Below, piece by piece: positions 1 through 64,000 of a stretch of DNA of 64,000 nt; the first letter of the stretch is position 1, and each line of letters begins with the position of its first letter. Source of the DNA: an uncultured Verrucomicrobiae bacterium (GTDB lineage Bacteria > Verrucomicrobiota > Verrucomicrobiia > Palsa-1439); assembly GCA_963812605.1 (NCBI GenBank), contig CAWEWF010000001.1, forward strand, positions 96,001 to 160,000, read 5' to 3'. Under the pieces are notes generated by a model. That model ran no database searches, had not been told where the DNA came from, and saw only the letters and a list, made by a program, of their open reading frames with translations. The position numbers and the translations under genes were made by a program.

Positions 1-717
1 GCAAAGGCGCAACTCGCCGTCGATCAGGCCAAGGCCGAAGAAGAACGGGCCAACGTCGTCGCCACCGAAGCCGACGCGACACGCGCGCAAGCCGACTTGA
101 AGCGCTACCAGGCGGTTGAGAGCCGGGCGGTTTCCCAGAGTCAAGTCGACCTGGCGATTGCGCAGGCCCGGAGCACGACCGCCCAGGTTGACGTGGCACG
201 CAGCAGAGAACAGGCCGCCGAGGCGCAAGCCGGCCTGAGTAAAGTCAGCATCGAAACTGCCGCGGCCGATGTCGCGCAAAACGAGGCCCTCCTGCGCCAG
301 GCGGAACTCGATCTGTCCTATACCCAGGTCGCTGCCCCGGAAGATGGACGGGTGACCCACCGCTCTGTCGAGGCCGGCAACTACGTGCAGGTCGGCCAGG
401 CGTTGCTCGCAATTGTGCCGCGCAATGTGTGGATCACCGCGAATTTCAAGGAAACGCAACTCGCCCACATGCAACCCGGCCAACCAGTCTCGGTGAAAGT
501 GGACGCCTATCCGCAAAAAAAATTCAAAGCGCACGTGGACAGCATCCAGGCGGGCACGGGAGCGCAATTCAGCCTGCTGCCGCCGGAAAACGCGGCGGGC
601 AATTACGTGAAGGTCGTGCAGCGCGTGCCAGTCAAGATCGTGTTCGATGAAATCCCGGACGCCACGATCGTCCTGCCCCTGGGCGCGTCCGTGGTACCGG
701 AGGTGAGAGTGAAGTGA
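1..717 (+). CDS. EmrA/HlyD-family membrane fusion protein (5' part outside window)
   Basis: Frame is open from base 1; motifs VWITANFKET and FSLLPPENAAGNYVKVVQRVPV are typical of EmrA; its stop overlaps the MFS start. Confidence 0.93.
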   Translation, partial: AKAQLAVDQAKAEEERANVVATEADATRAQADLKRYQAVESRAVSQSQVDLAIAQARSTTAQVDVARSREQAAEAQAGLSKVSIETAAADVAQNEALLRQAELDLSYTQVAAPEDGRVTHRSVEAGNYVQVGQALLAIVPRNVWITANFKETQLAHMQPGQPVSVKVDAYPQKKFKAHVDSIQAGTGAQFSLLPPENAAGNYVKVVQRVPVKIVFDEIPDATIVLPLGASVVPEVRVK

Positions 718-2303
718 GCGACGCGCCTCCCGTCAACCAGAACGAGGCGCTGTGGCAGCAGCCGCACAGCCCGTGGCTCATCGCCGTCGTGGTGACGATG
801 GCCACGTTCATGGAGGTGCTGGACACCAGCGTGGCCAACGTCGCCCTGCCGCACATCGCGGGAAATCTGGCAGCGGGAGTCGACGAAAGCACCTGGGTGC
901 TGACTTCCTACCTCGTGTCGAATGCCGTGGTGTTGCCAGTAAGCGGCTGGATTTCCGGAAGGGTCGGGCGCAAGCGCTTCTATATGAGCTGCGTGGCATT
1001 ATTCACCATCAGCTCGTTGTTGTGCGGCTTGGCGCCTAGCCTCGGTTGGTTGGTGTTCTTCCGTGTGTTGCAGGGTGCCGGCGGCGGTGGGCTGCAGCCG
1101 AGTGAACAGGCAATCCTGGCGGACACGTTTAAACCAGCCCAACGCGGAATGGGGTTCGCCGTCTACGGCCTGGCCGTCGTCGCCGCACCGGCATTGGGAC
1201 CGACCTTGGGCGGCTGGATCACGGACAATTTTACCTGGCGCTGGGTTTTCTTTATCAACGTGCCGGTCGGCATCCTTTCACTGCTGCTGACCTCGCGCCT
1301 GATTTCCGATCCGCCGTATCTGAAGAAACAGAATCGCGCCGGCGCAAAGATTGACTTCCTGGGATTCGGGTTGATTGCGCTGGGACTGGGATCGCTGCAA
1401 ATCGTGCTCGACAAAGGCCAGCGCGCGGATTGGTTCGAGGCTCCCTACATTCGCGTGTTGACCTTCACCTTTGTTGCCGCACTGATTCTGGCGGTCGTTA
1501 GGGAACTGCGGGTGAAGGACCCGGTCGTGGACCTGCGGTTATTCAAGGACCGCACTTTCATGACCGCCAACGTCATGCTGTTCGTGTTTGGATTCGTATT
1601 GTACTCCAGCACGGTGCTGCTCCCGCAGTACAGCCAGGAACTCATGGGCTACACCGCGCAACTAGCCGGGATGATGATTTCACCGGGTGGTGTCGCCATC
1701 ATGCTCTTAATGCCGCTGATTGGGTTTCTCATCTCCCATTACGATGCGCGCAAGCTCATCGCCTTCGGTTTCCTGATCATCGGGGTCGCCACGCTTCGGA
1801 TGATGCGGTTCAACCTGGGAGTCGATTTTCGGACGATGATGTGGGCGCGCGTGTTCCAGGCGTCCGGTATCGCGTTCCTCTTCGTGCCGATCAACACCGC
1901 GGCGTACGCCTACCTGCCGCGCGAGAAGAGCAATGCGGCGTCTGGCTTGATCAATCTGTCGCGCAACATCGGCGCCAGCGTGGGCATCTCGTTTGTCACC
2001 ACCATGCTGGCGCGGCGCGCGCAATTCCATCAATCGGTGCTCATCACGCACCTGTCCGACTACAACGGGCATTTCCTGAATACGGTGCAGACATTGACGC
2101 ATCACTTCACCGCCCTGGGTGCCGATGCGGTGACTGCCAGCCGGCAAGCCTACGGCGCGGTCGGAGCAATGATGACACAGCAATCGACCCTGCTGGCATA
2201 CATTGACAACTTCTGGTTGTTGGGAATCTCCGCGCTCGCGTTGGTTCCCGTTGCGTTTATCATGAAGAAGGCGAAGCCCGGAGGGCCCGTCGCGGTGCAC
2301 TAA
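714..2303 (+). CDS. DHA2-family (EmrB/QacA) MFS efflux permease
   Basis: 529 aa, many TM segments; FMEVLDTSVANVALP, RVLQGAGGG, APALGPTLGGWITD, WRWVFFINVPVG. Confidence 0.95.
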   Translation: MSDAPPVNQNEALWQQPHSPWLIAVVVTMATFMEVLDTSVANVALPHIAGNLAAGVDESTWVLTSYLVSNAVVLPVSGWISGRVGRKRFYMSCVALFTISSLLCGLAPSLGWLVFFRVLQGAGGGGLQPSEQAILADTFKPAQRGMGFAVYGLAVVAAPALGPTLGGWITDNFTWRWVFFINVPVGILSLLLTSRLISDPPYLKKQNRAGAKIDFLGFGLIALGLGSLQIVLDKGQRADWFEAPYIRVLTFTFVAALILAVVRELRVKDPVVDLRLFKDRTFMTANVMLFVFGFVLYSSTVLLPQYSQELMGYTAQLAGMMISPGGVAIMLLMPLIGFLISHYDARKLIAFGFLIIGVATLRMMRFNLGVDFRTMMWARVFQASGIAFLFVPINTAAYAYLPREKSNAASGLINLSRNIGASVGISFVTTMLARRAQFHQSVLITHLSDYNGHFLNTVQTLTHHFTALGADAVTASRQAYGAVGAMMTQQSTLLAYIDNFWLLGISALALVPVAFIMKKAKPGGPVAVH

Positions 2304-2305
2304 TC

Positions 2306-2939
2306 ATGATCAAGATCATCGCCATTGAACGCGAATTCGGCTGCGACGCCACTACGATTGCGGAAACGCTCGGCAAACGCCTGGGTTGGAAGGTGCTCGA
2401 CCAGTCGTTGACCGAGGAGGTCGCCCGCATCGCCCAGGTCTCGCAAGGGGTCGTCGAGCAACGCGAGGGATGTATGGATCCCCCGTTGTACAGACTCCTC
2501 AAGGTTTTCCGTTGCGGCAGCTATCAGAGGGCTCTTCCAGTAAGAGGGCAAGAGGTCCTCGACGCGGAGCGCATGCTCGAACTGGTGCAAAAGGTCGTCG
2601 AAGAAGCGGCAGCCACGGGCAACTGCGTCATCGTGGGGCGCGGATCGGCCTTTTTTCTGCGCGCAGCGAACGGACACGCTCCGGGTATTTTTATTTGCGT
2701 CGCGCGAGTTCAAACTTCGCTTCCTGCAGGAACAGACCAAGAACGAAGCCAAGGCCAACGAATTGGTCGATTCGGTTGACCGCAACCGCCGGGCGTTTGT
2801 GAAACACTACTTTGGCGTGGACTGGCCGTACCGCCCCGCGTATCACGCCATGCTCAACAGCGCGCTCGGCGACGACTTTGTCCTCGCCACGATCCAGAAC
2901 CTGATGGATGCGCTCAACAAAAAGGGCGCGTCGGCATGA
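2306..2939 (+). CDS. Cytidylate kinase-like family protein (frameshift near 2663)
   Basis: N-part IAIEREFGC...GNCVIVGRG; another frame continues RTDTLRVFLFAS...VDRNRRAFVKHYFGVDW...YHAMLNS to TGA 2937-2939, which overlaps the next ATG. Confidence 0.75.
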
Positions 2940-4421
2940 AAACCAGGACTGTTTTCCTTGTTCGCATTGGCCGCGGTGGCCATGGCGGGCTGTGCCGTCG
3001 GGCCCGATTATCATCCGCCGAAAACCCAGGCGCCCGCCAACTGGAGCGAAGCCCAACTCGGCGGCACGACCAACATCGTCATGCCCATCGTCGCGTGGTG
3101 GAAGACGTTCAATGATCCCGAACTCAACTCGCTCATCGAACGCGCGGTGGCCACCAACCATGATCTGCGCATCGCGGATGGCCGGTTGCGGCAGGCGCGC
3201 GCGCTGCGTTCGGGTGTGGCCGCGGACCTCGGCCCGGTGATCAACGGCTCGGCCGGCTACACGGACGCGCGGCAATCCCGGAATTCCATTCCCTTCAATA
3301 CCTCGGGTCCCGGCGGCGCCGCCATCAGCAGCAATTATCTTTTCCACACCGACCTCTACGATGCGCACTTCGATGCGAGCTGGGAGATCGATGTGTTTGG
3401 CGGCAAACGCCGCGCGCTGCAGCAGGCCAACGCCCTCGTCGCTTCCGTCGAGGAGGATCGTCGCGATGTGTTGGTGAGCGTTCTCGCGGAGGTCGCCCGC
3501 AATTACATCGAAGTCCGCAACTTCCAGCAGCGGCTGGCCATCACGCAGAAGAATATCAAAGCGCAACGGGATGCCGTGGACATCGCCCGCTCCCGGTTCA
3601 ACGCGGGTCTTAGCAGCGAACTCGATGCGAAGCAGGCCGAGGCGGTGCTGGCGACGACCCAGGCCCAGGTTCCCGTTCTCGAAACCTCGCTCAAGCAGGG
3701 CATGCATCGGCTCGGTGTGCTGATCGGCCAGGAACCGGGCGCGCTGCTCGTGGAATTGTCCCAGGCAGCGCCCGTTCCCGCGCCGCCGCCGGAGGTGGCT
3801 GTGGGTCTGCCCTCCGATTTGCTGCGCCGACGGCCGGATGTGCGCCGCGCGGAACGCCAGTTGGCGGCGGACACCGCCAACATCGGCGTCCAGACGGCCG
3901 AGTTGTTCCCGAAATTCACGCTGACCGGCGTCGCCGGCTTCCAGAGCTTCGCGGTCAGCGATTGGTTTACCGGCGGCAGCAGGTACTGGTCGGCCGGGCC
4001 GACCGTGACGTGGCGCATTCTTGACCTGGGCCATGTCCGCAGCCAAATCCGGGCAGCGAATGCCCAGGCCCAGCAGTCCATGGTGGTCTACGAGAAGACG
4101 GTGCTGACATCCTGCGAGGATGCCGAGAACGCGCTGGTGGCTTACGCGAATGAGCAAGTGCGTTATCGCGCCCTGGGCGATGCCGTGGCCGCCAACCGCC
4201 AGGCGCTCGAATTCGCCAACGATCGTTACGCCAAGGGCCTCGCGGATTTCCTGAACGTGCTGGATGCCGAGCGCTCGTTATACCAAACCGAAGACCAACT
4301 CGCCGAAAGCCAGGGCACCGTCTCCGTCAATCTCGTGTCGCTCTACAAAGCCCTCGGCGGCGGCTGGACCGCCCTCGAACAGCGCGCCGACGCCTCATCA
4401 CGTGCCGATTCGCCGCGCTAA
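2936..4421 (+). CDS. Outer-membrane efflux lipoprotein (NodT/OprM-type OMF)
   Basis: Lipobox AMAGC, GPDY, SWEIDVFG, LLRRRPDVRRAE, LYKALGGGW; likely ATG at 2936 is out of frame with ORF 2958-4421, implying an indel near 2955. Confidence 0.92.
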
Positions 4422-4584
4422 GAATCAATTGAAATAAACCCCGCCAAAGACCTCACGAAATAACCACCCCGCAGCCGGCTCCTCCAATTCCTACAGCGCA
4501 GCGTCCGCAATCGCCGGACCCTTCGACCAACACCAACCAAAAAAAGAATAAAGAGGGGCTGTTGCTCAAATGACTTTTCCGGTT

Positions 4585-4609
4585 GTAGCCGCGCTTCTGT
4601 GAAGCGCGG
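4585..4609 (+). repeat. REP-like palindrome (GTAG plus 9-bp hairpin)
   Basis: GTAG-CCGCGCTTC-TGT-GAAGCGCGG in intergenic DNA. Confidence 0.5.
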
Positions 4610-4631
4610 GTCGTCCCAACATTCTTTCATG

Positions 4632-5084
4632 TCATTTCGAATGATTGGGCGGCGTCAGACCAAGCAGGCGAAGCGCATCCGGCTTAACCGCGATAATGAA
4701 AGTCTGATCTACACGGGCGTCATAGCCGTATTGTACTGCTATTCCCAAAACAGCAGCGTTGTAAACATTAAGCGGGTGACGCGACTCTTCTTTCTGGAAG
4801 GAATGCGTCGGCGGACCATACGTAGTATGAAACCATTCATTTAATTCAGAAAATACGTCCCCATAAATGTGGAATTGAAAACCATCAGGATCATGAGAGT
4901 AGCTCCATTTGCACCGCAATGTTGGAATCGGACGAATTATGGGCCCTTTGGCTCCGTAATCTTTCAAGGCCGATATCAAAGGGTCGTCAAGATCACGTAT
5001 ACGTGTTTTATCAGTGCCGCACCCCGAGATAAACAGGATTAGAATCCCCTTATAAAGTAATCGGGAGATGGGGTCAGGTCTCAT
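4632..5084 (-). CDS. Hypothetical lipoprotein, AT-richer than neighbours
   Basis: Signal-like LLYKGILILFISGC ending in a lipobox Cys; no recognised domain; start uncertain. Confidence 0.55.
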   Translation of the reverse strand: MRPDPISRLLYKGILILFISGCGTDKTRIRDLDDPLISALKDYGAKGPIIRPIPTLRCKWSYSHDPDGFQFHIYGDVFSELNEWFHTTYGPPTHSFQKEESRHPLNVYNAAVLGIAVQYGYDARVDQTFIIAVKPDALRLLGLTPPNHSK

Positions 5085-5274
5085 TATCACAACAATTCGG
5101 CGTTTAGTTTGTTCGTACCGAACTGCTCCCATTTTGAGCCGTTGCGCAATTTAGTTCAAGGTTGTAGTCGTTTCACTGCCAAATCGGGTCACTACCCGAA
5201 TCCGCCTCATCGAAAAGAAAAGATTGCAAAATGGCGTCCTGAAAATTATCGTCACGGTCAAGGGCAGGGAGGTT

Positions 5275-5769
5275 ATGTTGAAGATTGCAGTCTACCCGGG
5301 CAGTTTCGATCCCATCACCAACGGACATCTCGACATCATCCGCCGTGCTGCCCAGATGTTCGACCGGGTGATCGTTGCCGTGGCGATCAATGCGGAGAAA
5401 ACACCCCTCTTCAGCGTCCAGGAGCGCGTCGTGCTGGCGCGGGGTGCGGTCAAGGGATTCAAGAACGTCGTGGTGGACGAATTCGGCGGGCTGCTCGTGG
5501 CCTACGCGCGCCGCAAACGCGCCGCCGTTGTCGTCCGCGGTTTGCGGGCGGTTTCGGACTTTGAATTTGAATTCGCGCTGGCCCTGATGAACCGCAAACT
5601 GGATCCGGGCATCGAAACCATCTTCTTGATGACGAAGGACGAATACACCTTTATCAGTTCGCGGCAGGTAAAGGAAATCTGCCAGATGGGCGGGCATGTG
5701 AGCGATTTCGTGCCGCGCGGTGTCGAAAAGGCGATGAAGCGCAAATTTGGCTCGAAACGGTCGATTTGA
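5275..5769 (+). CDS. coaD: Phosphopantetheine adenylyltransferase
   Basis: YPGSFDPITNGH, RGLRAVSDFEFE, ISS motifs; GGAGG RBS before ATG 5275. Confidence 0.97.
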   Translation: MLKIAVYPGSFDPITNGHLDIIRRAAQMFDRVIVAVAINAEKTPLFSVQERVVLARGAVKGFKNVVVDEFGGLLVAYARRKRAAVVVRGLRAVSDFEFEFALALMNRKLDPGIETIFLMTKDEYTFISSRQVKEICQMGGHVSDFVPRGVEKAMKRKFGSKRSI

Positions 5770-5798
5770 TGATTGAGCGTTTCGAGCGGAAGGGAACC

Positions 5799-6263
5799 AT
5801 GAAAATTAACGTCAAACGCATTCCCGAGGACGGGGAGGCGCTGGTCGGTACCGACCCTCCTTCCATCATGGAATTGGATGAACCCGACATCCACTTTGAG
5901 CACGATGTAGAGTACGATTTACTGGCGCAACTACAAGGCAGTGCGGTACTTGTCACGGGCAAGGTCAGCACGCCGGCGACGCTGCGTTGCAGCCGCTGCC
6001 TGCGCGTTTTCGACCTGCCGGTGCGCGTGGAGCAGTTTGTCTATCACCAGGAACTGCAAGGCGAGGACTTCGTGGACTTGACGGCCAATATGCGCGAAGA
6101 TATTATCTTGGAACTTCCACAAAGGGCGTTGTGCACCGAGGATTGCAAGGGATTGTGCCCGCATTGTGGCAAGGATTTGAATAAGGGTCCGTGCCGCTGC
6201 CAGCATTCGGGAGGGGATCTGCGCTGGCATGCGCTGGACAACTTGAACTTGAAACTGAAGTAA
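5799..6263 (+). CDS. yceD: YceD/DUF177 protein
   Basis: CSRCL and CKGLCPHCG motifs; conserved position before rpmF. Confidence 0.9.
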   Translation: MKINVKRIPEDGEALVGTDPPSIMELDEPDIHFEHDVEYDLLAQLQGSAVLVTGKVSTPATLRCSRCLRVFDLPVRVEQFVYHQELQGEDFVDLTANMREDIILELPQRALCTEDCKGLCPHCGKDLNKGPCRCQHSGGDLRWHALDNLNLKLK

Positions 6264-6279
6264 CGGAGAACATTTTCCC

Positions 6280-6462
6280 ATGGGCGTCCCGAAACGTAGA
6301 ATGTCGAAGATGCGCCTGCGCACTCGCAAGGCGGCAAATCGTCCCAAGGCGCCGCAATTGTCGGTTTGCGCCCAGTGCGGCGCGCGGGTGCTACCGCACC
6401 GTGTCTGTCCGTCCTGCGGTTACTACAAGGGCCGGCAGGTCGTCTCTGTAACGGCCGCCTGA
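6280..6462 (+). CDS. rpmF: 50S ribosomal protein L32
   Basis: MGVPKRRMSK...CAQCG...PHRVCPSCGYYKG. Confidence 0.97.
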   Translation: MGVPKRRMSKMRLRTRKAANRPKAPQLSVCAQCGARVLPHRVCPSCGYYKGRQVVSVTAA

Positions 6463-6471
6463 TTCCCGGCG

Positions 6472-7521
6472 ATGAAACTAGCCATCGATGCGATGGGTGG
6501 GGACTTCGCCCCCCAGAACATCGTTGCCGGGGCGGTGGCCGCGCTGCGCGACAACAGCCGGATCACCAAACTTTACCTCGTGGGTGACGAACCCCGCGTC
6601 GAGGCGGAACTGCGCAAGCTCGGCGCTTCCGATAACCGCCTCGATCTTATCCACGCCAGCGAAGTGATCACCATGGACGACTCGCCCACGCAGGCCGTGC
6701 GGCGCAAAAAGGACAGCTCGATGTGCCGCGCGATCGATATCGTCAAGCGCGGGGACGCGGACGCGATTGTCTCGGCGGGCAACACCGGCGCGCTGCTGAC
6801 GGCGGCGCACCTGAAACTGCGCACGCTGGAAGGCGTCGAACGGCCGGGCCTGGCCGTGATCATTCCCGCGCCCAAGAATATTTTCGTGCTACTGGACGCC
6901 GGCGCCAACCTCGAGCCGCATCCGTCAATCCTCGTGCAATACGCGATCATGGGCAGCCTGTATTCGAAGCAGATCCTCGGATACAAACAGCCGCGCGTGG
7001 CGCTGCTTTCGATCGGCACCGAGGACATGAAGGGAAATGAATTGACGCTCGAAGCGCATCGCTTGCTCAAGCAGACGGACCTGAATTTTGTCGGCAACAT
7101 CGATGGCCATGACCTGTTCTCGAGCCGCGCCGACGTAATCGTGACCGACGCGTTCGTCGGCAACGCGGTCTTGAAGGCGTGCGAAAGCACCGCGCGATTG
7201 GTCGGTTACTGGCTGAAAGAGGAGCTCCAGAAAAACCCGCTGCGCATGCTCGGCGCGTTGCTCGCCGCCGGCGCGTTCAAGGCGCTCAGGCGCAAAGCCG
7301 ATCCCGACGAGTACGGCGGCGCCGTCCTGCTGGGCATCAACGGCATCTGCGTCAAGGCCCACGGCGCCAGTTCGCCGAACGCGGCCAAGAACGCCATCCG
7401 CGTGGCCACGGAGTTTATCGAATGCCAGTTTAACGAGCACCTCGTCGAGGAAACCCGAAAGTTCCATGACAAAGTCCAGCAAAACACATTTGCGCAACCC
7501 TCGATCCAGGCAGCGTCTTAG
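6472..7521 (+). CDS. plsX: Phosphate acyltransferase
   Basis: AIDAMGGDFAP, VSAGNTGA, LLDAGAN, KAHG. Confidence 0.97.
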   Translation: MKLAIDAMGGDFAPQNIVAGAVAALRDNSRITKLYLVGDEPRVEAELRKLGASDNRLDLIHASEVITMDDSPTQAVRRKKDSSMCRAIDIVKRGDADAIVSAGNTGALLTAAHLKLRTLEGVERPGLAVIIPAPKNIFVLLDAGANLEPHPSILVQYAIMGSLYSKQILGYKQPRVALLSIGTEDMKGNELTLEAHRLLKQTDLNFVGNIDGHDLFSSRADVIVTDAFVGNAVLKACESTARLVGYWLKEELQKNPLRMLGALLAAGAFKALRRKADPDEYGGAVLLGINGICVKAHGASSPNAAKNAIRVATEFIECQFNEHLVEETRKFHDKVQQNTFAQPSIQAAS

Positions 7522-8503
7522 GCCGGTGCACATCGTCGGCACGGGCTCGTACGTGCCGGACCGGGTGCTCACGAATGCCGACCTCGAGAAGCTGGTCGAC
7601 ACCACCGATGAGTGGATTGTGTCGCGCTCGGGCATCAAGGAGCGCCGCATCGCGGCCGACTGGCAATGCACGTCTGACCTGGCCGTGGAAGCCGCGCGTC
7701 GCGCGATGGATCAGGCCCACGTCCGCGAAGATGAAATCGATCTGATCATCTGCGCCACGATCACACCGGACATGCCGTTTCCCGCCACGGCGTGTCTTGT
7801 CCAACAGAAGCTCGGCGCGAAACGCGCGGCGGCGTTCGACATGGAAGCGGCCTGCTCGGGTTTTTTGTACGCGATGGAGATCGGCCAGCAATTCGTCACG
7901 TCGGGGACCTACGACACGGTGCTGATCATCGGCGCGGAAAAACTTTCTACGATTATTGACTGGGAGGACCGCAGCACGTGCGTGCTGTTTGGCGACGGCG
8001 CCGGCGCGGCGATTTTGCGCAGCCGCGGCGAGGAAGCCGGGCACGGCATCCTGACGACCTGCATGGGCGCGGACGGTTCGCAGGCGGATATTTTGTTGAT
8101 GCCCGCGGGCGGCGCGCGTTATCCCGCGTCGAAGGAATCGGTCAGCGGCCGAATGCACCACCTGAAAATGGCGGGCAAAGAGGTGTTCAAGAGCGCCGTC
8201 CTCGCGATGCAGACCGCCGCGGAAGAAGCGTTGCAGCGCTGCAACCTGACCATCGCCGATATCAAATGCGTCATCCCGCACCAGGCCAATATCCGCATCC
8301 TCGAAGCGATCGCCGACCGGATTGGCGTGCCGATGGAAAAGGTGTACGTCAACCTCCATCGCTACGGAAACGTGTCGGCTGCGTCCGTCGCCATCGCGCT
8401 GGACGAAGCCGCCCGCGAAGGCCGCTTCCAGCACGGCGACCTGATTCTGCTCATCGTTTTCGGCAGCGGCCTGACCTGGGCCTCGTGCGTCATCCAGTGG
8501 TAA
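7466..8503 (+). CDS. fabH: 3-oxoacyl-ACP synthase III
   Basis: AACSGF, FGDGAGA, PHQAN, YGN catalytic motifs. Confidence 0.97.
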   Translation: MTKSSKTHLRNPRSRQRLRPVHIVGTGSYVPDRVLTNADLEKLVDTTDEWIVSRSGIKERRIAADWQCTSDLAVEAARRAMDQAHVREDEIDLIICATITPDMPFPATACLVQQKLGAKRAAAFDMEAACSGFLYAMEIGQQFVTSGTYDTVLIIGAEKLSTIIDWEDRSTCVLFGDGAGAAILRSRGEEAGHGILTTCMGADGSQADILLMPAGGARYPASKESVSGRMHHLKMAGKEVFKSAVLAMQTAAEEALQRCNLTIADIKCVIPHQANIRILEAIADRIGVPMEKVYVNLHRYGNVSAASVAIALDEAAREGRFQHGDLILLIVFGSGLTWASCVIQW

Positions 8504-8526
8504 GCGCGGCAGCGCGGTAGGTTGCC

Positions 8527-8697
8527 ATGGGCCCAACGGTCACCAGCACCACCAATCCCGCCACCGGGGTAATCACCACCACCACCATCCTGCATCCGAA
8601 CCATTTTCATTATGGCTGGCTGCTTCTCGCGCTTCTCGCGCTGGCGCTGATCTGCTCGGGGCTGCGGGCGATCTTCTGGAACAAAAATTCGAATTAG
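8527..8697 (+). CDS. Small single-pass membrane protein, 56 aa (not in ORF track)
   Basis: MGPTVTSTTNPATGVITTTTILHPNHFHYGWLLLALLALALICSGLRAIFWNKNSN; ATG 23 nt after the fabH stop. Confidence 0.55.
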   Translation: MGPTVTSTTNPATGVITTTTILHPNHFHYGWLLLALLALALICSGLRAIFWNKNSN

Positions 8698-8791
8698 GAT
8701 TCCGGCGAAATCGCCCCCTCGTTGACACCGTGCCGGGTCGATGCTAGATTGCGGCGAACTTTTATTTGAGGCAATTGAGGTAATAATTATT

Positions 8792-9160
8792 ATGGGCGTG
8801 ACCAAGCGTGATATTTCGGGGATTTTCGATGCGGAACTGAAGAGCAAGCGTTCCCGCAAGGCCGCGGTTCTCGACAAGGTCTTTGACCTGACTCCCAAGG
8901 GCATTACGTTCCTGACCGATACGTTTATCAACGAATGGACGGAAGTTGGCGTGGAGATGCGTCTGCCCGGGCCGGTGACGGGCCGTGATCAACAAATCGA
9001 CATCGGCTGTCGTGGCGTCGTCGTGCAATGCGTGCGGCGCGAACAGGGCAAGGGGTTCAAGGTGGTGCTGTTGTTCCTCGACCTGCCCAAGCGCGCGCAA
9101 GCCCAGCTGGCCGTCGCTCCCTCCGCTGTTGCTCCCCTCAGCATCTCGATCTCCCGCTGA
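8792..9160 (+). CDS. PilZ-like domain protein
   Basis: DLTPKG (DxSxxG-like) followed by beta-rich CRGVVVQC...FKVVLLF; co-oriented with pilT. Confidence 0.55.
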   Translation: MGVTKRDISGIFDAELKSKRSRKAAVLDKVFDLTPKGITFLTDTFINEWTEVGVEMRLPGPVTGRDQQIDIGCRGVVVQCVRREQGKGFKVVLLFLDLPKRAQAQLAVAPSAVAPLSISISR

Positions 9161-9164
9161 CCGC

Positions 9165-10259
9165 ATGGAATACCTGCACAGTCTGCTGAAGTTCGCCATC
9201 AACATGTCGGCTTCAGACATCCATGTAAAACCCGGCCATCACGCCACCATCCGCATCTCGGGCGAACTCTTTCCCGTGCAGGTCGATCCACCCTCGGCGG
9301 AACAGGTCGAGGAAATCGTCCGCCACATGCTGCCGAAACATCTCGAGTCCCGCCTGGATCGCGAGAAGGAAGCTGATTTTTCCTACATCGACCCTGCGCT
9401 CGGCCGTTTCCGCGTCAACGTCTTCTACCAGCGCGGCCTGCCCGCCTTCGTGATGCGCTACGTCAAAACCAGCGTGCCGACCTTCAAGGACCTGAACCTG
9501 CCGGAAACCTTGGGCAAAATCGCCAGCTCCGAGCGCGGCATCATCCTGATCACGGGCCCCACGGGCAGCGGCAAATCCAGCACGCTGGCCGCGATGGTCC
9601 AGTACATCAACGAAACCGAGAAATGCCACATCATCACGCTCGAAGACCCGATCGAGTACATGTTCGACGACAAACAATCGGTCATCGAACAGCGCGAAGT
9701 CGGCCTCGATACGCTCAGCTTCGAACGCGCCCTCGTTCACGTCATGCGCCAGGATCCCGATGTCATCGTCATCGGCGAAATGCGCGACAGCCAGTCGTTC
9801 ATGGCCGCCCTCGCCGCCGCGGACACGGGCCATCTGGTGCTGGCCACGCTGCACACGACCACCGCGTACTCCGCCATCGGCCGCACCCTCGATTTCTTCC
9901 CCGCGCACGAACGCGACCAGATTCGCCGCCAGATGGCGTCCACCCTGCGCGCCGTCGTCTGCCAGCGCCTCGTTCCCGCGACCTCCGGCAGCGTCGTCCC
10001 CGCCGTCGAGATCATGCTCAACACCGGCACCGTCCGCAAATTCATCGAGGAAAACCGCCTCGACAAACTTTTCGCCGCCATCGAAACCGGCACCGACGAA
10101 GGCATGCAGACCTTCAACCAGGCGCTCTTCAAGCTCGTGAAAGCCAAACAGATTTCCGAAGAAGAAGCTCTCATCAAAGCCACCAACCCCGAAGCCCTCA
10201 AGATGAACTTCCGCGGCATCTTCCTCGACGAATCCCGCCGCATCCTCGCCAACTCGTAA
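9165..10259 (+). CDS. PilT/PilU-family type IV pilus ATPase
   Basis: ASDIH, GPTGSGKS, TLEDPIE, RQDPDVIVIGEMRD, TGHLVLATLH, GMQTFNQ. Confidence 0.93.
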   Translation: MEYLHSLLKFAINMSASDIHVKPGHHATIRISGELFPVQVDPPSAEQVEEIVRHMLPKHLESRLDREKEADFSYIDPALGRFRVNVFYQRGLPAFVMRYVKTSVPTFKDLNLPETLGKIASSERGIILITGPTGSGKSSTLAAMVQYINETEKCHIITLEDPIEYMFDDKQSVIEQREVGLDTLSFERALVHVMRQDPDVIVIGEMRDSQSFMAALAAADTGHLVLATLHTTTAYSAIGRTLDFFPAHERDQIRRQMASTLRAVVCQRLVPATSGSVVPAVEIMLNTGTVRKFIEENRLDKLFAAIETGTDEGMQTFNQALFKLVKAKQISEEEALIKATNPEALKMNFRGIFLDESRRILANS

Positions 10260-10320
10260 GTTTCGCTCCTTCCGCGTTAAACAGGCGTCCCGTCTGTAGT
10301 CGTATTCTGCCATAGTCCAA

Positions 10321-10669
10321 GTGGCGCGGGCGTCTCGCCCGTGTCCTAAATCCATCTCTCGGCGTGCGAGGGATCTCCCGACCCCGCACCTCTCAGAAAT
10401 CTCCTCTCACCTCCGGGGGAGAGGATTAAGGTGAGGGGTTAAAAATGTGGGCTTCGACTTAAAAACGAACCCGATTGTAAAAACTCGTTCGTGCGTCCTA
10501 ACTCCCTGCCTTCCTGCTACATCCACACGAAATTCCACATCAGCCAATCGGGTTCGTTTCGCAGAAACACATGTTTCGAGGTCCTCCTTGTCCGCCAAAG
10601 CCTTGGCGGCGGCGGATTCCCCTTTGATATTCCCAGCCTTGAAAGTTGGACGTTGAGCGTTGAATGTTC
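10321..10669. repeat. Cluster of different small palindromic and short repeat elements
   Basis: GTGG-CGCGGGCG-TCT-CGCCCGTG (10321); CTCCTCTCACCTCCGGGGGAGAGG...GTGAGGGG (10401-10440); TGTCCGCCAAAGCCTTGGCGGCGGCGGA (10589-10616); four TTGRRNG heptamers (10639-10666). Confidence 0.5.
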
Positions 10670-10874
10670 ATCCGTTTGCCCGATCATACCCATCCCGAAA
10701 CACCGTGTCCAGCAAAATTATCGATTCCCGATTTAAAAATCGGCGCGGAGGGAGGTATTCTGAGCTCCGTTCCGAACACGAGATCTGAACGGCCACAAGT
10801 CGCAGCGGCGGTTAAAAATTAAAGTCGGCAAGAGCAGTACTTGCCAATCGGGCAGCGGTGCATAAGATTTTGTC

Positions 10875-10941
10875 TTCCGTAGTTTAGCTCGGTGTTCAAA
10901 CTCTCCGACGCTTGCTATTCTTTCCGCAGTTTAACTCCGTG
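10875..10941 (+). promoter_or_regulatory. Duplicated 20-bp candidate C-protein operator
   Basis: TTCCGTAGTTTAGCTCGGTG (10875-10894) and TTCCGCAGTTTAACTCCGTG (10922-10941), 17/20 identical; the second ends on the GTG start. Confidence 0.55.
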
Positions 10942-11148
10942 CCAACGATACAGCAGAAATTAGGAAAGCGAATCGCCAATCTGCGACGTGATGCAGAGAT
11001 GACGCAAGCTCAGCTTGCTGAGGCCAGTGGCTATTCGGAAGATTTCATCGGGCTTGTCGAACGGGGCATAAACGCACCTTCGGTCGAGGGATTGGAGAAG
11101 ATCGCCAAATCTTTGAAGGTGGGAATGAAGAGCCTTTTCGATTTTTGA
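10939..11148 (+). CDS. XRE HTH regulator, likely R-M controller (C) protein
   Basis: LGKRIANLR...MTQAQLAE...IGLVERGINAPS...KIAKSLKV; immediately upstream of the putative REase. Confidence 0.85.
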   Translation: MPTIQQKLGKRIANLRRDAEMTQAQLAEASGYSEDFIGLVERGINAPSVEGLEKIAKSLKVGMKSLFDF

Positions 11149-11152
11149 GGCC

Positions 11153-12043
11153 ATGGACTTTCTGCGCAAACCGCCGATTTTTGCCCGGCTTCGATCTGGC
11201 ATGGAGAGCGAAGTTAAGCGGTGCCAGGCCGTGAAAGGAGCAAAGCGCACAAAGACCGATCCAGTGAACAAACTACTATGGGGCAAGCTGTTCCCCGAAT
11301 TGATGGTAGAGCTGCAAGAAATGGCGGCCAAAGAGAAATGGAACGCCGAAACGCGCCTGGATGCGATGCTGCGGGTTTTTTATTGTAGCTTGGTGGTGAA
11401 CCTCGAAACGCGAAACAAGGTGGTGGCTTATGACTACATGGATTTCGCCCGTAGAATTGGAGAATTGTGGGAGGCTTTCTGCATGGTGTGTTGGGAAGCG
11501 CCCGTGAATCAGAAGCTGCGCCGCTTGAAGCCACAAATCTTTAAGTCGGTTAAGGAGGCGCTCCTCCGAGATTTTGCGGATCTCGCGAAAAGTGCCGGCC
11601 AAGCCAGAGCTGCTATTGTGCGAGAATACGAAAAAGCCATCGACCTACTGGGAAACATCAACCTCACAGAGGACGAGTATTGTGCTCTTGCAAAAAAGCG
11701 GTACGTGATCGACTTCAAGAGCGGGTTTGGCTCGAACGAGAAAGGCAATACGGAGCGGCTCTTAACGGTCGCAAAGATTTACCGTCTTCTGCCCGAAGAT
11801 CATACGTGCGTCCTTGCAGTCCGCTCAAAGGAGGACGAAGGGAATAACTACCTCCAAGTGCTTAAATCTTCCGGTCTTTGGACTGTCTATTGTGGGGCGG
11901 ATGCTTACGACTTTATGCGGTCTTTAACCGGATTCGACTTGGCCAGTTGGATCGGTAAGAACGTTTCGTTTCGCGAAGACATGGAAATAAAGGCGTATCG
12001 GCACTTGCATGCGCAAGATTTGACCAAGTATCTGACGTGGTAA
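11153..12043 (+). CDS. Putative Type II restriction endonuclease (PD-(D/E)xK-like)
   Basis: Lies between the C-protein gene and a convergent MTase; GELWE...TED...VIDFKSG pattern; family not recognised. Confidence 0.65.
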   Translation: MDFLRKPPIFARLRSGMESEVKRCQAVKGAKRTKTDPVNKLLWGKLFPELMVELQEMAAKEKWNAETRLDAMLRVFYCSLVVNLETRNKVVAYDYMDFARRIGELWEAFCMVCWEAPVNQKLRRLKPQIFKSVKEALLRDFADLAKSAGQARAAIVREYEKAIDLLGNINLTEDEYCALAKKRYVIDFKSGFGSNEKGNTERLLTVAKIYRLLPEDHTCVLAVRSKEDEGNNYLQVLKSSGLWTVYCGADAYDFMRSLTGFDLASWIGKNVSFREDMEIKAYRHLHAQDLTKYLTW

Positions 12044-12203
12044 GTTGCGAAGCGCCTCGACGGTAGAGTTCTGAAACGTAGTCATCTGACGCTGATTCTT
12101 CAGTCTCCGTGGAAAGGTCAAGCTTTCGTCTTCGAGCGATCAGTCTTCCAAAACCTCCAAGCTTGCGGATTTCATTCACGGAGGCGTTGGGCAGTGGCAA
12201 TTG

Positions 12204-13586
12204 CTAAAGATAGTTCGCAGAATTGTTCGCCGTAGGATTAATCGCCTCTTTCAACAGCCGCGATGCCATCGTGCTGTTCAAGATAGCCAATAGCGGGTAG
12301 AGCCATTCTCGTCGCAGTGGAAAAACGGCAACAACAGACTGATCAAAAACCCGTCTATCAAGCAGAAAGGCGTTGACTCGCGACGACGTGACCATGGGGA
12401 CACCGATCCCCTGCCGAAAATAGAACTGCGAGTTCTGGAAGCGCGCTTTCGTGTCTCTTTTGTAATGGGCAACGGCAGTTTTACTCCAGTTGATAGCCCA
12501 AATATCGGGCTGGCGGAATCTAAACGAGCCGCCCTTCACAATCGGAACCCAGTGCGCCCCCCTTGGACTCCCGCTCTGTTTTTCGCTAGAAGCGAGGGTG
12601 TGTCGACACAACGCCGTTGGGGCGACAGTTTCGCATTTCGACCGAGTGCCGCCGCCATTTGAGATGGCCCGAAGGAACCGTTTATTATCACCCGTGTAAA
12701 TCCCTGTCCTACACTCCGCCACATCGCCGACGTGAAGCTTCGAATTGCGGAGAATTGTTTCCAAGTCGGTTTCTCCGCTCGTCCAGATTCTCATACCGGG
12801 CCTTCTCAGCAATTTTCGCTGCGTAATCCTGAGTGCACTCGCAGAATCGCTGTGGGTTGCTAACTCGCTAAGCTCTCGGTCTGAGGAGATTGAGATCAAA
12901 CGTACCGCGTGTCCTTGAGCGGGCGTGCCTGATGGCTTTTTGAGCGTAATGACGCACAAACCTGCATAGCCGAAGCTCACTCCTGGGAACAACTTGGAGG
13001 GGAAAGACAGAATTTCCAAAATCTCAGTGCTCTTCAGAAGCAACTCTCTCAACGGGCGATGAACAGCAACGGCGAGAAACGTATCGGGCACGACAAATGT
13101 GAGAATGCCTTCGATTTCTAATAGCTCAAGACAGCGAAGAATGAATAGCGTGTAAGTCTCCCGAACATGAAAGCCCGGAAATTTCTTCTTCAATGAAGCT
13201 CGGGTTTCGTAATCGAGCCACCCGCCGTACGGAGGATTACCAAGTATGCGGTCAAACCGCTCAGGAAAATGAGCGATCCTGAATCGACCTTCGTGTCCAC
13301 AAAGCTGATCCAAAATAGTGTCGGCTTCCAGAGCGCGAATCGTCCCACTGTACTTTCGGAGAAGTAGTTCGATCATTTGCGGATTCTTGTCGATGCAGAA
13401 GATTCTCAAACTCAAGCGCGCCTGGAGCAGCGCTTCTACAAATGCGCCGTCTCCTGCCGCTGGTTCTAACACGCTTTGCCCATCACGCAGATTTAGCTTT
13501 CCTAGCATGTATTGGCGGATTGGGTCTGATTGCGTGTAGTACGAACAGAACACATTCTGCTGCCGGTCAATCGTGGTTCTTGACAT
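12204..13586 (-). CDS. Gamma-class N6-adenine DNA methyltransferase (TaqI/Eco57I-like) with in-frame TAG near the C-terminus
   Basis: LEPAAGDG motif I precedes GNPPY motif IV; TaqI-C-like TRD; the same frame continues QLPLP... after the TAG at 12204-12206. Confidence 0.88.
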   Translation of the reverse strand: MSRTTIDRQQNVFCSYYTQSDPIRQYMLGKLNLRDGQSVLEPAAGDGAFVEALLQARLSLRIFCIDKNPQMIELLLRKYSGTIRALEADTILDQLCGHEGRFRIAHFPERFDRILGNPPYGGWLDYETRASLKKKFPGFHVRETYTLFILRCLELLEIEGILTFVVPDTFLAVAVHRPLRELLLKSTEILEILSFPSKLFPGVSFGYAGLCVITLKKPSGTPAQGHAVRLISISSDRELSELATHSDSASALRITQRKLLRRPGMRIWTSGETDLETILRNSKLHVGDVAECRTGIYTGDNKRFLRAISNGGGTRSKCETVAPTALCRHTLASSEKQSGSPRGAHWVPIVKGGSFRFRQPDIWAINWSKTAVAHYKRDTKARFQNSQFYFRQGIGVPMVTSSRVNAFLLDRRVFDQSVVAVFPLRREWLYPLLAILNSTMASRLLKEAINPTANNSANYL

Positions 13587-13757
13587 GTCAACTCACACTA
13601 GTTAAAACGCATCCCGTAGTCAAGCTACGGTTCGTGTTCTTGCCCGCCCATCCCCATACCATGTCTGTCCCTCCATTGAATTTCCCTTGATGCCTGCTAT
13701 ACTCTCGCGCTGTTCGCAGGTTAACCCCGAAAGCTTTCGGGGGGCGAGGCAGAATTC

Positions 13758-15121
13758 ATGGACGACACGATTGCGGCAATTTCCACTCCGATTGGTGAAG
13801 GCGGTATCGCCATCATTCGCGTTTCGGGGCCAAACGCTTTGACGGTGGCAGATCGCATCTTCCACTCCCGCGACGGTAGGGTCACTGAGTTCCCCTCGCA
13901 TACGCTTCATTTTGGGACCATTGGACGCAACGGGGAAATGATCGATCAGGTTATGCTGGGGGTCTTGCGGGCACCGCGAACCTATACCAAGGAAGACACT
14001 GTTGAAATCAATTGCCACGGCGGGGTGCTTACGGCTCGCAAGATTCTCGCGCTCTGCCTCCAAAGCGGCGCCCGCCTCGCGGAACCTGGCGAATTCACCA
14101 AGCGGGCGTTTCTGAACGGCCGTCTCGACCTCACGCAAGCGGAAGCGGTCATGGACCTGATTCGCGCAAAGTCGGACCGCGCCCATACCGCCGCCGTTCA
14201 CGAATTAGAAGGCCATCTTTCGAAAAAAATCGATGAAGCCCGGGAGAAACTTATCACCATCCTCGCGCACATCGAGGCCCACATCGATTTTCCCGAAGAA
14301 GACATCGCCCCGGAGACAAGAGAAACACTGCTTCGCGACACCGAGTCCGTTTTGACGTTCGTCCGTTCTCTGCTCGCCACCGCTCGCGAAGGAAGGATTT
14401 TGCGAGAAGGCATTTCTGTCGCCATCGTTGGCCGGCCTAACGTCGGCAAGTCCAGTTTGCTGAATGCCTTGGTCGGCACGGACCGCTCCATCGTCACGCC
14501 AATTCCTGGCACGACGCGCGATACCATTGAAGAGTCGGCGAGCATTTCTGGAATTCCTTTTCGACTTACCGATACAGCGGGTATACGGAAGACCCGCGGC
14601 GCTGCGGAGCAGATCGGCGTGGAGCGCAGCCGCAAAATATTGGACATCAGTGAGATCGTATTGTTGGTGCTGGATTCATCGAAACCGCTTACTGCCGCGG
14701 ATCGTGAACTTGCCAGGCAGAGCCAGGGAAAGAATACCCTCTTGGTTCTGAATAAAGTCGATCTCCCGAATCGCTTGCGCCTACCAGATGGTTTGGCGAG
14801 AGTTGAGAGCGTTAAAGTATCAGCAACCAATGGCGCGGGGCTCGACGCTCTTCGCGATAAACTGGTGAGCCTTGCCTATTCCGGAAAGGTTGGTACAACT
14901 GACGTCGACGTGGCAATTAACGAAAGACAAAGCTGCTCTGCTCGAATCCTCTGACGAAATACTTGACAGAATGTATTATATTATTTAAAGCCAAGCAACC
15001 CCTTGAAATTGTTGCCCAGCAACTCCGCCGAAGTCTGCACGCGATAGGCGAGATTACCGGTAAGACGGCTACTGAAGACGTGTTGAATAAAATCTTCAGC
15101 ACATTCTGCATCGGAAAATGA
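13758..15121 (+). CDS. mnmE: tRNA modification GTPase (frameshifted near 14930-14955)
   Basis: DTIAAISTP, EINCHGG, GRPNVGKSS, GTTRD, DTAG, NKVD; C-terminal GEITG...IFSTFCIGK lies in another frame, ending at TGA 15119-15121. Confidence 0.95.
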
Positions 15122-17119
15122 GCAGCACCTTTACTTACCCGAAGCGTTACGACGTCATTGTGATTGGTGCTGGTCACGCAGGTACGGAGGCAGCTCTCGC
15201 CAGCGCGCGCATCGGGTGCCAGACGTTATTGCTCACCACCAATCTGGATACCATCGGCCAGATGTCCTGCAACCCGGCGATCGGCGGACTCGCGAAGGGC
15301 CATCTGGCCAGGGAGATCGACGCCCTCGGCGGTGAGATGGGCGTCAACACCGATGCTACTGGCATCCAGTTTCGGATGCTCAACACGAAGAAGGGTCCTT
15401 CGGTATGGGCACCGCGCGCCCAGTGCGACAAGAAGGCTTATCAATTCAGGCTGAAGTGGGTAGTCGAGAAGCAGCCGAATCTGGATGTGAAGCAGGCGAT
15501 GATCGATGATTTGGTCGTCGAGGGCGACAGAGTTTGCGGCGTCATAACCAAAATGGGTGTCCGCTACGATGCGGGAGCCGTCATCGTCACCACGGGAACA
15601 TTCCTCCGCGGTCTGATCCACATCGGCGAATCGAAGATGGAAGCTGGCCGTGCTGGCGAGCCGGCGGCGTATTCGCTATCGGATACCCTGCGCCGGACTC
15701 GGATTTGAACTTGGACGCTTAAAAACAGGCACGCCCGCCAGGTTAAACCGGCGCTCCATCGACTTCTCCAAAATGGATCTTCAGCCAGGGGACGACCCAA
15801 TTCCATTTTTCTCCTACCGTACGCCGCGAACGTTCCACGTGGAACAATTGCCCTGTTACCTGACCTACACCACCGAGAAAACCCGTGAGAGTCATTCAGG
15901 CCAACCTCCATCGGTCGCCAATGTACTCGGGACAGATTCAAGGAGTCGGCCCGCGATATTGCCCATCCATCGAAGACAAATTCGTCAAATTCGCCGAAAA
16001 AGAGCGCCATCAGATCTTCTTGGAGCCCGAAGGTCGCGGAACGGACGAATTCTACGTAAACGGCGCTTCCACGAGCCTCCCAGAGGACGTTCAATTGCTG
16101 ATGATCCAGACAATTGTCGGCCTCGAGAACGCGCAGATCATGCGCCCCGCTTACGCAGTCGAATACGATTACAGTCTCCCTCATCAGCTTCACCCGACGA
16201 TGGAGACGAAGCTGATTGAAAACCTCTACTTCGCCGGACAGATCAACGGCACCTCTGGATACGAAGAGGCTGGTGCCCAAGGTCTTGTCGCCGGCATCAA
16301 CGCCGCACTGAAAGCGCAAATCCAGCAAAGAGCTAATACTGACGCGTGCAGATAGTTACATCTGGTGTATTGATAGACGACCTGATCACCAAAAGCACTG
16401 ATGAACCCTACCGCATGTTCACTTCCCGCGCTGAATATCGGCTTCTGCTACGCCAAGACAACGCCGATCTTCGCCTCACGCCTCTCGGCCGCAAGGCCGG
16501 TTTGGTTTCCGATGAACACTGGGCGTTGTTCGAACAAAAACGCCAGAGCATCGAGCATGAGATTGACCGACTGCGTAAATCGCGCGACGGATCTTTCACG
16601 TACGCCGAAATTCTTCGACGGCCGGAAGTCGTGTACAATTCACTCCCGATAGCCAACAAGAATCTCCCAGACGACGTTACCCAGGAAGTTGAGATTCAAC
16701 TGAAGTACGAGGGCTACATTGCCCGCGACCTCGAACAAATTGAACGGTTCCACAAGCTTGAAAATAAAAGCCTTCCAGGCTGGTTGGATTATGAAAAGAT
16801 CGCTGCGCTGCGATTTGAATCGCGGCAGAAATTAACTCGCTACCGACCCGATTCGATTGGCCAGGCCTCCCGGATTCCCGGTGTCACGCCTGCCGACATC
16901 GCCATCCTTCTCGTCTGGATCAAGCGAGCTGGGAAGCGCGGCCGCTTAGGCCGTCTTCCGATCCTTCAGGATCATCCGCCGGAATTCTTCAAACAACATA
17001 TCCGCGTCGTGCGGCCCCGGCGATGCCTCGGGATGATACTGAACGCTGAAAATCGGCAGCTTCTTGTGCCGCATCCCCTCGACTGTCTGGTCATTCAGGT
17101 TAATCTGCGAGATTTGTAG
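15118..17119 (+). CDS. mnmG: tRNA uridine-5-carboxymethylaminomethyl(34) synthesis enzyme (several frameshifts)
   Basis: [60 protein letters not shown] spread over several frames; homology ends near 16930 and the ORF tail overlaps carA. Confidence 0.93.
15831..15846. promoter_or_regulatory. parS centromere-like site inside mnmG
   Basis: CGTTCCACGTGGAACA, a 14-bp perfect palindrome core fitting the TGTTNCACGTGNAACA ParB-binding consensus. Confidence 0.75.
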
Positions 17120-18121
17120 GTCATTTTGATTCAGGCTCTGGGGGTCAACAGCGAATCCGTGATTTTGCGAAGTAATTGATACTTTGCCACTTACAACGTC
17201 CTTCACTGGCTGGTTCGCTCCGCGATGTCCGAATTTCAACTTAAACGTCCTGCCTCCAAAAGCGAATCCCAGTATCTGATGCCCCAGGCAAATCCCAAAA
17301 ATCGGAACTTCACTTATAAGATCGCGCACGGCCTCGTGAGCATAATCCAAGGCTTCAGGATCGCCAGGCCCGTTGGATAGAAACACGCCCCGTGGTTCAT
17401 ACTTCATCACTTCCTCAGCCTTGGCGGTCGCCGGCACGACCTGAACGCGGAAGCCATGCTGCCGCAGTTTACGAAGGATGTTATACTTGATGCCGAAGTC
17501 GAATGCCACAATCGGGATGTCGGCCTCCGGCAATTTGGTCGCATACTCCATTTTACCATTGGCCATGTGATCAATCTTCCACCCGTGGCTGAGATCATCT
17601 TGCGGGTCCCAAGCGAACGCCTGCCGATGCGTAACTTCCTTCACGTAATCTACGCCAACGATCCCTTTCCACTCGCTCGCGCGTGCCACCGCTTCTTTGT
17701 CGCCAAGCCCCTCGGTCGATATGCAGGACTTCATAGCACCCTTGACACGCAATATTTTTGTCAAGGAACGCGTATCAATTCCTTGAACCCCGGCGATTTT
17801 ATATTTCTCAAGATACTTGGGCAGAGAATCTTGCGCACGCCAATTGGATACAATTCCCGAAAGCTCTCGGACAACAAACCCGGAAACGTGCGGTCGCCAG
17901 CTCTCCACGTCCGCGGGATTGACCCCGTAGTTCCCAATCTGGGGATAGGTCATCGCGACGATCTGGCCTTTATAGGACGGGTCGGTCAGGATTTCCTGGT
18001 AACCCGTCATCGAAGTATTGAAGACGGCTTCGCCACAAGCCGTACCTTTGGCGCCAAAACCGACGCCACGGTAGACCGTGCCATCTTCCAGTGCGAAAAC
18101 TCCCTCCAGTTCCGTCGTCAT
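16946..18121 (-). CDS. carA: Carbamoyl-phosphate synthase small subunit
   Basis: [45 protein letters not shown]. Confidence 0.97.
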   Translation of the reverse strand: MTTELEGVFALEDGTVYRGVGFGAKGTACGEAVFNTSMTGYQEILTDPSYKGQIVAMTYPQIGNYGVNPADVESWRPHVSGFVVRELSGIVSNWRAQDSLPKYLEKYKIAGVQGIDTRSLTKILRVKGAMKSCISTEGLGDKEAVARASEWKGIVGVDYVKEVTHRQAFAWDPQDDLSHGWKIDHMANGKMEYATKLPEADIPIVAFDFGIKYNILRKLRQHGFRVQVVPATAKAEEVMKYEPRGVFLSNGPGDPEALDYAHEAVRDLISEVPIFGICLGHQILGFAFGGRTFKLKFGHRGANQPVKDVVSGKVSITSQNHGFAVDPQSLNQNDLQISQINLNDQTVEGMRHKKLPIFSVQYHPEASPGPHDADMLFEEFRRMILKDRKTA

Positions 18122-19398
18122 TTCGATTGTTTCTCGGTCTCGCGCCAAACGACTTTACCCTTCACGATCGTTGCCAATGCCCGCCCGCGAAGTTTCCATC
18201 CGTGAAATGGTGAATTGCGTGACTTGCTCGCCGACTGCGCGACATCGTAGATCCACTCGCGTTCCGGGTCAATAATGGTGATGTTCGCATCCGCATTGAC
18301 CGAAAGAGTTCCTTCTTGCAAGCGCAGCAGGCGCGCCGGGTTCACCGTGAATTTTTCGACGAGCGCCCGCAGATTGAGAACTTTCTTCCGGACGAGTTCG
18401 AGGGAAAGCGCCAACTCCGTTTCCAAGCCGATAATTCCAAACGGCGCGATATCAAACTCCACTTCCTTCTCGTACGTGCAATGCGGCGCGTGATCGCTGC
18501 CGATAATCTCCAGCGTGCCGTCCGCAAGTCCCGCCAGGAGCGCATCACGATCGCGTTCCGTGCGCAAAGGAGGATTCATCTTGTAATTCGTGTCGTAGTT
18601 CTTCACGCATTCTTCCGTCAACGTAAAGTGATGCGGGCAGGCTTCGCCGGAAATTTTGATGCCGCGCTTTTTTGCCTGGCGGATGAGTTCTACCGAACGC
18701 GCCGAGGAAACGTGCTGGCAGTGGATATGCCAATCCACTTGCTCGGCGATCAAAATATTTCGCGCCACGATCACGTCTTCGCCAATCGACGGCCAACCGC
18801 GCAGCCCGAGCGCCGCGCTCCAATGGCCTTCGTTCATTACGCCGTCCGCGGCCAGGTTGTAATCCTGGCAATGATCGAGCACAGGAAGGTCGAACATTTT
18901 CGCGTACTCAACCGCCCGCCGCATCAGCTCGTTGTTCTGCACACAATGGCCATCGTCGGTGATGGCCACCACGCCGGCTTTCTTCAGCGACCCGATCGGG
19001 GCCAACTCTTCCCCCTTGAGTTCCTTCGTGATCGCGCCCGTTGGAAATACATTCACGCAGGCAACTTCCGCGGCGCGCTGTTTCATGAACGCGATCGTGC
19101 CGGTGTTGTCCGCCGCCGGCGTTGTATTGGGCATGCAGACCACCGAAGTGAAACCGCCGCGCGCCGCGCAAAGTGTTCCCGTCGCAAACGTCTCCTTGTC
19201 GCTCCGTCCCGGCTCGCGCAAATGTACATGCATATCGATCAACCCGGGCGTGACAATCTTGCCCGTGGCGTCGATCACGTCCGCGCCTTTTGCCGCAACA
19301 CCGGCAATCTTGCCATCGACAACGAACACGTCGCGCACTTCGTCCACGTTGTTTGCGGGGTCGATCACGCGGCCGTTTTTGATTACCAGGGAGTTCAT
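18118..19398 (-). CDS. pyrC: Dihydroorotase
   Basis: [27 protein letters not shown]. Confidence 0.96.
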
Positions 19399-20345
19399 TC
19401 CGCGCCCTCCGCGGAATGTTTTCCGCCCGCGCAGAGAAACAGCACGGCCATGCGGACGGCCAGACCATTCGTGACCTGTTCCAAAATCACCGAGCGCCCG
19501 CAATCGGCAATTTCACTGTCGATTTCAACACCGCGATTGATGGGTCCGGGGTGCATGATCATGGCCTCTGGCTTCGTGCGCGCAAACCGCTCTTTGTTCA
19601 GGCCAAACATCGCCGCGTATTCGCCGATGCCCGGGAACATTGTCAGCCGCTGACGCTCGTGCTGAATGCGCAGCAGATTGATCACGTCCGCGTCGCGAAT
19701 CGCTTCGTCAATGTCGTAAGTCACGCGGCAACCGAATTCCTCGAACACGCGCGGCACCAGCGTCGACGGTCCCGCCAGGGTGACGCGCGCGCCGAGTTTG
19801 GTGAGCAACCAGATATTCGAGCGGGCGACGCGCGAATACAGGATGTCGCCGAGAATCGTCACGTTGAGTCCCGCAATGCGCCCCTTCTTCTCGCGAATCG
19901 TGAACGCGTCGAGCAACGCCTGCGTCGGATGTTCGTGGGCCCCGTCGCCCGCGTTGATCACGCTGGCCTTCAGCAGTCGCGAGAGAAAATGCGGCGCGCC
20001 CGCCGCCGAGTGACGAATGACGATGATGTCGGTGTTCAACGCCTGGAGATTCAGCGCGGTGTCCTTGAGCGTTTCGCCCTTGACGATGCTCGAGGCGGAC
20101 GTCGTGATATTGATCACGTCGGCCGAGAGCCGTTTCGCCGCCAACTCGAAACTCGTGCGCGTCCGCGTCGACGGCTCGATAAATAGGTTCACCATCGTCT
20201 TGCCGCGCAGCGACGGCACTTTCTTGACCGCGCGCTGGCCGACCTGCTTGAACGCCGCCGCCGTGTCGAGCAGGCAATTGATCTCGTCCACCGTCAGGTC
20301 TTGGATCCCGAGCAGGTCCTTGTGGTTCCACGCGGTGGTCGTCAT
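19395..20345 (-). CDS. pyrB: Aspartate carbamoyltransferase catalytic subunit
   Basis: [27 protein letters not shown]. Confidence 0.97.
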
Positions 20346-20872
20346 CGCTCGATCACCACCTCGTCTTTGCCGTCGATCTCCGTCAGTCGCACACGCACGC
20401 GTTCACCGGGCGCCGTCGGCACATTCTTGCCCACGTAATCGGGCCGAATCGGCAGTTCGCGGTGACCGCGGTCGATCAGGCTGGCCAGTTGGATCCGTTG
20501 CGGCCTTCCAAAATCGCTGATCTCGTCCATTGCCGCGCGGATCGTGCGACCCGTAAACAGCACATCATCCACCAGTACGACCGCCCGATTGGTGACATCG
20601 AAAGTAATATTGGAAGGCCCCACCTGCGGCGGCGCATTCCGCAACGCCAGATCGTCACGGTGCATCGAGATGTCCAGTTCACCCACGGGAAACTCGCGCT
20701 TGAGGATCGCCCCGACCCTGGCCGCCAATCGTTGCGCCAGGGGCGCGCCATGGGTATGTATGCCAATGAACACCAACGCATCGGGCTCGGGGTTGTGCTC
20801 GACAATCTCGTGGGCCATGCGCGTCAGCGCCCGCTCCAGCGCCGCTCCGTCCATGAGAATTGTCGTGCTCAT
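20342..20872 (-). CDS. pyrR: Pyrimidine operon attenuation regulator / UPRTase
   Basis: [32 protein letters not shown]. Confidence 0.96.
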
Positions 20873-20877
20873 GACGC

Positions 20878-20910
20878 AAAAAAAACCGTCCGCCCGGGTT
20901 GGGCAAACGG
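20878..20910 (-). terminator. Attenuator terminator in the pyrR leader
   Basis: Minus strand CCGTTTGCCC-AACCC-GGGCGGACGG followed by 8 T, just upstream of the pyrR ATG. Confidence 0.85.
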
Positions 20911-20944
20911 TCTCGTTAAAATGCCTGTGTCTTTCATCATCGCT

Positions 20945-20974
20945 CCTTGCTGGCCTCTCGGACCAACTTAAAGG
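20945..20974 (-). promoter_or_regulatory. PyrR-binding RNA loop
   Basis: Minus strand CCTTTAAGTTGGTCCGAGAGGCCAGCAAGG resembles the PyrR-binding consensus (CUUUAA...GUCCNGNGAGGY...AAGG). Confidence 0.85.
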
Positions 20975-20996
20975 CGCCTTGTACAATTCCGCAGAA

Positions 20997-21197
20997 CTAC
21001 GAGCGCGAGTCTTTCCGTGACCTGCGCCAGTTGGACCGGTGTTTCACGATCCAATCCAGCAGCGCGCGCTCAAAACCGATGTCATGCCCCGCTTTTTCGC
21101 TCTCAATCCACTTGTGCCGCAAAATCTCCTCGCGCTCAGCCAAAAACTCCCGGTACAACGCCGAGTTCATCACCATATCTTTCGAGTCGCCGCTCAT
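20997..21197 (-). CDS. Small DUF4032-like protein
   Basis: LYREFLAEREEILRHKWIESEKAGHDIGFERALLDW, a pattern I associate with PVC-group small proteins. Confidence 0.75.
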   Translation of the reverse strand: MSGDSKDMVMNSALYREFLAEREEILRHKWIESEKAGHDIGFERALLDWIVKHRSNWRRSRKDSRS

Positions 21198-21311
21198 TTC
21201 GTGCCTGTCACTCACGGCATAACTCTCCGGCCTCATCATCATGGGGAAGCATACCTTATACCACTGGCTTGGGGCCAAGTTGTAACATACGGCCCTGTGA
21301 AATGCAACGCT

Positions 21312-22307
21312 TCAGTTACGTCCACGGCGATTAGCCTGAATGCCTTCCGCGCGCTGAAACTCGATGGTCATCCTCAAGATCTCATCGAGCGATTTTGTTG
21401 GCCGCCAGCCCATCAACTGGTAGATCTTGTCGATGCTTGGCACCCGCCGCCGCATGTCCTCGAAGCCCTTGGCATAGGCCTGGTCGTAAGGGATTAAGCG
21501 CAAATCGGATCGGCTCTCGGTCAGTTCCTTGACCCGCCGCGCCAGATCGAGGATCGAAACCTCCTCCGTGCTGCCGATGTTGTAGACCTGTCCGACGGCC
21601 CGAGGTTGTTTTGGCAACGCGGCTAACGCCCGCACAACGTCGGTTACATGGCAAAAGCAACGCGATTGTTTGCCGTCCCCGTGGATCGCGAACGGTTCAT
21701 CCCGGAGCGCGGCCTGCACAAATCGCGGCAGCACCATGCCATACCGGCCTGTCTGGCGCGGCCCGACGGTGTTAAAGAGCCTCACCACGAACACCGGCAT
21801 CTTCTTCTCGCGCCAATACGCCAGTGCCAGGAATTCGTCCAGTAATTTTGAGCAAGCGTAACTCCATCGCCCAAATGTCGGCGGGCCGATCAAGAGATCG
21901 TCATCTTCCCGAAAGCTTTCATGTTCGCTCTTTCCGTAAACCTCTGACGTGGAAGTCAGTAGCAACCCGGTTTTGCGCTTTGCGGCGGTGGCCAGGATGT
22001 TCTCGGTGCCGCGAATGTTGTTCTCGATGGTGAATACCGGACTGCGCACGACCAGTTCCACGCCCACCGCCGCCGCCAGGTGATAAATGAAGTCTACCTG
22101 GTCAACAAGGGGTTCAAGATCGGCGCTATTGAGAATGGAGCCTTGCGTGAAGTGAAAATTCGGATTGCCCCGCAGATGGGCGATGTTCGTGAGCGATCCC
22201 GTGCTCAAATCGTCGATGACGAAAACCTCCTTGCCTTCCGTCACCAAAGACTCCGCCAGGTGCGAACCGATAAAGCCAGCTCCGCCGGTGATTAACACAC
22301 GCTGCAC
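21312..22307 (-). CDS. NAD-dependent nucleotide-sugar epimerase/dehydratase
   Basis: TGGAGFIG, STSEVYG, YACSK, RLFNTVGPRQ. Confidence 0.92.
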   Translation of the reverse strand: MQRVLITGGAGFIGSHLAESLVTEGKEVFVIDDLSTGSLTNIAHLRGNPNFHFTQGSILNSADLEPLVDQVDFIYHLAAAVGVELVVRSPVFTIENNIRGTENILATAAKRKTGLLLTSTSEVYGKSEHESFREDDDLLIGPPTFGRWSYACSKLLDEFLALAYWREKKMPVFVVRLFNTVGPRQTGRYGMVLPRFVQAALRDEPFAIHGDGKQSRCFCHVTDVVRALAALPKQPRAVGQVYNIGSTEEVSILDLARRVKELTESRSDLRLIPYDQAYAKGFEDMRRRVPSIDKIYQLMGWRPTKSLDEILRMTIEFQRAEGIQANRRGRN

Positions 22308-22332
22308 GATGTGCTAAGGTATCCATTCTTGG

Positions 22333-23043
22333 ATGAAAAATCCACAGAAACATGCCTTGGTGATGCAGCACCACGTCTGCGAGGGTCTCGGTACCATCGC
22401 CGACGCCTTGGAACAGGCGCGCGTCATCCCACGTTTCATCCGTTCATTTAAAGGCGAGCCGATACCCAAAGAAATGGGGGACGCGGCCGGCCTCATCGTC
22501 ATGGGTGGACCGCAAAGCACATATGAACAGGCGAAGTTTCCCTATCTCCGTCAGGAGATCCGACTGATTGAAGATGCATTGGAGCACGCAAAACCCGTTC
22601 TTGGGGTCTGTCTCGGCAGCCAACTTCTCGCCGTGACACTCGGCGCAAAGGTCTATCCGGGAAGACATAAGGAAATCGGATGGAACAGAGTTACCCTTAC
22701 TGACTTTGCGGCCACCGACCTGTTGTTCGCAGGCGTCCCAAAATCATTCATCGGCTTCCACTGGCATGGCGACATCTTCGATCTTCCGCGTGGCAGTACT
22801 CCGCTGGCATCCTCCGCCCTCACCGCCAATCAAGCCTTCCGCCACGGCAATAACGCCTACGGCCTGCTCTTCCACATGGAAGTCACCCGGCCCCAGATCC
22901 ACACCATGGTAGACACCTTCGGCGACGAACTCCGACGCGCCGGCCTAAACGGTTCCGCCATCAAACTGAATGCCAACACTCATCTGCAACAACTCCAGAA
23001 GATCGGCCAGGAAGTTTTCTCGCGGTGGGCGGCTGCGCTCTAG
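22333..23043 (+). CDS. Class I glutamine amidotransferase-like protein
   Basis: MGGP, GVCLGSQ (catalytic Cys), WHGD, FHME. Confidence 0.9.
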   Translation: MKNPQKHALVMQHHVCEGLGTIADALEQARVIPRFIRSFKGEPIPKEMGDAAGLIVMGGPQSTYEQAKFPYLRQEIRLIEDALEHAKPVLGVCLGSQLLAVTLGAKVYPGRHKEIGWNRVTLTDFAATDLLFAGVPKSFIGFHWHGDIFDLPRGSTPLASSALTANQAFRHGNNAYGLLFHMEVTRPQIHTMVDTFGDELRRAGLNGSAIKLNANTHLQQLQKIGQEVFSRWAAAL

Positions 23044-23048
23044 TCTTC

Positions 23049-23810
23049 TTACCGGCTCTTCGGCACCTCGCGTCCGAGCTTCTGCAGGACGGATTTCATA
23101 TCCTCCCAGACTTCTTTCTTCGCAGGTGGGTTCCTCAAGAGGTAGGCGGGATGGAACGTCGGCATAATGGGGATGCCGCGGAAGGTGTACCAGTGGCCGC
23201 GCATCTTCGTGATGCCAAGATGTACATCCAACAAGGCGCGCACGGCGGTGGCGCCAAGGGCCACAATCACTTTTGGCTGGATGAATTCGATTTGTGACAG
23301 CAGGTACGGCAGGCAATTCGTCACTTCCTCGGGCAGTGGCGTGCGGTTCTGCGGCGGGCGACATTTCAGCACGTTGGCAATGTAAACTTCTTCGCGCTTG
23401 CAACCCATCGCGACGATGATCTTGGTGAGCAAATCGCCCGCCCGGCCCACGAACGGTATCCCTTGCAAATCTTCGTCATGTCCCGGCGCTTCCCCGACGA
23501 ACATGATTTCCGCGCGCGGACTGCCCACGCCAAAGACGACGCTGTTGCGGCAACGCGCCAACTCGCCGCACTTCACGCAGACCTTCGCGCGCGCTTCGAC
23601 GGCGGCCAGTTCGGTCGTGGGGTCGGCAGATATAGCCGCCGCTGTCCCCAGCGGCGAACTCGGGCCCGCCGCCGAGGCGTCGGCTGCTACAAAAGGCTTG
23701 CCCAATTCTTCAATCGTCCTGTTGGACACTTCAACATGCGTCACGCCGGAGCGCTTCAGGTCTTCCAGCACCTGGATGGTTCCGTCGATGATGTCGTTTA
23801 TCTCTCGCAC
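23049..23810 (-). CDS. Family 4 uracil-DNA glycosylase (Fe-S)
   Basis: [32 protein letters not shown]. Confidence 0.95.
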
Positions 23811-24700
23811 ACCTTCACCATATCCTCCGGCACCGGCGCGGTGAACTCCACAAACTTTTGCGACCGCGGGTGCCTGAAGCCGAGTTTATAGGCGTGCAAC
23901 AACGGGCGGGCAACCGAAATATTCGTCGGGCGGGCGCGCCCGTACGTCGTATCGCCGAGAACGGGATGACCGATGTGCGCCATGTGGACGCGAATCTGGT
24001 GGGTGCGGCCAGTATGAATGTGCAGTTCCACCAGCGCAAAGTCGGCGAACTGCTTTAGCACACGGTAATCCGTCACCGCAGGCCGTCCTCGCGACGCGCT
24101 CGCCGACATTTTCTTGCGGTCGCGCTCGCTGCGGCCAATAACGGTTTCAATTCGGCCGCTCGGACGCGCGAATTTTCCCCAGCAAACCGCCCGGTAGATT
24201 TTCTTCACCTCACGGGATTTGAACTGCGCCACGAGTCCCTTGTGCGCCAGGTCGGTTTTTGCGACCACAATGCACCCGCTCGTGCCCTTGTCGAGCCGGT
24301 GCACGATGCCGGGACGTTCCACGCCACCAATCCCCGCCAGCGCGCCGCGACAATGATGCAGCAAGGCGTTGACGAGTGTATGTTCGTAGTTGCCTGCGGC
24401 GGGATGCACCACCAGACCGGCAGGTTTGTTTACGACGATCAGGTCGTCGTCTTCGAAAAGAATCTCCAACGCAATTTCTTCCGGCAAAGTTTCCAACGGG
24501 CGCGGCGGCGGAATTTCGACACGCACCTTGTCACCCACGCGCACCTTGTAACTGGCCTTGGCCGCGCCGCCATTGACGACGATATGGCCCTGCTCGATCA
24601 ACTTCTGCAGAAAGGCGCGGGAATGCTCCGTGAGTTCCTGTCGCAGAAATTGGTCGAGGCGTTGCCCCGCCACCGTCTTTGAAACAACGTGTGCCGACAT
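23798..24700 (-). CDS. rluD: RluA-family 23S rRNA pseudouridine synthase with S4 domain
   Basis: [35 protein letters not shown]. Confidence 0.9.
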
Positions 24701-24717
24701 GTTCCCAATCAATAGTC

Positions 24718-25485
24718 TCACGCCGCGCGAAGTTTCACGGTTTTGGGCGTCAACGCCAGCGCGAGCGAAGCCACCACGATCATCGTGATCGCCACAATTT
24801 GCCCAATCGTCAAGACGCCGAAATAAAAGTTGTCGTAATCGCCCCGGAAAAATTCCACCAGCAAACGCAGCACCCCGTAGCTGAGCACGTACAGCCACCA
24901 CACCTGGCCGTCAAAGCGTTTGTGCCGGTAGAATAGGCTCAGTCCGCCGAAGATGGCCAGGTTGCCGAGCGCTTCGTAGATTTCCGTCGGATGCAGGGGG
25001 ACGCCTGCCATCACGTGCGGCGGCGGAAACGTCACGGCCCACGGCAGCGCGCACGGCCTCCCGTAACAGCAACCGTTAAAAAAGCAACCCATCCGACCGA
25101 AGGCGTGCCCCAGCGCAATCGATGGCGCGAAAATGTCCGCCAACTTCGCCAACGGCAACCCTTTCCGCCGCGTGTACATGACCGCGGCGAAGGTCGCGAA
25201 AATAAAGCCGCCGTAAAACACAAACCCTTCCCGTAGCGAGCGGATTCCGTCCGCGCGCCATCCCGCGATAAAATCGTCCCAGAAAAAAACGATATGAAAC
25301 AGTTTCCCGCCCAACATCCCCGCGATAATCAACCACACGCCAAGATCGCTGATCTGCTCGGCCGGTATTCCCTCACTACGCGCGCGCCGGCCCGCCACGG
25401 CCAACCCAATAATGAACCCGATCGCCACGAGCACGCCGTAGGTATGGATATCGAGCCGGCCGAGACGGATGAAGATGGGATGCAC
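24718..25485 (-). CDS. lgt: Prolipoprotein diacylglyceryl transferase
   Basis: FYGG, GRMGCFFNGCCYG, HPTEIYE, EFFRGD. Confidence 0.95.
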   Translation of the reverse strand: MHPIFIRLGRLDIHTYGVLVAIGFIIGLAVAGRRARSEGIPAEQISDLGVWLIIAGMLGGKLFHIVFFWDDFIAGWRADGIRSLREGFVFYGGFIFATFAAVMYTRRKGLPLAKLADIFAPSIALGHAFGRMGCFFNGCCYGRPCALPWAVTFPPPHVMAGVPLHPTEIYEALGNLAIFGGLSLFYRHKRFDGQVWWLYVLSYGVLRLLVEFFRGDYDNFYFGVLTIGQIVAITMIVVASLALALTPKTVKLRAA

Positions 25486-25494
25486 GGGACCTTC

Positions 25495-27024
25495 CTAGTA
25501 CTTCTCATCGAGCACGATATTATTTTTGTCGAGGATCGTGCCCTCCGCCAGGTCCAGGGCGACAATGGATTCATTATAATCAGCCTCGGCGCGGATTTCA
25601 GCGGAACGCGTGGTGGCCAGTTGCGATTGCGCCTGCAAGACCAAAAACGTTGTCGAGGTGCCCGCCAGCAGTTTTTTCTTCTCGGCGTCGAGCGACTCCT
25701 GCGCCAGGCGCGTGGCGGCGCGCGCGGCCTCGACGCTCTTCAGGTTCGTCTCCACGTGGCCGACCGCGTTGTCCACCCCCACGACAATGTCCTGCTCCAG
25801 CGACTTCAAACTGAGCACCGCCTGGTCGGCATCCAGACGGGCGATGTGATAGTTGGCGCGCGCCACACGGTTGCCCAACGGCACCGTGAGTAGGACACCA
25901 ATGGCCCAGGTCGGGGTGTTGCCCCCGGCCGTTCTCTCGGCAAATGTGTCGAAATCGCCACCCCGCCCGTTGGCCGCATAACTGCCCTGCAGGTCAATCT
26001 CCGGCCAGAGCTGGTTGCGGTCGAATTGTACGGTGATGTTCTGTTTTTCCAGGGCATGCTTCAAGCTGAGGTAGTCAGCGCGTTTTTCCAATGCGGTGGC
26101 CGTGCTGAGATCCACATCCATGGCGACCATTTGCACCAGCGGATAATCCACGGGCACGAGCGACACGCCGCGAAATTCCACGACCCGCTGGCAGATCAGG
26201 CGCTTCAACGTGTTCTCGTTGTCCTTGATCGCGCGATCCGTGGTGATGACGGTCTGTTCGCTCTCCGCGACGCCAGCTTCGGCCTGGATCACGTCCAAGG
26301 GCGACATGGTGCCGACCTGTTCCCGCTTGCGATTCTCGTCGAGCAATTGCTGGGCGAGCGCGCGCGTTTCGAGGGCGGATTTGTGGTTCTCGATAGCGAA
26401 GATCAACTCATAGTAGGCGGTGCTCACGTCGTTGATCTTGCTCATCACGAGCTGGATAAAAGTCTGCAGGGCAACCGACTGGCTCTCACGCGCAATGCGG
26501 ATATTCGCCGAGTTGACCCCCAATCCAAAGTTTTTCAATACTGGTTGCGTCAAACTGACTCCCGCCGAGCCGGTGTATACGAAGTTGCTGGTCAAATCAC
26601 CAGATGTGCGCGTGCTGTTCCCGGACAGATCATAACTGGCTCCCGTGGGCAGCTTCCCTGCGAGGCCGACGCTGGAATTCAACTGCTGCTGCTTGAGCGA
26701 GGAAAGTCCGAGCGACTTCACCTGGGTGGGATCCAGTGGTGTGTCGGAGTCCTGATAATTGATCCCGCCCGAAAGCGCCGGATCGTACACGCCTTGGGCG
26801 CCGATTACACCCCAGGAACCGATCGAGGGGTTGATGCGCTCGGACTTGATCTCGAGGTTGTTTTCCAAGGCGCGGTCAATGCACTCCCGCAGCGTCAGCG
26901 ACTTGGTCTGGTTGGTGACGTCGCCATCGGCGCGGGCGGTGGACGCCGCCAGCAGCAGGGCCAGCATGGCGACGAAAGGTTTCCAGCGGGTAACGGCCAA
27001 CAGGGTGCGGATGGATTTATTCAT
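25495..27024 (-). CDS. TolC-family outer membrane protein
   Basis: Signal peptide, LTLRECIDRALENN, repeated OEP helices; last gene of the ABC export operon. Confidence 0.9.
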   Translation of the reverse strand: MNKSIRTLLAVTRWKPFVAMLALLLAASTARADGDVTNQTKSLTLRECIDRALENNLEIKSERINPSIGSWGVIGAQGVYDPALSGGINYQDSDTPLDPTQVKSLGLSSLKQQQLNSSVGLAGKLPTGASYDLSGNSTRTSGDLTSNFVYTGSAGVSLTQPVLKNFGLGVNSANIRIARESQSVALQTFIQLVMSKINDVSTAYYELIFAIENHKSALETRALAQQLLDENRKREQVGTMSPLDVIQAEAGVAESEQTVITTDRAIKDNENTLKRLICQRVVEFRGVSLVPVDYPLVQMVAMDVDLSTATALEKRADYLSLKHALEKQNITVQFDRNQLWPEIDLQGSYAANGRGGDFDTFAERTAGGNTPTWAIGVLLTVPLGNRVARANYHIARLDADQAVLSLKSLEQDIVVGVDNAVGHVETNLKSVEAARAATRLAQESLDAEKKKLLAGTSTTFLVLQAQSQLATTRSAEIRAEADYNESIVALDLAEGTILDKNNIVLDEKY

Positions 27025-28234
27025 AGCGTAACGCATCGATCGGATCGAGATTAGAGGCCTTCCGCGCCGGGTAAAAGCCGAAAAACACGCCGACCGCCGC
27101 GCTGAACAGAAACGCCACGGTAACCAACGTCACCGAGATCAGCGTGGGCCAGCCCGCTACCGCCGACAAGAACTTGGCCGCACCCACGCCCAGCAGAATT
27201 CCAATGATGCCCCCCAACGAACTGAGCGTGATGGCTTCAATGAGAAACTGCAGCAAAATATCTCGTCCGTGGGCGCCGACCGCCATGCGAATGCCGATCT
27301 CGCGCGTGCGCTCCGTGACGCTGACCAGCATGATATTCATGATGCCGATGCCGCCGACAACCAGGGATACGCAGGCAATGCTCGCCAACAACATCGTCAT
27401 CACGCGCGTCGTGGCGGTCGCGGCATCCGCGATTTCTTGCTGGCCGCGAATGGTGAAATCATCGTCCCGGCCCTGGCCAAGGCGGTGGCGTTGGCGAAGC
27501 AGGTCGGAAACACCGCGCTGGAGGCTGTCAGAAACGGCCGGCGAGGCCGCCTGGATGGTAATCATGCTCAAGTTGGTGCGCTTGGAAACCCGCTTCATCT
27601 CGCTGGTGTAGGGAACGATGATGACATCGTCCTGGTCCGTGTTCATGACCGAAAGTCCCTTGGGGGTCAGTACGCCGAGGATCTTGAACGGGATATCACG
27701 GATGCGCACGATTTGGCCAACCGGGTCCTCGTTCGGAAAAAGTTGGTTGACGATGGTTTTGCCAATGATGCACACCTTGGCCGTGCTGCGCACGTCCTGA
27801 TCCGTAAACATCGCCCCGTCGTCAAGCGCCCATTCACGGATATCCAGGTATTCAGGGCCTTCCCCGAGAATCTGGGTGTTCCAATTCAAGCCGTTCGCGA
27901 GGACCTGCTGGCGATCGCGAACTTCCGGGCTCACGCTAACCACCCCCGGCACCTCGCGGGCAATGGCGTTCGCGTCATCGACGGTCATCGTGCCCGCGCC
28001 ACCCCAGCCGCTCCGCGCGCCGCTGCTGGAAAAATTGCCCGAGAAAACCAGGATAACGTTTTGCCCGAGGCTGGCGATTTGCGCCTCGACCTGTGACTTC
28101 GCGCCGGTGCCGATCCCCACCATCGCAATCACCGCGCTGACGCCGATGATGATCCCCAGCGCCGTGAGCGTGGAGCGCAGTTTGTTGCGCCGCAGGGCGC
28201 GCAAGGCCAAACGAAACGTGGCGGCGATTCTCAT
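27017..28234 (-). CDS. MacB/YknZ-type ABC permease
   Basis: RSTLTALGIIIG, VGGIGIMNIMLVSVTERTREIGIR, ALRYE. Confidence 0.95.
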   Translation of the reverse strand: MRIAATFRLALRALRRNKLRSTLTALGIIIGVSAVIAMVGIGTGAKSQVEAQIASLGQNVILVFSGNFSSSGARSGWGGAGTMTVDDANAIAREVPGVVSVSPEVRDRQQVLANGLNWNTQILGEGPEYLDIREWALDDGAMFTDQDVRSTAKVCIIGKTIVNQLFPNEDPVGQIVRIRDIPFKILGVLTPKGLSVMNTDQDDVIIVPYTSEMKRVSKRTNLSMITIQAASPAVSDSLQRGVSDLLRQRHRLGQGRDDDFTIRGQQEIADAATATTRVMTMLLASIACVSLVVGGIGIMNIMLVSVTERTREIGIRMAVGAHGRDILLQFLIEAITLSSLGGIIGILLGVGAAKFLSAVAGWPTLISVTLVTVAFLFSAAVGVFFGFYPARKASNLDPIDALRYE

Positions 28235-28992
28235 GACGAAAGTTTAACGGCTTGCTGGGCCTCGTGCAGGTTGCGAAGTTCCACCTCGGCCAGCAACCGC
28301 TTTTGGACCACCACATCGTTGACCACCACCCCGTCGCGCATGATAATGTTACGCTTCGTGTAGGAAGCGATATCAAGTTCGTGGGTCACCATGACGATGG
28401 TGATGCCCTCGTTGTTGAGTTTCTGAAATACACCCATCACCTCCACACTGGTGCGGGTGTCGAGATTGCCCGTCGGCTCATCCGCCAGCAACACCGCGGG
28501 ACTATTCACCAGCGCGCGCGCGATGGCCACGCGTTGTTGTTGGCCGCCGGACAGTTGGTTCGGATAATGATCCGCCCGATCCGAAAGACCCACGATTTCC
28601 AGCGCATGCAAGGCGAGGTCGCGCTGCTGGGCGGAGGCGACATGGTCGTGCGTGTAGAGCATCGGCAGTTCGACGTTCTCCAGCGCGGAGGTGCGTGACA
28701 ACAGGTTGAAACCCTGGAAGACGAAACCCAGTTTCTTGTTGCGAATCGCGGCCAGTTCGTCGCGGTCCAGGTGCGAAACATCGACGCCGTCGAGAAAGTA
28801 ACGGCCTTCCGTGGGGCGGTCGAGACAGCCGATGACGTTCATCATCGTGGATTTACCCGAACCACTGGCACCCATGATGGCGACGAACTCGCCCGGCATG
28901 ATCTTCAGGGAGACGCCACGCACCGCATGCACATCCACCTCACCGGTGTGGTAGATTTTGTGGACGTCTTCGAGTTTGATGACTTCTGTCAC
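28231..28992 (-). CDS. ABC transporter ATP-binding protein (MacB/LolD-like)
   Basis: [31 protein letters not shown]. Confidence 0.95.
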
Positions 28993-29007
28993 GTGTGCCT
29001 CACTTCC

Positions 29008-30231
29008 TTAAAACCGCCGTGGCCCGCCGAACGGGCTGGCGGCCGCCCCGAAACCGCCCGACTGTTTGTAGATGGCGGATGTAATAACCTTGTTGCTTTC
29101 GCTCAAACCATCCGTCACCTCGGTATAGATCCCGTCACTAATGCCCAACTTGACCTGGACCGGTTCCAGTTTGTCGTCTTTGAGAGTGTAAACGGTGCGG
29201 GTTGGCCGGTGCTCCCCCTTGGGACGCGAGCCGGAAGCGCCACCGGCAGACGAGCCACCCCCACCCGGTCGTGGCGCTGCATTGGTGCTGGGTCCCGACT
29301 CCGGGGGATGAAAGCGCAGCGCCGAGTTGGGGACCCGCAAGACGCCGTCGTGTTCCGCGACAATAACTGAGACATTCGCGGTCATGCCGGGCTTGAGTTT
29401 CAAATCCGGATTATTCACCGCAATCACCGTGTCATACGTGACCACGTTTTGAACGGTGAGCGGCGAGTTGCGGACCTGGACGACTTCACCATGAAACGTG
29501 CGGTTCGGAAACGCGTCCACTGTAAAGTCCACATTCTGGTGTTCCTCGACGCCGCCAACATCGGCTTCGGCCACATTGGCGTCGATCTGCATTTTGGTGA
29601 GATCATTGGCGATGACGAACAACACCGGCGCGTTGAAGCTGGCCGCGACGGTCTGCCCCACGTCCACATTGCGCGAAATGACCATCCCGTCCACGGGAGA
29701 ATAAATCGTGCAGTACTGTAAATCCACCTGGGACTTCTCGACTGCGGCCTGCTTCATCTCAATGGTCGCCGCAGCCTGGTGCAGATTGGCCATCGCCTGA
29801 TCGTAGTCGGAATGCGGGATCAGTTTGCTTTCGTACAACTCCTGGGCGCGCACCGCATTGACCTTCGTGAGTTCCAGGGCGGCTTGCGAGTTGGCGAGGT
29901 CGCCCTGGGCCTGATGCAGGTTGGCCAGATACGTCGCTGGGTCGATCTGCGCAACCAACTGGCCATTGGTCACGGGTGAATTCCAGTCCGCATAGAGCTT
30001 GGCGATCGTTCCGGAAATCTGGCAGCCCACCTGCACATTGGTGACAGGATTGAGCTGACCCGTAGCGGTGACAAGTTGTGTCACATCGCCGCGCGCAACC
30101 GCAGCTGTCAGGTACTGCGGAGCGCTGTCGCGGCGGTATTTCACGTACCAAAGGCCAATGGCCGCCAACACGACCACGGCCCCGATGAGAACCACCCATT
30201 TCCAAGACCGCTTTTTCTTTGTGTTTGCCAT
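29008..30231 (-). CDS. MacA-type periplasmic adaptor
   Basis: N-terminal TM, VQVGCQISG, NVDVGQTVAASF, LKPGMTA. Confidence 0.93.
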   Translation of the reverse strand: MANTKKKRSWKWVVLIGAVVVLAAIGLWYVKYRRDSAPQYLTAAVARGDVTQLVTATGQLNPVTNVQVGCQISGTIAKLYADWNSPVTNGQLVAQIDPATYLANLHQAQGDLANSQAALELTKVNAVRAQELYESKLIPHSDYDQAMANLHQAAATIEMKQAAVEKSQVDLQYCTIYSPVDGMVISRNVDVGQTVAASFNAPVLFVIANDLTKMQIDANVAEADVGGVEEHQNVDFTVDAFPNRTFHGEVVQVRNSPLTVQNVVTYDTVIAVNNPDLKLKPGMTANVSVIVAEHDGVLRVPNSALRFHPPESGPSTNAAPRPGGGGSSAGGASGSRPKGEHRPTRTVYTLKDDKLEPVQVKLGISDGIYTEVTDGLSESNKVITSAIYKQSGGFGAAASPFGGPRRF

Positions 30232-30346
30232 CTCCAAATCCCAAATTCGTCCGTGTTCCTGCCGGTCCTTATTCTGCCAAAAGACGTAAATTATCGCCGC
30301 AAGGTTACAACAATCATCGCCATATGTCCCGCAAGGAAATCTTCGT

Positions 30347-30964
30347 TTACCTCGCGGCCGGGCTTCCTTCCACGGGCGTCTCGAACCGCACCGTTTCCAC
30401 ACCCGTGGCGTGAAGGAATTCCCAGATCGCTTTCTGGGCGTTCTGCTGCGCGTTGCTGAGAATGCCCGTCTCCACTGCGGCGGCTTGCACTGCCTCCAGC
30501 GCCGCGAGCCGCGCTTTCTGTTCCAGTTCCGGATTGAACGGCACCCACGGCGTCCACCACGTCTTCGAGCGGTCCCATACCCGCGTCTGTTTCTCGTCCA
30601 CGTACACGTGGAGGACTTTCGCCGCTGGAAGCCGGGCGGTGACCGTGTTGTTCGCGGTTACTTGTATGTCGTTTGTGCCCAAGGCGGCCAGATCGACACC
30701 GCCCAGCACGTCCGCCTGCACCATCAATAATACCTGCTCGGAGCCGAACGGCACCTTTTCTTCTTTCAAGCCGATGACCTTTTGGATGCTGTATTTCACC
30801 GTGACCAGTTCGTTCAACCGCTGGATTTCCCTCACCACCGCGGGTGGATCCAGCACACGGTGCACGACCGCCTCGCGACGTCCGAAGTAATACAGGTAAA
30901 CGCACGCGCCGCTGAGCACGAGGATGACCGTGCTGACCGTGTAGCACTTGATTTTCTTCCACAT
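30347..30964 (-). CDS. DUF4230-like membrane-anchored protein
   Basis: TM anchor, VREIQRLNELVTVKY, GGVDL, GILSNAQQNA. Confidence 0.7.
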   Translation of the reverse strand: MWKKIKCYTVSTVILVLSGACVYLYYFGRREAVVHRVLDPPAVVREIQRLNELVTVKYSIQKVIGLKEEKVPFGSEQVLLMVQADVLGGVDLAALGTNDIQVTANNTVTARLPAAKVLHVYVDEKQTRVWDRSKTWWTPWVPFNPELEQKARLAALEAVQAAAVETGILSNAQQNAQKAIWEFLHATGVETVRFETPVEGSPAAR

Positions 30965-30984
30965 GGGTGTTGGGCGCCTTGCGC

Positions 30985-31500
30985 CTACCAACTCCTTCGG
31001 CGAAACGAACGGAACTCTCCGTTTCGCAGATGCGTTTCGAATGGTTCCTCGTTCTTCACCAGAACCATGTAGTTTTGGCCCACCAACAGCGCCACCCGGC
31101 CCGCAAACGCATCGTCGGGCACCGTAAAGCTGAGCATCTCCCGGTCTAAGACACCGTTGGCGGGCAATTTGATCAATTCCACCTGCGTGCCCGTGGTTGA
31201 CGGCAGGAAATAATCCTTGTCGCGATCGACGAGGACAAACCAGTTCCGGCTCAGGGTCACGTCGTAAGCATTGGGATTCTGCAATCGCAAGTACACAATC
31301 AATACACAGCCCGTTTCGGCCTTTCCCACCGCCGCCTCGGTCAACTGCACGATGTAATTCGTTCCGCCGTACGTCTGTACGGTGTGGGGCTCGCGGAATT
31401 CCTTCGCTTCCCGAATCCGCAGCATCGCCAGCAGCCCGAGGCTGATGCCAATGGTGGCCACGGCGACCAGCGCCACCAGAATCTGAATGCGCCGGCTCAT
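30985..31500 (-). CDS. Hypothetical membrane-anchored protein (Ig-like fold possible)
   Basis: N-terminal TM followed by a beta-rich region; co-oriented in the operon. Confidence 0.6.
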   Translation of the reverse strand: MSRRIQILVALVAVATIGISLGLLAMLRIREAKEFREPHTVQTYGGTNYIVQLTEAAVGKAETGCVLIVYLRLQNPNAYDVTLSRNWFVLVDRDKDYFLPSTTGTQVELIKLPANGVLDREMLSFTVPDDAFAGRVALLVGQNYMVLVKNEEPFETHLRNGEFRSFRRRSW

Positions 31501-31596
31501 ACCGCCAATACCGGCGCGCCACGCGAAAGAATTGCCATGATATCTTGCACAAACCTCCTTGAACGCCGGCGCCAAATGGTGACAGGGGCCGTTGCG

Positions 31597-32433
31597 CTAT
31601 GGCGTGACCGGGTTCGACTCTGTCGAACGCGCCTGCATCTCGGCTTTCATCTGGTCCGCGTACGCGCGCGCGCCGTCATCCGCGAACGACGATCGCAAAC
31701 CATCCAGCACCCGAATCCGCCGCGGATAATCGGGCTTGAAATGCGGCGGCGCCGGCACCGGGACCACCCGTCCAAAAGTCACCGGAAAACTCGGATTGGC
31801 CAGACCGTCCACTGCGGCATTGAGGACCCGCGCGTCCGCATTCGGGTCCGCAGCCAGTCCGTGCAAGAGTTGTTCTGCGTCAGGGTTGACCTCCAGCGTG
31901 GCCGCGAGATAACGCGTCGCTTCGACCAGGTTGGGCAGCGTCAACGCTCCGGAACGCCACACCCGCGTCAAGGTGCCCGCCTGGTCCTGGTCGGCCAGCA
32001 GTGCCACCGCCTCCAGCGCCCGGCGATTGTTCCGCAACGCCAACTTCTCCAATTGGGGCAAAGCCGTCACGTCCCCGCCGGCCACGGCCTGCTCCATCCA
32101 GCTTTCCGAGGCAACCTCGGGCACAGCGGGTGCCGCCTCATTTGTCCCGGGCAGGTAAGGAATACGGCGAGGGGTTGCAACCACGGCCTGTGTCTCGAGA
32201 TTGCTTTTGAGGATCGAGGCGGTCTCCTTCAGGCGCTGGACTTCGGCGTTGAGTCGCGCGTTCTCCTGCTGCAATAGGCGAAGCTGTTCGGTTTCCGCGG
32301 AGAGATCGGAATTCGTGGCGGGCAAGGCCCCACTGCGCGCGCGCTCCGATCCCTGTATATAAAACAGTCCGATCGCCGCAATGACCGCCGCTCCCGTCCA
32401 TAATCCAATCGAAAATGCCGCCGCCGGTTTCAT
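31597..32433 (-). CDS. Hypothetical membrane-anchored protein with coiled coil and helical repeats
   Basis: TM, LQQENARLNAEVQRLKE coiled coil, Ala/Leu-rich helices. Confidence 0.6.
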   Translation of the reverse strand: MKPAAAFSIGLWTGAAVIAAIGLFYIQGSERARSGALPATNSDLSAETEQLRLLQQENARLNAEVQRLKETASILKSNLETQAVVATPRRIPYLPGTNEAAPAVPEVASESWMEQAVAGGDVTALPQLEKLALRNNRRALEAVALLADQDQAGTLTRVWRSGALTLPNLVEATRYLAATLEVNPDAEQLLHGLAADPNADARVLNAAVDGLANPSFPVTFGRVVPVPAPPHFKPDYPRRIRVLDGLRSSFADDGARAYADQMKAEMQARSTESNPVTP

Positions 32434-32564
32434 ATTCCGCCGCGATCTCCTGCGGGGCCACTATAGCCGCGCCGGGCCCGGCGCGGAAGCGAAATCCCGA
32501 AGCGCCAGCGAGGAGCAGTGCGAAGTATGCGCGGCACTCCCTCAATCCGCCATGCCGCGTGAAT

Positions 32565-34529
32565 CTATTGTGTTACCGGCTTCGTCCCATCGGCAGCCGG
32601 TGCCGCAGGCTGATTCGTCGAATTCGTGGAAGGCGCGGGCGCATTGGTCGCGCCATTCGATGCCGGTGGGGCAATTCCCGCCGGCGCTTCTACCATCGGC
32701 TTCTTCGCCCAGCGAGCGTAGTCGGCAAAGAGGATTTGTTGGTTTTCCGGCGGGACGACAATATAGGCTTTGAGGGGGAAATCCGACCGAATTTGGCCCT
32801 GGATCAGTGCTGCCCAGCCCTTAAACTCACCTTTCATGATTTCGCTCTCTCGCTTGCCATCGAGGAAGTAGGGCGTGAGCATCATGAATTGAACACCTTT
32901 GGGCGTGACGAAATCGTTAATCTCGTAAAACTCATCAATGGACATCGGCAACCACACGGCGCGGCGGTCACCATCCCAGGCCATGGACCAGGGAAGGTCG
33001 CTGCAGCCCAGTTCATTGGGCTGGAAGAGGCCGGCAACCCAGCGCGTGATTGGTGGAATGTATGGCGGGTACGGGAATTGGCTGGGCCGGGGCGGCAACA
33101 TCGTGAAGATCATCGGCGAAACATTCAACGCGGCGAACGCGCCGATCGCCAGCGCGCGGGTCAACTTGATGCGAAAAGCAATGCGATCCAACAACAGGTA
33201 GAAAAACGCTACCCCAAAGATTGCAACGAGCGGCAGGAACAGCACGAGCAAATTGCCGCCATTCACATCGGGGCTGGTGCGCTCGGGATCCGAGCCGATC
33301 AGCGACATGGCAACGATGGCGGCCGCAAGCCCTCCCAGCAACACGCCGCGCAATCGCGTCGCATCGGGCCGACGGAAACCGTACATCAGGCCCACGCCAA
33401 AGAAAAATACCAGAAAGTCGGAACCAATAAGCCGCAGGTTGGCGAGTAGATTCTGACGCGCGCTGCCCAAAAACTTTGAGGTCAGGGACCGGAGGGAGTA
33501 GGCGTCAGTAAAGTCCGGCTTATAGGAGCGTTGCAGCGCCTCGCCCTGAATGGCTCCGGAACGCTCGATCAGCTCGTATTTGGCCACGCCGATCAGACTG
33601 CCGGAGACCCGCTCGTTGCGCACCAACCATGGGGTGATGACGGCCAGGAACACCGCCACATATACGCCGGCCCACAGGGCGGCCGTGCGACGGCGAAAAA
33701 TGCTCGCTGCATAGATTGTCAGCGGGACCAGAAAGAAACCTGCCAGGTACCGTGTCAGAAAGCACAACCCCAACAACACCGCGCTGCCAATAACCAAGGC
33801 CATTACCGCACCCGGCACTCCCGCCGGCGCAACGCGGGGCGCCGCGTCCCCCGCCGGTTCGGGTGGATTCAGGCGGCCGTCGGCCAGGAACAAACAGTAC
33901 ACTGACAGCAGCAGTAGCAACAACAGCAGGTTCGTTGGCAATCCCGATACACCGTACGACCACAGCGTATCGGAGAAGAGCATCAACCACCCCACCATGG
34001 CCGCGACACGACCGTCAAAGAGTTGCTTGGCCCAGAGGTACGTGATCAGGATGCTTGCCAACAGACAAAGCTGGCTGAAGGGCAGAATGATCCAACGTTC
34101 GGCGGGAAAGATGTGGTCAACTTCATTGTACTTGAACATGCTCTTGGGCAGTATCTTGAACAATTCCGCCAGTACGAACGGATAGAGCGGCGGATTGGAA
34201 ATGTCGGGAAGCTGGTTGATCAGCCGATCGCGTGTGTCTTTGTCTTGAATGTCCCAACCGTGCTGTTCCAGTTGCCAAAGGCTCAGGGGGCGGATCACAT
34301 GTGTCGTAAAGCCTTCGCCGCGGGCAAGGTTGCGCGCCAACTGTGCCATGTCGATCGCTTCGCGCTTGCTGAGGCCGCTGCGGAACTGGCTGGCGGAATA
34401 GATGAGGCACAGGGTGGCCGCCAGCAGGACCAATAACACCCACTGGATGACCTTCTTGCCACGCCCCATCTCAATTTGAAAAACCGCCGACTGAACCGAT
34501 GTTTCGGGTGCCCCTGTTGGTCGCGCCAT
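32565..34529 (-). CDS. GT-C fold membrane glycosyltransferase (ArnT/PMT-like)
   Basis: Multi-TM; QLARNLARGEGF, PPLYP, LGLCFLTRY, PWLVRN; start uncertain. Confidence 0.7.
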   Translation of the reverse strand: MARPTGAPETSVQSAVFQIEMGRGKKVIQWVLLVLLAATLCLIYSASQFRSGLSKREAIDMAQLARNLARGEGFTTHVIRPLSLWQLEQHGWDIQDKDTRDRLINQLPDISNPPLYPFVLAELFKILPKSMFKYNEVDHIFPAERWIILPFSQLCLLASILITYLWAKQLFDGRVAAMVGWLMLFSDTLWSYGVSGLPTNLLLLLLLLSVYCLFLADGRLNPPEPAGDAAPRVAPAGVPGAVMALVIGSAVLLGLCFLTRYLAGFFLVPLTIYAASIFRRRTAALWAGVYVAVFLAVITPWLVRNERVSGSLIGVAKYELIERSGAIQGEALQRSYKPDFTDAYSLRSLTSKFLGSARQNLLANLRLIGSDFLVFFFGVGLMYGFRRPDATRLRGVLLGGLAAAIVAMSLIGSDPERTSPDVNGGNLLVLFLPLVAIFGVAFFYLLLDRIAFRIKLTRALAIGAFAALNVSPMIFTMLPPRPSQFPYPPYIPPITRWVAGLFQPNELGCSDLPWSMAWDGDRRAVWLPMSIDEFYEINDFVTPKGVQFMMLTPYFLDGKRESEIMKGEFKGWAALIQGQIRSDFPLKAYIVVPPENQQILFADYARWAKKPMVEAPAGIAPPASNGATNAPAPSTNSTNQPAAPAADGTKPVTQ

Positions 34530-34560
34530 GTGTATGCTCCTGTTGTCTTTTCGCTCTTCC

Positions 34561-35922
34561 CTAAAGGTTCTCGATGCCGTATTCCTTCAACTTCCGATGC
34601 AGCGTGCGCCGGCTGATGCCGATTCGTTGCGCCGCTTTCGTGCGATTGCCGTTCGTCTCTTTCAATGCCTGGACGATCAACTGCCGTTCCGCGTCCCCGA
34701 CCGTCATGCCCGCGCGCACGACATTGATCTTCGTCAGGTCCGCGCCGCCGCGGATCGCCGCCGGTACGTCGCGGACCGTCAGGCGCTCGGTGCGGGCCAA
34801 GACAACCATCTGCTCGATGGCGTTGCGCAACTCCCGCACATTGCCGGGCCAATCGTATGCCAGCAGCATGTTAAGTGCCTCCGGCGTCAGCTCGCGCACC
34901 TGCTTGCCGTTTTCACGGCTAAATTCATCCAGGAACGACTTTATCAACAAGGGGATATCTTCCCGTCGGTCGCGCAACAGCGGCAGGTCCACCGCCACGA
35001 CGCTCAACCGATAGAACAAATCATCGCGGAACTTGCCCTCGGTGACCAGCTTTTTCAAATCCTTGTTGGTGGCCGCCACGAGGCGCACATCCACCTGCAA
35101 CGTTTTGGCGCCGCCCACCCGCTCGAAAGCCCGTTCCTCGAGCACGCGCAGCAATTTAACCTGGATGGGCGGTTCGAGCTCCCCAACCTCGTCGAGGAAC
35201 AGAGTTCCCCCATCCGCCAGCTCAAATCGTCCAACCCGTCGTTCCACTGCCCCCGTGAACGCCCCCCTCTCGTGCCCGAATAACTCGCTCTCCAGCAGCG
35301 AAGTCGGCAGCGCCGCCGCATGGACGGCGATGAACGGCCCGTTTTTGCGGGGACTGAGATTGTGAATGGCCTTCGCGATCAACTCCTTGCCCGTGCCTGT
35401 CGCGCCGCTGATCAATACCGTGGCGCGGCTGGGCGCGACCTGTTGAATGGTCTCGAAGACCTGGCGCATCGACGCCGATTCGCCGATGATGTTCTCCATG
35501 CCGTATTTCCGGTCAATTTGCTCGCGCAGATTGACGTTCTCGGCGGCGACGCGGCGGCTGTCGAGCGTCCGCTGGATGACCAGTTCGAGTTCATCGAGGT
35601 TCACCGGTTTCGTGACGTAATGATACGCGCCCGCCTGCATCGCCTGCACGGCGCTTTCGATCGATCCATAGGCGGTCATCATGATGCACACCGGCGGATT
35701 GCTCAGCGACAAGGCCCGGCGCAACAAGCCCATGCCGTCCCCGCCAGGCATGCGCAGGTCCGTCAGCAACACGTCCACGGGCGTGGATTCCAGCGTCTTC
35801 ATGGCTTTCTGCGAGTCTTCTGCCAGCAATACGTCGTAACGATCCTGCAGGGCGCGTTGCAGACCCTCGCGGGTATTGCGCTCGTCGTCGACGATCAGGA
35901 TCGTTGACCGTTTCGCCGTCAT
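34561..35922 (-). CDS. Sigma-54-dependent response regulator (NtrC family)
   Basis: Receiver [38 protein letters not shown], Fis-type HTH. Confidence 0.96.
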
Positions 35923-37103
35923 TTTGCGGCGGCCTCATGCCGCGATGCTTCCAACAAACGCGTGCGCTTTTCGTGGATGGGCAGCTTGATCCGAAACGTC
36001 GTGCCCCGGTCCTTGTCGCTCTCCACCTCGATTGTGCCGCCATGCTCGCGCACGATCCGCTGCACGATCATCAGCCCGAGCCCCGTCCCCTTCTCCTTCG
36101 TGGTGAAGTACGGCTCGAAAAGCTGGCCAATGTCCTCCGGGGCGATGCCGTGTCCGCTGTCGATGAACGAGATGATTACGTGTGTCGGATTCGTTTCCGT
36201 GCGGATACGCAGGATTCCCCCGGAGCGCATTGCCTGCAGCCCATTTCGGATGACATTGTAGAACGCCTGCTTGAGTTGGGCCCGGTCCAGCAGGAGGCGC
36301 GGCAATCCCGGCGTCAACTCCTGCTCGACAAGGATGTCGCGGTCGCCAATCTCGCGCTCCAGCAACGTCAGCGTGTCAGCAATCACCTCATTGACCGAGG
36401 CTGGCTGCAGTTGTGGTTGCGTTGGCCGAATCGCCTGGAGGAATTGGTTGATGATCTGGTCGAGGCGGGCAATCTCGTTGCGGGCTACGCGCAGATTCTC
36501 CCGCAGCCGTTCGCCCTCCGCCGTGGGCAGTTTCTTCAACTCGCGCTCCATGAGTTGCAGATGAATGTTGAGCGAGTTCAGCGGATTGCCGATTTCGTGC
36601 GCCACCCCCGCGGCCAGCAAAGTGATCGCCGAAAGTTTCTCCGACTCGATGGCGCTCGCGGTGCGGTGATGGGACTCCGTCACATCGCGCAAGATGATCG
36701 CCATGCCCGTGACCACCGAATTCTGCTCGTCGGCAACGGGCACGATATAAAAACTCAGGAAACGTTGCTGCGGATAGAAGACTTCCAATTCCTGGCTGAA
36801 CACTTTTCGCCACTCGTCCTTGTCCGCGGACCAGATTTTCTGCCAGTCAATATCACGAAGATAATTCGCGAGCGGTTCGCCCACAGCCCGCTCGGCGTCG
36901 ATGCCGAGCAGTTGGCCCCCGGCGGCATTGACATACGTGATGCGACCCTCGGCGTCGGTGACGATGACCCCTTCCTGGATCGTATTGAAAAGCGTTTCCA
37001 GAAAACCCTTCTCGCGGGCCAGTTTCAGCACGACGCTCTGCAAGCTCTGCGGGTCAACCCGCTCAATGCGACCGATCAACTTATCGAGAAAGGATGTCTT
37101 CAC
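35919..37103 (-). CDS. PAS sensor histidine kinase
   Basis: AHEIGNPL H-box, DSGHG, FTTKEKGTGLGL; start uncertain. Confidence 0.93.
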   Translation of the reverse strand: MKTSFLDKLIGRIERVDPQSLQSVVLKLAREKGFLETLFNTIQEGVIVTDAEGRITYVNAAGGQLLGIDAERAVGEPLANYLRDIDWQKIWSADKDEWRKVFSQELEVFYPQQRFLSFYIVPVADEQNSVVTGMAIILRDVTESHHRTASAIESEKLSAITLLAAGVAHEIGNPLNSLNIHLQLMERELKKLPTAEGERLRENLRVARNEIARLDQIINQFLQAIRPTQPQLQPASVNEVIADTLTLLEREIGDRDILVEQELTPGLPRLLLDRAQLKQAFYNVIRNGLQAMRSGGILRIRTETNPTHVIISFIDSGHGIAPEDIGQLFEPYFTTKEKGTGLGLMIVQRIVREHGGTIEVESDKDRGTTFRIKLPIHEKRTRLLEASRHEAAAK

Positions 37104-37236
37104 GGATGTTTGGAATGAGTGCGATTGTGCAACTACGTCACGGTTTGGAATGCTTTCGCCTTTGACAGGCCCGGTTGCGTGTGCCAACATGACGCTAAAT
37201 CTAAACATTTTCAAGCGTAAATCTTGGGAACTCTAA

Positions 37237-38454
37237 ATGAATATTGATGCGGTCTATAAGAGCTTGCTCGTTCCGAATGATTCCAAACTCGCACTGGTTG
37301 TCCTGGACGGGCTTGGCGATATTGCCACGGAATCCACGGGTTTTCGGACACCTCTCGAAGCCGCCCGCACCCCGAACCTCGATGCCCTGGCCAAACGCTC
37401 GGCGCTGGGCCGCATGATCCCCGTCGCCCCGGGTATTACACCCGGCAGCGGCCCCGGACATCTCGGGTTGTTCGGTTACGATCCGCTGGAATTCGAAGTC
37501 GGCCGCGGCGTTATCGAAGCCCTCGGGTTGGGCATCGATCTCAAGCATGGCGACGTTGCCGCGCGCGCGAATTTCTGTTCGCTCGACGCCAAAGGCATCG
37601 TGACCGACCGCCGCGCGGGGCGCATTGACACCAGGGTTTGCGAAGCGCAGTGCGCGTTGCTCGCCGGCAAGATCAAGAAGATCGGCGATGTCGAGGTGAT
37701 CATCAAACCCGGCAAAGGCCACCGCTTTGTCGTCGTGTTCCGGGGCAAGGGACTCGAAGGCCCGTTGAACGACAGCGATCCGCATCGTGAAGGGTTGCCC
37801 ATTGCCGTCGTCAAGCCGCAGAACAAATCCGCCGGGGCCGTGAAGACGGCGAAGGTCATCGCGGCCTTCTACAAACAGGCGCTGCCATTGCTGAAGGACT
37901 GCAAGCCGGCCAATGGCTTTCTGCTTCGCGGCATCGCGCATCAACCGAAGATTCCGCTCTTCGCAGACCGTTACGGGCTCAAGGCCGCGGCGATCGCCAT
38001 CTACCCGATGTACAAAGGTCTCGCCCAACTCGTTGGCATGAAGAAAGTCGAGGGCCCATCGACCGTGCTGCAGGAATTCGAGGCCGCCGTCGATGCCCTC
38101 AAGGCCTACGATTTCGCTTTCATCCACGTAAAGGGGACGGACATGTATGGTGAGGACGGCAATTTCGACGGGAAGGTCAAGGCCATCGAGGAAGCCGATG
38201 CCGCGCTCAGCGTACTGCTGCCGGAAGTGGATGTGTTGGCCATCACCGGTGACCACAGCACCCCCGTGCCGGTGAAGGGACACAGTTGGCACCCGCAACC
38301 CGTGATGATCTGCGGTGAACTCGCCGGCTGGGATGGCCAGGACCGTTTCACCGAACGCACCGCCAACGCCGGCTCCCTCGGCGTCTTCGAAGCGAAGTAC
38401 CTCATCCGCTACCTGCAAGCCAACGCGAAGCGGTTGGATAAATTCGGGGCGTAG
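37237..38454 (+). CDS. apgM: 2,3-bisphosphoglycerate-independent phosphoglycerate mutase (ApgM type)
   Basis: LDGLGD, TPLEAARTPNLD, PGSGPGHL, GDHSTP, HSWHP. Confidence 0.92.
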   Translation: MNIDAVYKSLLVPNDSKLALVVLDGLGDIATESTGFRTPLEAARTPNLDALAKRSALGRMIPVAPGITPGSGPGHLGLFGYDPLEFEVGRGVIEALGLGIDLKHGDVAARANFCSLDAKGIVTDRRAGRIDTRVCEAQCALLAGKIKKIGDVEVIIKPGKGHRFVVVFRGKGLEGPLNDSDPHREGLPIAVVKPQNKSAGAVKTAKVIAAFYKQALPLLKDCKPANGFLLRGIAHQPKIPLFADRYGLKAAAIAIYPMYKGLAQLVGMKKVEGPSTVLQEFEAAVDALKAYDFAFIHVKGTDMYGEDGNFDGKVKAIEEADAALSVLLPEVDVLAITGDHSTPVPVKGHSWHPQPVMICGELAGWDGQDRFTERTANAGSLGVFEAKYLIRYLQANAKRLDKFGA

Positions 38455-38469
38455 AATGATCTGCTTACC

Positions 38470-39141
38470 CTACTCCATCTGCGACTCTACAAATTTTTCA
38501 AGAACGTCGATTCTTTCTTCATCCTCTACGACGATGAGAAGCTTTCGTTTTGGCAGGAGTTCCCATGGAGGCGACGTAAACACATTTCGTATTTCTTCCT
38601 CTTGGTTGGTGCTATTCTCATCAACCAGTTCCGGCCGTATTTTATAAACCCTCGCGACGTAACGGGGACATCGCAATTCAATTCCATCCTGCGTTACGTG
38701 CATTTTCAGGTTGAAAAGTGCGGCTACATACCGGACACAATCTATCAGAGGCACATTACGCAGAGAAAGTGTGGCGGTCCGGTCAGTTTGTGAACCACAC
38801 TGTTGAACACGACCGTACTGTTCTTCCATGTGTTCTCGAACCTCGGCATCGACGTTTGTTGGGATTGCTAATGCTGGTGTGCTAGCGTCAACAAAGAACT
38901 GGATCCCTTTTTCGTCTGGCGAGAGTTTCGTTGTTTTGATTGAAAGAAAACCTAGGATTTCACTGAGAGTTGCATTCGTGTAATTGACCTCCGGAAGCGT
39001 GATCGCTTGCGCCCGCTGCCAAATTCCATTGATTGCGCGTTGTGTTTGGTTTGAGTCATCAGCTGAGGCTTCCGTTAGCCCACTAACTGATACGACTACC
39101 ATTGCGATACATATCCTGTTTCGCAGGACTTGAAACTTCAT
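38470..39141 (-). CDS. Hypothetical secreted protein with secretin N-terminal (STN)-like segment, AT-richer
   Basis: Signal peptide; LPEVNYTNATLSEILGFL...TLSLRNVPL pattern. Confidence 0.55.
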   Translation of the reverse strand: MKFQVLRNRICIAMVVVSVSGLTEASADDSNQTQRAINGIWQRAQAITLPEVNYTNATLSEILGFLSIKTTKLSPDEKGIQFFVDASTPALAIPTNVDAEVREHMEEQYGRVQQCGSQTDRTATLSLRNVPLIDCVRYVAALFNLKMHVTQDGIELRCPRYVARVYKIRPELVDENSTNQEEEIRNVFTSPPWELLPKRKLLIVVEDEERIDVLEKFVESQME

Positions 39142-39144
39142 GGA

Positions 39145-39774
39145 TTACTCTCCGCTGAACTGCCGGTCGCCGGCGTCGCCCATGCCGGGGACGATGTAAC
39201 CGCGGTTGTTCAGGTGGGAATCGATCGTGCCAAGATAGATTTCGACGTCGCGGTGCGCTTCGGAAAGTTTGTGGATGCCTTCGGGCGCGGCGAACAGGCC
39301 GAGGTACTTGATCTTCTTGGCGCCCCACTTTTTCAGTCGCGCGACGGCGACGCAGGCCGACCCGCCCGTGGCCAACATGGGGTCGAGCACGAACACGATG
39401 TCGACCGGTTTGTCTTCAGAGAAGCGGCTGTAGTACTCGACCGGCTCCAGCGTTTTCTCGTCGCGGAACAGGCCGAGGTGGTACACGCGCGCTTCCGGCA
39501 GAAACTCCAGGATCCCATCCACCATCCCGAGCCCCGCGCGCAAAATGGGCACGAGCCCGACGCTCGCGCCGACGTGCGCGCCGGTCGTCTCCGCCAGGGG
39601 CGTCGCCACCTGCATGGTTTCCTGCGGCAAATCGCGCGTCGCTTCGTAGAAGAGAAGCACCGACAACGCGCGGATACGACTGCGAATGACAGCGCGGTCG
39701 GAATCCTTGTCGCGGATATCGGTCAGGAAACTTTGGGCCAGGGGGTGATTCAGGACATGGGCTGTCTCGCGCAT
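39145..39774 (-). CDS. upp: Uracil phosphoribosyltransferase
   Basis: PILRAGLGM, DPMLATGGS, YIVPGMGDAGDR. Confidence 0.97.
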   Translation of the reverse strand: MRETAHVLNHPLAQSFLTDIRDKDSDRAVIRSRIRALSVLLFYEATRDLPQETMQVATPLAETTGAHVGASVGLVPILRAGLGMVDGILEFLPEARVYHLGLFRDEKTLEPVEYYSRFSEDKPVDIVFVLDPMLATGGSACVAVARLKKWGAKKIKYLGLFAAPEGIHKLSEAHRDVEIYLGTIDSHLNNRGYIVPGMGDAGDRQFSGE

Positions 39775-39808
39775 CGCGACCACCAGTGTAAAGGGCCGAG
39801 CGAATTTT

Positions 39809-41020
39809 TCAAGCGGAGAAACGAATCGCCCGGACCGGATGCCCTCGCGGAATGGTCGTCTCCTCGGGGACCTCCACGAGACAATCCGCGTTCGCCAGCG
39901 ACGAGATCACATGCGAACCCTGGCGCGGCATCGGTTTCGCCAACCACTTCTCGCCGTCCCGCCCCAGCGTCGCCCGCATATAGTGCGCGCGGTCGCCGCC
40001 ATTCACGAAATCCTCCGCGGCCTCCGCGGTCACCGTCGGCAGGTCGATCTCCGCCAGCCCCCGCATCTTGAGCAACGCCGGGCGCACCAGGATGAGAAAT
40101 GTCACCGTGGCGCTGACGGGATTGCCCGGCAACCCGAATACCAGCTTGTCACCGCGCGTGCCGAACACGAACGGTTTGCCGGGGCGCATCGCGATCCTCC
40201 AAAACTTCTGTTCGCACCCCAATTCCGCCAGCACGTCCTTCACGAAGTCATATTCGCCGACGGAAACGCCGCCGACGGTAATCACCGCGTCACATTCACT
40301 CAGGCCATAATCGATCTTCTCGTGCAAATCCTCGCGCGTGTCGTCCGCGATGCCGAGCTCGACCGGTTCGCACCCGGCCTGCTTGACCAGGGCGCAAAGC
40401 GCATAACTATTCGCGTCATAAATCTGGCCGGCGCGCAATGATCGCCCCGGCTCGACGATTTCCGCCCCGGTTACCAGCACGCCCACGCGCGGTCGCGGGC
40501 AGATGGCAAGTTGTGCAAGGCCAACCGCTGCCGCCATCCCCAGTTGCGCGGCGCCAATCACCCCGCCGGCGCGCAGCACGATCTCGTCTTTCGTCACGTC
40601 ATCACCGGCGCGACGGATATTCTCGCCCAGCTCCACCGATTCTTCGACCGCGATGTATCCCTCATGGTGCGGTCGCGTATCCTCCTGCATCACCACCGCG
40701 TCCGCGCCCTCGGGAATCGGCGCGCCCGTGAAAATGCGCGCGCACGCCTGCGGCTCCAATCGTTCGCCCGCCGCCGCGCCCGCGGGCACCGTGGCGGTTA
40801 CGCGCAAATGAATCGGGCTGTCCTCATTCGCATCCGCCACGTCGGAAGAATGCACCGCATAACCGTCCACCGCGCTGTTGTCCCACAAGGGAAGGTTGAT
40901 GGGCGATACAACGTCCAGCGCCAGCACGCAATCCAAAGCCTCCATCAGGGGCACGGCCTGCGCCGGGCGCGTCCGTACTGCCGATAAAATGATTTCCCGC
41001 GCCGCGGCGACCGCGAGCAT
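39809..41020 (-). CDS. moeA: Molybdopterin molybdotransferase
   Basis: NSAVDGYA, IFTGAPIPEGADAVVMQE, GGVSVG, RPGKP, LPGNPVS. Confidence 0.95.
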   Translation of the reverse strand: MLAVAAAREIILSAVRTRPAQAVPLMEALDCVLALDVVSPINLPLWDNSAVDGYAVHSSDVADANEDSPIHLRVTATVPAGAAAGERLEPQACARIFTGAPIPEGADAVVMQEDTRPHHEGYIAVEESVELGENIRRAGDDVTKDEIVLRAGGVIGAAQLGMAAAVGLAQLAICPRPRVGVLVTGAEIVEPGRSLRAGQIYDANSYALCALVKQAGCEPVELGIADDTREDLHEKIDYGLSECDAVITVGGVSVGEYDFVKDVLAELGCEQKFWRIAMRPGKPFVFGTRGDKLVFGLPGNPVSATVTFLILVRPALLKMRGLAEIDLPTVTAEAAEDFVNGGDRAHYMRATLGRDGEKWLAKPMPRQGSHVISSLANADCLVEVPEETTIPRGHPVRAIRFSA

Positions 41021-41030
41021 TTCGTTGCCG

Positions 41031-41411
41031 CTAGTGGACTTCGTCGCCAACGTGCACCTCTCCCTCCATAATGTCCGCCGTCGCGAACTGCGCCCGCACC
41101 GGTTCCGTAATCCGCACAGCGCCAACCCGCTTGCCATTGCGGTAGATGTTCATGCGCGTTCCCACCGCCGGCATCATCCGCGACGTGAAATCGATCACCA
41201 CAAAATCGTGCTCCGTGTTCAGTGAAACGATCCTGGCGGCGGGAGGCCCCAGTTGCGCGGCAGACGGCCCGGCGTCCAGGTTGTCGGGTCTGGACATCGT
41301 GAGTCCCTGGCAACCCGCGAAAAGCACCGCCGCCGCGAAGCCCGCTAGGGCAACGCGCCTTACTACGGGAGACGGAAACGATCGACTCATCATGATGTTC
41401 ATGGCATCCAC
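41031..41411 (-). CDS. Hypothetical lipoprotein (small beta domain)
   Basis: Lipobox LFAGC; FVVID...GDEV pattern; start uncertain. Confidence 0.6.
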   Translation of the reverse strand: MDAMNIMMSRSFPSPVVRRVALAGFAAAVLFAGCQGLTMSRPDNLDAGPSAAQLGPPAARIVSLNTEHDFVVIDFTSRMMPAVGTRMNIYRNGKRVGAVRITEPVRAQFATADIMEGEVHVGDEVH

Positions 41412-41420
41412 CCGAGAAAT

Positions 41421-41497
<77 letters not shown>

Positions 41498-41547
41498 AAG
41501 CCTTTATTTTACTGGTAAAAATTACTATTCCACTAGCTGTATTTTTG

Positions 41548-41570
41548 TGTTGCAATGCTTTGTTGCAATG
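41548..41570 (+). repeat. 10-bp direct repeat, candidate integrase arm-type site
   Basis: TGTTGCAATG at 41548-41557 and 41561-41570, between tRNA and integrase. Confidence 0.45.
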
Positions 41571-41588
41571 GATAGGATGTTTTTCGTC

Positions 41589-42752
41589 ATGAAAGCCACC
41601 CCAACGACACGCAAGCATCAAAAACTCGTTCATGTTGGCGACTGCCTTTATCGTTCAAGCCGCACCGACGTTTACTATGCGATTTTCCAGCGCGATGGCA
41701 AGCAAGTCAAGCGCAGCCTCAAGACGACCGACCCCGAACTTGCAAAGCGTCGGCGGGAAGTACATCGCCAGAAGGTTGAGCGGCTGAACAGCGACAGCGC
41801 CAAAAACCTGCCGTTTGCCGAATACGACGCTAAGACCAGGGAATTGATCGGTGGGCTTGCAAAGCGATGGATTGAGATTGCCGGCGGCACGATGGAAGCA
41901 AGCAGCCGCGACCGAATGCTTGGCGTGATTAGAAACCTCAACCAACACTTCAGCGGATTGACCGTCCGCAACGTCAACTTGCGCACGTTGGAGCAGTGGG
42001 CAACGGCCCGCCGGGATACCTGCTCCGCCCGCACGTTCAACTACGAACTCGAAACCCTGCGGCGCATCTTGGACTACGGCGCGGAACATGGCATTCTCAT
42101 GGAGAATCCCGCCCGCAAGATCAAACGATGCAAACCTCATAAGAAGCCGATCACCATCCCAACGAAAGAACAATTCCGCAAGATGCTGGATGCCATGCGC
42201 GATAATGGCGGGAAAGCTTCGGCGGACCTGGCCGAAATGCTGGCATACTCCGGGTGCCGCAAGGGGGAGATCGTCGGCGATGCCAAATACTCCAAACCGC
42301 CGATGTTCTGGCGCGATGCGGACTTCGAATTGAAAGTGTTCACTATTACGCGGTCAAAGAACCACGAGCCGCGCACCGTGCCGCTTTTCCCAGCGATGGA
42401 GAATTTCTTGCGGGGGCTACAGGCACGCCGGCCGGCGCCGCCGAAACCAGACGAGCGCATTATCCCGATAGATTCCGCCAAGAAAGCCATCGAGAGCGCC
42501 TGCAAGAAGCTGGGGCTGCCGCAATACGGGCACCACACCTGCCGACACTTCTTTTGTTCCAATGCCATTGAGGCGGGGATTGACTTCAAAGTCATCGCGA
42601 GTTGGTTGGGCCACAAAGACGGTGGCGTCCTGGTCGCCCGCACGTATGGCCATCTGCGCAACGAACACAGCGCAGCGATGGCCAAGCGCATGAACTGGGG
42701 CGCATCCAAAGCCGAACCCGCCAACGTCGTGCCGATGGTGGCGAAGGCGTAA
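41589..42752 (+). CDS. Tyrosine recombinase/integrase
   Basis: Catalytic set intact: SGCR, K (RSKN), HTCRH, LGH, TYGH; N-terminal arm-binding-like region. Confidence 0.93.
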   Translation: MKATPTTRKHQKLVHVGDCLYRSSRTDVYYAIFQRDGKQVKRSLKTTDPELAKRRREVHRQKVERLNSDSAKNLPFAEYDAKTRELIGGLAKRWIEIAGGTMEASSRDRMLGVIRNLNQHFSGLTVRNVNLRTLEQWATARRDTCSARTFNYELETLRRILDYGAEHGILMENPARKIKRCKPHKKPITIPTKEQFRKMLDAMRDNGGKASADLAEMLAYSGCRKGEIVGDAKYSKPPMFWRDADFELKVFTITRSKNHEPRTVPLFPAMENFLRGLQARRPAPPKPDERIIPIDSAKKAIESACKKLGLPQYGHHTCRHFFCSNAIEAGIDFKVIASWLGHKDGGVLVARTYGHLRNEHSAAMAKRMNWGASKAEPANVVPMVAKA

Positions 42753-42773
42753 AGCACAGTGCACATTCTCATC

Positions 42774-42950
42774 TCACTCAGCGCCCGTTTCTTTCAGGAA
42801 TCGTTCAATCTCGCGGAGCGGAAACAGCGGCCGCCGTAAGGCCCGACAAGGCCGCAATAACCCGCGGGCAACAAGCCGGTCAACCGTGATCGGTGTTACG
42901 CCCAGTGCTTTAGCGGTTTCCTGTCGCGTAAGTGCGAGTCGGCTTTCCAT
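42774..42950 (-). CDS. Excisionase-like HTH protein
   Basis: LTRQETAKALGVTPITVDRLVARGLL...FPLREIERFL; convergent with the integrase. Confidence 0.8.
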   Translation of the reverse strand: MESRLALTRQETAKALGVTPITVDRLVARGLLRPCRALRRPLFPLREIERFLKETGAE

Positions 42951-42964
42951 GTTTATTTCCTGCT

Positions 42965-43098
42965 TGGCAGCCATGCCAGACGTTTTATCACTTGCTGCCA
43001 TGAAACTTGTTCCCGAATGGGAACAACATTATCTGCCGGAATGCGCTTTACTCCAGCGCATGGAAAGATTGTACGCCCGACCTCTAACTTGCGTTAGA
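42965..43098. other. Cluster of inverted repeats (candidate oriT or operator region)
   Basis: TGGCAGC...GCTGCCA; TTGTTCCC-GAAT-GGGAACAA (43007-43026); ATGCGCT-N7-AGCGCAT (43041-43061); TCTAAC-TTGC-GTTAGA (43083-43098). Confidence 0.45.
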
Positions 43099-43135
43099 AC
43101 ATTGTGTGCCACCGGGATGACAATCACCTGTACCA

Positions 43136-43489
43136 ATGAATGAGCCGTCTACGTCCGATCAGACAAACCACCGATTTGCCGAGGCCGTGCGGGCCTATGC
43201 CCCGATTGTGCCACGGAAGTGGCAGAAGTTTCTCACGCTCAAGCCGGGGATTGCCGAGCTTCGACGCAAGGGCGCGTCGTACCAGGCCATCACGGAAATT
43301 CTGCGTGCCGCCGATGTGCCGGTCTCGCGCACGACTGTCGCGCGGTTTTGCCGGGCTGTGCTGCGCCCATCCCATCGATGGAAGCAGCGCCGTCCTGCTT
43401 CCCGAAACTCGCCGTCTCAACCACAGTCCTCTTTTGTGGCGCCCGTGAACACCAGCGGGCCACGGATCGCCGATCCCCGGATCATTTAG
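43136..43489 (+). CDS. Small basic DNA-binding protein (TraK/StbA-like HTH, tentative)
   Basis: IAELRRKGASYQAITEIL...VSRTTVARF followed by a low-complexity tail. Confidence 0.5.
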   Translation: MNEPSTSDQTNHRFAEAVRAYAPIVPRKWQKFLTLKPGIAELRRKGASYQAITEILRAADVPVSRTTVARFCRAVLRPSHRWKQRRPASRNSPSQPQSSFVAPVNTSGPRIADPRII

Positions 43490-43757
43490 CCATGCAACGG
43501 CAGCTAAAGATCGTCTCGGCCTCGGCGCGGGTTGCACCCGATTATACAGCTCGGTTGCGGTTGGCTTGTCGGCAAGGCAGATGGCCGGGCCTGGGGATGA
43601 ATGCGGCTGTAGGGAGAATAAATCGACCGAATGCTTGTTGGGCTCGCAGGCCGGGTGTGGGGAGGTTTCGTGTTGGATTTGCTTACTGATTTTGCTACAA
43701 GCAAGTTGCCGCTGCATTGACCCGTCCTGGTGAGAAGAATTCTGTTGGGAGATAATT

Positions 43758-45427
43758 ATGGCAAAATCGGAAGCAAACGAAACGGGCATCGGATTTGAAG
43801 ATACTCTCTGGGCCACTGCCGACAAGTTGCGCGGCACGGTTGATGCCGCAGAATACAAGCACGTTGTTCTGGGCCTGCTGTTCCTCAAATACGTCTCGGA
43901 TGCTTTCGAGTCCCGCCGCGAGGCGTTGAAGGTCGAGTTAGAGCACGACGGCATCGCCGCCGCTCAGATCGAATCGCCTGCTCGAAAGCCGCGACGAATA
44001 CACCGCTGAGCACGTCTTCTGGGTGCCGCCGGAGTCGCGCTGGCCGAACCTACGCGCCCAGGCCCGGCAGGCCAACATCGCCACGCTGATCGACGACGCG
44101 ATCCTGGCCGTCGAGCGCGACAACCCGAACCTTAAGGGCAAGCTGCCACGCGACTACGCCCGCCGCGGCATCGAGCCGGTACAAGCATGGAGGCCTGATC
44201 GATCTCGATCGCCGACATAGGCTTCAAGGGCGACCGCGCCAAGGCCCGCGACACGCTGGGCCGGGTCTACGAATACTTCCTCGGCAAATTCGCCGCGCGG
44301 AAGGCAAGCTTGGCGGCGAGTTCTACACCCCGCGCTGCGTCGTGCGAGTGCTCGTCGAAATGCTCGAGCCTTACAACGGCCGCGTCTACGATCCGTGCTG
44401 CGGCTCGGGCGGCATGTTCGTGCAGTCGGAGAAGTTCGTGGAAGCCCACGGCGGCGCGAAGAGCGACATCTCCATCTTCGGCCAGGAATCCAACCCCACC
44501 ACCTGGCGGCTGGCGCACATGAACCTCGCCATTCGCGGCATCGAGGCCAATCTCGGCGCGCAGCCCGCCGACACGTTCCTGCGCGATCTGCATCCCGACC
44601 TCAAGGCCGACTACATTCTCGCCAACCCGCCGTTCAACGTCAGCGACTGGTCCGGCCAAATCCTGCGCGGCGACGTCCGCTGGAAATTACGGGACCCGCC
44701 CGTGGGCAACGCCAACTACGCCTGGATTCAGCACTTCATCCATCATCTGGCCCCGCCAACGGGCGCGGCGGCGGCGTGGCCGGGCTTCGTCATGGCCAAC
44801 GGCTCGCTGTCCAGCAACACCGGCGGCGAAGGCGAAATCCGCCGCAAGCATCGTCGAGGCCGACTTGGTGGACTGCATCGTCGCGCTGCCGGCACAACTT
44901 TTTTACACCACCGGCATTCCCGTCTGCCTCTGGTTCCTGACGCCGCGACAAGACGGGCAAAAATCCACAAAGGCGCACCCGAACGTCCCGGCGGCCGCAA
45001 GGGCGAGACCCTCTTCATCGACGCCCGCAAGATAGGAACGCTGGAAACCCGTACGCTGCGCGTGCTTTCGGGGGATGTCGAGGGTGACGTGCCACCCGAT
45101 TCCGATACCGGACGCATCGTGTACGCATTCCGCCGCTGGCGCGGTGAGCCGAAGCCTCCTACCTGGGATGAGGCAAAGCACGGGCCATGGGCTTACGCCG
45201 ACGAGCCAGGTTTCTGCAAGGCCGCGCCACTAACCGAGATCGAGAAACACGGCTTTGTCCTGACACCCGGGCCCTACGTTGGTGCCGAAGAAGCGGAGGA
45301 CGACGACGAGCCATTCGAGGTGAAATACCCGAGACTGCTGGCAGAGTTAGAGGAGCAGTTGGCCGAGGGCGAGAGGCTAACGGCGGTGGTGAAGAAAAAG
45401 CTGGGGGGCATCAGCGATGGCAGCTGA
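43758..45427 (+). CDS. hsdM: Type I R-M methyltransferase subunit (multiple frameshifts)
   Basis: [47 protein letters not shown] distributed over several frames. Confidence 0.9.
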
Positions 45428-46634
45428 GTGGCGAGATGCGATTCTGGGAGAATTTGTCGTTCTGCAGCGAGGTCACGATCTCACTGAGCCTGAACGCAGA
45501 AAAGGTAGCGTACCTGTCATGGGTTCCGCCGGACAGAACGGTTTCCATGATACAGCGTTAGCGAAAGGTCCTGGCGTTGTCATCGGTCGCAGTGGTGCTT
45601 CATTTGGGCAAGTTCATTATAGCGAGGTAGACTACTGGCCGCATAACACGGCGCTATATGTCACTGATTTCAAAGGGAATGATCCCCGGTTTGCCTTCTA
45701 CTTTCTCAAGTCGATCGATTTCTCTCGCTACAACTCTGGAAGCGCACAACAGTCTCTCAACCGAAACTTCATTTATCCGATTGCCGTTCGAGTCCCTCCT
45801 TTACCCGAACAACACGCTATTGCGGAGGTGCTAGGGGCGTTGGACGACAAGATAAAATCTAACCATCAAACAAGCCGAACACTAGAGCGATTAGCGCGGG
45901 CGATATTCCGGACGTGGTTCGTGGATTTTGAGCCGGTGAAGGCTAAGGCCACCGGGGCGCACTCCTTCCCCAGCATGCCCCAAGAAGTATTCGACACCCT
46001 TCCCACACGTCTCATCGACTCCGACCTCGGGCCGATGCCTGAAGGATGGAAGGTGGGAAGTATCGGCGATGCAGTGACGGTACGTGGTGGTGGCACACCC
46101 AGAACGAAAGTTGAGGAATACTGGGAAGGCGGCACCCATTGTTGGCTAACTCCCAAAGACCTTTCGGGAAAGCAGGATCCTATTCTACTGTCGACTGACC
46201 GAAAGATTACTGACAAGGGCTTGGAAAGTATAAGCTCCGGCCTTCTGCCAGTCGGGACGGTTCTCCTGTCGTCACGCGCGCCGTGGGGTACCTCGTCATT
46301 TCCGGAGTTCCAACGGCGATCAATCAGGGTTTCATTGCCATGGTCTGCGAAGGTTCCGCTACCTCCCCTCTACGTCTATCACTGGACGCAGTCGGTTATG
46401 GATGAAATCAAGAGCCGAGCGAGCGGAACCACATTCCCAGAGATCAGCAAGACGGCCTTTCGTCCGATTCGTGTTGTGATTCCTGCCAGAGGTCTTCTTG
46501 TTGCGTTTGAGGATTTGGTGGCGCCAATGTTTAACCGAATCGCGGCTACTTGCCGAGAGACCGCTAAACTTGCCGCATTGCGCGACTACCTTTTACCGCG
46601 ACTGTTATCCGGAAATGTGAGGGTCCCGATGTGA
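45417..46634 (+). CDS. hsdS: Type I R-M specificity subunit
   Basis: Two TRDs; PPLPEQ...LDDKI, GGGTP, LRDYLLPRLLSG; compensating frameshift pair near 46283 and 46350. Confidence 0.92.
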   Translation: MAAEWRDAILGEFVVLQRGHDLTEPERRKGSVPVMGSAGQNGFHDTALAKGPGVVIGRSGASFGQVHYSEVDYWPHNTALYVTDFKGNDPRFAFYFLKSIDFSRYNSGSAQQSLNRNFIYPIAVRVPPLPEQHAIAEVLGALDDKIKSNHQTSRTLERLARAIFRTWFVDFEPVKAKATGAHSFPSMPQEVFDTLPTRLIDSDLGPMPEGWKVGSIGDAVTVRGGGTPRTKVEEYWEGGTHCWLTPKDLSGKQDPILLSTDRKITDKGLESISSGLLPVGTVLLSSRAPWGTSSFPEFQRRSIRVSLPWSAKVPLPPLYVYHWTQSVMDEIKSRASGTTFPEISKTAFRPIRVVIPARGLLVAFEDLVAPMFNRIAATCRETAKLAALRDYLLPRLLSGNVRVPM

Positions 46635-47762
46635 GTGAGACGACCGCCGGTAATCAACCCGAGTCGGAATCTCTGACGCCTGCGAGTAGTCTAATCGAGT
46701 GGCGAAGTACCCGTGAAGAGGCCCGGTACCGGGAATGGTGCGTGACCACGTATGAAATGGTCGAATTGGGGCCGGAGAGTTTTCATCCTGCAGATATACT
46801 TGATAAGTTGGGCACTGACGCCGCTCGCCGAGGGCGAGCGGAGGCCTACGCCTCGTTTCGCAACGAGGTGGAAGAGAAGGTCTGCGAACAATTTCCTTCC
46901 CCCGTAGCAGTCCCCTTTCATGCATTTTTGCATGGAACCTAGTGACCCGCTTCAGCGTCTTCACCGACTTCGTGACGCATGGGAGGGGCTAATTCAACTT
47001 ATCTGCGCCCTATCCTTGGCAGAAGCTGCCGACTCACACTCAGGCATTTCAGGTTTCAAGATCCGTGAAAGCGAGCAGGTGAGTCCGAGGGACTGTAGGG
47101 CGAGAGACTTGGTGAGCGACAAGCTTGCCACACGGATAGGAATAACCGAGGCGCTGTTGAGCCGATTTCGAGTCTTAAACATCGCGACGGAGCTAACTGG
47201 GCTTCTACCACCCGGGATTATTTCAGAAATACGCAGACTCAACTCTGTGAGAAATGAGTTTTCTCACAGTGGGGCGTTGTCGGACATTCAAGCAGTTGCC
47301 TTCATCGATGAAATCTATCCATTATTCAGGGAGATTTTAATTGACGTGGCGGATTTGCCGACTTTTGCATTGATGAGATTGCGGACCATTCGAGCTGGTA
47401 GCCCGTCGGTGGCTGAAGTAGAGTCCCTTACCGGACATGCATTGAGCCGCCGAGTCCGTTCACTTGGGCTCGCAGCGTCTGCTTCCCCCGTCGTTCTGGC
47501 TGCGGGACGGGTGGGAGGCTTGGATCGGGTTCTCGTGCAAGTTGGTTCACGAATACTTGATCTTTCTCCCTTCTACTATGCGTGCGATGACGAGAGCGGG
47601 CATCGAACGCGAGTGGTCTTCTTCAAGGTAAAGAGGGATGGTAAATGGAAATTTGAGATCGTTGGAGAGTCCACGACAATCGACTACGATTCACCTGCCC
47701 AGGACAATCAACTGCATCGATTCGACACGACTCTTGGCAATCAAGAAAGCACACAGAAATGA
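46631..47762 (+). CDS. HEPN-motif protein between hsdS and hsdR (frameshift near 46935)
   Basis: Two ORFs join into about 375 aa; RNEFSH matches HEPN RxxxxH; start and stop overlap hsdS and hsdR. Confidence 0.6.
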
Positions 47763-50700
47763 CGGCTTCATATCTTTCTGAATCCGCCGTGGAAGATGTC
47801 GCCATAGATATCTTTGGCTCACTGCGGTATACCTCTCTGCGCGGCACGGAGGTGGACAGCGCGTTGCTCGGTAAACGTCTCGGTGAAGCCGTTCACAAAA
47901 TAAATCCCGTGTTCCCGCCTGAAACCGTTGAGCAAGTCGTACGGATAGTGCAGCGTCCGCCACACCCGACACTGATCGAGAACAACCGCTGGTTGCACGG
48001 CCTGCTGACCGATGGCGTAGAGGTAGAATATCGCGACACCACAACGGGTGAGAACCGGGGCGGACGGGCGCGGCTTGTGGATTTCGACAACCCGGCCAAC
48101 AATGATTTCCTCGTGGTGCGCCAACTGACGGTGGCCGCGGCCAACGGTAAGTTGATCCGCCTCGATCTGGTTGTCTACGTGAACGGCCTGCCACTGGCGG
48201 TGATCGAACTGAAGGATCCGACGGATGAGGGCGCGGACCTTGGGACAGCAATCGATCAACTTGATCGTTACGTGCACACCGCGCCTGACCTATTCGTGTC
48301 CAACATGCTGCTGGTGGCGAGCGATGGTCTGCTAACGCGCGTTGGCTCGATCACCAGCGGGCGGCAGCGCTTCATGCCGTGGCGTCCAGCTAGAGGTGGT
48401 GACCCGACGCTGGAGGCGCTGATACGCGGCGCGTTCGAGCCGGTGGCGTTGCTCGATTACCTACGCTCATGCGTGGTGTTTGAAGAGGATGAGCGCGGGA
48501 ACATCGCGAAGAAGGTTGCGGGCTATCATCAATTTCGCGCTGTCCGTGATACCCGTGCCAAGATACTGGCTGCGTTGAAGCCTCCGGCGGGTATCAACAC
48601 GACCTCCGAAGCGGGCAAAGGTGGCGTGGTATGGCACACGCAAGGTTCGGGCAAGTCGCTCACGATGCTGATGCTCGCAGGCGCGCTGATTCGCGAACCG
48701 GCAATGGCCAACCCAACCATTGTCATGGTGACGGACCGCAACGACCTGGACGCCCAGCTTTTCGGAACCTTCGCGGGTGGACGAGCTTTGCTTCGCCAGG
48801 ATCCAGTGCAGGCCGAAAGCCGGGCACATCTTCAAGAGTTGCTGGATCGTGCGTCTGGCGGCGTAATCTTCACCACTATCTTCAAGTTCACGGAAGACCA
48901 TGGGGTTATCAGCGACCGGGCCAACGTGGTGGTGATGGCCGACGAAGCGCACCGGAGCCAGTACGGTTTCACGGAAGGTGGCGCACGCTGGATGCGCGAG
49001 GCGCTGCCCAACGCAACGTTTGTTGGCTTCACCGGGACGCCGCTGGACCGCGACGACCGCAGCACGCCGCGTGTGTTCGGAGAATACGCCGACATCTACG
49101 ACATCCGCCAGTCGGTGGAGGACGGCGCGACCAAGCCGATCTACTACGAGTCGAGGATTATCAAGCTGTTGGTGAACGAAGCCGGCGCAAAAGCCGCCGA
49201 AGCTGAGTTGGACGCGGCAGCCAAGGCATCGGCAACAGGCGAGGACTTGGACGAAACGGTGCGCGTGCCCCTGGAAGCCCTCGTGGGGGCGCCGGAACGT
49301 CTGGATCGCGTGGCGGCGTTCATCGTGGAACACTGGGAAAAGCGCCGGGCCGCTATGGAAGGCAAGGCGATGGTCGTCACGATGAGTCGCGAGATCTGCA
49401 TGGCCTTATATGATCGGATCGTAGCCCTCCGCCCGGATTGGCATGCTGACGATGACGCACATGGCTTTGTCAAGGTAGTGATGGATGCGGGCATTCCCCC
49501 TCAGCGCCGTGGGGAGAGTGCGGAAGCATACGAAAAGAGAATCGAACCTCTGATCGAACCGATTCGTTACCACGGTAGAACGAAAGCGGCCCGGCAGCGG
49601 CTGTCTGATCGATACAAGGATCCGGCGGATGACTTCCGCTTGGTAATTGTCTGTGACATGTGGTTGACCGGTTTTGACTGCCCACCGATGCACACGATGT
49701 ATTTGGACAAGGCTCTGGCGGGGCACAGTCTGATGCAGGCCATTGCCCGCGTAAACCGCGTGTACGGCGAAAAGCCAGGCGGGCTGGTGGTGGATTTGCT
49801 GGGGCTAGCGGACCAACTAGCCGACGCGCTGGCCACCTACACGCAAGCGGGCGGGCGGGGCGAGGCCGTGAAGAAGGTTCAGGACGAGGCCGTGCCGGCG
49901 ATGGTGGGGGCATTCGAGAAGTTGCGGGCGTTCTTCCATGACTTCGATTACGGGCAAGCTCTCAACGCCGCGCCGTCGTCGGTACTGAAAGTGTATGCCG
50001 ACGCTGCGAATCACGTCTTCCTGCAGGACGATGGGTGGAAACGGTTCCGTACGATGGTGAAGGAACTATCAACGGCATTCGCCCTCGTGGTACCGCGGCC
50101 CGAAGCGGAACCCATCACGCCACACCTGGCGTTCTTCCAGCGAGTCCAGGCGATGATTCGTAAGCGGCTGGCGGATGAAGGCGGTTCGGGCTCGCCTACG
50201 AGGCGATCTACCGACATCGACGCCGCAGTCCGCCAAGTCATCGGCGGAGCCGTGGACGCCGGGGAAGTGATCGACCTTTTTGCAGCTGCGGGACTGGAAG
50301 ATGCCAGGCTTGATATTTTCTCCGAGGAGTTCCTAACACGGGTTGCCGCGCTGGAGCAGAAGAATCTCGCGCTGGAGACACTCCGCAAATTGCTGACCGA
50401 TCAAATTCGCAGCACCGAGCGAACCAATCTGGTCCAGAGTAAGAAGTTCCGCGAAGCCCTCGAAGAGGCAATGTTGCGCTATACCAACAAAGTCATCACG
50501 ACCGCCGAGATGATCACGCGCTTGCTGGATCTCGCGAAGTGGGTGCGCGACGTGCAAAACCGTGGTCAGGAACTCGGCCTCAGCACCGAGGAAACGGCGT
50601 TCTATGATGCCATCGCAGAGAATGAGTCGGCGCGCAAGGCGATGGAGAATGACAAACTGCGCCTGATGGCGCGGGAACTTGCGGAGATGGTGAAGCGATT

Positions 50701-50863
50701 GCCCAAGCTCGACTGGTCTCAACGTGAGTCGGTCCGTGCAGATTTGCGGCGGCAGGTGCGGCGGTTGTTGGCTCGCTACGGCTACCCGCCCGATCTATCA
50801 GAGGACGCTACGCAGCTTGTGCTGAAGCAAGCGGAACTCTCGACGGCGAATGGAGAACATTAG
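47759..50863 (+). CDS. hsdR: Type I R-M restriction subunit
   Basis: NGLPLAVIELK nuclease motif, WHTQGSGKS, DEAHRSQY, FTGTP, MWLTGFD, QAIARVNR. Confidence 0.96.
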   Translation: MTASYLSESAVEDVAIDIFGSLRYTSLRGTEVDSALLGKRLGEAVHKINPVFPPETVEQVVRIVQRPPHPTLIENNRWLHGLLTDGVEVEYRDTTTGENRGGRARLVDFDNPANNDFLVVRQLTVAAANGKLIRLDLVVYVNGLPLAVIELKDPTDEGADLGTAIDQLDRYVHTAPDLFVSNMLLVASDGLLTRVGSITSGRQRFMPWRPARGGDPTLEALIRGAFEPVALLDYLRSCVVFEEDERGNIAKKVAGYHQFRAVRDTRAKILAALKPPAGINTTSEAGKGGVVWHTQGSGKSLTMLMLAGALIREPAMANPTIVMVTDRNDLDAQLFGTFAGGRALLRQDPVQAESRAHLQELLDRASGGVIFTTIFKFTEDHGVISDRANVVVMADEAHRSQYGFTEGGARWMREALPNATFVGFTGTPLDRDDRSTPRVFGEYADIYDIRQSVEDGATKPIYYESRIIKLLVNEAGAKAAEAELDAAAKASATGEDLDETVRVPLEALVGAPERLDRVAAFIVEHWEKRRAAMEGKAMVVTMSREICMALYDRIVALRPDWHADDDAHGFVKVVMDAGIPPQRRGESAEAYEKRIEPLIEPIRYHGRTKAARQRLSDRYKDPADDFRLVIVCDMWLTGFDCPPMHTMYLDKALAGHSLMQAIARVNRVYGEKPGGLVVDLLGLADQLADALATYTQAGGRGEAVKKVQDEAVPAMVGAFEKLRAFFHDFDYGQALNAAPSSVLKVYADAANHVFLQDDGWKRFRTMVKELSTAFALVVPRPEAEPITPHLAFFQRVQAMIRKRLADEGGSGSPTRRSTDIDAAVRQVIGGAVDAGEVIDLFAAAGLEDARLDIFSEEFLTRVAALEQKNLALETLRKLLTDQIRSTERTNLVQSKKFREALEEAMLRYTNKVITTAEMITRLLDLAKWVRDVQNRGQELGLSTEETAFYDAIAENESARKAMENDKLRLMARELAEMVKRLPKLDWSQRESVRADLRRQVRRLLARYGYPPDLSEDATQLVLKQAELSTANGEH

Positions 50864-50896
50864 GGCTATTCTCGAAGAAAAAGTTCCGGTGCCCCC

Positions 50897-51641
50897 ATGT
50901 CTTCAAAGAAGAGAACTGGACGGACATTCACAGAAGCCGAGTTCGTCAAGCTCTTCCAAGAGGTGCGACAGGACATCAACGCTTTGCTGCTCCACGATGA
51001 AGTATACTCCGGCGTCATCGAACACTTGAAACGGTATCCGCGTGTTCTTCACAATTTCCCGGCGGTTTTCGGGACGTTCCTGACAGCGGCGCGGACAGAC
51101 ATGATCATCCGACTCGGCCGCATCTATGACCCGGAAGGCACTGGACACGAATCCTGCACGTTGGCGCGGAGTCTCCAGGTGCTACGTGACAGCCCAAGTT
51201 TTTTCACTGATGCGGCCATCACCGCCCGGGCTGAGCGAGGCATACCGAAGGTCCAATCCGGGCTGCCTGCGCTTCCATCGCCTCGACAGCGGACGGGTCA
51301 CGAAGGATTTGGGGCAAATTGAGCGCAGCCGGAAACGTTTGATTAAACTGCGCCACAAACTCTACGCCCACAAAGACCTCGATACGATCCTTTCCGGCAA
51401 ACGGGACGGCTTTCTGGACTCGCACGGCGAGGTCCGCGCTCTCATCGAGCTGGCGCACGACATCTGGAACTATTACTCACTCATCTGGAATGCTTCCACG
51501 CACTCTGACAAGACCATTGGCGCTGACGATTACCGGTGGCTTTTTGAGTGTCTTCGTCGGGGATTGAAAACCAAGTCGCTTGCTGACCGTTTCCAGTTTG
51601 AACGAATCCAGAAGCGACACAAGCGAAGGAGCAAATCGTGA
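50897..51641 (+). CDS. AbiU2-like HEPN protein (frameshift near 51228)
   Basis: IIRLGRIYD...TL and LRHKLYAHKD (R-x5-H) patterns resembling HEPN_AbiU2; all-helical. Confidence 0.6.
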
Positions 51642-51703
51642 GAACTTGTTTGTACCGCGATTGGCGCATATTGGGGGGGCGCACCTTTCAAAGGGCAGGA
51701 GTG

Positions 51704-52351
51704 ATGAACAATCTGTTACACCGATATGAAGTTACTGTCCGTGATTACGAACAGAACTGGGTGGCTTTGAACAAAGTTTTGTACGATTTGTGCAGACGCT
51801 ATCCAGACCACCAGCGGCGCGACGGCGTGAATGCGAAACTCTGGGTCATCGGACGGACGTATGCGACCGGAATAGAGCGCCAAATCAGAACTCAAGGCAC
51901 TCAGGGCAGTTCAATGACGCAATTGGCTGACCACATTTGGAATCATCGCCGCCAAGTGGACACGAGCCTCCAACCTTTGGGCGCGGTTAAAGAGCCGCTC
52001 GACGTTGAGAAAATCAAACTGATTCTCATGGCCCATGGGCAGTTGCTTAGCGTGATTCAGCCACTACTGCGGACCAAACTGTCACCGCGGACGTTCGTCT
52101 CCAAATACCTCCACTTTCATTGTCCCGCTGTCCCCATTTACGACAATGTTGCCGTGTCGGCTTTACGCGGGCTTTGTCCTTTGAGGAAGAATTTCCAAGT
52201 TATCGTGCTTCCCAAGCAAGCCGATGGGCAGTACGGACGTTACGTGCTGCGTTTTTGGCAGCTTTATCAGGACATGCGGCATAGGGGAGAACCGGTTTCG
52301 GTCAAATTGCTAGATGAATTCCTTCTCGCAACGGTCATGGCGAAGATCTGA
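51704..52351 (+). CDS. Hypothetical protein, putative HhH-superfamily DNA glycosylase-like
   Basis: KLWVIGRTY and FVSKYLHFHCPAVPIYD motifs; defence-island context; start may be 51638. Confidence 0.5.
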   Translation: MNNLLHRYEVTVRDYEQNWVALNKVLYDLCRRYPDHQRRDGVNAKLWVIGRTYATGIERQIRTQGTQGSSMTQLADHIWNHRRQVDTSLQPLGAVKEPLDVEKIKLILMAHGQLLSVIQPLLRTKLSPRTFVSKYLHFHCPAVPIYDNVAVSALRGLCPLRKNFQVIVLPKQADGQYGRYVLRFWQLYQDMRHRGEPVSVKLLDEFLLATVMAKI

Positions 52352-52451
52352 GGCTACTCACATGAAGAGCAAGACAGGCCAGACACAAGGCCGTAAGGGG
52401 CGGACTGCGGGTCGCGCGCTTATCAAAGAGTCGATCCGAAGGCCCCGTACA

Positions 52452-55400
52452 TTAAGAATTGGATGATACTCCATTTCGGTCGCATCCATCAACGCAAACA
52501 CGGTCAAGTTGTTGGGATGCTCGCTGGTGATTGCCCAACGCGCGACGCAGTACATCGGCTCGTCCCGGTGGCAGTCCCGCGAACGCCTCGCAGATTTGGA
52601 GAATGTGCTCTTCGTACACAACCATTCCGTAGGTGCTTTTCAAGCATCCCGATAATGACGGATGCGGGTAGATGGTTGACTCCAACCCCTGATAACGACG
52701 CGTGAAGTGTTGTTTCTTGTTTTCGTTCGCGGCACCGGGACGAATCACGCTGACGATAGCGATCAGCCCGTCGATCTGGTGCACATTGCACATCCGGCAC
52801 AATGAGAGCATCGCAGGACTCTCGATGTGATGCACAGCCCGTGCGCCACCGTCCGCGATCATCTCCCACACGGCTTGATCCTCCCACGGCTCAAGACCGC
52901 TAAGGTCAACGGCGATCCCCCGCGAGGCCAGCGACTGTCGGGTGTCTCGCATCGCGGCCAGTCCGCCCTGCGCAAGGATGTCGATCTTGACCAACCCGAT
53001 TGATTCGACCGCATCCATATCGAAATGCGTGGTCGGGTAGCCTTTGTTCGACTCGAAGCACGGCACCAGGTCGGTCATCGGGACACTCGACAGCACGAGG
53101 CCGCACGGGTGCATTTTTGGATAACGCGGGAATCCGTCGAGAAACTGCGCCATCTGCAACGCGGACTTGTAAGGTTCCTCGTTGACTGGCAGATCCCGGA
53201 CCTCCTGTGTTTGTGCGACAGCCTCGACGAGATCGCGGGCCGATGCGTTCGGAATCTTTTCAGTAAATCGTCGCACTTGGTATTCTGATACCCCAAGCAC
53301 TTTGGCGACCTCCGCGAAGGCGCTACGGGCTTGAAAAGTTGAGAGGCCACCAACAACAGCCGTGTGGGCTGTCCCATAACGCTCGAAGATCAGGTCAACG
53401 ACATCATCCTTCCGGTCATGAGCGAAATCCAAGTCGATGTCCGGCAACTTGTTCAGCGCCATCCGATCCTTGTTGAGGAAGCGGCGGAAGTAGAGATCGA
53501 AGCGGATTGGGCAGACATCGCTGATCCGGAGGCAATAGCAGACGAGCGAGTCGGCAGCGCTACCACGAGTGATCCATTCGATGCCGCGTCGTCGGCACTC
53601 CTGCAGGAAGTCCCAGACGACAAGGAAATACTCCTCGTAGCCGACCTCGGCGATGATAGTCAGCTCCTCCTCGAGCTGTGACAACACCTGGCCTTCGCGG
53701 TGCGGGTACCGTTGCCGCAGCCCGTCCAGGACCAACTTCCGCAGAAACAACCGCGGTGTCGATCCATCCGGCGGTTTGAACGAAGGGAAGTGCAGTTGTC
53801 CGAAATCGAAATCAAAGGAACAGCGCTCAGCGATTTCGGTGGTTCGGGCCAGCACATCGTCGCGACCGCAGTAGACCTCGCGCACCTCGGCTGCCGTAAG
53901 GAAATGAAAGTCACCGTCGAGGCGCTTATCGGGATGCGCCTGCCGCAGCAGCGTCAGTGTGCGGACGCTCTGCACGACATCATATTTCCAGCGGTCTGCC
54001 GGCTCGGCATGGTGGATCGCGGGTAACGCGACATCAGCCGCGTTGTAGAATCGTTGCGGGAAATGACGCTCAAGTAATTTATCCTGACTGACTGCGATTA
54101 AGCCGGCTGTGTCGTGCTCCAGAAGCGTCTCAGGGCGAGTCAGAATCCGGCACAGATTCCGGTATCCCGTCGTGTTCTGGACAAAGAGCAGTAATGGCAA
54201 GCGACCTCTACGAATCTCCGCACCAATGATCGGCCTGATGGCCGCCGCCTTTGCGGCGGTTGCGAACTCGACGGCCCCGTGCAGATTGTCGGTATCGGTA
54301 ATGGCGACGGCGGGGAGATGCCGGTGGACGGCGAGATCGACGATGGCCTGGATGGACAAGGTCGAATTCAGGAAGGAATAGTAACTGTGGACATTCAGGG
54401 GGACGTATTGGGTCGTGGTTGGACGAGGACCGGTTCGTTTGGCTGCAACTGAAGAAACCGTCTGTGGCTGCTTCAATTGGCGCTTGAGTAGCAAATCATG
54501 GCCGCGCATTACAACCGAACGCCCGTGACTACCGCGAAGTTCATCGATCACCCGCGATAAGTGACGACGTGCCTCGTGTTGCTGGGTGTCCGTATCCAGC
54601 GGTAGTTCTGTGCGAACGAAGCCCTCATAGAGATTCGAGAACTTCAACGATACCAGCCGCAAGCTGACGCGCCGCTTCCACGCCTGCCTGAGCATGGGTC
54701 GAAATCGCGAATAAAGGTCCGTTTCAAGATCCGTGGGTTCCGCAAGGCTTTCACTGCGCTGATCCTCGGCCATGTCGTTGTAGCGCACTTTGACTGTCAC
54801 TGTCCGGACGCTCATGCCATCTTCGCGTACCTTGGCCATGAGCCCATCTGCCATCCGTCGGAGCGTCGCCTCGATGAACTCCTCGTTCGTCGTGTCCTCG
54901 GCAAAAGTCTCCTGTTGGCCGTAGGACTTGGCAGGTGCGGCTTCGCGTATGACGGGCCGATCGTCGCGCCCATTGGCGAATTCTCTGATTTGCAGGGCCC
55001 CACGACCAAGGAGCATCGCCAGCAAATCGACCGGCGTGGCGGCGATTTGTCCGACGCGCGCCAGACCAGCGGTGTTCAGTCGCTCAGCAGTCTTCGGTCC
55101 GATGCCCGGTAGCCAGCGATTGGCTAGTGGATGCAAGAAGTTTATCTCATGTCCGCGTGGGACCATCGTGAACGCGGCCGGCTTGTTTAGCTTCGACGCG
55201 ATCTGGCTGATCAATTTGTTGCTGCCGATACCTTCGCTGACAGTAATCTTGAGGGATTGATGTATAGCAGTTCGGAGCGTCTGCGCAATGTCGGTGGGGG
55301 ATTTCCTCGCGCCGGTCAAGTCGAGGTAGCCCTCATCAATTGAGCCGACTTCGACATCGGGCGTGAAGTCGTGAGCGTATGAAAACATCCAGCGGGAGAA

Positions 55401-55643
55401 CCGTTCGTACTTGTCGTAATCGCCGGGGAGGACGATCAACCTCGGACACAATCTGCGGGCGCGCACTGTCGGCATTGGGGTGAAAACTCCGAATTTCCGC
55501 GCTTCGTAGGATGCTGAAGCGATGATGCCGCGTTTTTCCCCGCCGACCGCGATGGCCTTACCACGCAGACGAGAATCGGAGGCTTGCTCCACCGACGCGA
55601 AAAAAGCATCGGCATCGAGATGGACGATGGCTCGGGATGACAT
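52452..55643 (-). CDS. DinB (Pol IV, Y family)-DnaE (C family, DnaE2-like) fusion polymerase, 3' truncated
   Basis: N-terminal HLDADAFFASVE, ASYEAR, SIDEGYLD, KLNKP and little finger; then PHP HSYYSF/AITD, RGSAADS, PDIDLDF, GLVKIDIL, RPG; homology ends at ADVLRRALG. Confidence 0.85.
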   Translation of the reverse strand: MSSRAIVHLDADAFFASVEQASDSRLRGKAIAVGGEKRGIIASASYEARKFGVFTPMPTVRARRLCPRLIVLPGDYDKYERFSRWMFSYAHDFTPDVEVGSIDEGYLDLTGARKSPTDIAQTLRTAIHQSLKITVSEGIGSNKLISQIASKLNKPAAFTMVPRGHEINFLHPLANRWLPGIGPKTAERLNTAGLARVGQIAATPVDLLAMLLGRGALQIREFANGRDDRPVIREAAPAKSYGQQETFAEDTTNEEFIEATLRRMADGLMAKVREDGMSVRTVTVKVRYNDMAEDQRSESLAEPTDLETDLYSRFRPMLRQAWKRRVSLRLVSLKFSNLYEGFVRTELPLDTDTQQHEARRHLSRVIDELRGSHGRSVVMRGHDLLLKRQLKQPQTVSSVAAKRTGPRPTTTQYVPLNVHSYYSFLNSTLSIQAIVDLAVHRHLPAVAITDTDNLHGAVEFATAAKAAAIRPIIGAEIRRGRLPLLLFVQNTTGYRNLCRILTRPETLLEHDTAGLIAVSQDKLLERHFPQRFYNAADVALPAIHHAEPADRWKYDVVQSVRTLTLLRQAHPDKRLDGDFHFLTAAEVREVYCGRDDVLARTTEIAERCSFDFDFGQLHFPSFKPPDGSTPRLFLRKLVLDGLRQRYPHREGQVLSQLEEELTIIAEVGYEEYFLVVWDFLQECRRRGIEWITRGSAADSLVCYCLRISDVCPIRFDLYFRRFLNKDRMALNKLPDIDLDFAHDRKDDVVDLIFERYGTAHTAVVGGLSTFQARSAFAEVAKVLGVSEYQVRRFTEKIPNASARDLVEAVAQTQEVRDLPVNEEPYKSALQMAQFLDGFPRYPKMHPCGLVLSSVPMTDLVPCFESNKGYPTTHFDMDAVESIGLVKIDILAQGGLAAMRDTRQSLASRGIAVDLSGLEPWEDQAVWEMIADGGARAVHHIESPAMLSLCRMCNVHQIDGLIAIVSVIRPGAANENKKQHFTRRYQGLESTIYPHPSLSGCLKSTYGMVVYEEHILQICEAFAGLPPGRADVLRRALGNHQRASQQLDRVCVDGCDRNGVSSNS

Positions 55644-55742
55644 CTGCCTCCAGTCCGCCTCCTTCGTCGTCCCCGTTCTCGGGATGTTGTGGGCCGGTTA
55701 AGGCAAGGAGGTAGGACCGACAACGAGGACGACGGTGAAGGC
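55644..55742 (-). promoter_or_regulatory. Structured intercistronic leader of the fusion polymerase
   Basis: 12-bp stem GTCGTCCTCGTT/AACGGGGACGAC enclosing ACCTCCTT, which is complementary to the downstream AAGGAGG/GGAGG. Confidence 0.4.
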
Positions 55743-55749
55743 AAATTGA

Positions 55750-56367
55750 TTATTTTCGTTTGCGCATCAAGGCCACCATCACCCCTTGGATGACCAGTTC
55801 AGTCGCGGGAATCAATTTGGGGTATTTGGGGTTCTCGGCTTTCAAGTACGGCTTCCCGCGTTCCGTGAGGAAAGTCTTCAAGGTGCTTTCGTTGTCAATC
55901 AGTGCCGCAACCGTGTCCCCGGGGCGGGGCTCTAAACCATGTTCGAAGACCGCTACATCCCCGTCGACAATGTATTTACCGATCATCGAATCGCCCCGGA
56001 CGCGGAGGGCAAAGGTGCGGGCCGTTGGACGGATGCCTAAAGTCGCGACATCGACGCTGACGCAACCCTCCGCCTCTTGCTTCTGTTCCTCGGCGAAGCC
56101 GGCAGGAATCGATCCGAAAAGGGGAATGTCAACGACTTGGCTACGAAGTTTGTCCAGCGGGGACACAAGATGCAAAGAACGGTCGCGTCCAGGAAGGCGT
56201 TTAAGTTCGCCCTTAGAGATCAATACCCGGATATGGTCTACGGCTGCGGTGACGCTGCGGAAACGGAAATGTCGCGCAATCTCCCGCAGGCTCGGGGTTT
56301 CCCCTGTCGTCTTGTGATGGAAACGGATAAACGCTAGCACCTGTTTTTGACGCTTGGTTAATTCCAT
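55750..56367 (-). CDS. lexA: LexA-family repressor
   Basis: LTKRQKQVL, PSLREIA, Ala-Gly cleavage site IPAGF, VRGDSM (Ser), TLK (Lys). Confidence 0.93.
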   Translation of the reverse strand: MELTKRQKQVLAFIRFHHKTTGETPSLREIARHFRFRSVTAAVDHIRVLISKGELKRLPGRDRSLHLVSPLDKLRSQVVDIPLFGSIPAGFAEEQKQEAEGCVSVDVATLGIRPTARTFALRVRGDSMIGKYIVDGDVAVFEHGLEPRPGDTVAALIDNESTLKTFLTERGKPYLKAENPKYPKLIPATELVIQGVMVALMRKRK

Positions 56368-56403
56368 ACTGTACACTGTACAGTTATCCGATTAGGGTGT
56401 CAA
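56368..56403 (-). promoter_or_regulatory. Leaderless sigma-70 promoter of lexA overlapped by a palindromic operator
   Basis: TTGACA-17 nt-TACAGT-7 nt-ATG; ACTGTACA-G-TGTACAGT (56368-56384) covers the -10 element and +1. Confidence 0.7.
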
Positions 56404-56442
56404 TAGGCTCGAATGGACTGAGGCAATTAGTAAAATGGTTGT

Positions 56443-57201
56443 ATGACCGGTAGAGAAACATCAGCGCACGCCACGCTCAAGAAACTGGCCCTGAATTGGG
56501 CGCAACGGCAAGGGTACCCCATCTGCGGACACGAGATCCGTCTCCCCCACTCCAACTACAGCGCCGATGTTGTGGCATACAGGCCAGCGACCGAGCGTCT
56601 CCCGCTGTCTGGGAACGGAAAGACACCGTCCCGGTTGGTTCGCCAACCGGTTGTGGGAGCTACTGCGGTATTCGAGTGCAAACAAGCGAGAGCTGATTTC
56701 CTGAAGGACTCGCACAACACTGCCGAGACAGCGCGACGGTTGCAGGCGTTCGACGAACGACGGCGGACGTTGGAGCGATTGTTGGGGATGCACCAGCCTT
56801 CCTTGCGGAAGGGCGAGTCGCTGTTTGCCGAATACGACGCCATCGACATTTCCAATTTCGAGCATAAGACCTACCGTAAGGTGGTTCGGGAGATCTCGAT
56901 TCTGCAGGCTCGACTCTATGGCAAGACCAAGTTCGACAAAGTTGCACGGTACAAGTGTGCGAACCTTTGCTACCTGGTGGTCGAGGAGGGAATCCTCCAG
57001 GTTCACGAAGTACCGTTGGATTGGGGTTTGCTGGTTCGGCGGGACGAAGAACTGCTGTTGAAGAGAATGCCGGTGTGGCAGGATGTGCCAGTCCCGACAC
57101 GATTGGAACTGCTGCAGCGAATCGCGCATACCGCAACACGGCGTCTGAATCGGGTCTCGGGCCAGTCAGACGAAAATTCAGTGGACGAGTTGTCTGCTTG
57201 A
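56443..57201 (+). CDS. MmcB-like PD-(D/E)xK nuclease-fold protein
   Basis: EIRL...ADVVAY...FECKQARADFLKD...CYLVV...EVPLDWGLL; divergent from lexA. Confidence 0.6.
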   Translation: MTGRETSAHATLKKLALNWAQRQGYPICGHEIRLPHSNYSADVVAYRPATERLPLSGNGKTPSRLVRQPVVGATAVFECKQARADFLKDSHNTAETARRLQAFDERRRTLERLLGMHQPSLRKGESLFAEYDAIDISNFEHKTYRKVVREISILQARLYGKTKFDKVARYKCANLCYLVVEEGILQVHEVPLDWGLLVRRDEELLLKRMPVWQDVPVPTRLELLQRIAHTATRRLNRVSGQSDENSVDELSA

Positions 57202-57401
57202 AATTCGTCGTTGGTAGGACTACACCCTCAAAATATCGGAGCACCTGTCTCGGTTGTGGGAAAAACTACACGGACACAGTGGCGTGGTTTGCCGAACACT
57301 GGCGGAGTTGTTCTGCTTGCGGGGCGGTAATTGACCTCAGACCGCTATTGGCGCAGATCGAGGAGATGAGACGGCCATTCGTGAAAGCGGATTCAGGCTA
57401 G
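57198..57401 (+). CDS. Small Zn-ribbon protein
   Basis: CLGC...CSAC; TTG start overlaps the upstream TGA. Confidence 0.45.
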   Translation: MKFVVGRTTPSKYRSTCLGCGKNYTDTVAWFAEHWRSCSACGAVIDLRPLLAQIEEMRRPFVKADSG

Positions 57402-57644
57402 GGGGCTTTGCGCTTCTTCTTCGGCGGCGGTTTGCCCTTGAGAATCTTATGGGTAATCTTGCCGCTAGAGTGGACAGTCGCTTCAACCCAGACCTTTTTC
57501 AGCTTCGGCTTGATAGGCGCTATCATCCCTCCGATTTACCCCTACGGGGCGGAGCCGTCAAGACCGGCAAAGAATTTCAAATTACGACACTACCCGCTTC
57601 TTTGATGGCTTGAATTAATTCGTTGCTGGGACAAAACTGGATGC

Positions 57645-58319
57645 ATGTGCGGCCGCTACACGCTGTCAACCGATCTCAAAATAATCGCCAAGCGTTTCGC
57701 TGCGACGGTCGCAGACGAGATTCCATCGGTTGTGCAACGTTACAACATCGCACCCACGCAAAAAGTGATTGTGGTTAGCGACGGCGGTCAGCGTGTCATT
57801 AAACAGATGCGCTGGGGACTGATTCCGTCCTGGGCCAAAGACGCCAGCATCGGCAACCGGATGATTAACGCACGAGCCGAGACTCTCGCCGAGAAGCCCG
57901 CGTTTCGCGCCGCGCTGAAAAAACGCCGTTGCATCATTCCGGCGGACGGATTCTACGAGTGGCAGAAACTTGGCGAGGGGAAGCAGCCCCTTCGCATCGT
58001 TCTGAAGAGCCGGGAGCCGTTCGGATTCGCCGGGTTGTGGGAGCACTGGAAGTCGCCAGAAGGTGAGGAGGTCCTGAGTTGCACTATCATCACGACAGCA
58101 GCAAACGAGCTACTAAAAGCCGTTCATGAGCGGATGCCGGTGATTTTGACGCGGGACGCTGAGGCCGCGTGGCTCGACCCGAAGACACAAGACCCTGAGA
58201 GGTTGCTGCCACTGCTGAGGCAGTATCCAGCCGAAGAAATGGAGTTTTACAAGGTGTCCCGTGATGTAAATTCGCCAGCCATTGACGAAGCGAGCAACAT
58301 CGAGCCGCTTGCGGAGTGA
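57645..58319 (+). CDS. SRAP family protein (YedK/HMCES abasic-site protector)
   Basis: MCGRY, RYNIAPTQ, WGLIP, INARAET, GFYEW, HERMPVIL. Confidence 0.96.
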   Translation: MCGRYTLSTDLKIIAKRFAATVADEIPSVVQRYNIAPTQKVIVVSDGGQRVIKQMRWGLIPSWAKDASIGNRMINARAETLAEKPAFRAALKKRRCIIPADGFYEWQKLGEGKQPLRIVLKSREPFGFAGLWEHWKSPEGEEVLSCTIITTAANELLKAVHERMPVILTRDAEAAWLDPKTQDPERLLPLLRQYPAEEMEFYKVSRDVNSPAIDEASNIEPLAE

Positions 58320-58361
58320 GGATGAGCCTGCAAACGACAACAGGGAGCAGAGCAGACGTGG

Positions 58362-59814
58362 CTACAACGCTTCCGCCGCCCGCGCAACGCCGCGCAGCAT
58401 CCCCCCAAATACCAGCTGGTGCAAAGGCCAGACGCCGTACCAATATGCCAGTCCCCACAGCCCCACCGGATCAAAAATCGCCGTCTGTCGGATGACCGCA
58501 CCTTTCTCCGCTGATTCGACCACGAACTCCAGCCAGGCGCGGCCCGGCAACTTCATTTCGGCAGACAACAGTAATCGTTTGTTCGGCTCCACCACCTCCA
58601 CCCGCCAACAGTCCACGGTATCGCCGACACGGAACTTCTCTGGATCGCGCCGCCCGCGCCGCATGCCGACGCCGCCCAACACCAAGTCCATCCAGCCCCG
58701 CAACCTCCACAACCAATTGGCATAGTACCAACCGGTCCGCCCACCAATGCGATAAATCGGGGCAAAAGCCAATTCGGGCTTCACTGGCACCCGCATTGAG
58801 CGCACGTCTACCAGCCGGTTCCCAAACCGCACACCGCCCCAGACCCGACCCGTGCCCGAGGCCGACAGCGCATCCGTCCACCGGGTTTGCGCGCTATCGT
58901 GGTCCTCGTTGCGCAATGCCCGCGCAATCGCCTCCGTCATGCCGACCGGCTCAATTGTAAACGCGTGCCGCGCCGTGCCATCTCGCACCACCGTCGGATG
59001 GCGGATGCTGTCAATCAACTTCCGTCCTACCCGCGCATACAACGGCGTCACCAACCCAAGCCACAAGCTCGACAGCCGCGGTGTCAACACCGGCACGGGG
59101 ATCATCCATCGCCGCAGCCCGCGCTGCCGGGCATACTCGCGCATCAGATCGGCGTACGACACCACATCCGGCCCGCCCACTTCGAATGTCGCGGAACCCG
59201 TGTTCGGCAACTCCAGCGCCGCCAACAGATAGGCGAGCATATCATTGATCGCAATCGGCTGGGCCAGCACGCGCACCCACCGGGGTGTCACCATGATCGG
59301 CAGCCGTTCCACCAATGCACGAATCATCTCGAAGGACAGACTGCCAGACCCGATAATGATCGAAGCGCGAAACTCGATCACTGGCACTCCGGCGGCGCGC
59401 AGGATTTCACCAACCTCATGCCCGACTGCGCAGATGCGGCGACAGATCGCTGGCATCCTCGCCCAAACCACCGAGGTAAATGATTCGCCCCACCCCGGCG
59501 GACTTCGCCGCCGCCGCGAAATTCTGTGCAGCCCGCCGGTCTTGTTCCTCGAAGTTGCCCGCCGAGCCCATCGAATGGACGAGATAATACGCAACCGCCA
59601 CACCTTCCAAAACGGGGCGTATGGACTGGGCGGTGACCAGATCACCGGCAACCACTTCCACGGCGACTGGCACGCGTTTACGCAGGTGTTCCGGTTGCCG
59701 CGCTAGGCAGCGGACCCGGCACCCAGACTTCGTGAGTTCCGCCAGCAACCGGCCCCCAACGTAACCGGTGGCACCGGTCAGCAAAACGAGTTTTGGTTGG
59801 ATGTCAGGCGACAT
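58362..59814 (-). CDS. SDR/NAD(P)-binding protein with C-terminal DUF2867-like domain (YbjT-like; frameshift near 59420)
   Basis: TGATGYVG, YYLVHSM, RASIIIGSGS, AEMKLPGRAWLEF, GLAYWY. Confidence 0.88.
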
Positions 59815-59925
59815 TGGACAATTACGATACCATATATCGAGAGTTTGCTATCGTCGCCAGATTCCGCTTTCCCGTGGCATATTCGTGGCGCAGATGTACT
59901 GAACGACAGCATGTCAGCCAAGATT

Positions 59926-60645
59926 CTATACAGTCAGATGGTGCAGGTCACTACCCATGGCCCGCTGGCGTTCTTGCTGGATGACACGCTGCTGACTAGA
60001 CCACAGATCTTCAAATGCACGCTGCAATTGCTCCTTACTTTCGCCATGTTCGGCGATTACCGCCAGGAGCTTTTTATTGGTCGTCTGAAGTTGCTGGGTT
60101 CGGTCACCGACGATTCGTTCCAGATTTTCCATTTGGTTCCTCACTTGGCGAAGCAGACGCCACTTCTCTGTCAGCGCAGTTGCCAGTTGCAGGATTTCCA
60201 CCGTGTCAAACGGCTTCTTGAGAAACAGCAAATGGTCCGAGTTTCCGAGCTTGCCAATGATTTCGTCCCACGAATAATCCGAGTATGCTGTGCAGATTAC
60301 CACTTGTAGATCGGCATCGGCTTCCCAGAGCTTCTGCGTCGTCTCAATTCCGTCCCAACCGGGAGGCATCCTCACGTCCACAATCGCCATCGCGTATGGC
60401 CGTCCGGTTTGAAGGGCCTGCCGCAACTGCCCCAAACCTTCCTCGCCTTGGTAGGCGGAGTCGATCTCGAAGACCGCGGACTTGCGGACACTGACTGGTT
60501 TGTCGAACAGCTTGGCCTCCGATTCCTCCAATGCCGTTGCGTAGACATTGGAGGGGCACAGGATTTTTCGGAAATCTTCGTGAATCGCGCGATTGTCGTC
60601 GATCACCAGAATTCGGTAGTTTTTGGTAGCATCATCATTGTTCAT
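59926..60645 (-). CDS. Response regulator receiver protein, probably a truncated hybrid kinase
   Basis: ILVIDDN, DVRMPPGWDG, CTAYSD, KKPF; coiled coil ends ...QQERQRAMG just before an expected H-box. Confidence 0.8.
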   Translation of the reverse strand: MNNDDATKNYRILVIDDNRAIHEDFRKILCPSNVYATALEESEAKLFDKPVSVRKSAVFEIDSAYQGEEGLGQLRQALQTGRPYAMAIVDVRMPPGWDGIETTQKLWEADADLQVVICTAYSDYSWDEIIGKLGNSDHLLFLKKPFDTVEILQLATALTEKWRLLRQVRNQMENLERIVGDRTQQLQTTNKKLLAVIAEHGESKEQLQRAFEDLWSSQQRVIQQERQRAMGSDLHHLTV

Positions 60646-62591
60646 AGTTTCTCCCGTTCCTTCCGCAATGGCAGGGACAACGTGAAGGTTGCTCCTCGGC
60701 CCGGCCCGTCACTGTGTACGTGCAGGTTCCCTCCCAGGTCCTTTGCCGCGAGGGCACCGCTGTGCAGTCCAAACCCGTGCCCGTTCTTTCGTGTTGTAAA
60801 TCCGTGCTCGAAGATGCGCGTGAGATGCTCCGGCGGTATCCCCACGCCGTTGTCAATTACGCAGACCTTAACAAAACCATCGCCGTCCGTCTCCACGCGA
60901 ACCGTCAACCGCTTGTCTTTTCGCCCACTATCATTTAAGGCGAACTTGGCATTTCGCACCAGGTTGACGAGAATCTGTAGCACCTTGTGCTTATCCACAG
61001 GAACCGACGGCGTGGTGGTATATTCGCGCACCACTTGCACTTCATGGCGCGCGAGGGCGCTGACATTCATACGGAGTGCGTCTTCCACCAGGTCCACGAT
61101 GGCCAGTGTCTCCACGATGCCCGACGCGCTGGCGTAGTTTTGCTGCATGTTCACGATCACTTTGATGTGTTCGATATTCTTGTTCAGTGATTCGAGTTCA
61201 TTGAGCATCTCGTCCTGCTCGTAAATCAAGTGTTGAGCCAGGGTACTAAAGTAGCTAACCAGTTGCGTCCCCTTCGGGTGCTTGGTGAGAAACCCGGCCA
61301 AATCGTTCTCGTGCTCACGCATTAAGGCGACGGCTTTGGCTAAATCCGGCGCTTTGGACTTTTGAACCTTCTCGGACACCAATCCGGCCGAGACGTTGAC
61401 GCTATTGAGCACATTGCCGACGTTATGCAGAACGTTGGTGGCGACTTCGGCCATGCCCGCGCAACGAGAAGCTTCCAGGAGTTGCCCGTGGATGTTCTCC
61501 ATCTCTGCCTGCGCTCGCTTGCGCTCGGTGACATCGCGAGAGTTGATGATGATGCCGGCCACGCCCGGATCGGCCAACAGGTTCCTGGCTTTCGATTCGA
61601 GGTAAATCCACGAGCCATCCTTGTGGCGGAAGCGGTATTCGGCGGACGCGATTCCTTCGGGCGCTTCGGCAACCCGCCTCAATTGTTCCGACACAGGCTT
61701 CACATCGTCAGCGTGAATGTAATCGAGCGCGATGTTGCCGATCAACTCGTCGGGAGCGAAGTCCAGAAGACGTTTGGCCGACGGACTGACATAGCGGAAC
61801 CGATTGTCCTGATCGATGATTGTGATGATGTCGCTTGCATTCTCGATCAGCGAGCGAAAATGCTGTTCGCTATCTTGCAGGGCCTTGTCGCGGCCCTGGA
61901 TCTGGGCGAGCATCTCGTTGAACGCGTCAATCAAGGTGCCGACCTCGAATGAGGCGCCGGAGAGTTTGCGCGCGCGCACCTCGTAATCCTTGCCGACAGA
62001 TACTTCTTTCGCCGTTGCTGCCAGTTGGAGGATCGGCTCCGAGATCAGCCTCTGCAGCCGGTTCGACAATAACAGCGCGGCAAACATCGACATCAGCAAC
62101 ACCCCCAAGCCGATGCCGGCGTAGCGGGTCAGCCGCTCGTGTAATTCCAGCAGTTCCTCTTGCAAGTACATGGTACCGATCAGTTCGCCGTTGTGAATGA
62201 TGGGCCGATACAGAGCCAAATAGTCGTCCGTAAAGAACTCACCGCTCGCGACGGGTTTGGGTGGAACCCAGCCTTTCAGGTCACTCCGAACATACGAAGC
62301 AAACACTCGATTGTCTGGCGTGAATATACAAGCGGCCATGAGGTGTGCCTTGGCCTTTAGTGTAGCCAGCGTCCGTTCGGCGGATTTCGCATCATCGAAG
62401 GTGATGGCTGCCGCGCAGGTCCCGCCGATTAATGTGGCCAACATGGCGTGATCATCGACCACTGTTTGCCGGAAGGAGACCCAGTCGTAGGCGACGAAGG
62501 TCGTGCTGGCTAGTAGCAGTGCGACAACGCTGGTCAGCATAATGATCAGCATCAGCTTGTTCTTGAGGGACATGTTGCAGGCTGGGCGCAT
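60642..62591 (-). CDS. Membrane sensor histidine kinase (periplasmic sensor-HAMP-PAS-HK)
   Basis: Two TMs, HAMP (FNEML), PAS, LHNVGN H-box, DNGVG, GHGFGLH. Confidence 0.92.
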
Positions 62592-62592
62592 G

Positions 62593-63178
62593 TCAGTTGT
62601 CCTTCTCCGGATGGGTCGAGCGAACCGCGAGCGCCAGATCCAATAACTCGGAATCAATTTTCAGCACCGCGCCTTGCGCCGTCGCCACATTGATCTCGAA
62701 TCGCAATTTGCCGTCCTGCATCTTGAAGTTGATCATCCCGCCGTTTGCCAGGAATTCTTCGGTATCGCCCACAGTCAGGATATTCAATCCCTTAAGGGCG
62801 GTCAGGATTTGTGCATGGCGGGCTTGTTCAGAACGGCTGATAAAGAGAACCTGACAGTCCTTGAGATCCTCGACGCGCCGGGAGCGCTTAATTAGCAGCG
62901 TTCGACCGTTGATGGTTTTGTTCTTGATGAACCCTTCGAGAGCGTTGCCAAACGGATCTTCGCCCAGAATGCCGAAGACGATCGGGCTCTTCCGATACCG
63001 GAAACGCCGCCGCTGGCCACTCCACAAACTTGGCGAAATTGTATAGACAGGCCGCTTTCACCTGATACTCGAGTGATGGCGACTCAGCGCCACGGGCCTG
63101 TGTTCCGAGCGGAACTGCCGCACACGCGATGGCTGCCAGCAATCTCACGGTAGCCTTGAGATGGATCCATCGCGTCAT
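62593..63178 (-). CDS. YfiR/DUF4154 family periplasmic protein (frameshift near 63000)
   Basis: EYQVKAACLYNFAKFVEWP, GILGEDPFG, GGMINF, LRFEIN. Confidence 0.88.
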
Positions 63179-63180
63179 GG

Positions 63181-64000
63181 TCAAAACTTGTAGCTGCTCC
63201 GGAACCAAATCACGCGCCCCGTTTGCGGGATGATGTCGACCGTGCCGCCCGCGCTGGAGGGGACACCGGAATGTTGGTCGAAGAGATTCTCCACGCTCAA
63301 CAGGAACGTCCAATGCGGCAGGGCATTCTCCGACCGCAACGTGACCGTCGTGATGAAGGCGTCTTTCGTGTCCAAACCGGCAACGCGCGTGGGTAGATCA
63401 CTCACGAAGTTCTCACGGAGCGAAGCGGTGAGTTTCTCGCCGACGATTGGCGTTACAACACCGAGATTGGCGATCCACGCGGGACTGTTGATTGGCGGTC
63501 CAGCGCTGAAGTGCGATTGCTGCCAGGTGCCGTTGACAAAGCCTCGCACGCCATTGGTAAACTGCTTGTTCAATTCCGCTTCCAGACCGGTGGTTCGCAC
63601 GTTGAAGGCGTTATCGAAGATATTCTGGGTGAGATTTTGTACCTTCGCCGCGATGAGATCAGTCGCCTCGTTGTGAAACGCGGACAGACGGCCAAATAAT
63701 CCGTGGCGAAAATCCTGTTCCACCACCAGTTCGTAGGTCGCGATCTGTTCCGGTTTGATGTTTGGATTGGCGATACCCGTTCCGGAGCCGGCGGGATAGG
63801 TAGATTCATACTGGCTGGGAGTGCGGAATGCCTGCCCGTACAGCAGCTTCACGGTGGTTTGTGTGGTGGCCTTCCAGACCAAGGCCGCTCGCGGGGTGAA
63901 TCGGGACAGGGATGATTCCGGATAGGCATCATAACGGCCACCCACCGTCAGTGTTAGCGGCGGCAAGAAGTGGAACTCATCCTGCGCGTAGAAGGCATAG
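63181..64000 (-). CDS. TonB-dependent receptor, C-terminal part
   Basis: YAQDE, GGRYD, LYGQAFRTP, KPEQ, VENLFD, terminal Phe; open to the window end. Confidence 0.9.
   Translation of the reverse strand, partial: YAFYAQDEFHFLPPLTLTVGGRYDAYPESSLSRFTPRAALVWKATTQTTVKLLYGQAFRTPSQYESTYPAGSGTGIANPNIKPEQIATYELVVEQDFRHGLFGRLSAFHNEATDLIAAKVQNLTQNIFDNAFNVRTTGLEAELNKQFTNGVRGFVNGTWQQSHFSAGPPINSPAWIANLGVVTPIVGEKLTASLRENFVSDLPTRVAGLDTKDAFITTVTLRSENALPHWTFLLSVENLFDQHSGVPSSAGGTVDIIPQTGRVIWFRSSYKF

Follow-up and report, generated by a model that had tools for sequence, protein, structure and literature searches.

The open reading frame at 52452..55643 on the minus strand of the window (here the whole 64,000-nucleotide stretch analyzed) likely encodes a paralogue, cut short at its C-terminus, from a LexA-linked family of single-chain translesion polymerases of Verrucomicrobiota, in which a DinB-like Y-family polymerase (PolY) and a C-family (DnaE) polymerase are fused. 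It is a single frame of 1063 codons, uninterrupted as an earlier note on this DNA had described it. All five Pfam domains found in the translation share this one frame: IMS (residues 9-151, E 8e-44), IMS_C (239-338, E 2e-22), PHP (416-528, E 2e-20, profile positions 2-115 of 164), DNA_pol3_alpha (634-891, E 7e-71) and DNA_pol3_finger (897-1056, E 5e-28), that is, the four domains named in the earlier note and the finger domain in addition. The plus-strand reading of the same interval is full of stops; the location on the minus strand was absent from the earlier note. The coordinates of the fusion and its surroundings are collected in Table 1.

Table 1 Features of the fusion gene and its neighborhood (window coordinates)
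Feature	Position	Strand	Evidence
Whole ORF P0001, PolY (DinB-like)-DnaE fusion, C-terminally truncated, 1063 aa	52452..55643	-	ORF, Pfam, NCBIfam
Y-family core and little finger, residues 1-345	54609..55643	-	Pfam IMS and IMS_C, PRK02406
Conserved inter-domain segment, residues 346-388	54480..54608	-	Conservation, AF2 helix
Variable disordered tether, residues 389-413	54405..54479	-	Gappy columns, low pLDDT
PHP domain and connector, residues 414-633	53745..54404	-	Pfam PHP
DnaE palm, thumb and part of fingers, residues 634-1037	52533..53744	-	Pfam, NCBIfam, conservation
Non-family tail, residues 1038-1063 and stop codon	52452..52532	-	blastn, blastp
lexA, 208 aa	55750..56376	-	Pfam LexA_DNA_bind and Peptidase_S24; TIGR00498 139 vs cut-off 111
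Dyad TGTAC-AGT-GTACA over lexA GTG start, putative LexA operator	56370..56382	.	
P0122, 252 aa, predicted PD-(D/E)XK nuclease, MmcB-like fold, divergently transcribed	56443..57201	+	
SRAP (SOS-response-associated peptidase) gene	57645..58319	+	Pfam SRAP E 5e-83
Integrase-bearing type I R-M/AbiU2 island adjoining the truncated 3' end	41421..52351	.	
tRNA-Arg (island)	41421-41497	-	
Tyrosine integrase (island)	41547-42752	+	
N6_Mtase fragment (island)	44342-45427		
hsdS (island)	45417-46634		
hsdR (island)	47759-50863		
AbiU2 in two ORFs (island)	50897-51641		
237-aa ORF of unknown type (island)	51638-52351		

The motifs quoted beforehand (DADAFF, SIDE, PDIDLDF and KID) were all recovered in the translation, and so was the linker, which reads LKQPQTVSSVAAKRTGPRPTTTQ in the window copy. 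In the Y-family half, HLDADAFF (D10, D12) and SIDE (D103, E104) are intact, these four being the catalytic residues of Y-family polymerases, and the palm aspartates of the C-family half are kept in PDIDLDF (D735, D737) and VKIDIL (D888). The first His of the PHP HxH motif is replaced (NVH), in a column that is N, R or H family-wide. Among the NCBIfam models, the Pol IV equivalog PRK02406 was reached marginally by the window copy (257.3 against a cut-off of 256; 259.6 for P0002), the scores with other Pol IV models being under their cut-offs. The 'error-prone DNA polymerase' model PRK05672 (cut-off 939) was missed both by the window copy (398.7 bits) and by a full-length copy (510.8), and the superfamily cut-off of TIGR00594 was passed by the full-length copy only (584 vs 434). 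Since the C-family half misses the error-prone polymerase cut-off, its DnaE2 label rests on architecture and context. The AF2 model of the window copy has pLDDT above 90 along PHP, palm and thumb, below 50 at residues 379-408 and about 45-55 beyond residue ~930.

We found 569 related loci among species-representative genomes, and the best 80 were examined for span and frame. All of these 80 match the query from residues ~1-7 to ~1040, i.e. over both halves, and in 78 of them a single open frame contains motifs I and III of PolY together with PDxDxDF of DnaE, so the fusion, judged by its sequenced homologues, is genuine and not an artefact. Nearly all of the best 80 loci are labelled Verrucomicrobiota, and the fused gene is common to hundreds of soil and freshwater Verrucomicrobia. 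Furthermore, the best 120 matches all combine IMS_C, PHP and DNA_pol3_alpha, a few shorter ones being without IMS, HHH_6 or finger. Full-length members have ~1380-1750 aa in the order DinB-like PolY, ~40-aa segment, tether, degenerate PHP, palm, thumb, fingers, HhH and a conserved C-terminal region, and they leave ~90 positions at the end of the Pol III alpha model unmatched. In a relative of the same class (G005) the unfused state was found, with overlapping polY and dnaE genes. Across 109 full-length homologues the PolY residues D, D, D and E are present in 105, 105, 108 and 108 sequences, respectively (the remainder are gaps), and the DnaE palm aspartates, numbered D736, D738 and D889 there, in all 109. 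Judging from conserved residues, the Y-family polymerase of the full-length members is apparently active. The earlier note knew of no biochemical characterization of such proteins, and our literature search, within the parts of the papers accessible to us, likewise found in print neither a biochemical study nor any description of a PolY-DnaE fusion, while the supplements of PMC12926913 and PMC6511836 may list fused entries.

The distance from little finger to PHP domain varies from 68 to 219 aa across the family and is ~70 residues here. Its first part (residues 346-388) is conserved in the family with the pattern ELPL..., then RLxxV(I/V)DELRxxxGxxVxxRGHD. The ELPL(D/E) stretch at residues 346-350 (L347 in 109/109 homologues) differs from the canonical QLxLF. 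A helix is predicted by AF2 at residues 351-373, followed by disorder, and the tether columns (389-413) are gappy and poorly conserved. We read the ~40-aa segment as a candidate clamp-binding motif and then a candidate RecA-N-terminus-like motif. By hhalign the segment was placed on RecA residues 24-46, with P of only 0.009-0.06 against a single RecA sequence; a Pfam scan of the segment alone gave no match, and DUF4113 was not detected. The predicted complex of RecA with fusion residues 340-415 scored 0.51 and one control 0.38, values that have no bearing either way. A 105-nt in-frame skip seen in the linker of one metagenome contig was discounted, its shorter flank having only 29 letters.

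Directly upstream of the window fusion and on the same strand lies lexA. The same arrangement was found in 9 of 10 fused loci, and lexA was found in 72 of the best 80 of the 569 loci (70 of the 74 with 700 nt or more of sequence upstream). The dyad over the lexA start was present in all eight loci examined, with half-sites that co-vary; its spacer is 3 nt at the window locus vs 4 nt at the other seven loci compared. We compared it with TGTTC-N4-GAACA, reportedly the LexA motif of Verrucomicrobia. A genome-wide scan for TGTNC-N4-GNACA gave 33 matches and no evident SOS regulon; the three that were followed are in or before genes for a helicase-domain protein, an argininosuccinate lyase and a glycosyltransferase.

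The divergent neighbor P0122 was duplicated along with the fusion cassette. Its best PDB match with Foldseek was 3dnx (E 1.7e-6, TM on target 0.79), and E31, D42, E78 and K80 (E...D...ExK) are invariant in 58 sequences; no Pfam family, PF06319 included, was matched at E up to 10. According to the accessible parts of the literature, 3dnx belongs to DUF1052/PF06319, a PD-(D/E)XK family (PMC3424549) now named MmcB-like, and MmcB reportedly acts together with ImuC, a translesion polymerase (PMC13705206). P0122 shares with Caulobacter MmcB (PF06319) the 3dnx fold and the E...D...ExK residues but is ~100 residues longer, with a helical insertion and no Pfam match; the MmcB family is also said, in what is accessible of its description, to be almost exclusive to Alphaproteobacteria, unlike the host of P0122. 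Its linkage to the fusion is clade-specific, in 3 of 10 loci and in 1 of the best 80 of 569. A 75%-identical copy of the SRAP gene is found near the second fusion cassette of this genome, on contig C6.

Apart from both fusions, the only gene of the genome matched by the IMS model is a stand-alone Y-family gene on C5, and no ImuB-like dead Y-family gene was found with this profile in the 90%-complete genome. The ImuA model matched RecA only (53 bits vs a cut-off of 150), a weak test because the model passed its cut-off in none of 14 control genomes. The suggestion of the earlier note, a possible translesion enzyme needing no ImuA/ImuB, is in agreement with these searches, within the 90% of the genome that is covered. 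A separate replicative DnaE is encoded on C13, so the C-family half of the fusion is a second copy beside DnaE1. ImuB is defined by the loss of the Y-family catalytic residues, and an ImuB identity of the fusion was ruled out because its catalytic residues are intact. Compared with stand-alone DinB, the fusion has the same IMS and IMS_C domains and acidic triad, and just passes the PRK02406 cut-off, but it carries ~680 more C-family residues in the window copy and ~1000 in full-length members.

As described in the accessible parts of two papers, the Y-family partner of canonical mutasomes is a non-catalytic organizer that binds the clamp, a RecA homologue and DnaE2 (PMC6511836, PMC12926913), and the ImuB-C domain contacts PHP in published AlphaFold models (PMC12926913). 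The fusion is like ImuABC in being a LexA-linked cassette in which a Y-family module is paired with a second Pol III alpha copy and, going by the same portions of these papers, sits beside the DnaE2 PHP domain. Unlike ImuABC, it keeps the Y-family catalytic residues, its link is covalent instead of docking, no ImuA was found and the NCBIfam error-prone polymerase cut-off is missed; the place of the ImuB-C beta-barrel is taken by the ~70 residues between little finger and PHP, with one predicted helix and then disorder. A second published system was described as 'Bacteroidetes PolY2 + DnaE2' (Timinskas & Venclovas, NAR 2019, PMC6511836) and later named DnaE2B-PolY-RecA (Timinskas et al., NAR 2026, PMC12926913). 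In what is accessible of both accounts it comprises an active PolY and DnaE2, in genomes without ImuA/ImuB and often with lexA in the operon (PMC12926913, PMC6511836). The fusion resembles this module, on that partial description, in having an active-type PolY linked to a DnaE2-like half, no ImuA/ImuB found and a linked lexA. The PolY tail of the module carries a RecA-N-terminus-like motif, of which the fusion shows only a suggestive counterpart. The differences, taken from the same partial description, are that the module consists of two separate gene products whereas the fusion is one chain with the PolY tail joined to the PHP N-terminus, and that their lineages are Bacteroidetes and Verrucomicrobiota, respectively. 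By this analogy, we read the fusion family as what may be a covalent form of the DnaE2B-PolY-RecA module.

Aligned to the Pol III alpha model of 1146 positions, the C-family half of the window copy extends only to ~731, an early end overlooked in the earlier note. A full-length paralogue of 1382 aa, with HHH_6, is encoded on contig C6; it aligns up to model position 1056 of 1146 and shares 88% identity with the window protein across 1049 aa (blastp). DNA homology to the C6 cassette covers window positions 52531-57188 at 81% identity and ends at 52531, which corresponds to ~codon 1037 (blastn). The window copy is without the last ~345 residues (the rest of the finger-domain region, HHH_6 and the C-terminal part), and its own last 26 residues are unrelated to the fusion family. 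A simple frameshift was ruled out as the cause: the DNA ceases to be homologous, and the remainder is encoded in none of the frames downstream. An att-site search at the adjoining island gave no convincing direct repeat that would mark the limits of the island. The DnaE half of the window copy is probably dead, and the most that this copy could do is to work as a Pol IV with a crippled DnaE part attached. The earlier note had proposed two potentially active polymerases tethered in one chain; this stood for the family, in which both triads are invariant, but not for the window copy, with ~345 DnaE residues gone and its residual fingers modelled at low confidence, and since the DnaE half is incomplete here the proposal probably holds only for the C6 paralogue.

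Could the truncation be an assembly artefact, the copy being really full-length and the contig misjoined to the defence island at ~52531? The assembly is of metagenome type (15 contigs, 90% complete) and has clear indel errors: dnaE1 on C13, presumably essential, is frameshifted, and AbiU2 and a histidine kinase are each split in two ORFs. However, the DNA itself ceases to match at the break, which sets it apart from a frameshift, the 691-kb contig continues through coherent genes on both sides, and the two copies, only 81% identical in DNA, are too divergent for a repeat-induced misjoin. Nor does any contig hold an orphan fragment coding for the missing 345 aa; searched against the 4.17-Mb assembly, these residues match the C6 copy and, more distantly (35% identity), the DnaE1 of C13, and nothing else. 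We consider a misjoin very unlikely. Among sequencing runs, two DNA metagenome runs (5% of the sampled words each) and no RNA run were found; the two gave short contigs, mostly <95% alike, from relatives, and at a likeness threshold of 85% these cover none of 51600-52419 and do not bridge 52531. With the truncation taken as real, the shortened gene could still be a maintained functional variant, either a Pol IV whose PHP-palm remnant has a docking or regulatory role or a protein that competes with the intact enzyme. No sign of decay is seen in the truncated copy, which has no internal stop in its 1037 codons; it could still be in use, or could have been truncated recently. The frame has stayed intact despite a dS of about 1.1 from the paralogue, dN/dS between the copies is low (0.033 in PolY, 0.041 in palm-fingers, 0.059 overall; 0.04 for the DnaE part), the terminal branches of the truncated and the intact copy are about equal in length (0.063 vs 0.062 in a quick IQ-TREE run), its own lexA, dyad and MmcB-like gene are kept, and metagenomes hold other short family members with divergent tails. 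Against this, pairwise dN/dS mostly reflects the time before the truncation and thus cannot date it, the break coincides with the edge of a mobile island, the fold predicted for the residual fingers is poor, the 3-nt spacer of the lexA dyad is aberrant, and the same end point was found in no other genome in the metagenome and species-representative searches. A maintained variant seems unlikely to us.

For the full-length members it has also to be considered whether the Y-family half is a mere scaffold like ImuB that brings DnaE2 to the clamp and RecA, its own catalysis being irrelevant. The partner in canonical mutasomes is, as cited above from the accessible parts of PMC6511836 and PMC12926913, non-catalytic, and the conserved inter-domain segment is placed where mutasome binding motifs sit. 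Yet none of the full-length homologues with an N-terminus departs from the catalytic D, D, D and E or from the motifs around them, PolY is the region of lowest dN/dS in the protein, and the Pol IV equivalog cut-off is reached, all of which makes a pure scaffold quite unlikely.

In the mechanism that we propose, LexA cleavage would lead to the enzyme being made; the PolY module would dock it on the clamp and RecA and insert opposite the lesion, and the tethered DnaE2 module would then extend. The window gene was interrupted at codon ~1037, on the border of the integrase-bearing type I R-M/AbiU2 island, and the intact enzyme is encoded on contig C6. That the full-length members are in this way self-contained single-chain mutasomes, with both sites active in cis (PolY inserting, the C-family site extending), the peptide tether into the PHP N-terminus replacing the ImuB-C/PHP docking of canonical mutasomes and the ~40-residue segment recruiting clamp and RecA, is a tentative reading to which we give somewhat less than an even chance.

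To our knowledge, the evidence for complexes between an active PolY and DnaE2 is limited to gene neighborhoods and AlphaFold models. The fusion bears on the way in which a Y-family protein works together with DnaE2 during induced mutagenesis in bacteria, and the wide spread of a natural fusion with both active sites retained speaks for the two enzymes working as a single physical unit. A single polypeptide is also provided for biochemistry and cryo-EM, in which each site can be mutated in turn to assign inserter and extender. The window copy itself adds less, namely the example of such a gene interrupted where it borders a mobile defence island, in a genome that has retained a second, intact cassette. 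If the full-length members are single-chain mutasomes, they would be natural 'Rosetta-stone' evidence for the predicted PolY-DnaE2 complexes and the simplest system for polymerase hand-off in bacterial translesion synthesis.

An uninterrupted ORF of 1063 codons was found at 52452..55643, as the earlier note had claimed. Its coding strand is the minus strand; read on the plus strand, the interval is full of stops. Five Pfam domains share this one frame in an HMM scan, and all the motifs named before were located in it (HLDADAFF, SIDE, the linker LKQPQTVSSVAAKRTGPRPTTTQ, PDIDLDF and VKIDIL), confirming the observation of a Y-family (PolY) polymerase joined to a C-family (DnaE) one. The catalytic roles given to these residues and their E. 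coli equivalents follow established knowledge of such polymerases. By HMM thresholds the PolY half is a Pol IV, narrowly (257.3 against a cut-off of 256). The C-family half passes the Pol III alpha superfamily cut-off in the full-length copy only and stays below the curated error-prone polymerase cut-off in both the window and the full-length copies.

Features of the window ORF (residues) and of its surroundings (window positions)
Feature	Position	Strand	Remarks
IMS	residues 9-151		Pfam
IMS_C	residues 239-338		Pfam
PHP	residues 416-528		Pfam
DNA_pol3_alpha	residues 634-891		Pfam
DNA_pol3_finger	residues 897-1056		Pfam
tRNA-Arg	41421-41497
Tyrosine integrase	41547-42752
N6_Mtase (methylase fragment)	44342-45427		profile positions 36-200 of 311 only
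hsdS			in defence block, between methylase fragment and hsdR
hsdR	47759-50863
AbiU2 (HEPN) abortive-infection gene	50897-51641	+	two overlapping ORFs
ORF of 237 aa	ends 52351		no assigned function
lexA	55750-56376	same as fusion	directly upstream of fusion
252-aa gene	56443-57201	+	divergent; duplicated together with the cassette; second copy L010 (C6 locus) 13649-14434
SRAP (YedK-type)	57645-58319	+

Run with the part of the full-length protein that spans the junction, the search for full-length fused homologues proposed in the earlier note returned 2843 proteins at E <= 1e-3. The best 120 of these all combine IMS_C, PHP and DNA_pol3_alpha and are mostly 1300-1750 aa long with all six domains. 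Relatives are encoded at 569 loci in one-per-species genomes. The best 80 of the 569, single-cell and complete-chromosome records among them, all match the query from residue ~1-7 to ~1040, and nearly all bear a Verrucomicrobiota label (Pedosphaera, Limisphaerales, subdivision 3), the few assigned to other phyla being so by record label only. PolY motifs I and III and DnaE PDxDxDF stand in one open frame at 78 of these 80 loci; the exceptions are the copy of the same-genus genome G442, with an in-frame TGA, and a 1505-aa frame missed by the motif-I search pattern. On this sequence evidence the PolY-DnaE fusion is real and general.

Its occurrence is scattered: within the order, 7 of 47 genomes had a match to the junction query (E <= 1e-28), and in an even phylum sample of 401 genomes junction-spanning frames were present, among the matches listed, only in the source genome (both copies), G174, G330 and G342. 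A 201-residue junction piece compared with all 50%-identity representatives gave 47 clusters (E <= 1e-30), of which many are fragments. In G005, of the same class, the genes are unfused, polY (L041 10083-11606) overlapping dnaE (7075-10137) by 55 nt in a different frame. Two same-genus orthologues are interrupted: L036 (G442:C8, 2244-6656) by an in-frame TGA after codon 537, and L040 (G443:C8, 8165-12511) aligns as three segments whose frames differ.

The earlier note overlooked that the C-family half of the window copy is, judged by its domain content, incomplete. The alignment to the NCBIfam Pol III alpha models ends at about position 731 of 1146, and neither HHH_6 nor the remaining C-terminal part is matched by Pfam in this ORF. 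The source genome (15 contigs, 4.17 Mb, 90% complete) carries on contig C6 a second fused gene of 1382 aa that has HHH_6. Over 1049 residues the two proteins share 88% identity, similarity ending after RRALG at residue ~1037, and the last 26 residues of the window ORF have no kinship to the fusion family. At the DNA level window 52531-57188 is 81% identical to the C6 locus and the match ends at 52531. Apart from the C6 copy and the DnaE on contig C13 (35% identity), the missing 345 residues are encoded nowhere else in the assembly. A frameshift as the cause of the truncation was rejected; the sequence itself is lost. In an AlphaFold2 model of the window copy (90-sequence alignment) PHP, palm and thumb have pLDDT >90, the linker 379-408 <50 and the residual fingers past residue ~930 about 45-55, the latter fitting what would be expected of a domain missing its remainder. 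Within the fusion family the window copy counts as damaged: its PolY half and tail are complete, its DnaE half is crippled, and at most it would act as a Pol IV with an appendage. In three short metagenomic members (P0009, P0028 and P0036) the alignment stops at residues 876-879 of the C6 protein, near THFDMD and shortly ahead of the third catalytic Asp, and short tails without kinship to the family follow; breaks, or else errors, may recur at this site.

The proposal of two potentially active polymerases probably holds for the family, both acidic sites being conserved in 109 full-length homologues, and probably fails for the window copy with its crippled DnaE half. The PolY D, D, D and E columns are occupied by these residues in 105, 105, 108 and 108 of the 109, the remainder being gaps, with zero substitutions where a residue exists, and DnaE D736, D738 and D889 (numbering of the C6 protein) are present in 109/109. 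The PHP domain looks degenerate in the same set, where N, R or H occupies the position of the first His in HxH. A comparison of the window and C6 copies (Nei-Gojobori, dS ~1.1) gave dN/dS of 0.033 for PolY, 0.041 for palm-fingers, 0.10 for PHP and 0.17 for the inter-domain stretch. In a quick ML tree the window copy branches outside the clade of the C6 copy, G442 and the protein P0003 (SH-aLRT 99, 99, 95) and the terminal branches of the two copies are equal (0.063 and 0.062), so they did not arise by recent tandem duplication. In the truncated copy no decay is measurable, which fits either recent truncation or continued use.

Beyond the break of the window copy, mobile and defence genes stand together in one block, and no att repeats were found there. 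Since AbiU2 is split and N6_Mtase partial, this type I R-M/Abi island looks partly broken or affected by indel errors. The assembly does contain indel errors, with several further genes split. The replicative DnaE1 gene (C13 ~41568-44760, loci L002 and L004) occupies two reading frames, switching near C13:42880 (VAQI / TFGT), where no homopolymer run is present; as this gene is presumably essential, the split is probably an assembly indel error, and split genes in this genome call for cautious reading.

A lexA gene lies directly upstream of the fusion in 9 of the 10 fused loci for which long flanks were retrieved. Among the best 80 species loci it was found at 72 (70/74 where the upstream sequence extends for 700 nt or more), at 59 on the same strand and ending within 300 nt of the fusion. 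All eight lexA upstream regions compared have a dyad that overlaps the start codon and follows a TTGAC-type -35 element, its half-sites co-varying (TGTAC/GTACA, TGTAT/ATACA, TGGTC/GACCA, TGTTC/GAACA, TATCC/GGATA). The spacer is 4 nt in seven and 3 nt in the window (56370-56382, TGTAC-AGT-GTACA, GTG start), a difference due either to operator damage or to an assembly error of 1 nt. A scan of the source genome for the lexA dyad made no wider SOS regulon evident. Only the two cassette-linked lexA genes exceed the LexA model cut-off there; a third, weaker LexA-like locus (C6 369727-370276, minus strand) aligns to the model as two fragments whose frames differ. Besides the two fusions the IMS model matches just one stand-alone gene, and the ImuA model only RecA, below cut-off, a weak test as 0/14 control genomes pass. 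SRAP genes lie near both cassettes (second copy L010 18322-19044; 75% DNA identity), the window one followed by a convergent DUF2867 gene (58362-59651). DinB-LexA-SRAP neighbourhoods, at times with a DnaE paralogue, have already been noted (PMC3765255).

The 252-aa protein encoded divergently has 511 homologues, called 'hypothetical protein' wherever a source name exists, and gave no Pfam and no meaningful NCBIfam match. E31, D42, E78 and K80 are invariant in the family (an E...D...ExK signature). Its AlphaFold2 model (mean pLDDT 84) had one significant PDB match, 3dnx (E 1.7e-6, TM on target 0.79), which belongs to DUF1052/PF06319, a family of the PD-(D/E)XK type (PMC3424549) that is now named MmcB-like. 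Caulobacter MmcB reportedly works together with ImuC, a TLS polymerase, on damage by mitomycin, and its family is said to be nearly restricted to Alphaproteobacteria (PMC13705206). The Verrucomicrobiota family may be a remote MmcB-type nuclease outside that class. Linkage to the fusion is clade-specific (3/10 long-flank loci, 1/80 species loci).

The PolY-PHP linker has two parts, residues 346-388, conserved as ELPL(D/E) followed by RLAxVVDELRxxxGxxVxLRGHD(F/L), and the variable residues 389-413; across the family the stretch from little finger to PHP measures 68 to 219 aa. UmuC, ImuB and many PolYs are described with a clamp-binding motif followed by a RecA-N-terminus-like motif (PMC6511836), an order that residues 346-388 appear to share. 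Comparing the segment profile with the RecA of the source genome, hhalign picked residues 24-46 (P 0.009-0.06, the template being a single sequence); DUF4113 gave no Pfam match in the segment. Residues 346-388 may bind clamp and RecA.

No description of the fusion was found in the literature searched, including three Venclovas-group surveys and the Aravind paper, whose supplements may list such proteins; database names indicate that annotation pipelines have already met the architecture. The nearest described system is the operon-level DnaE2B-PolY-RecA module, an active Y-family polymerase plus DnaE2 in genomes without ImuA and ImuB (PMC12926913, PMC6511836). In published ImuABC models the PHP domain of DnaE2 is the docking site of the ImuB-C domain (PMC12926913), whereas the fusion has no ImuB-C and its PolY tail runs straight into the PHP N-terminus, so we read the family as a covalent DnaE2B-PolY-RecA module. 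LexA cleavage would induce the enzyme, the PolY module and tail would carry it to the clamp and RecA, PolY would insert opposite the lesion and the tethered DnaE2 module would then extend.
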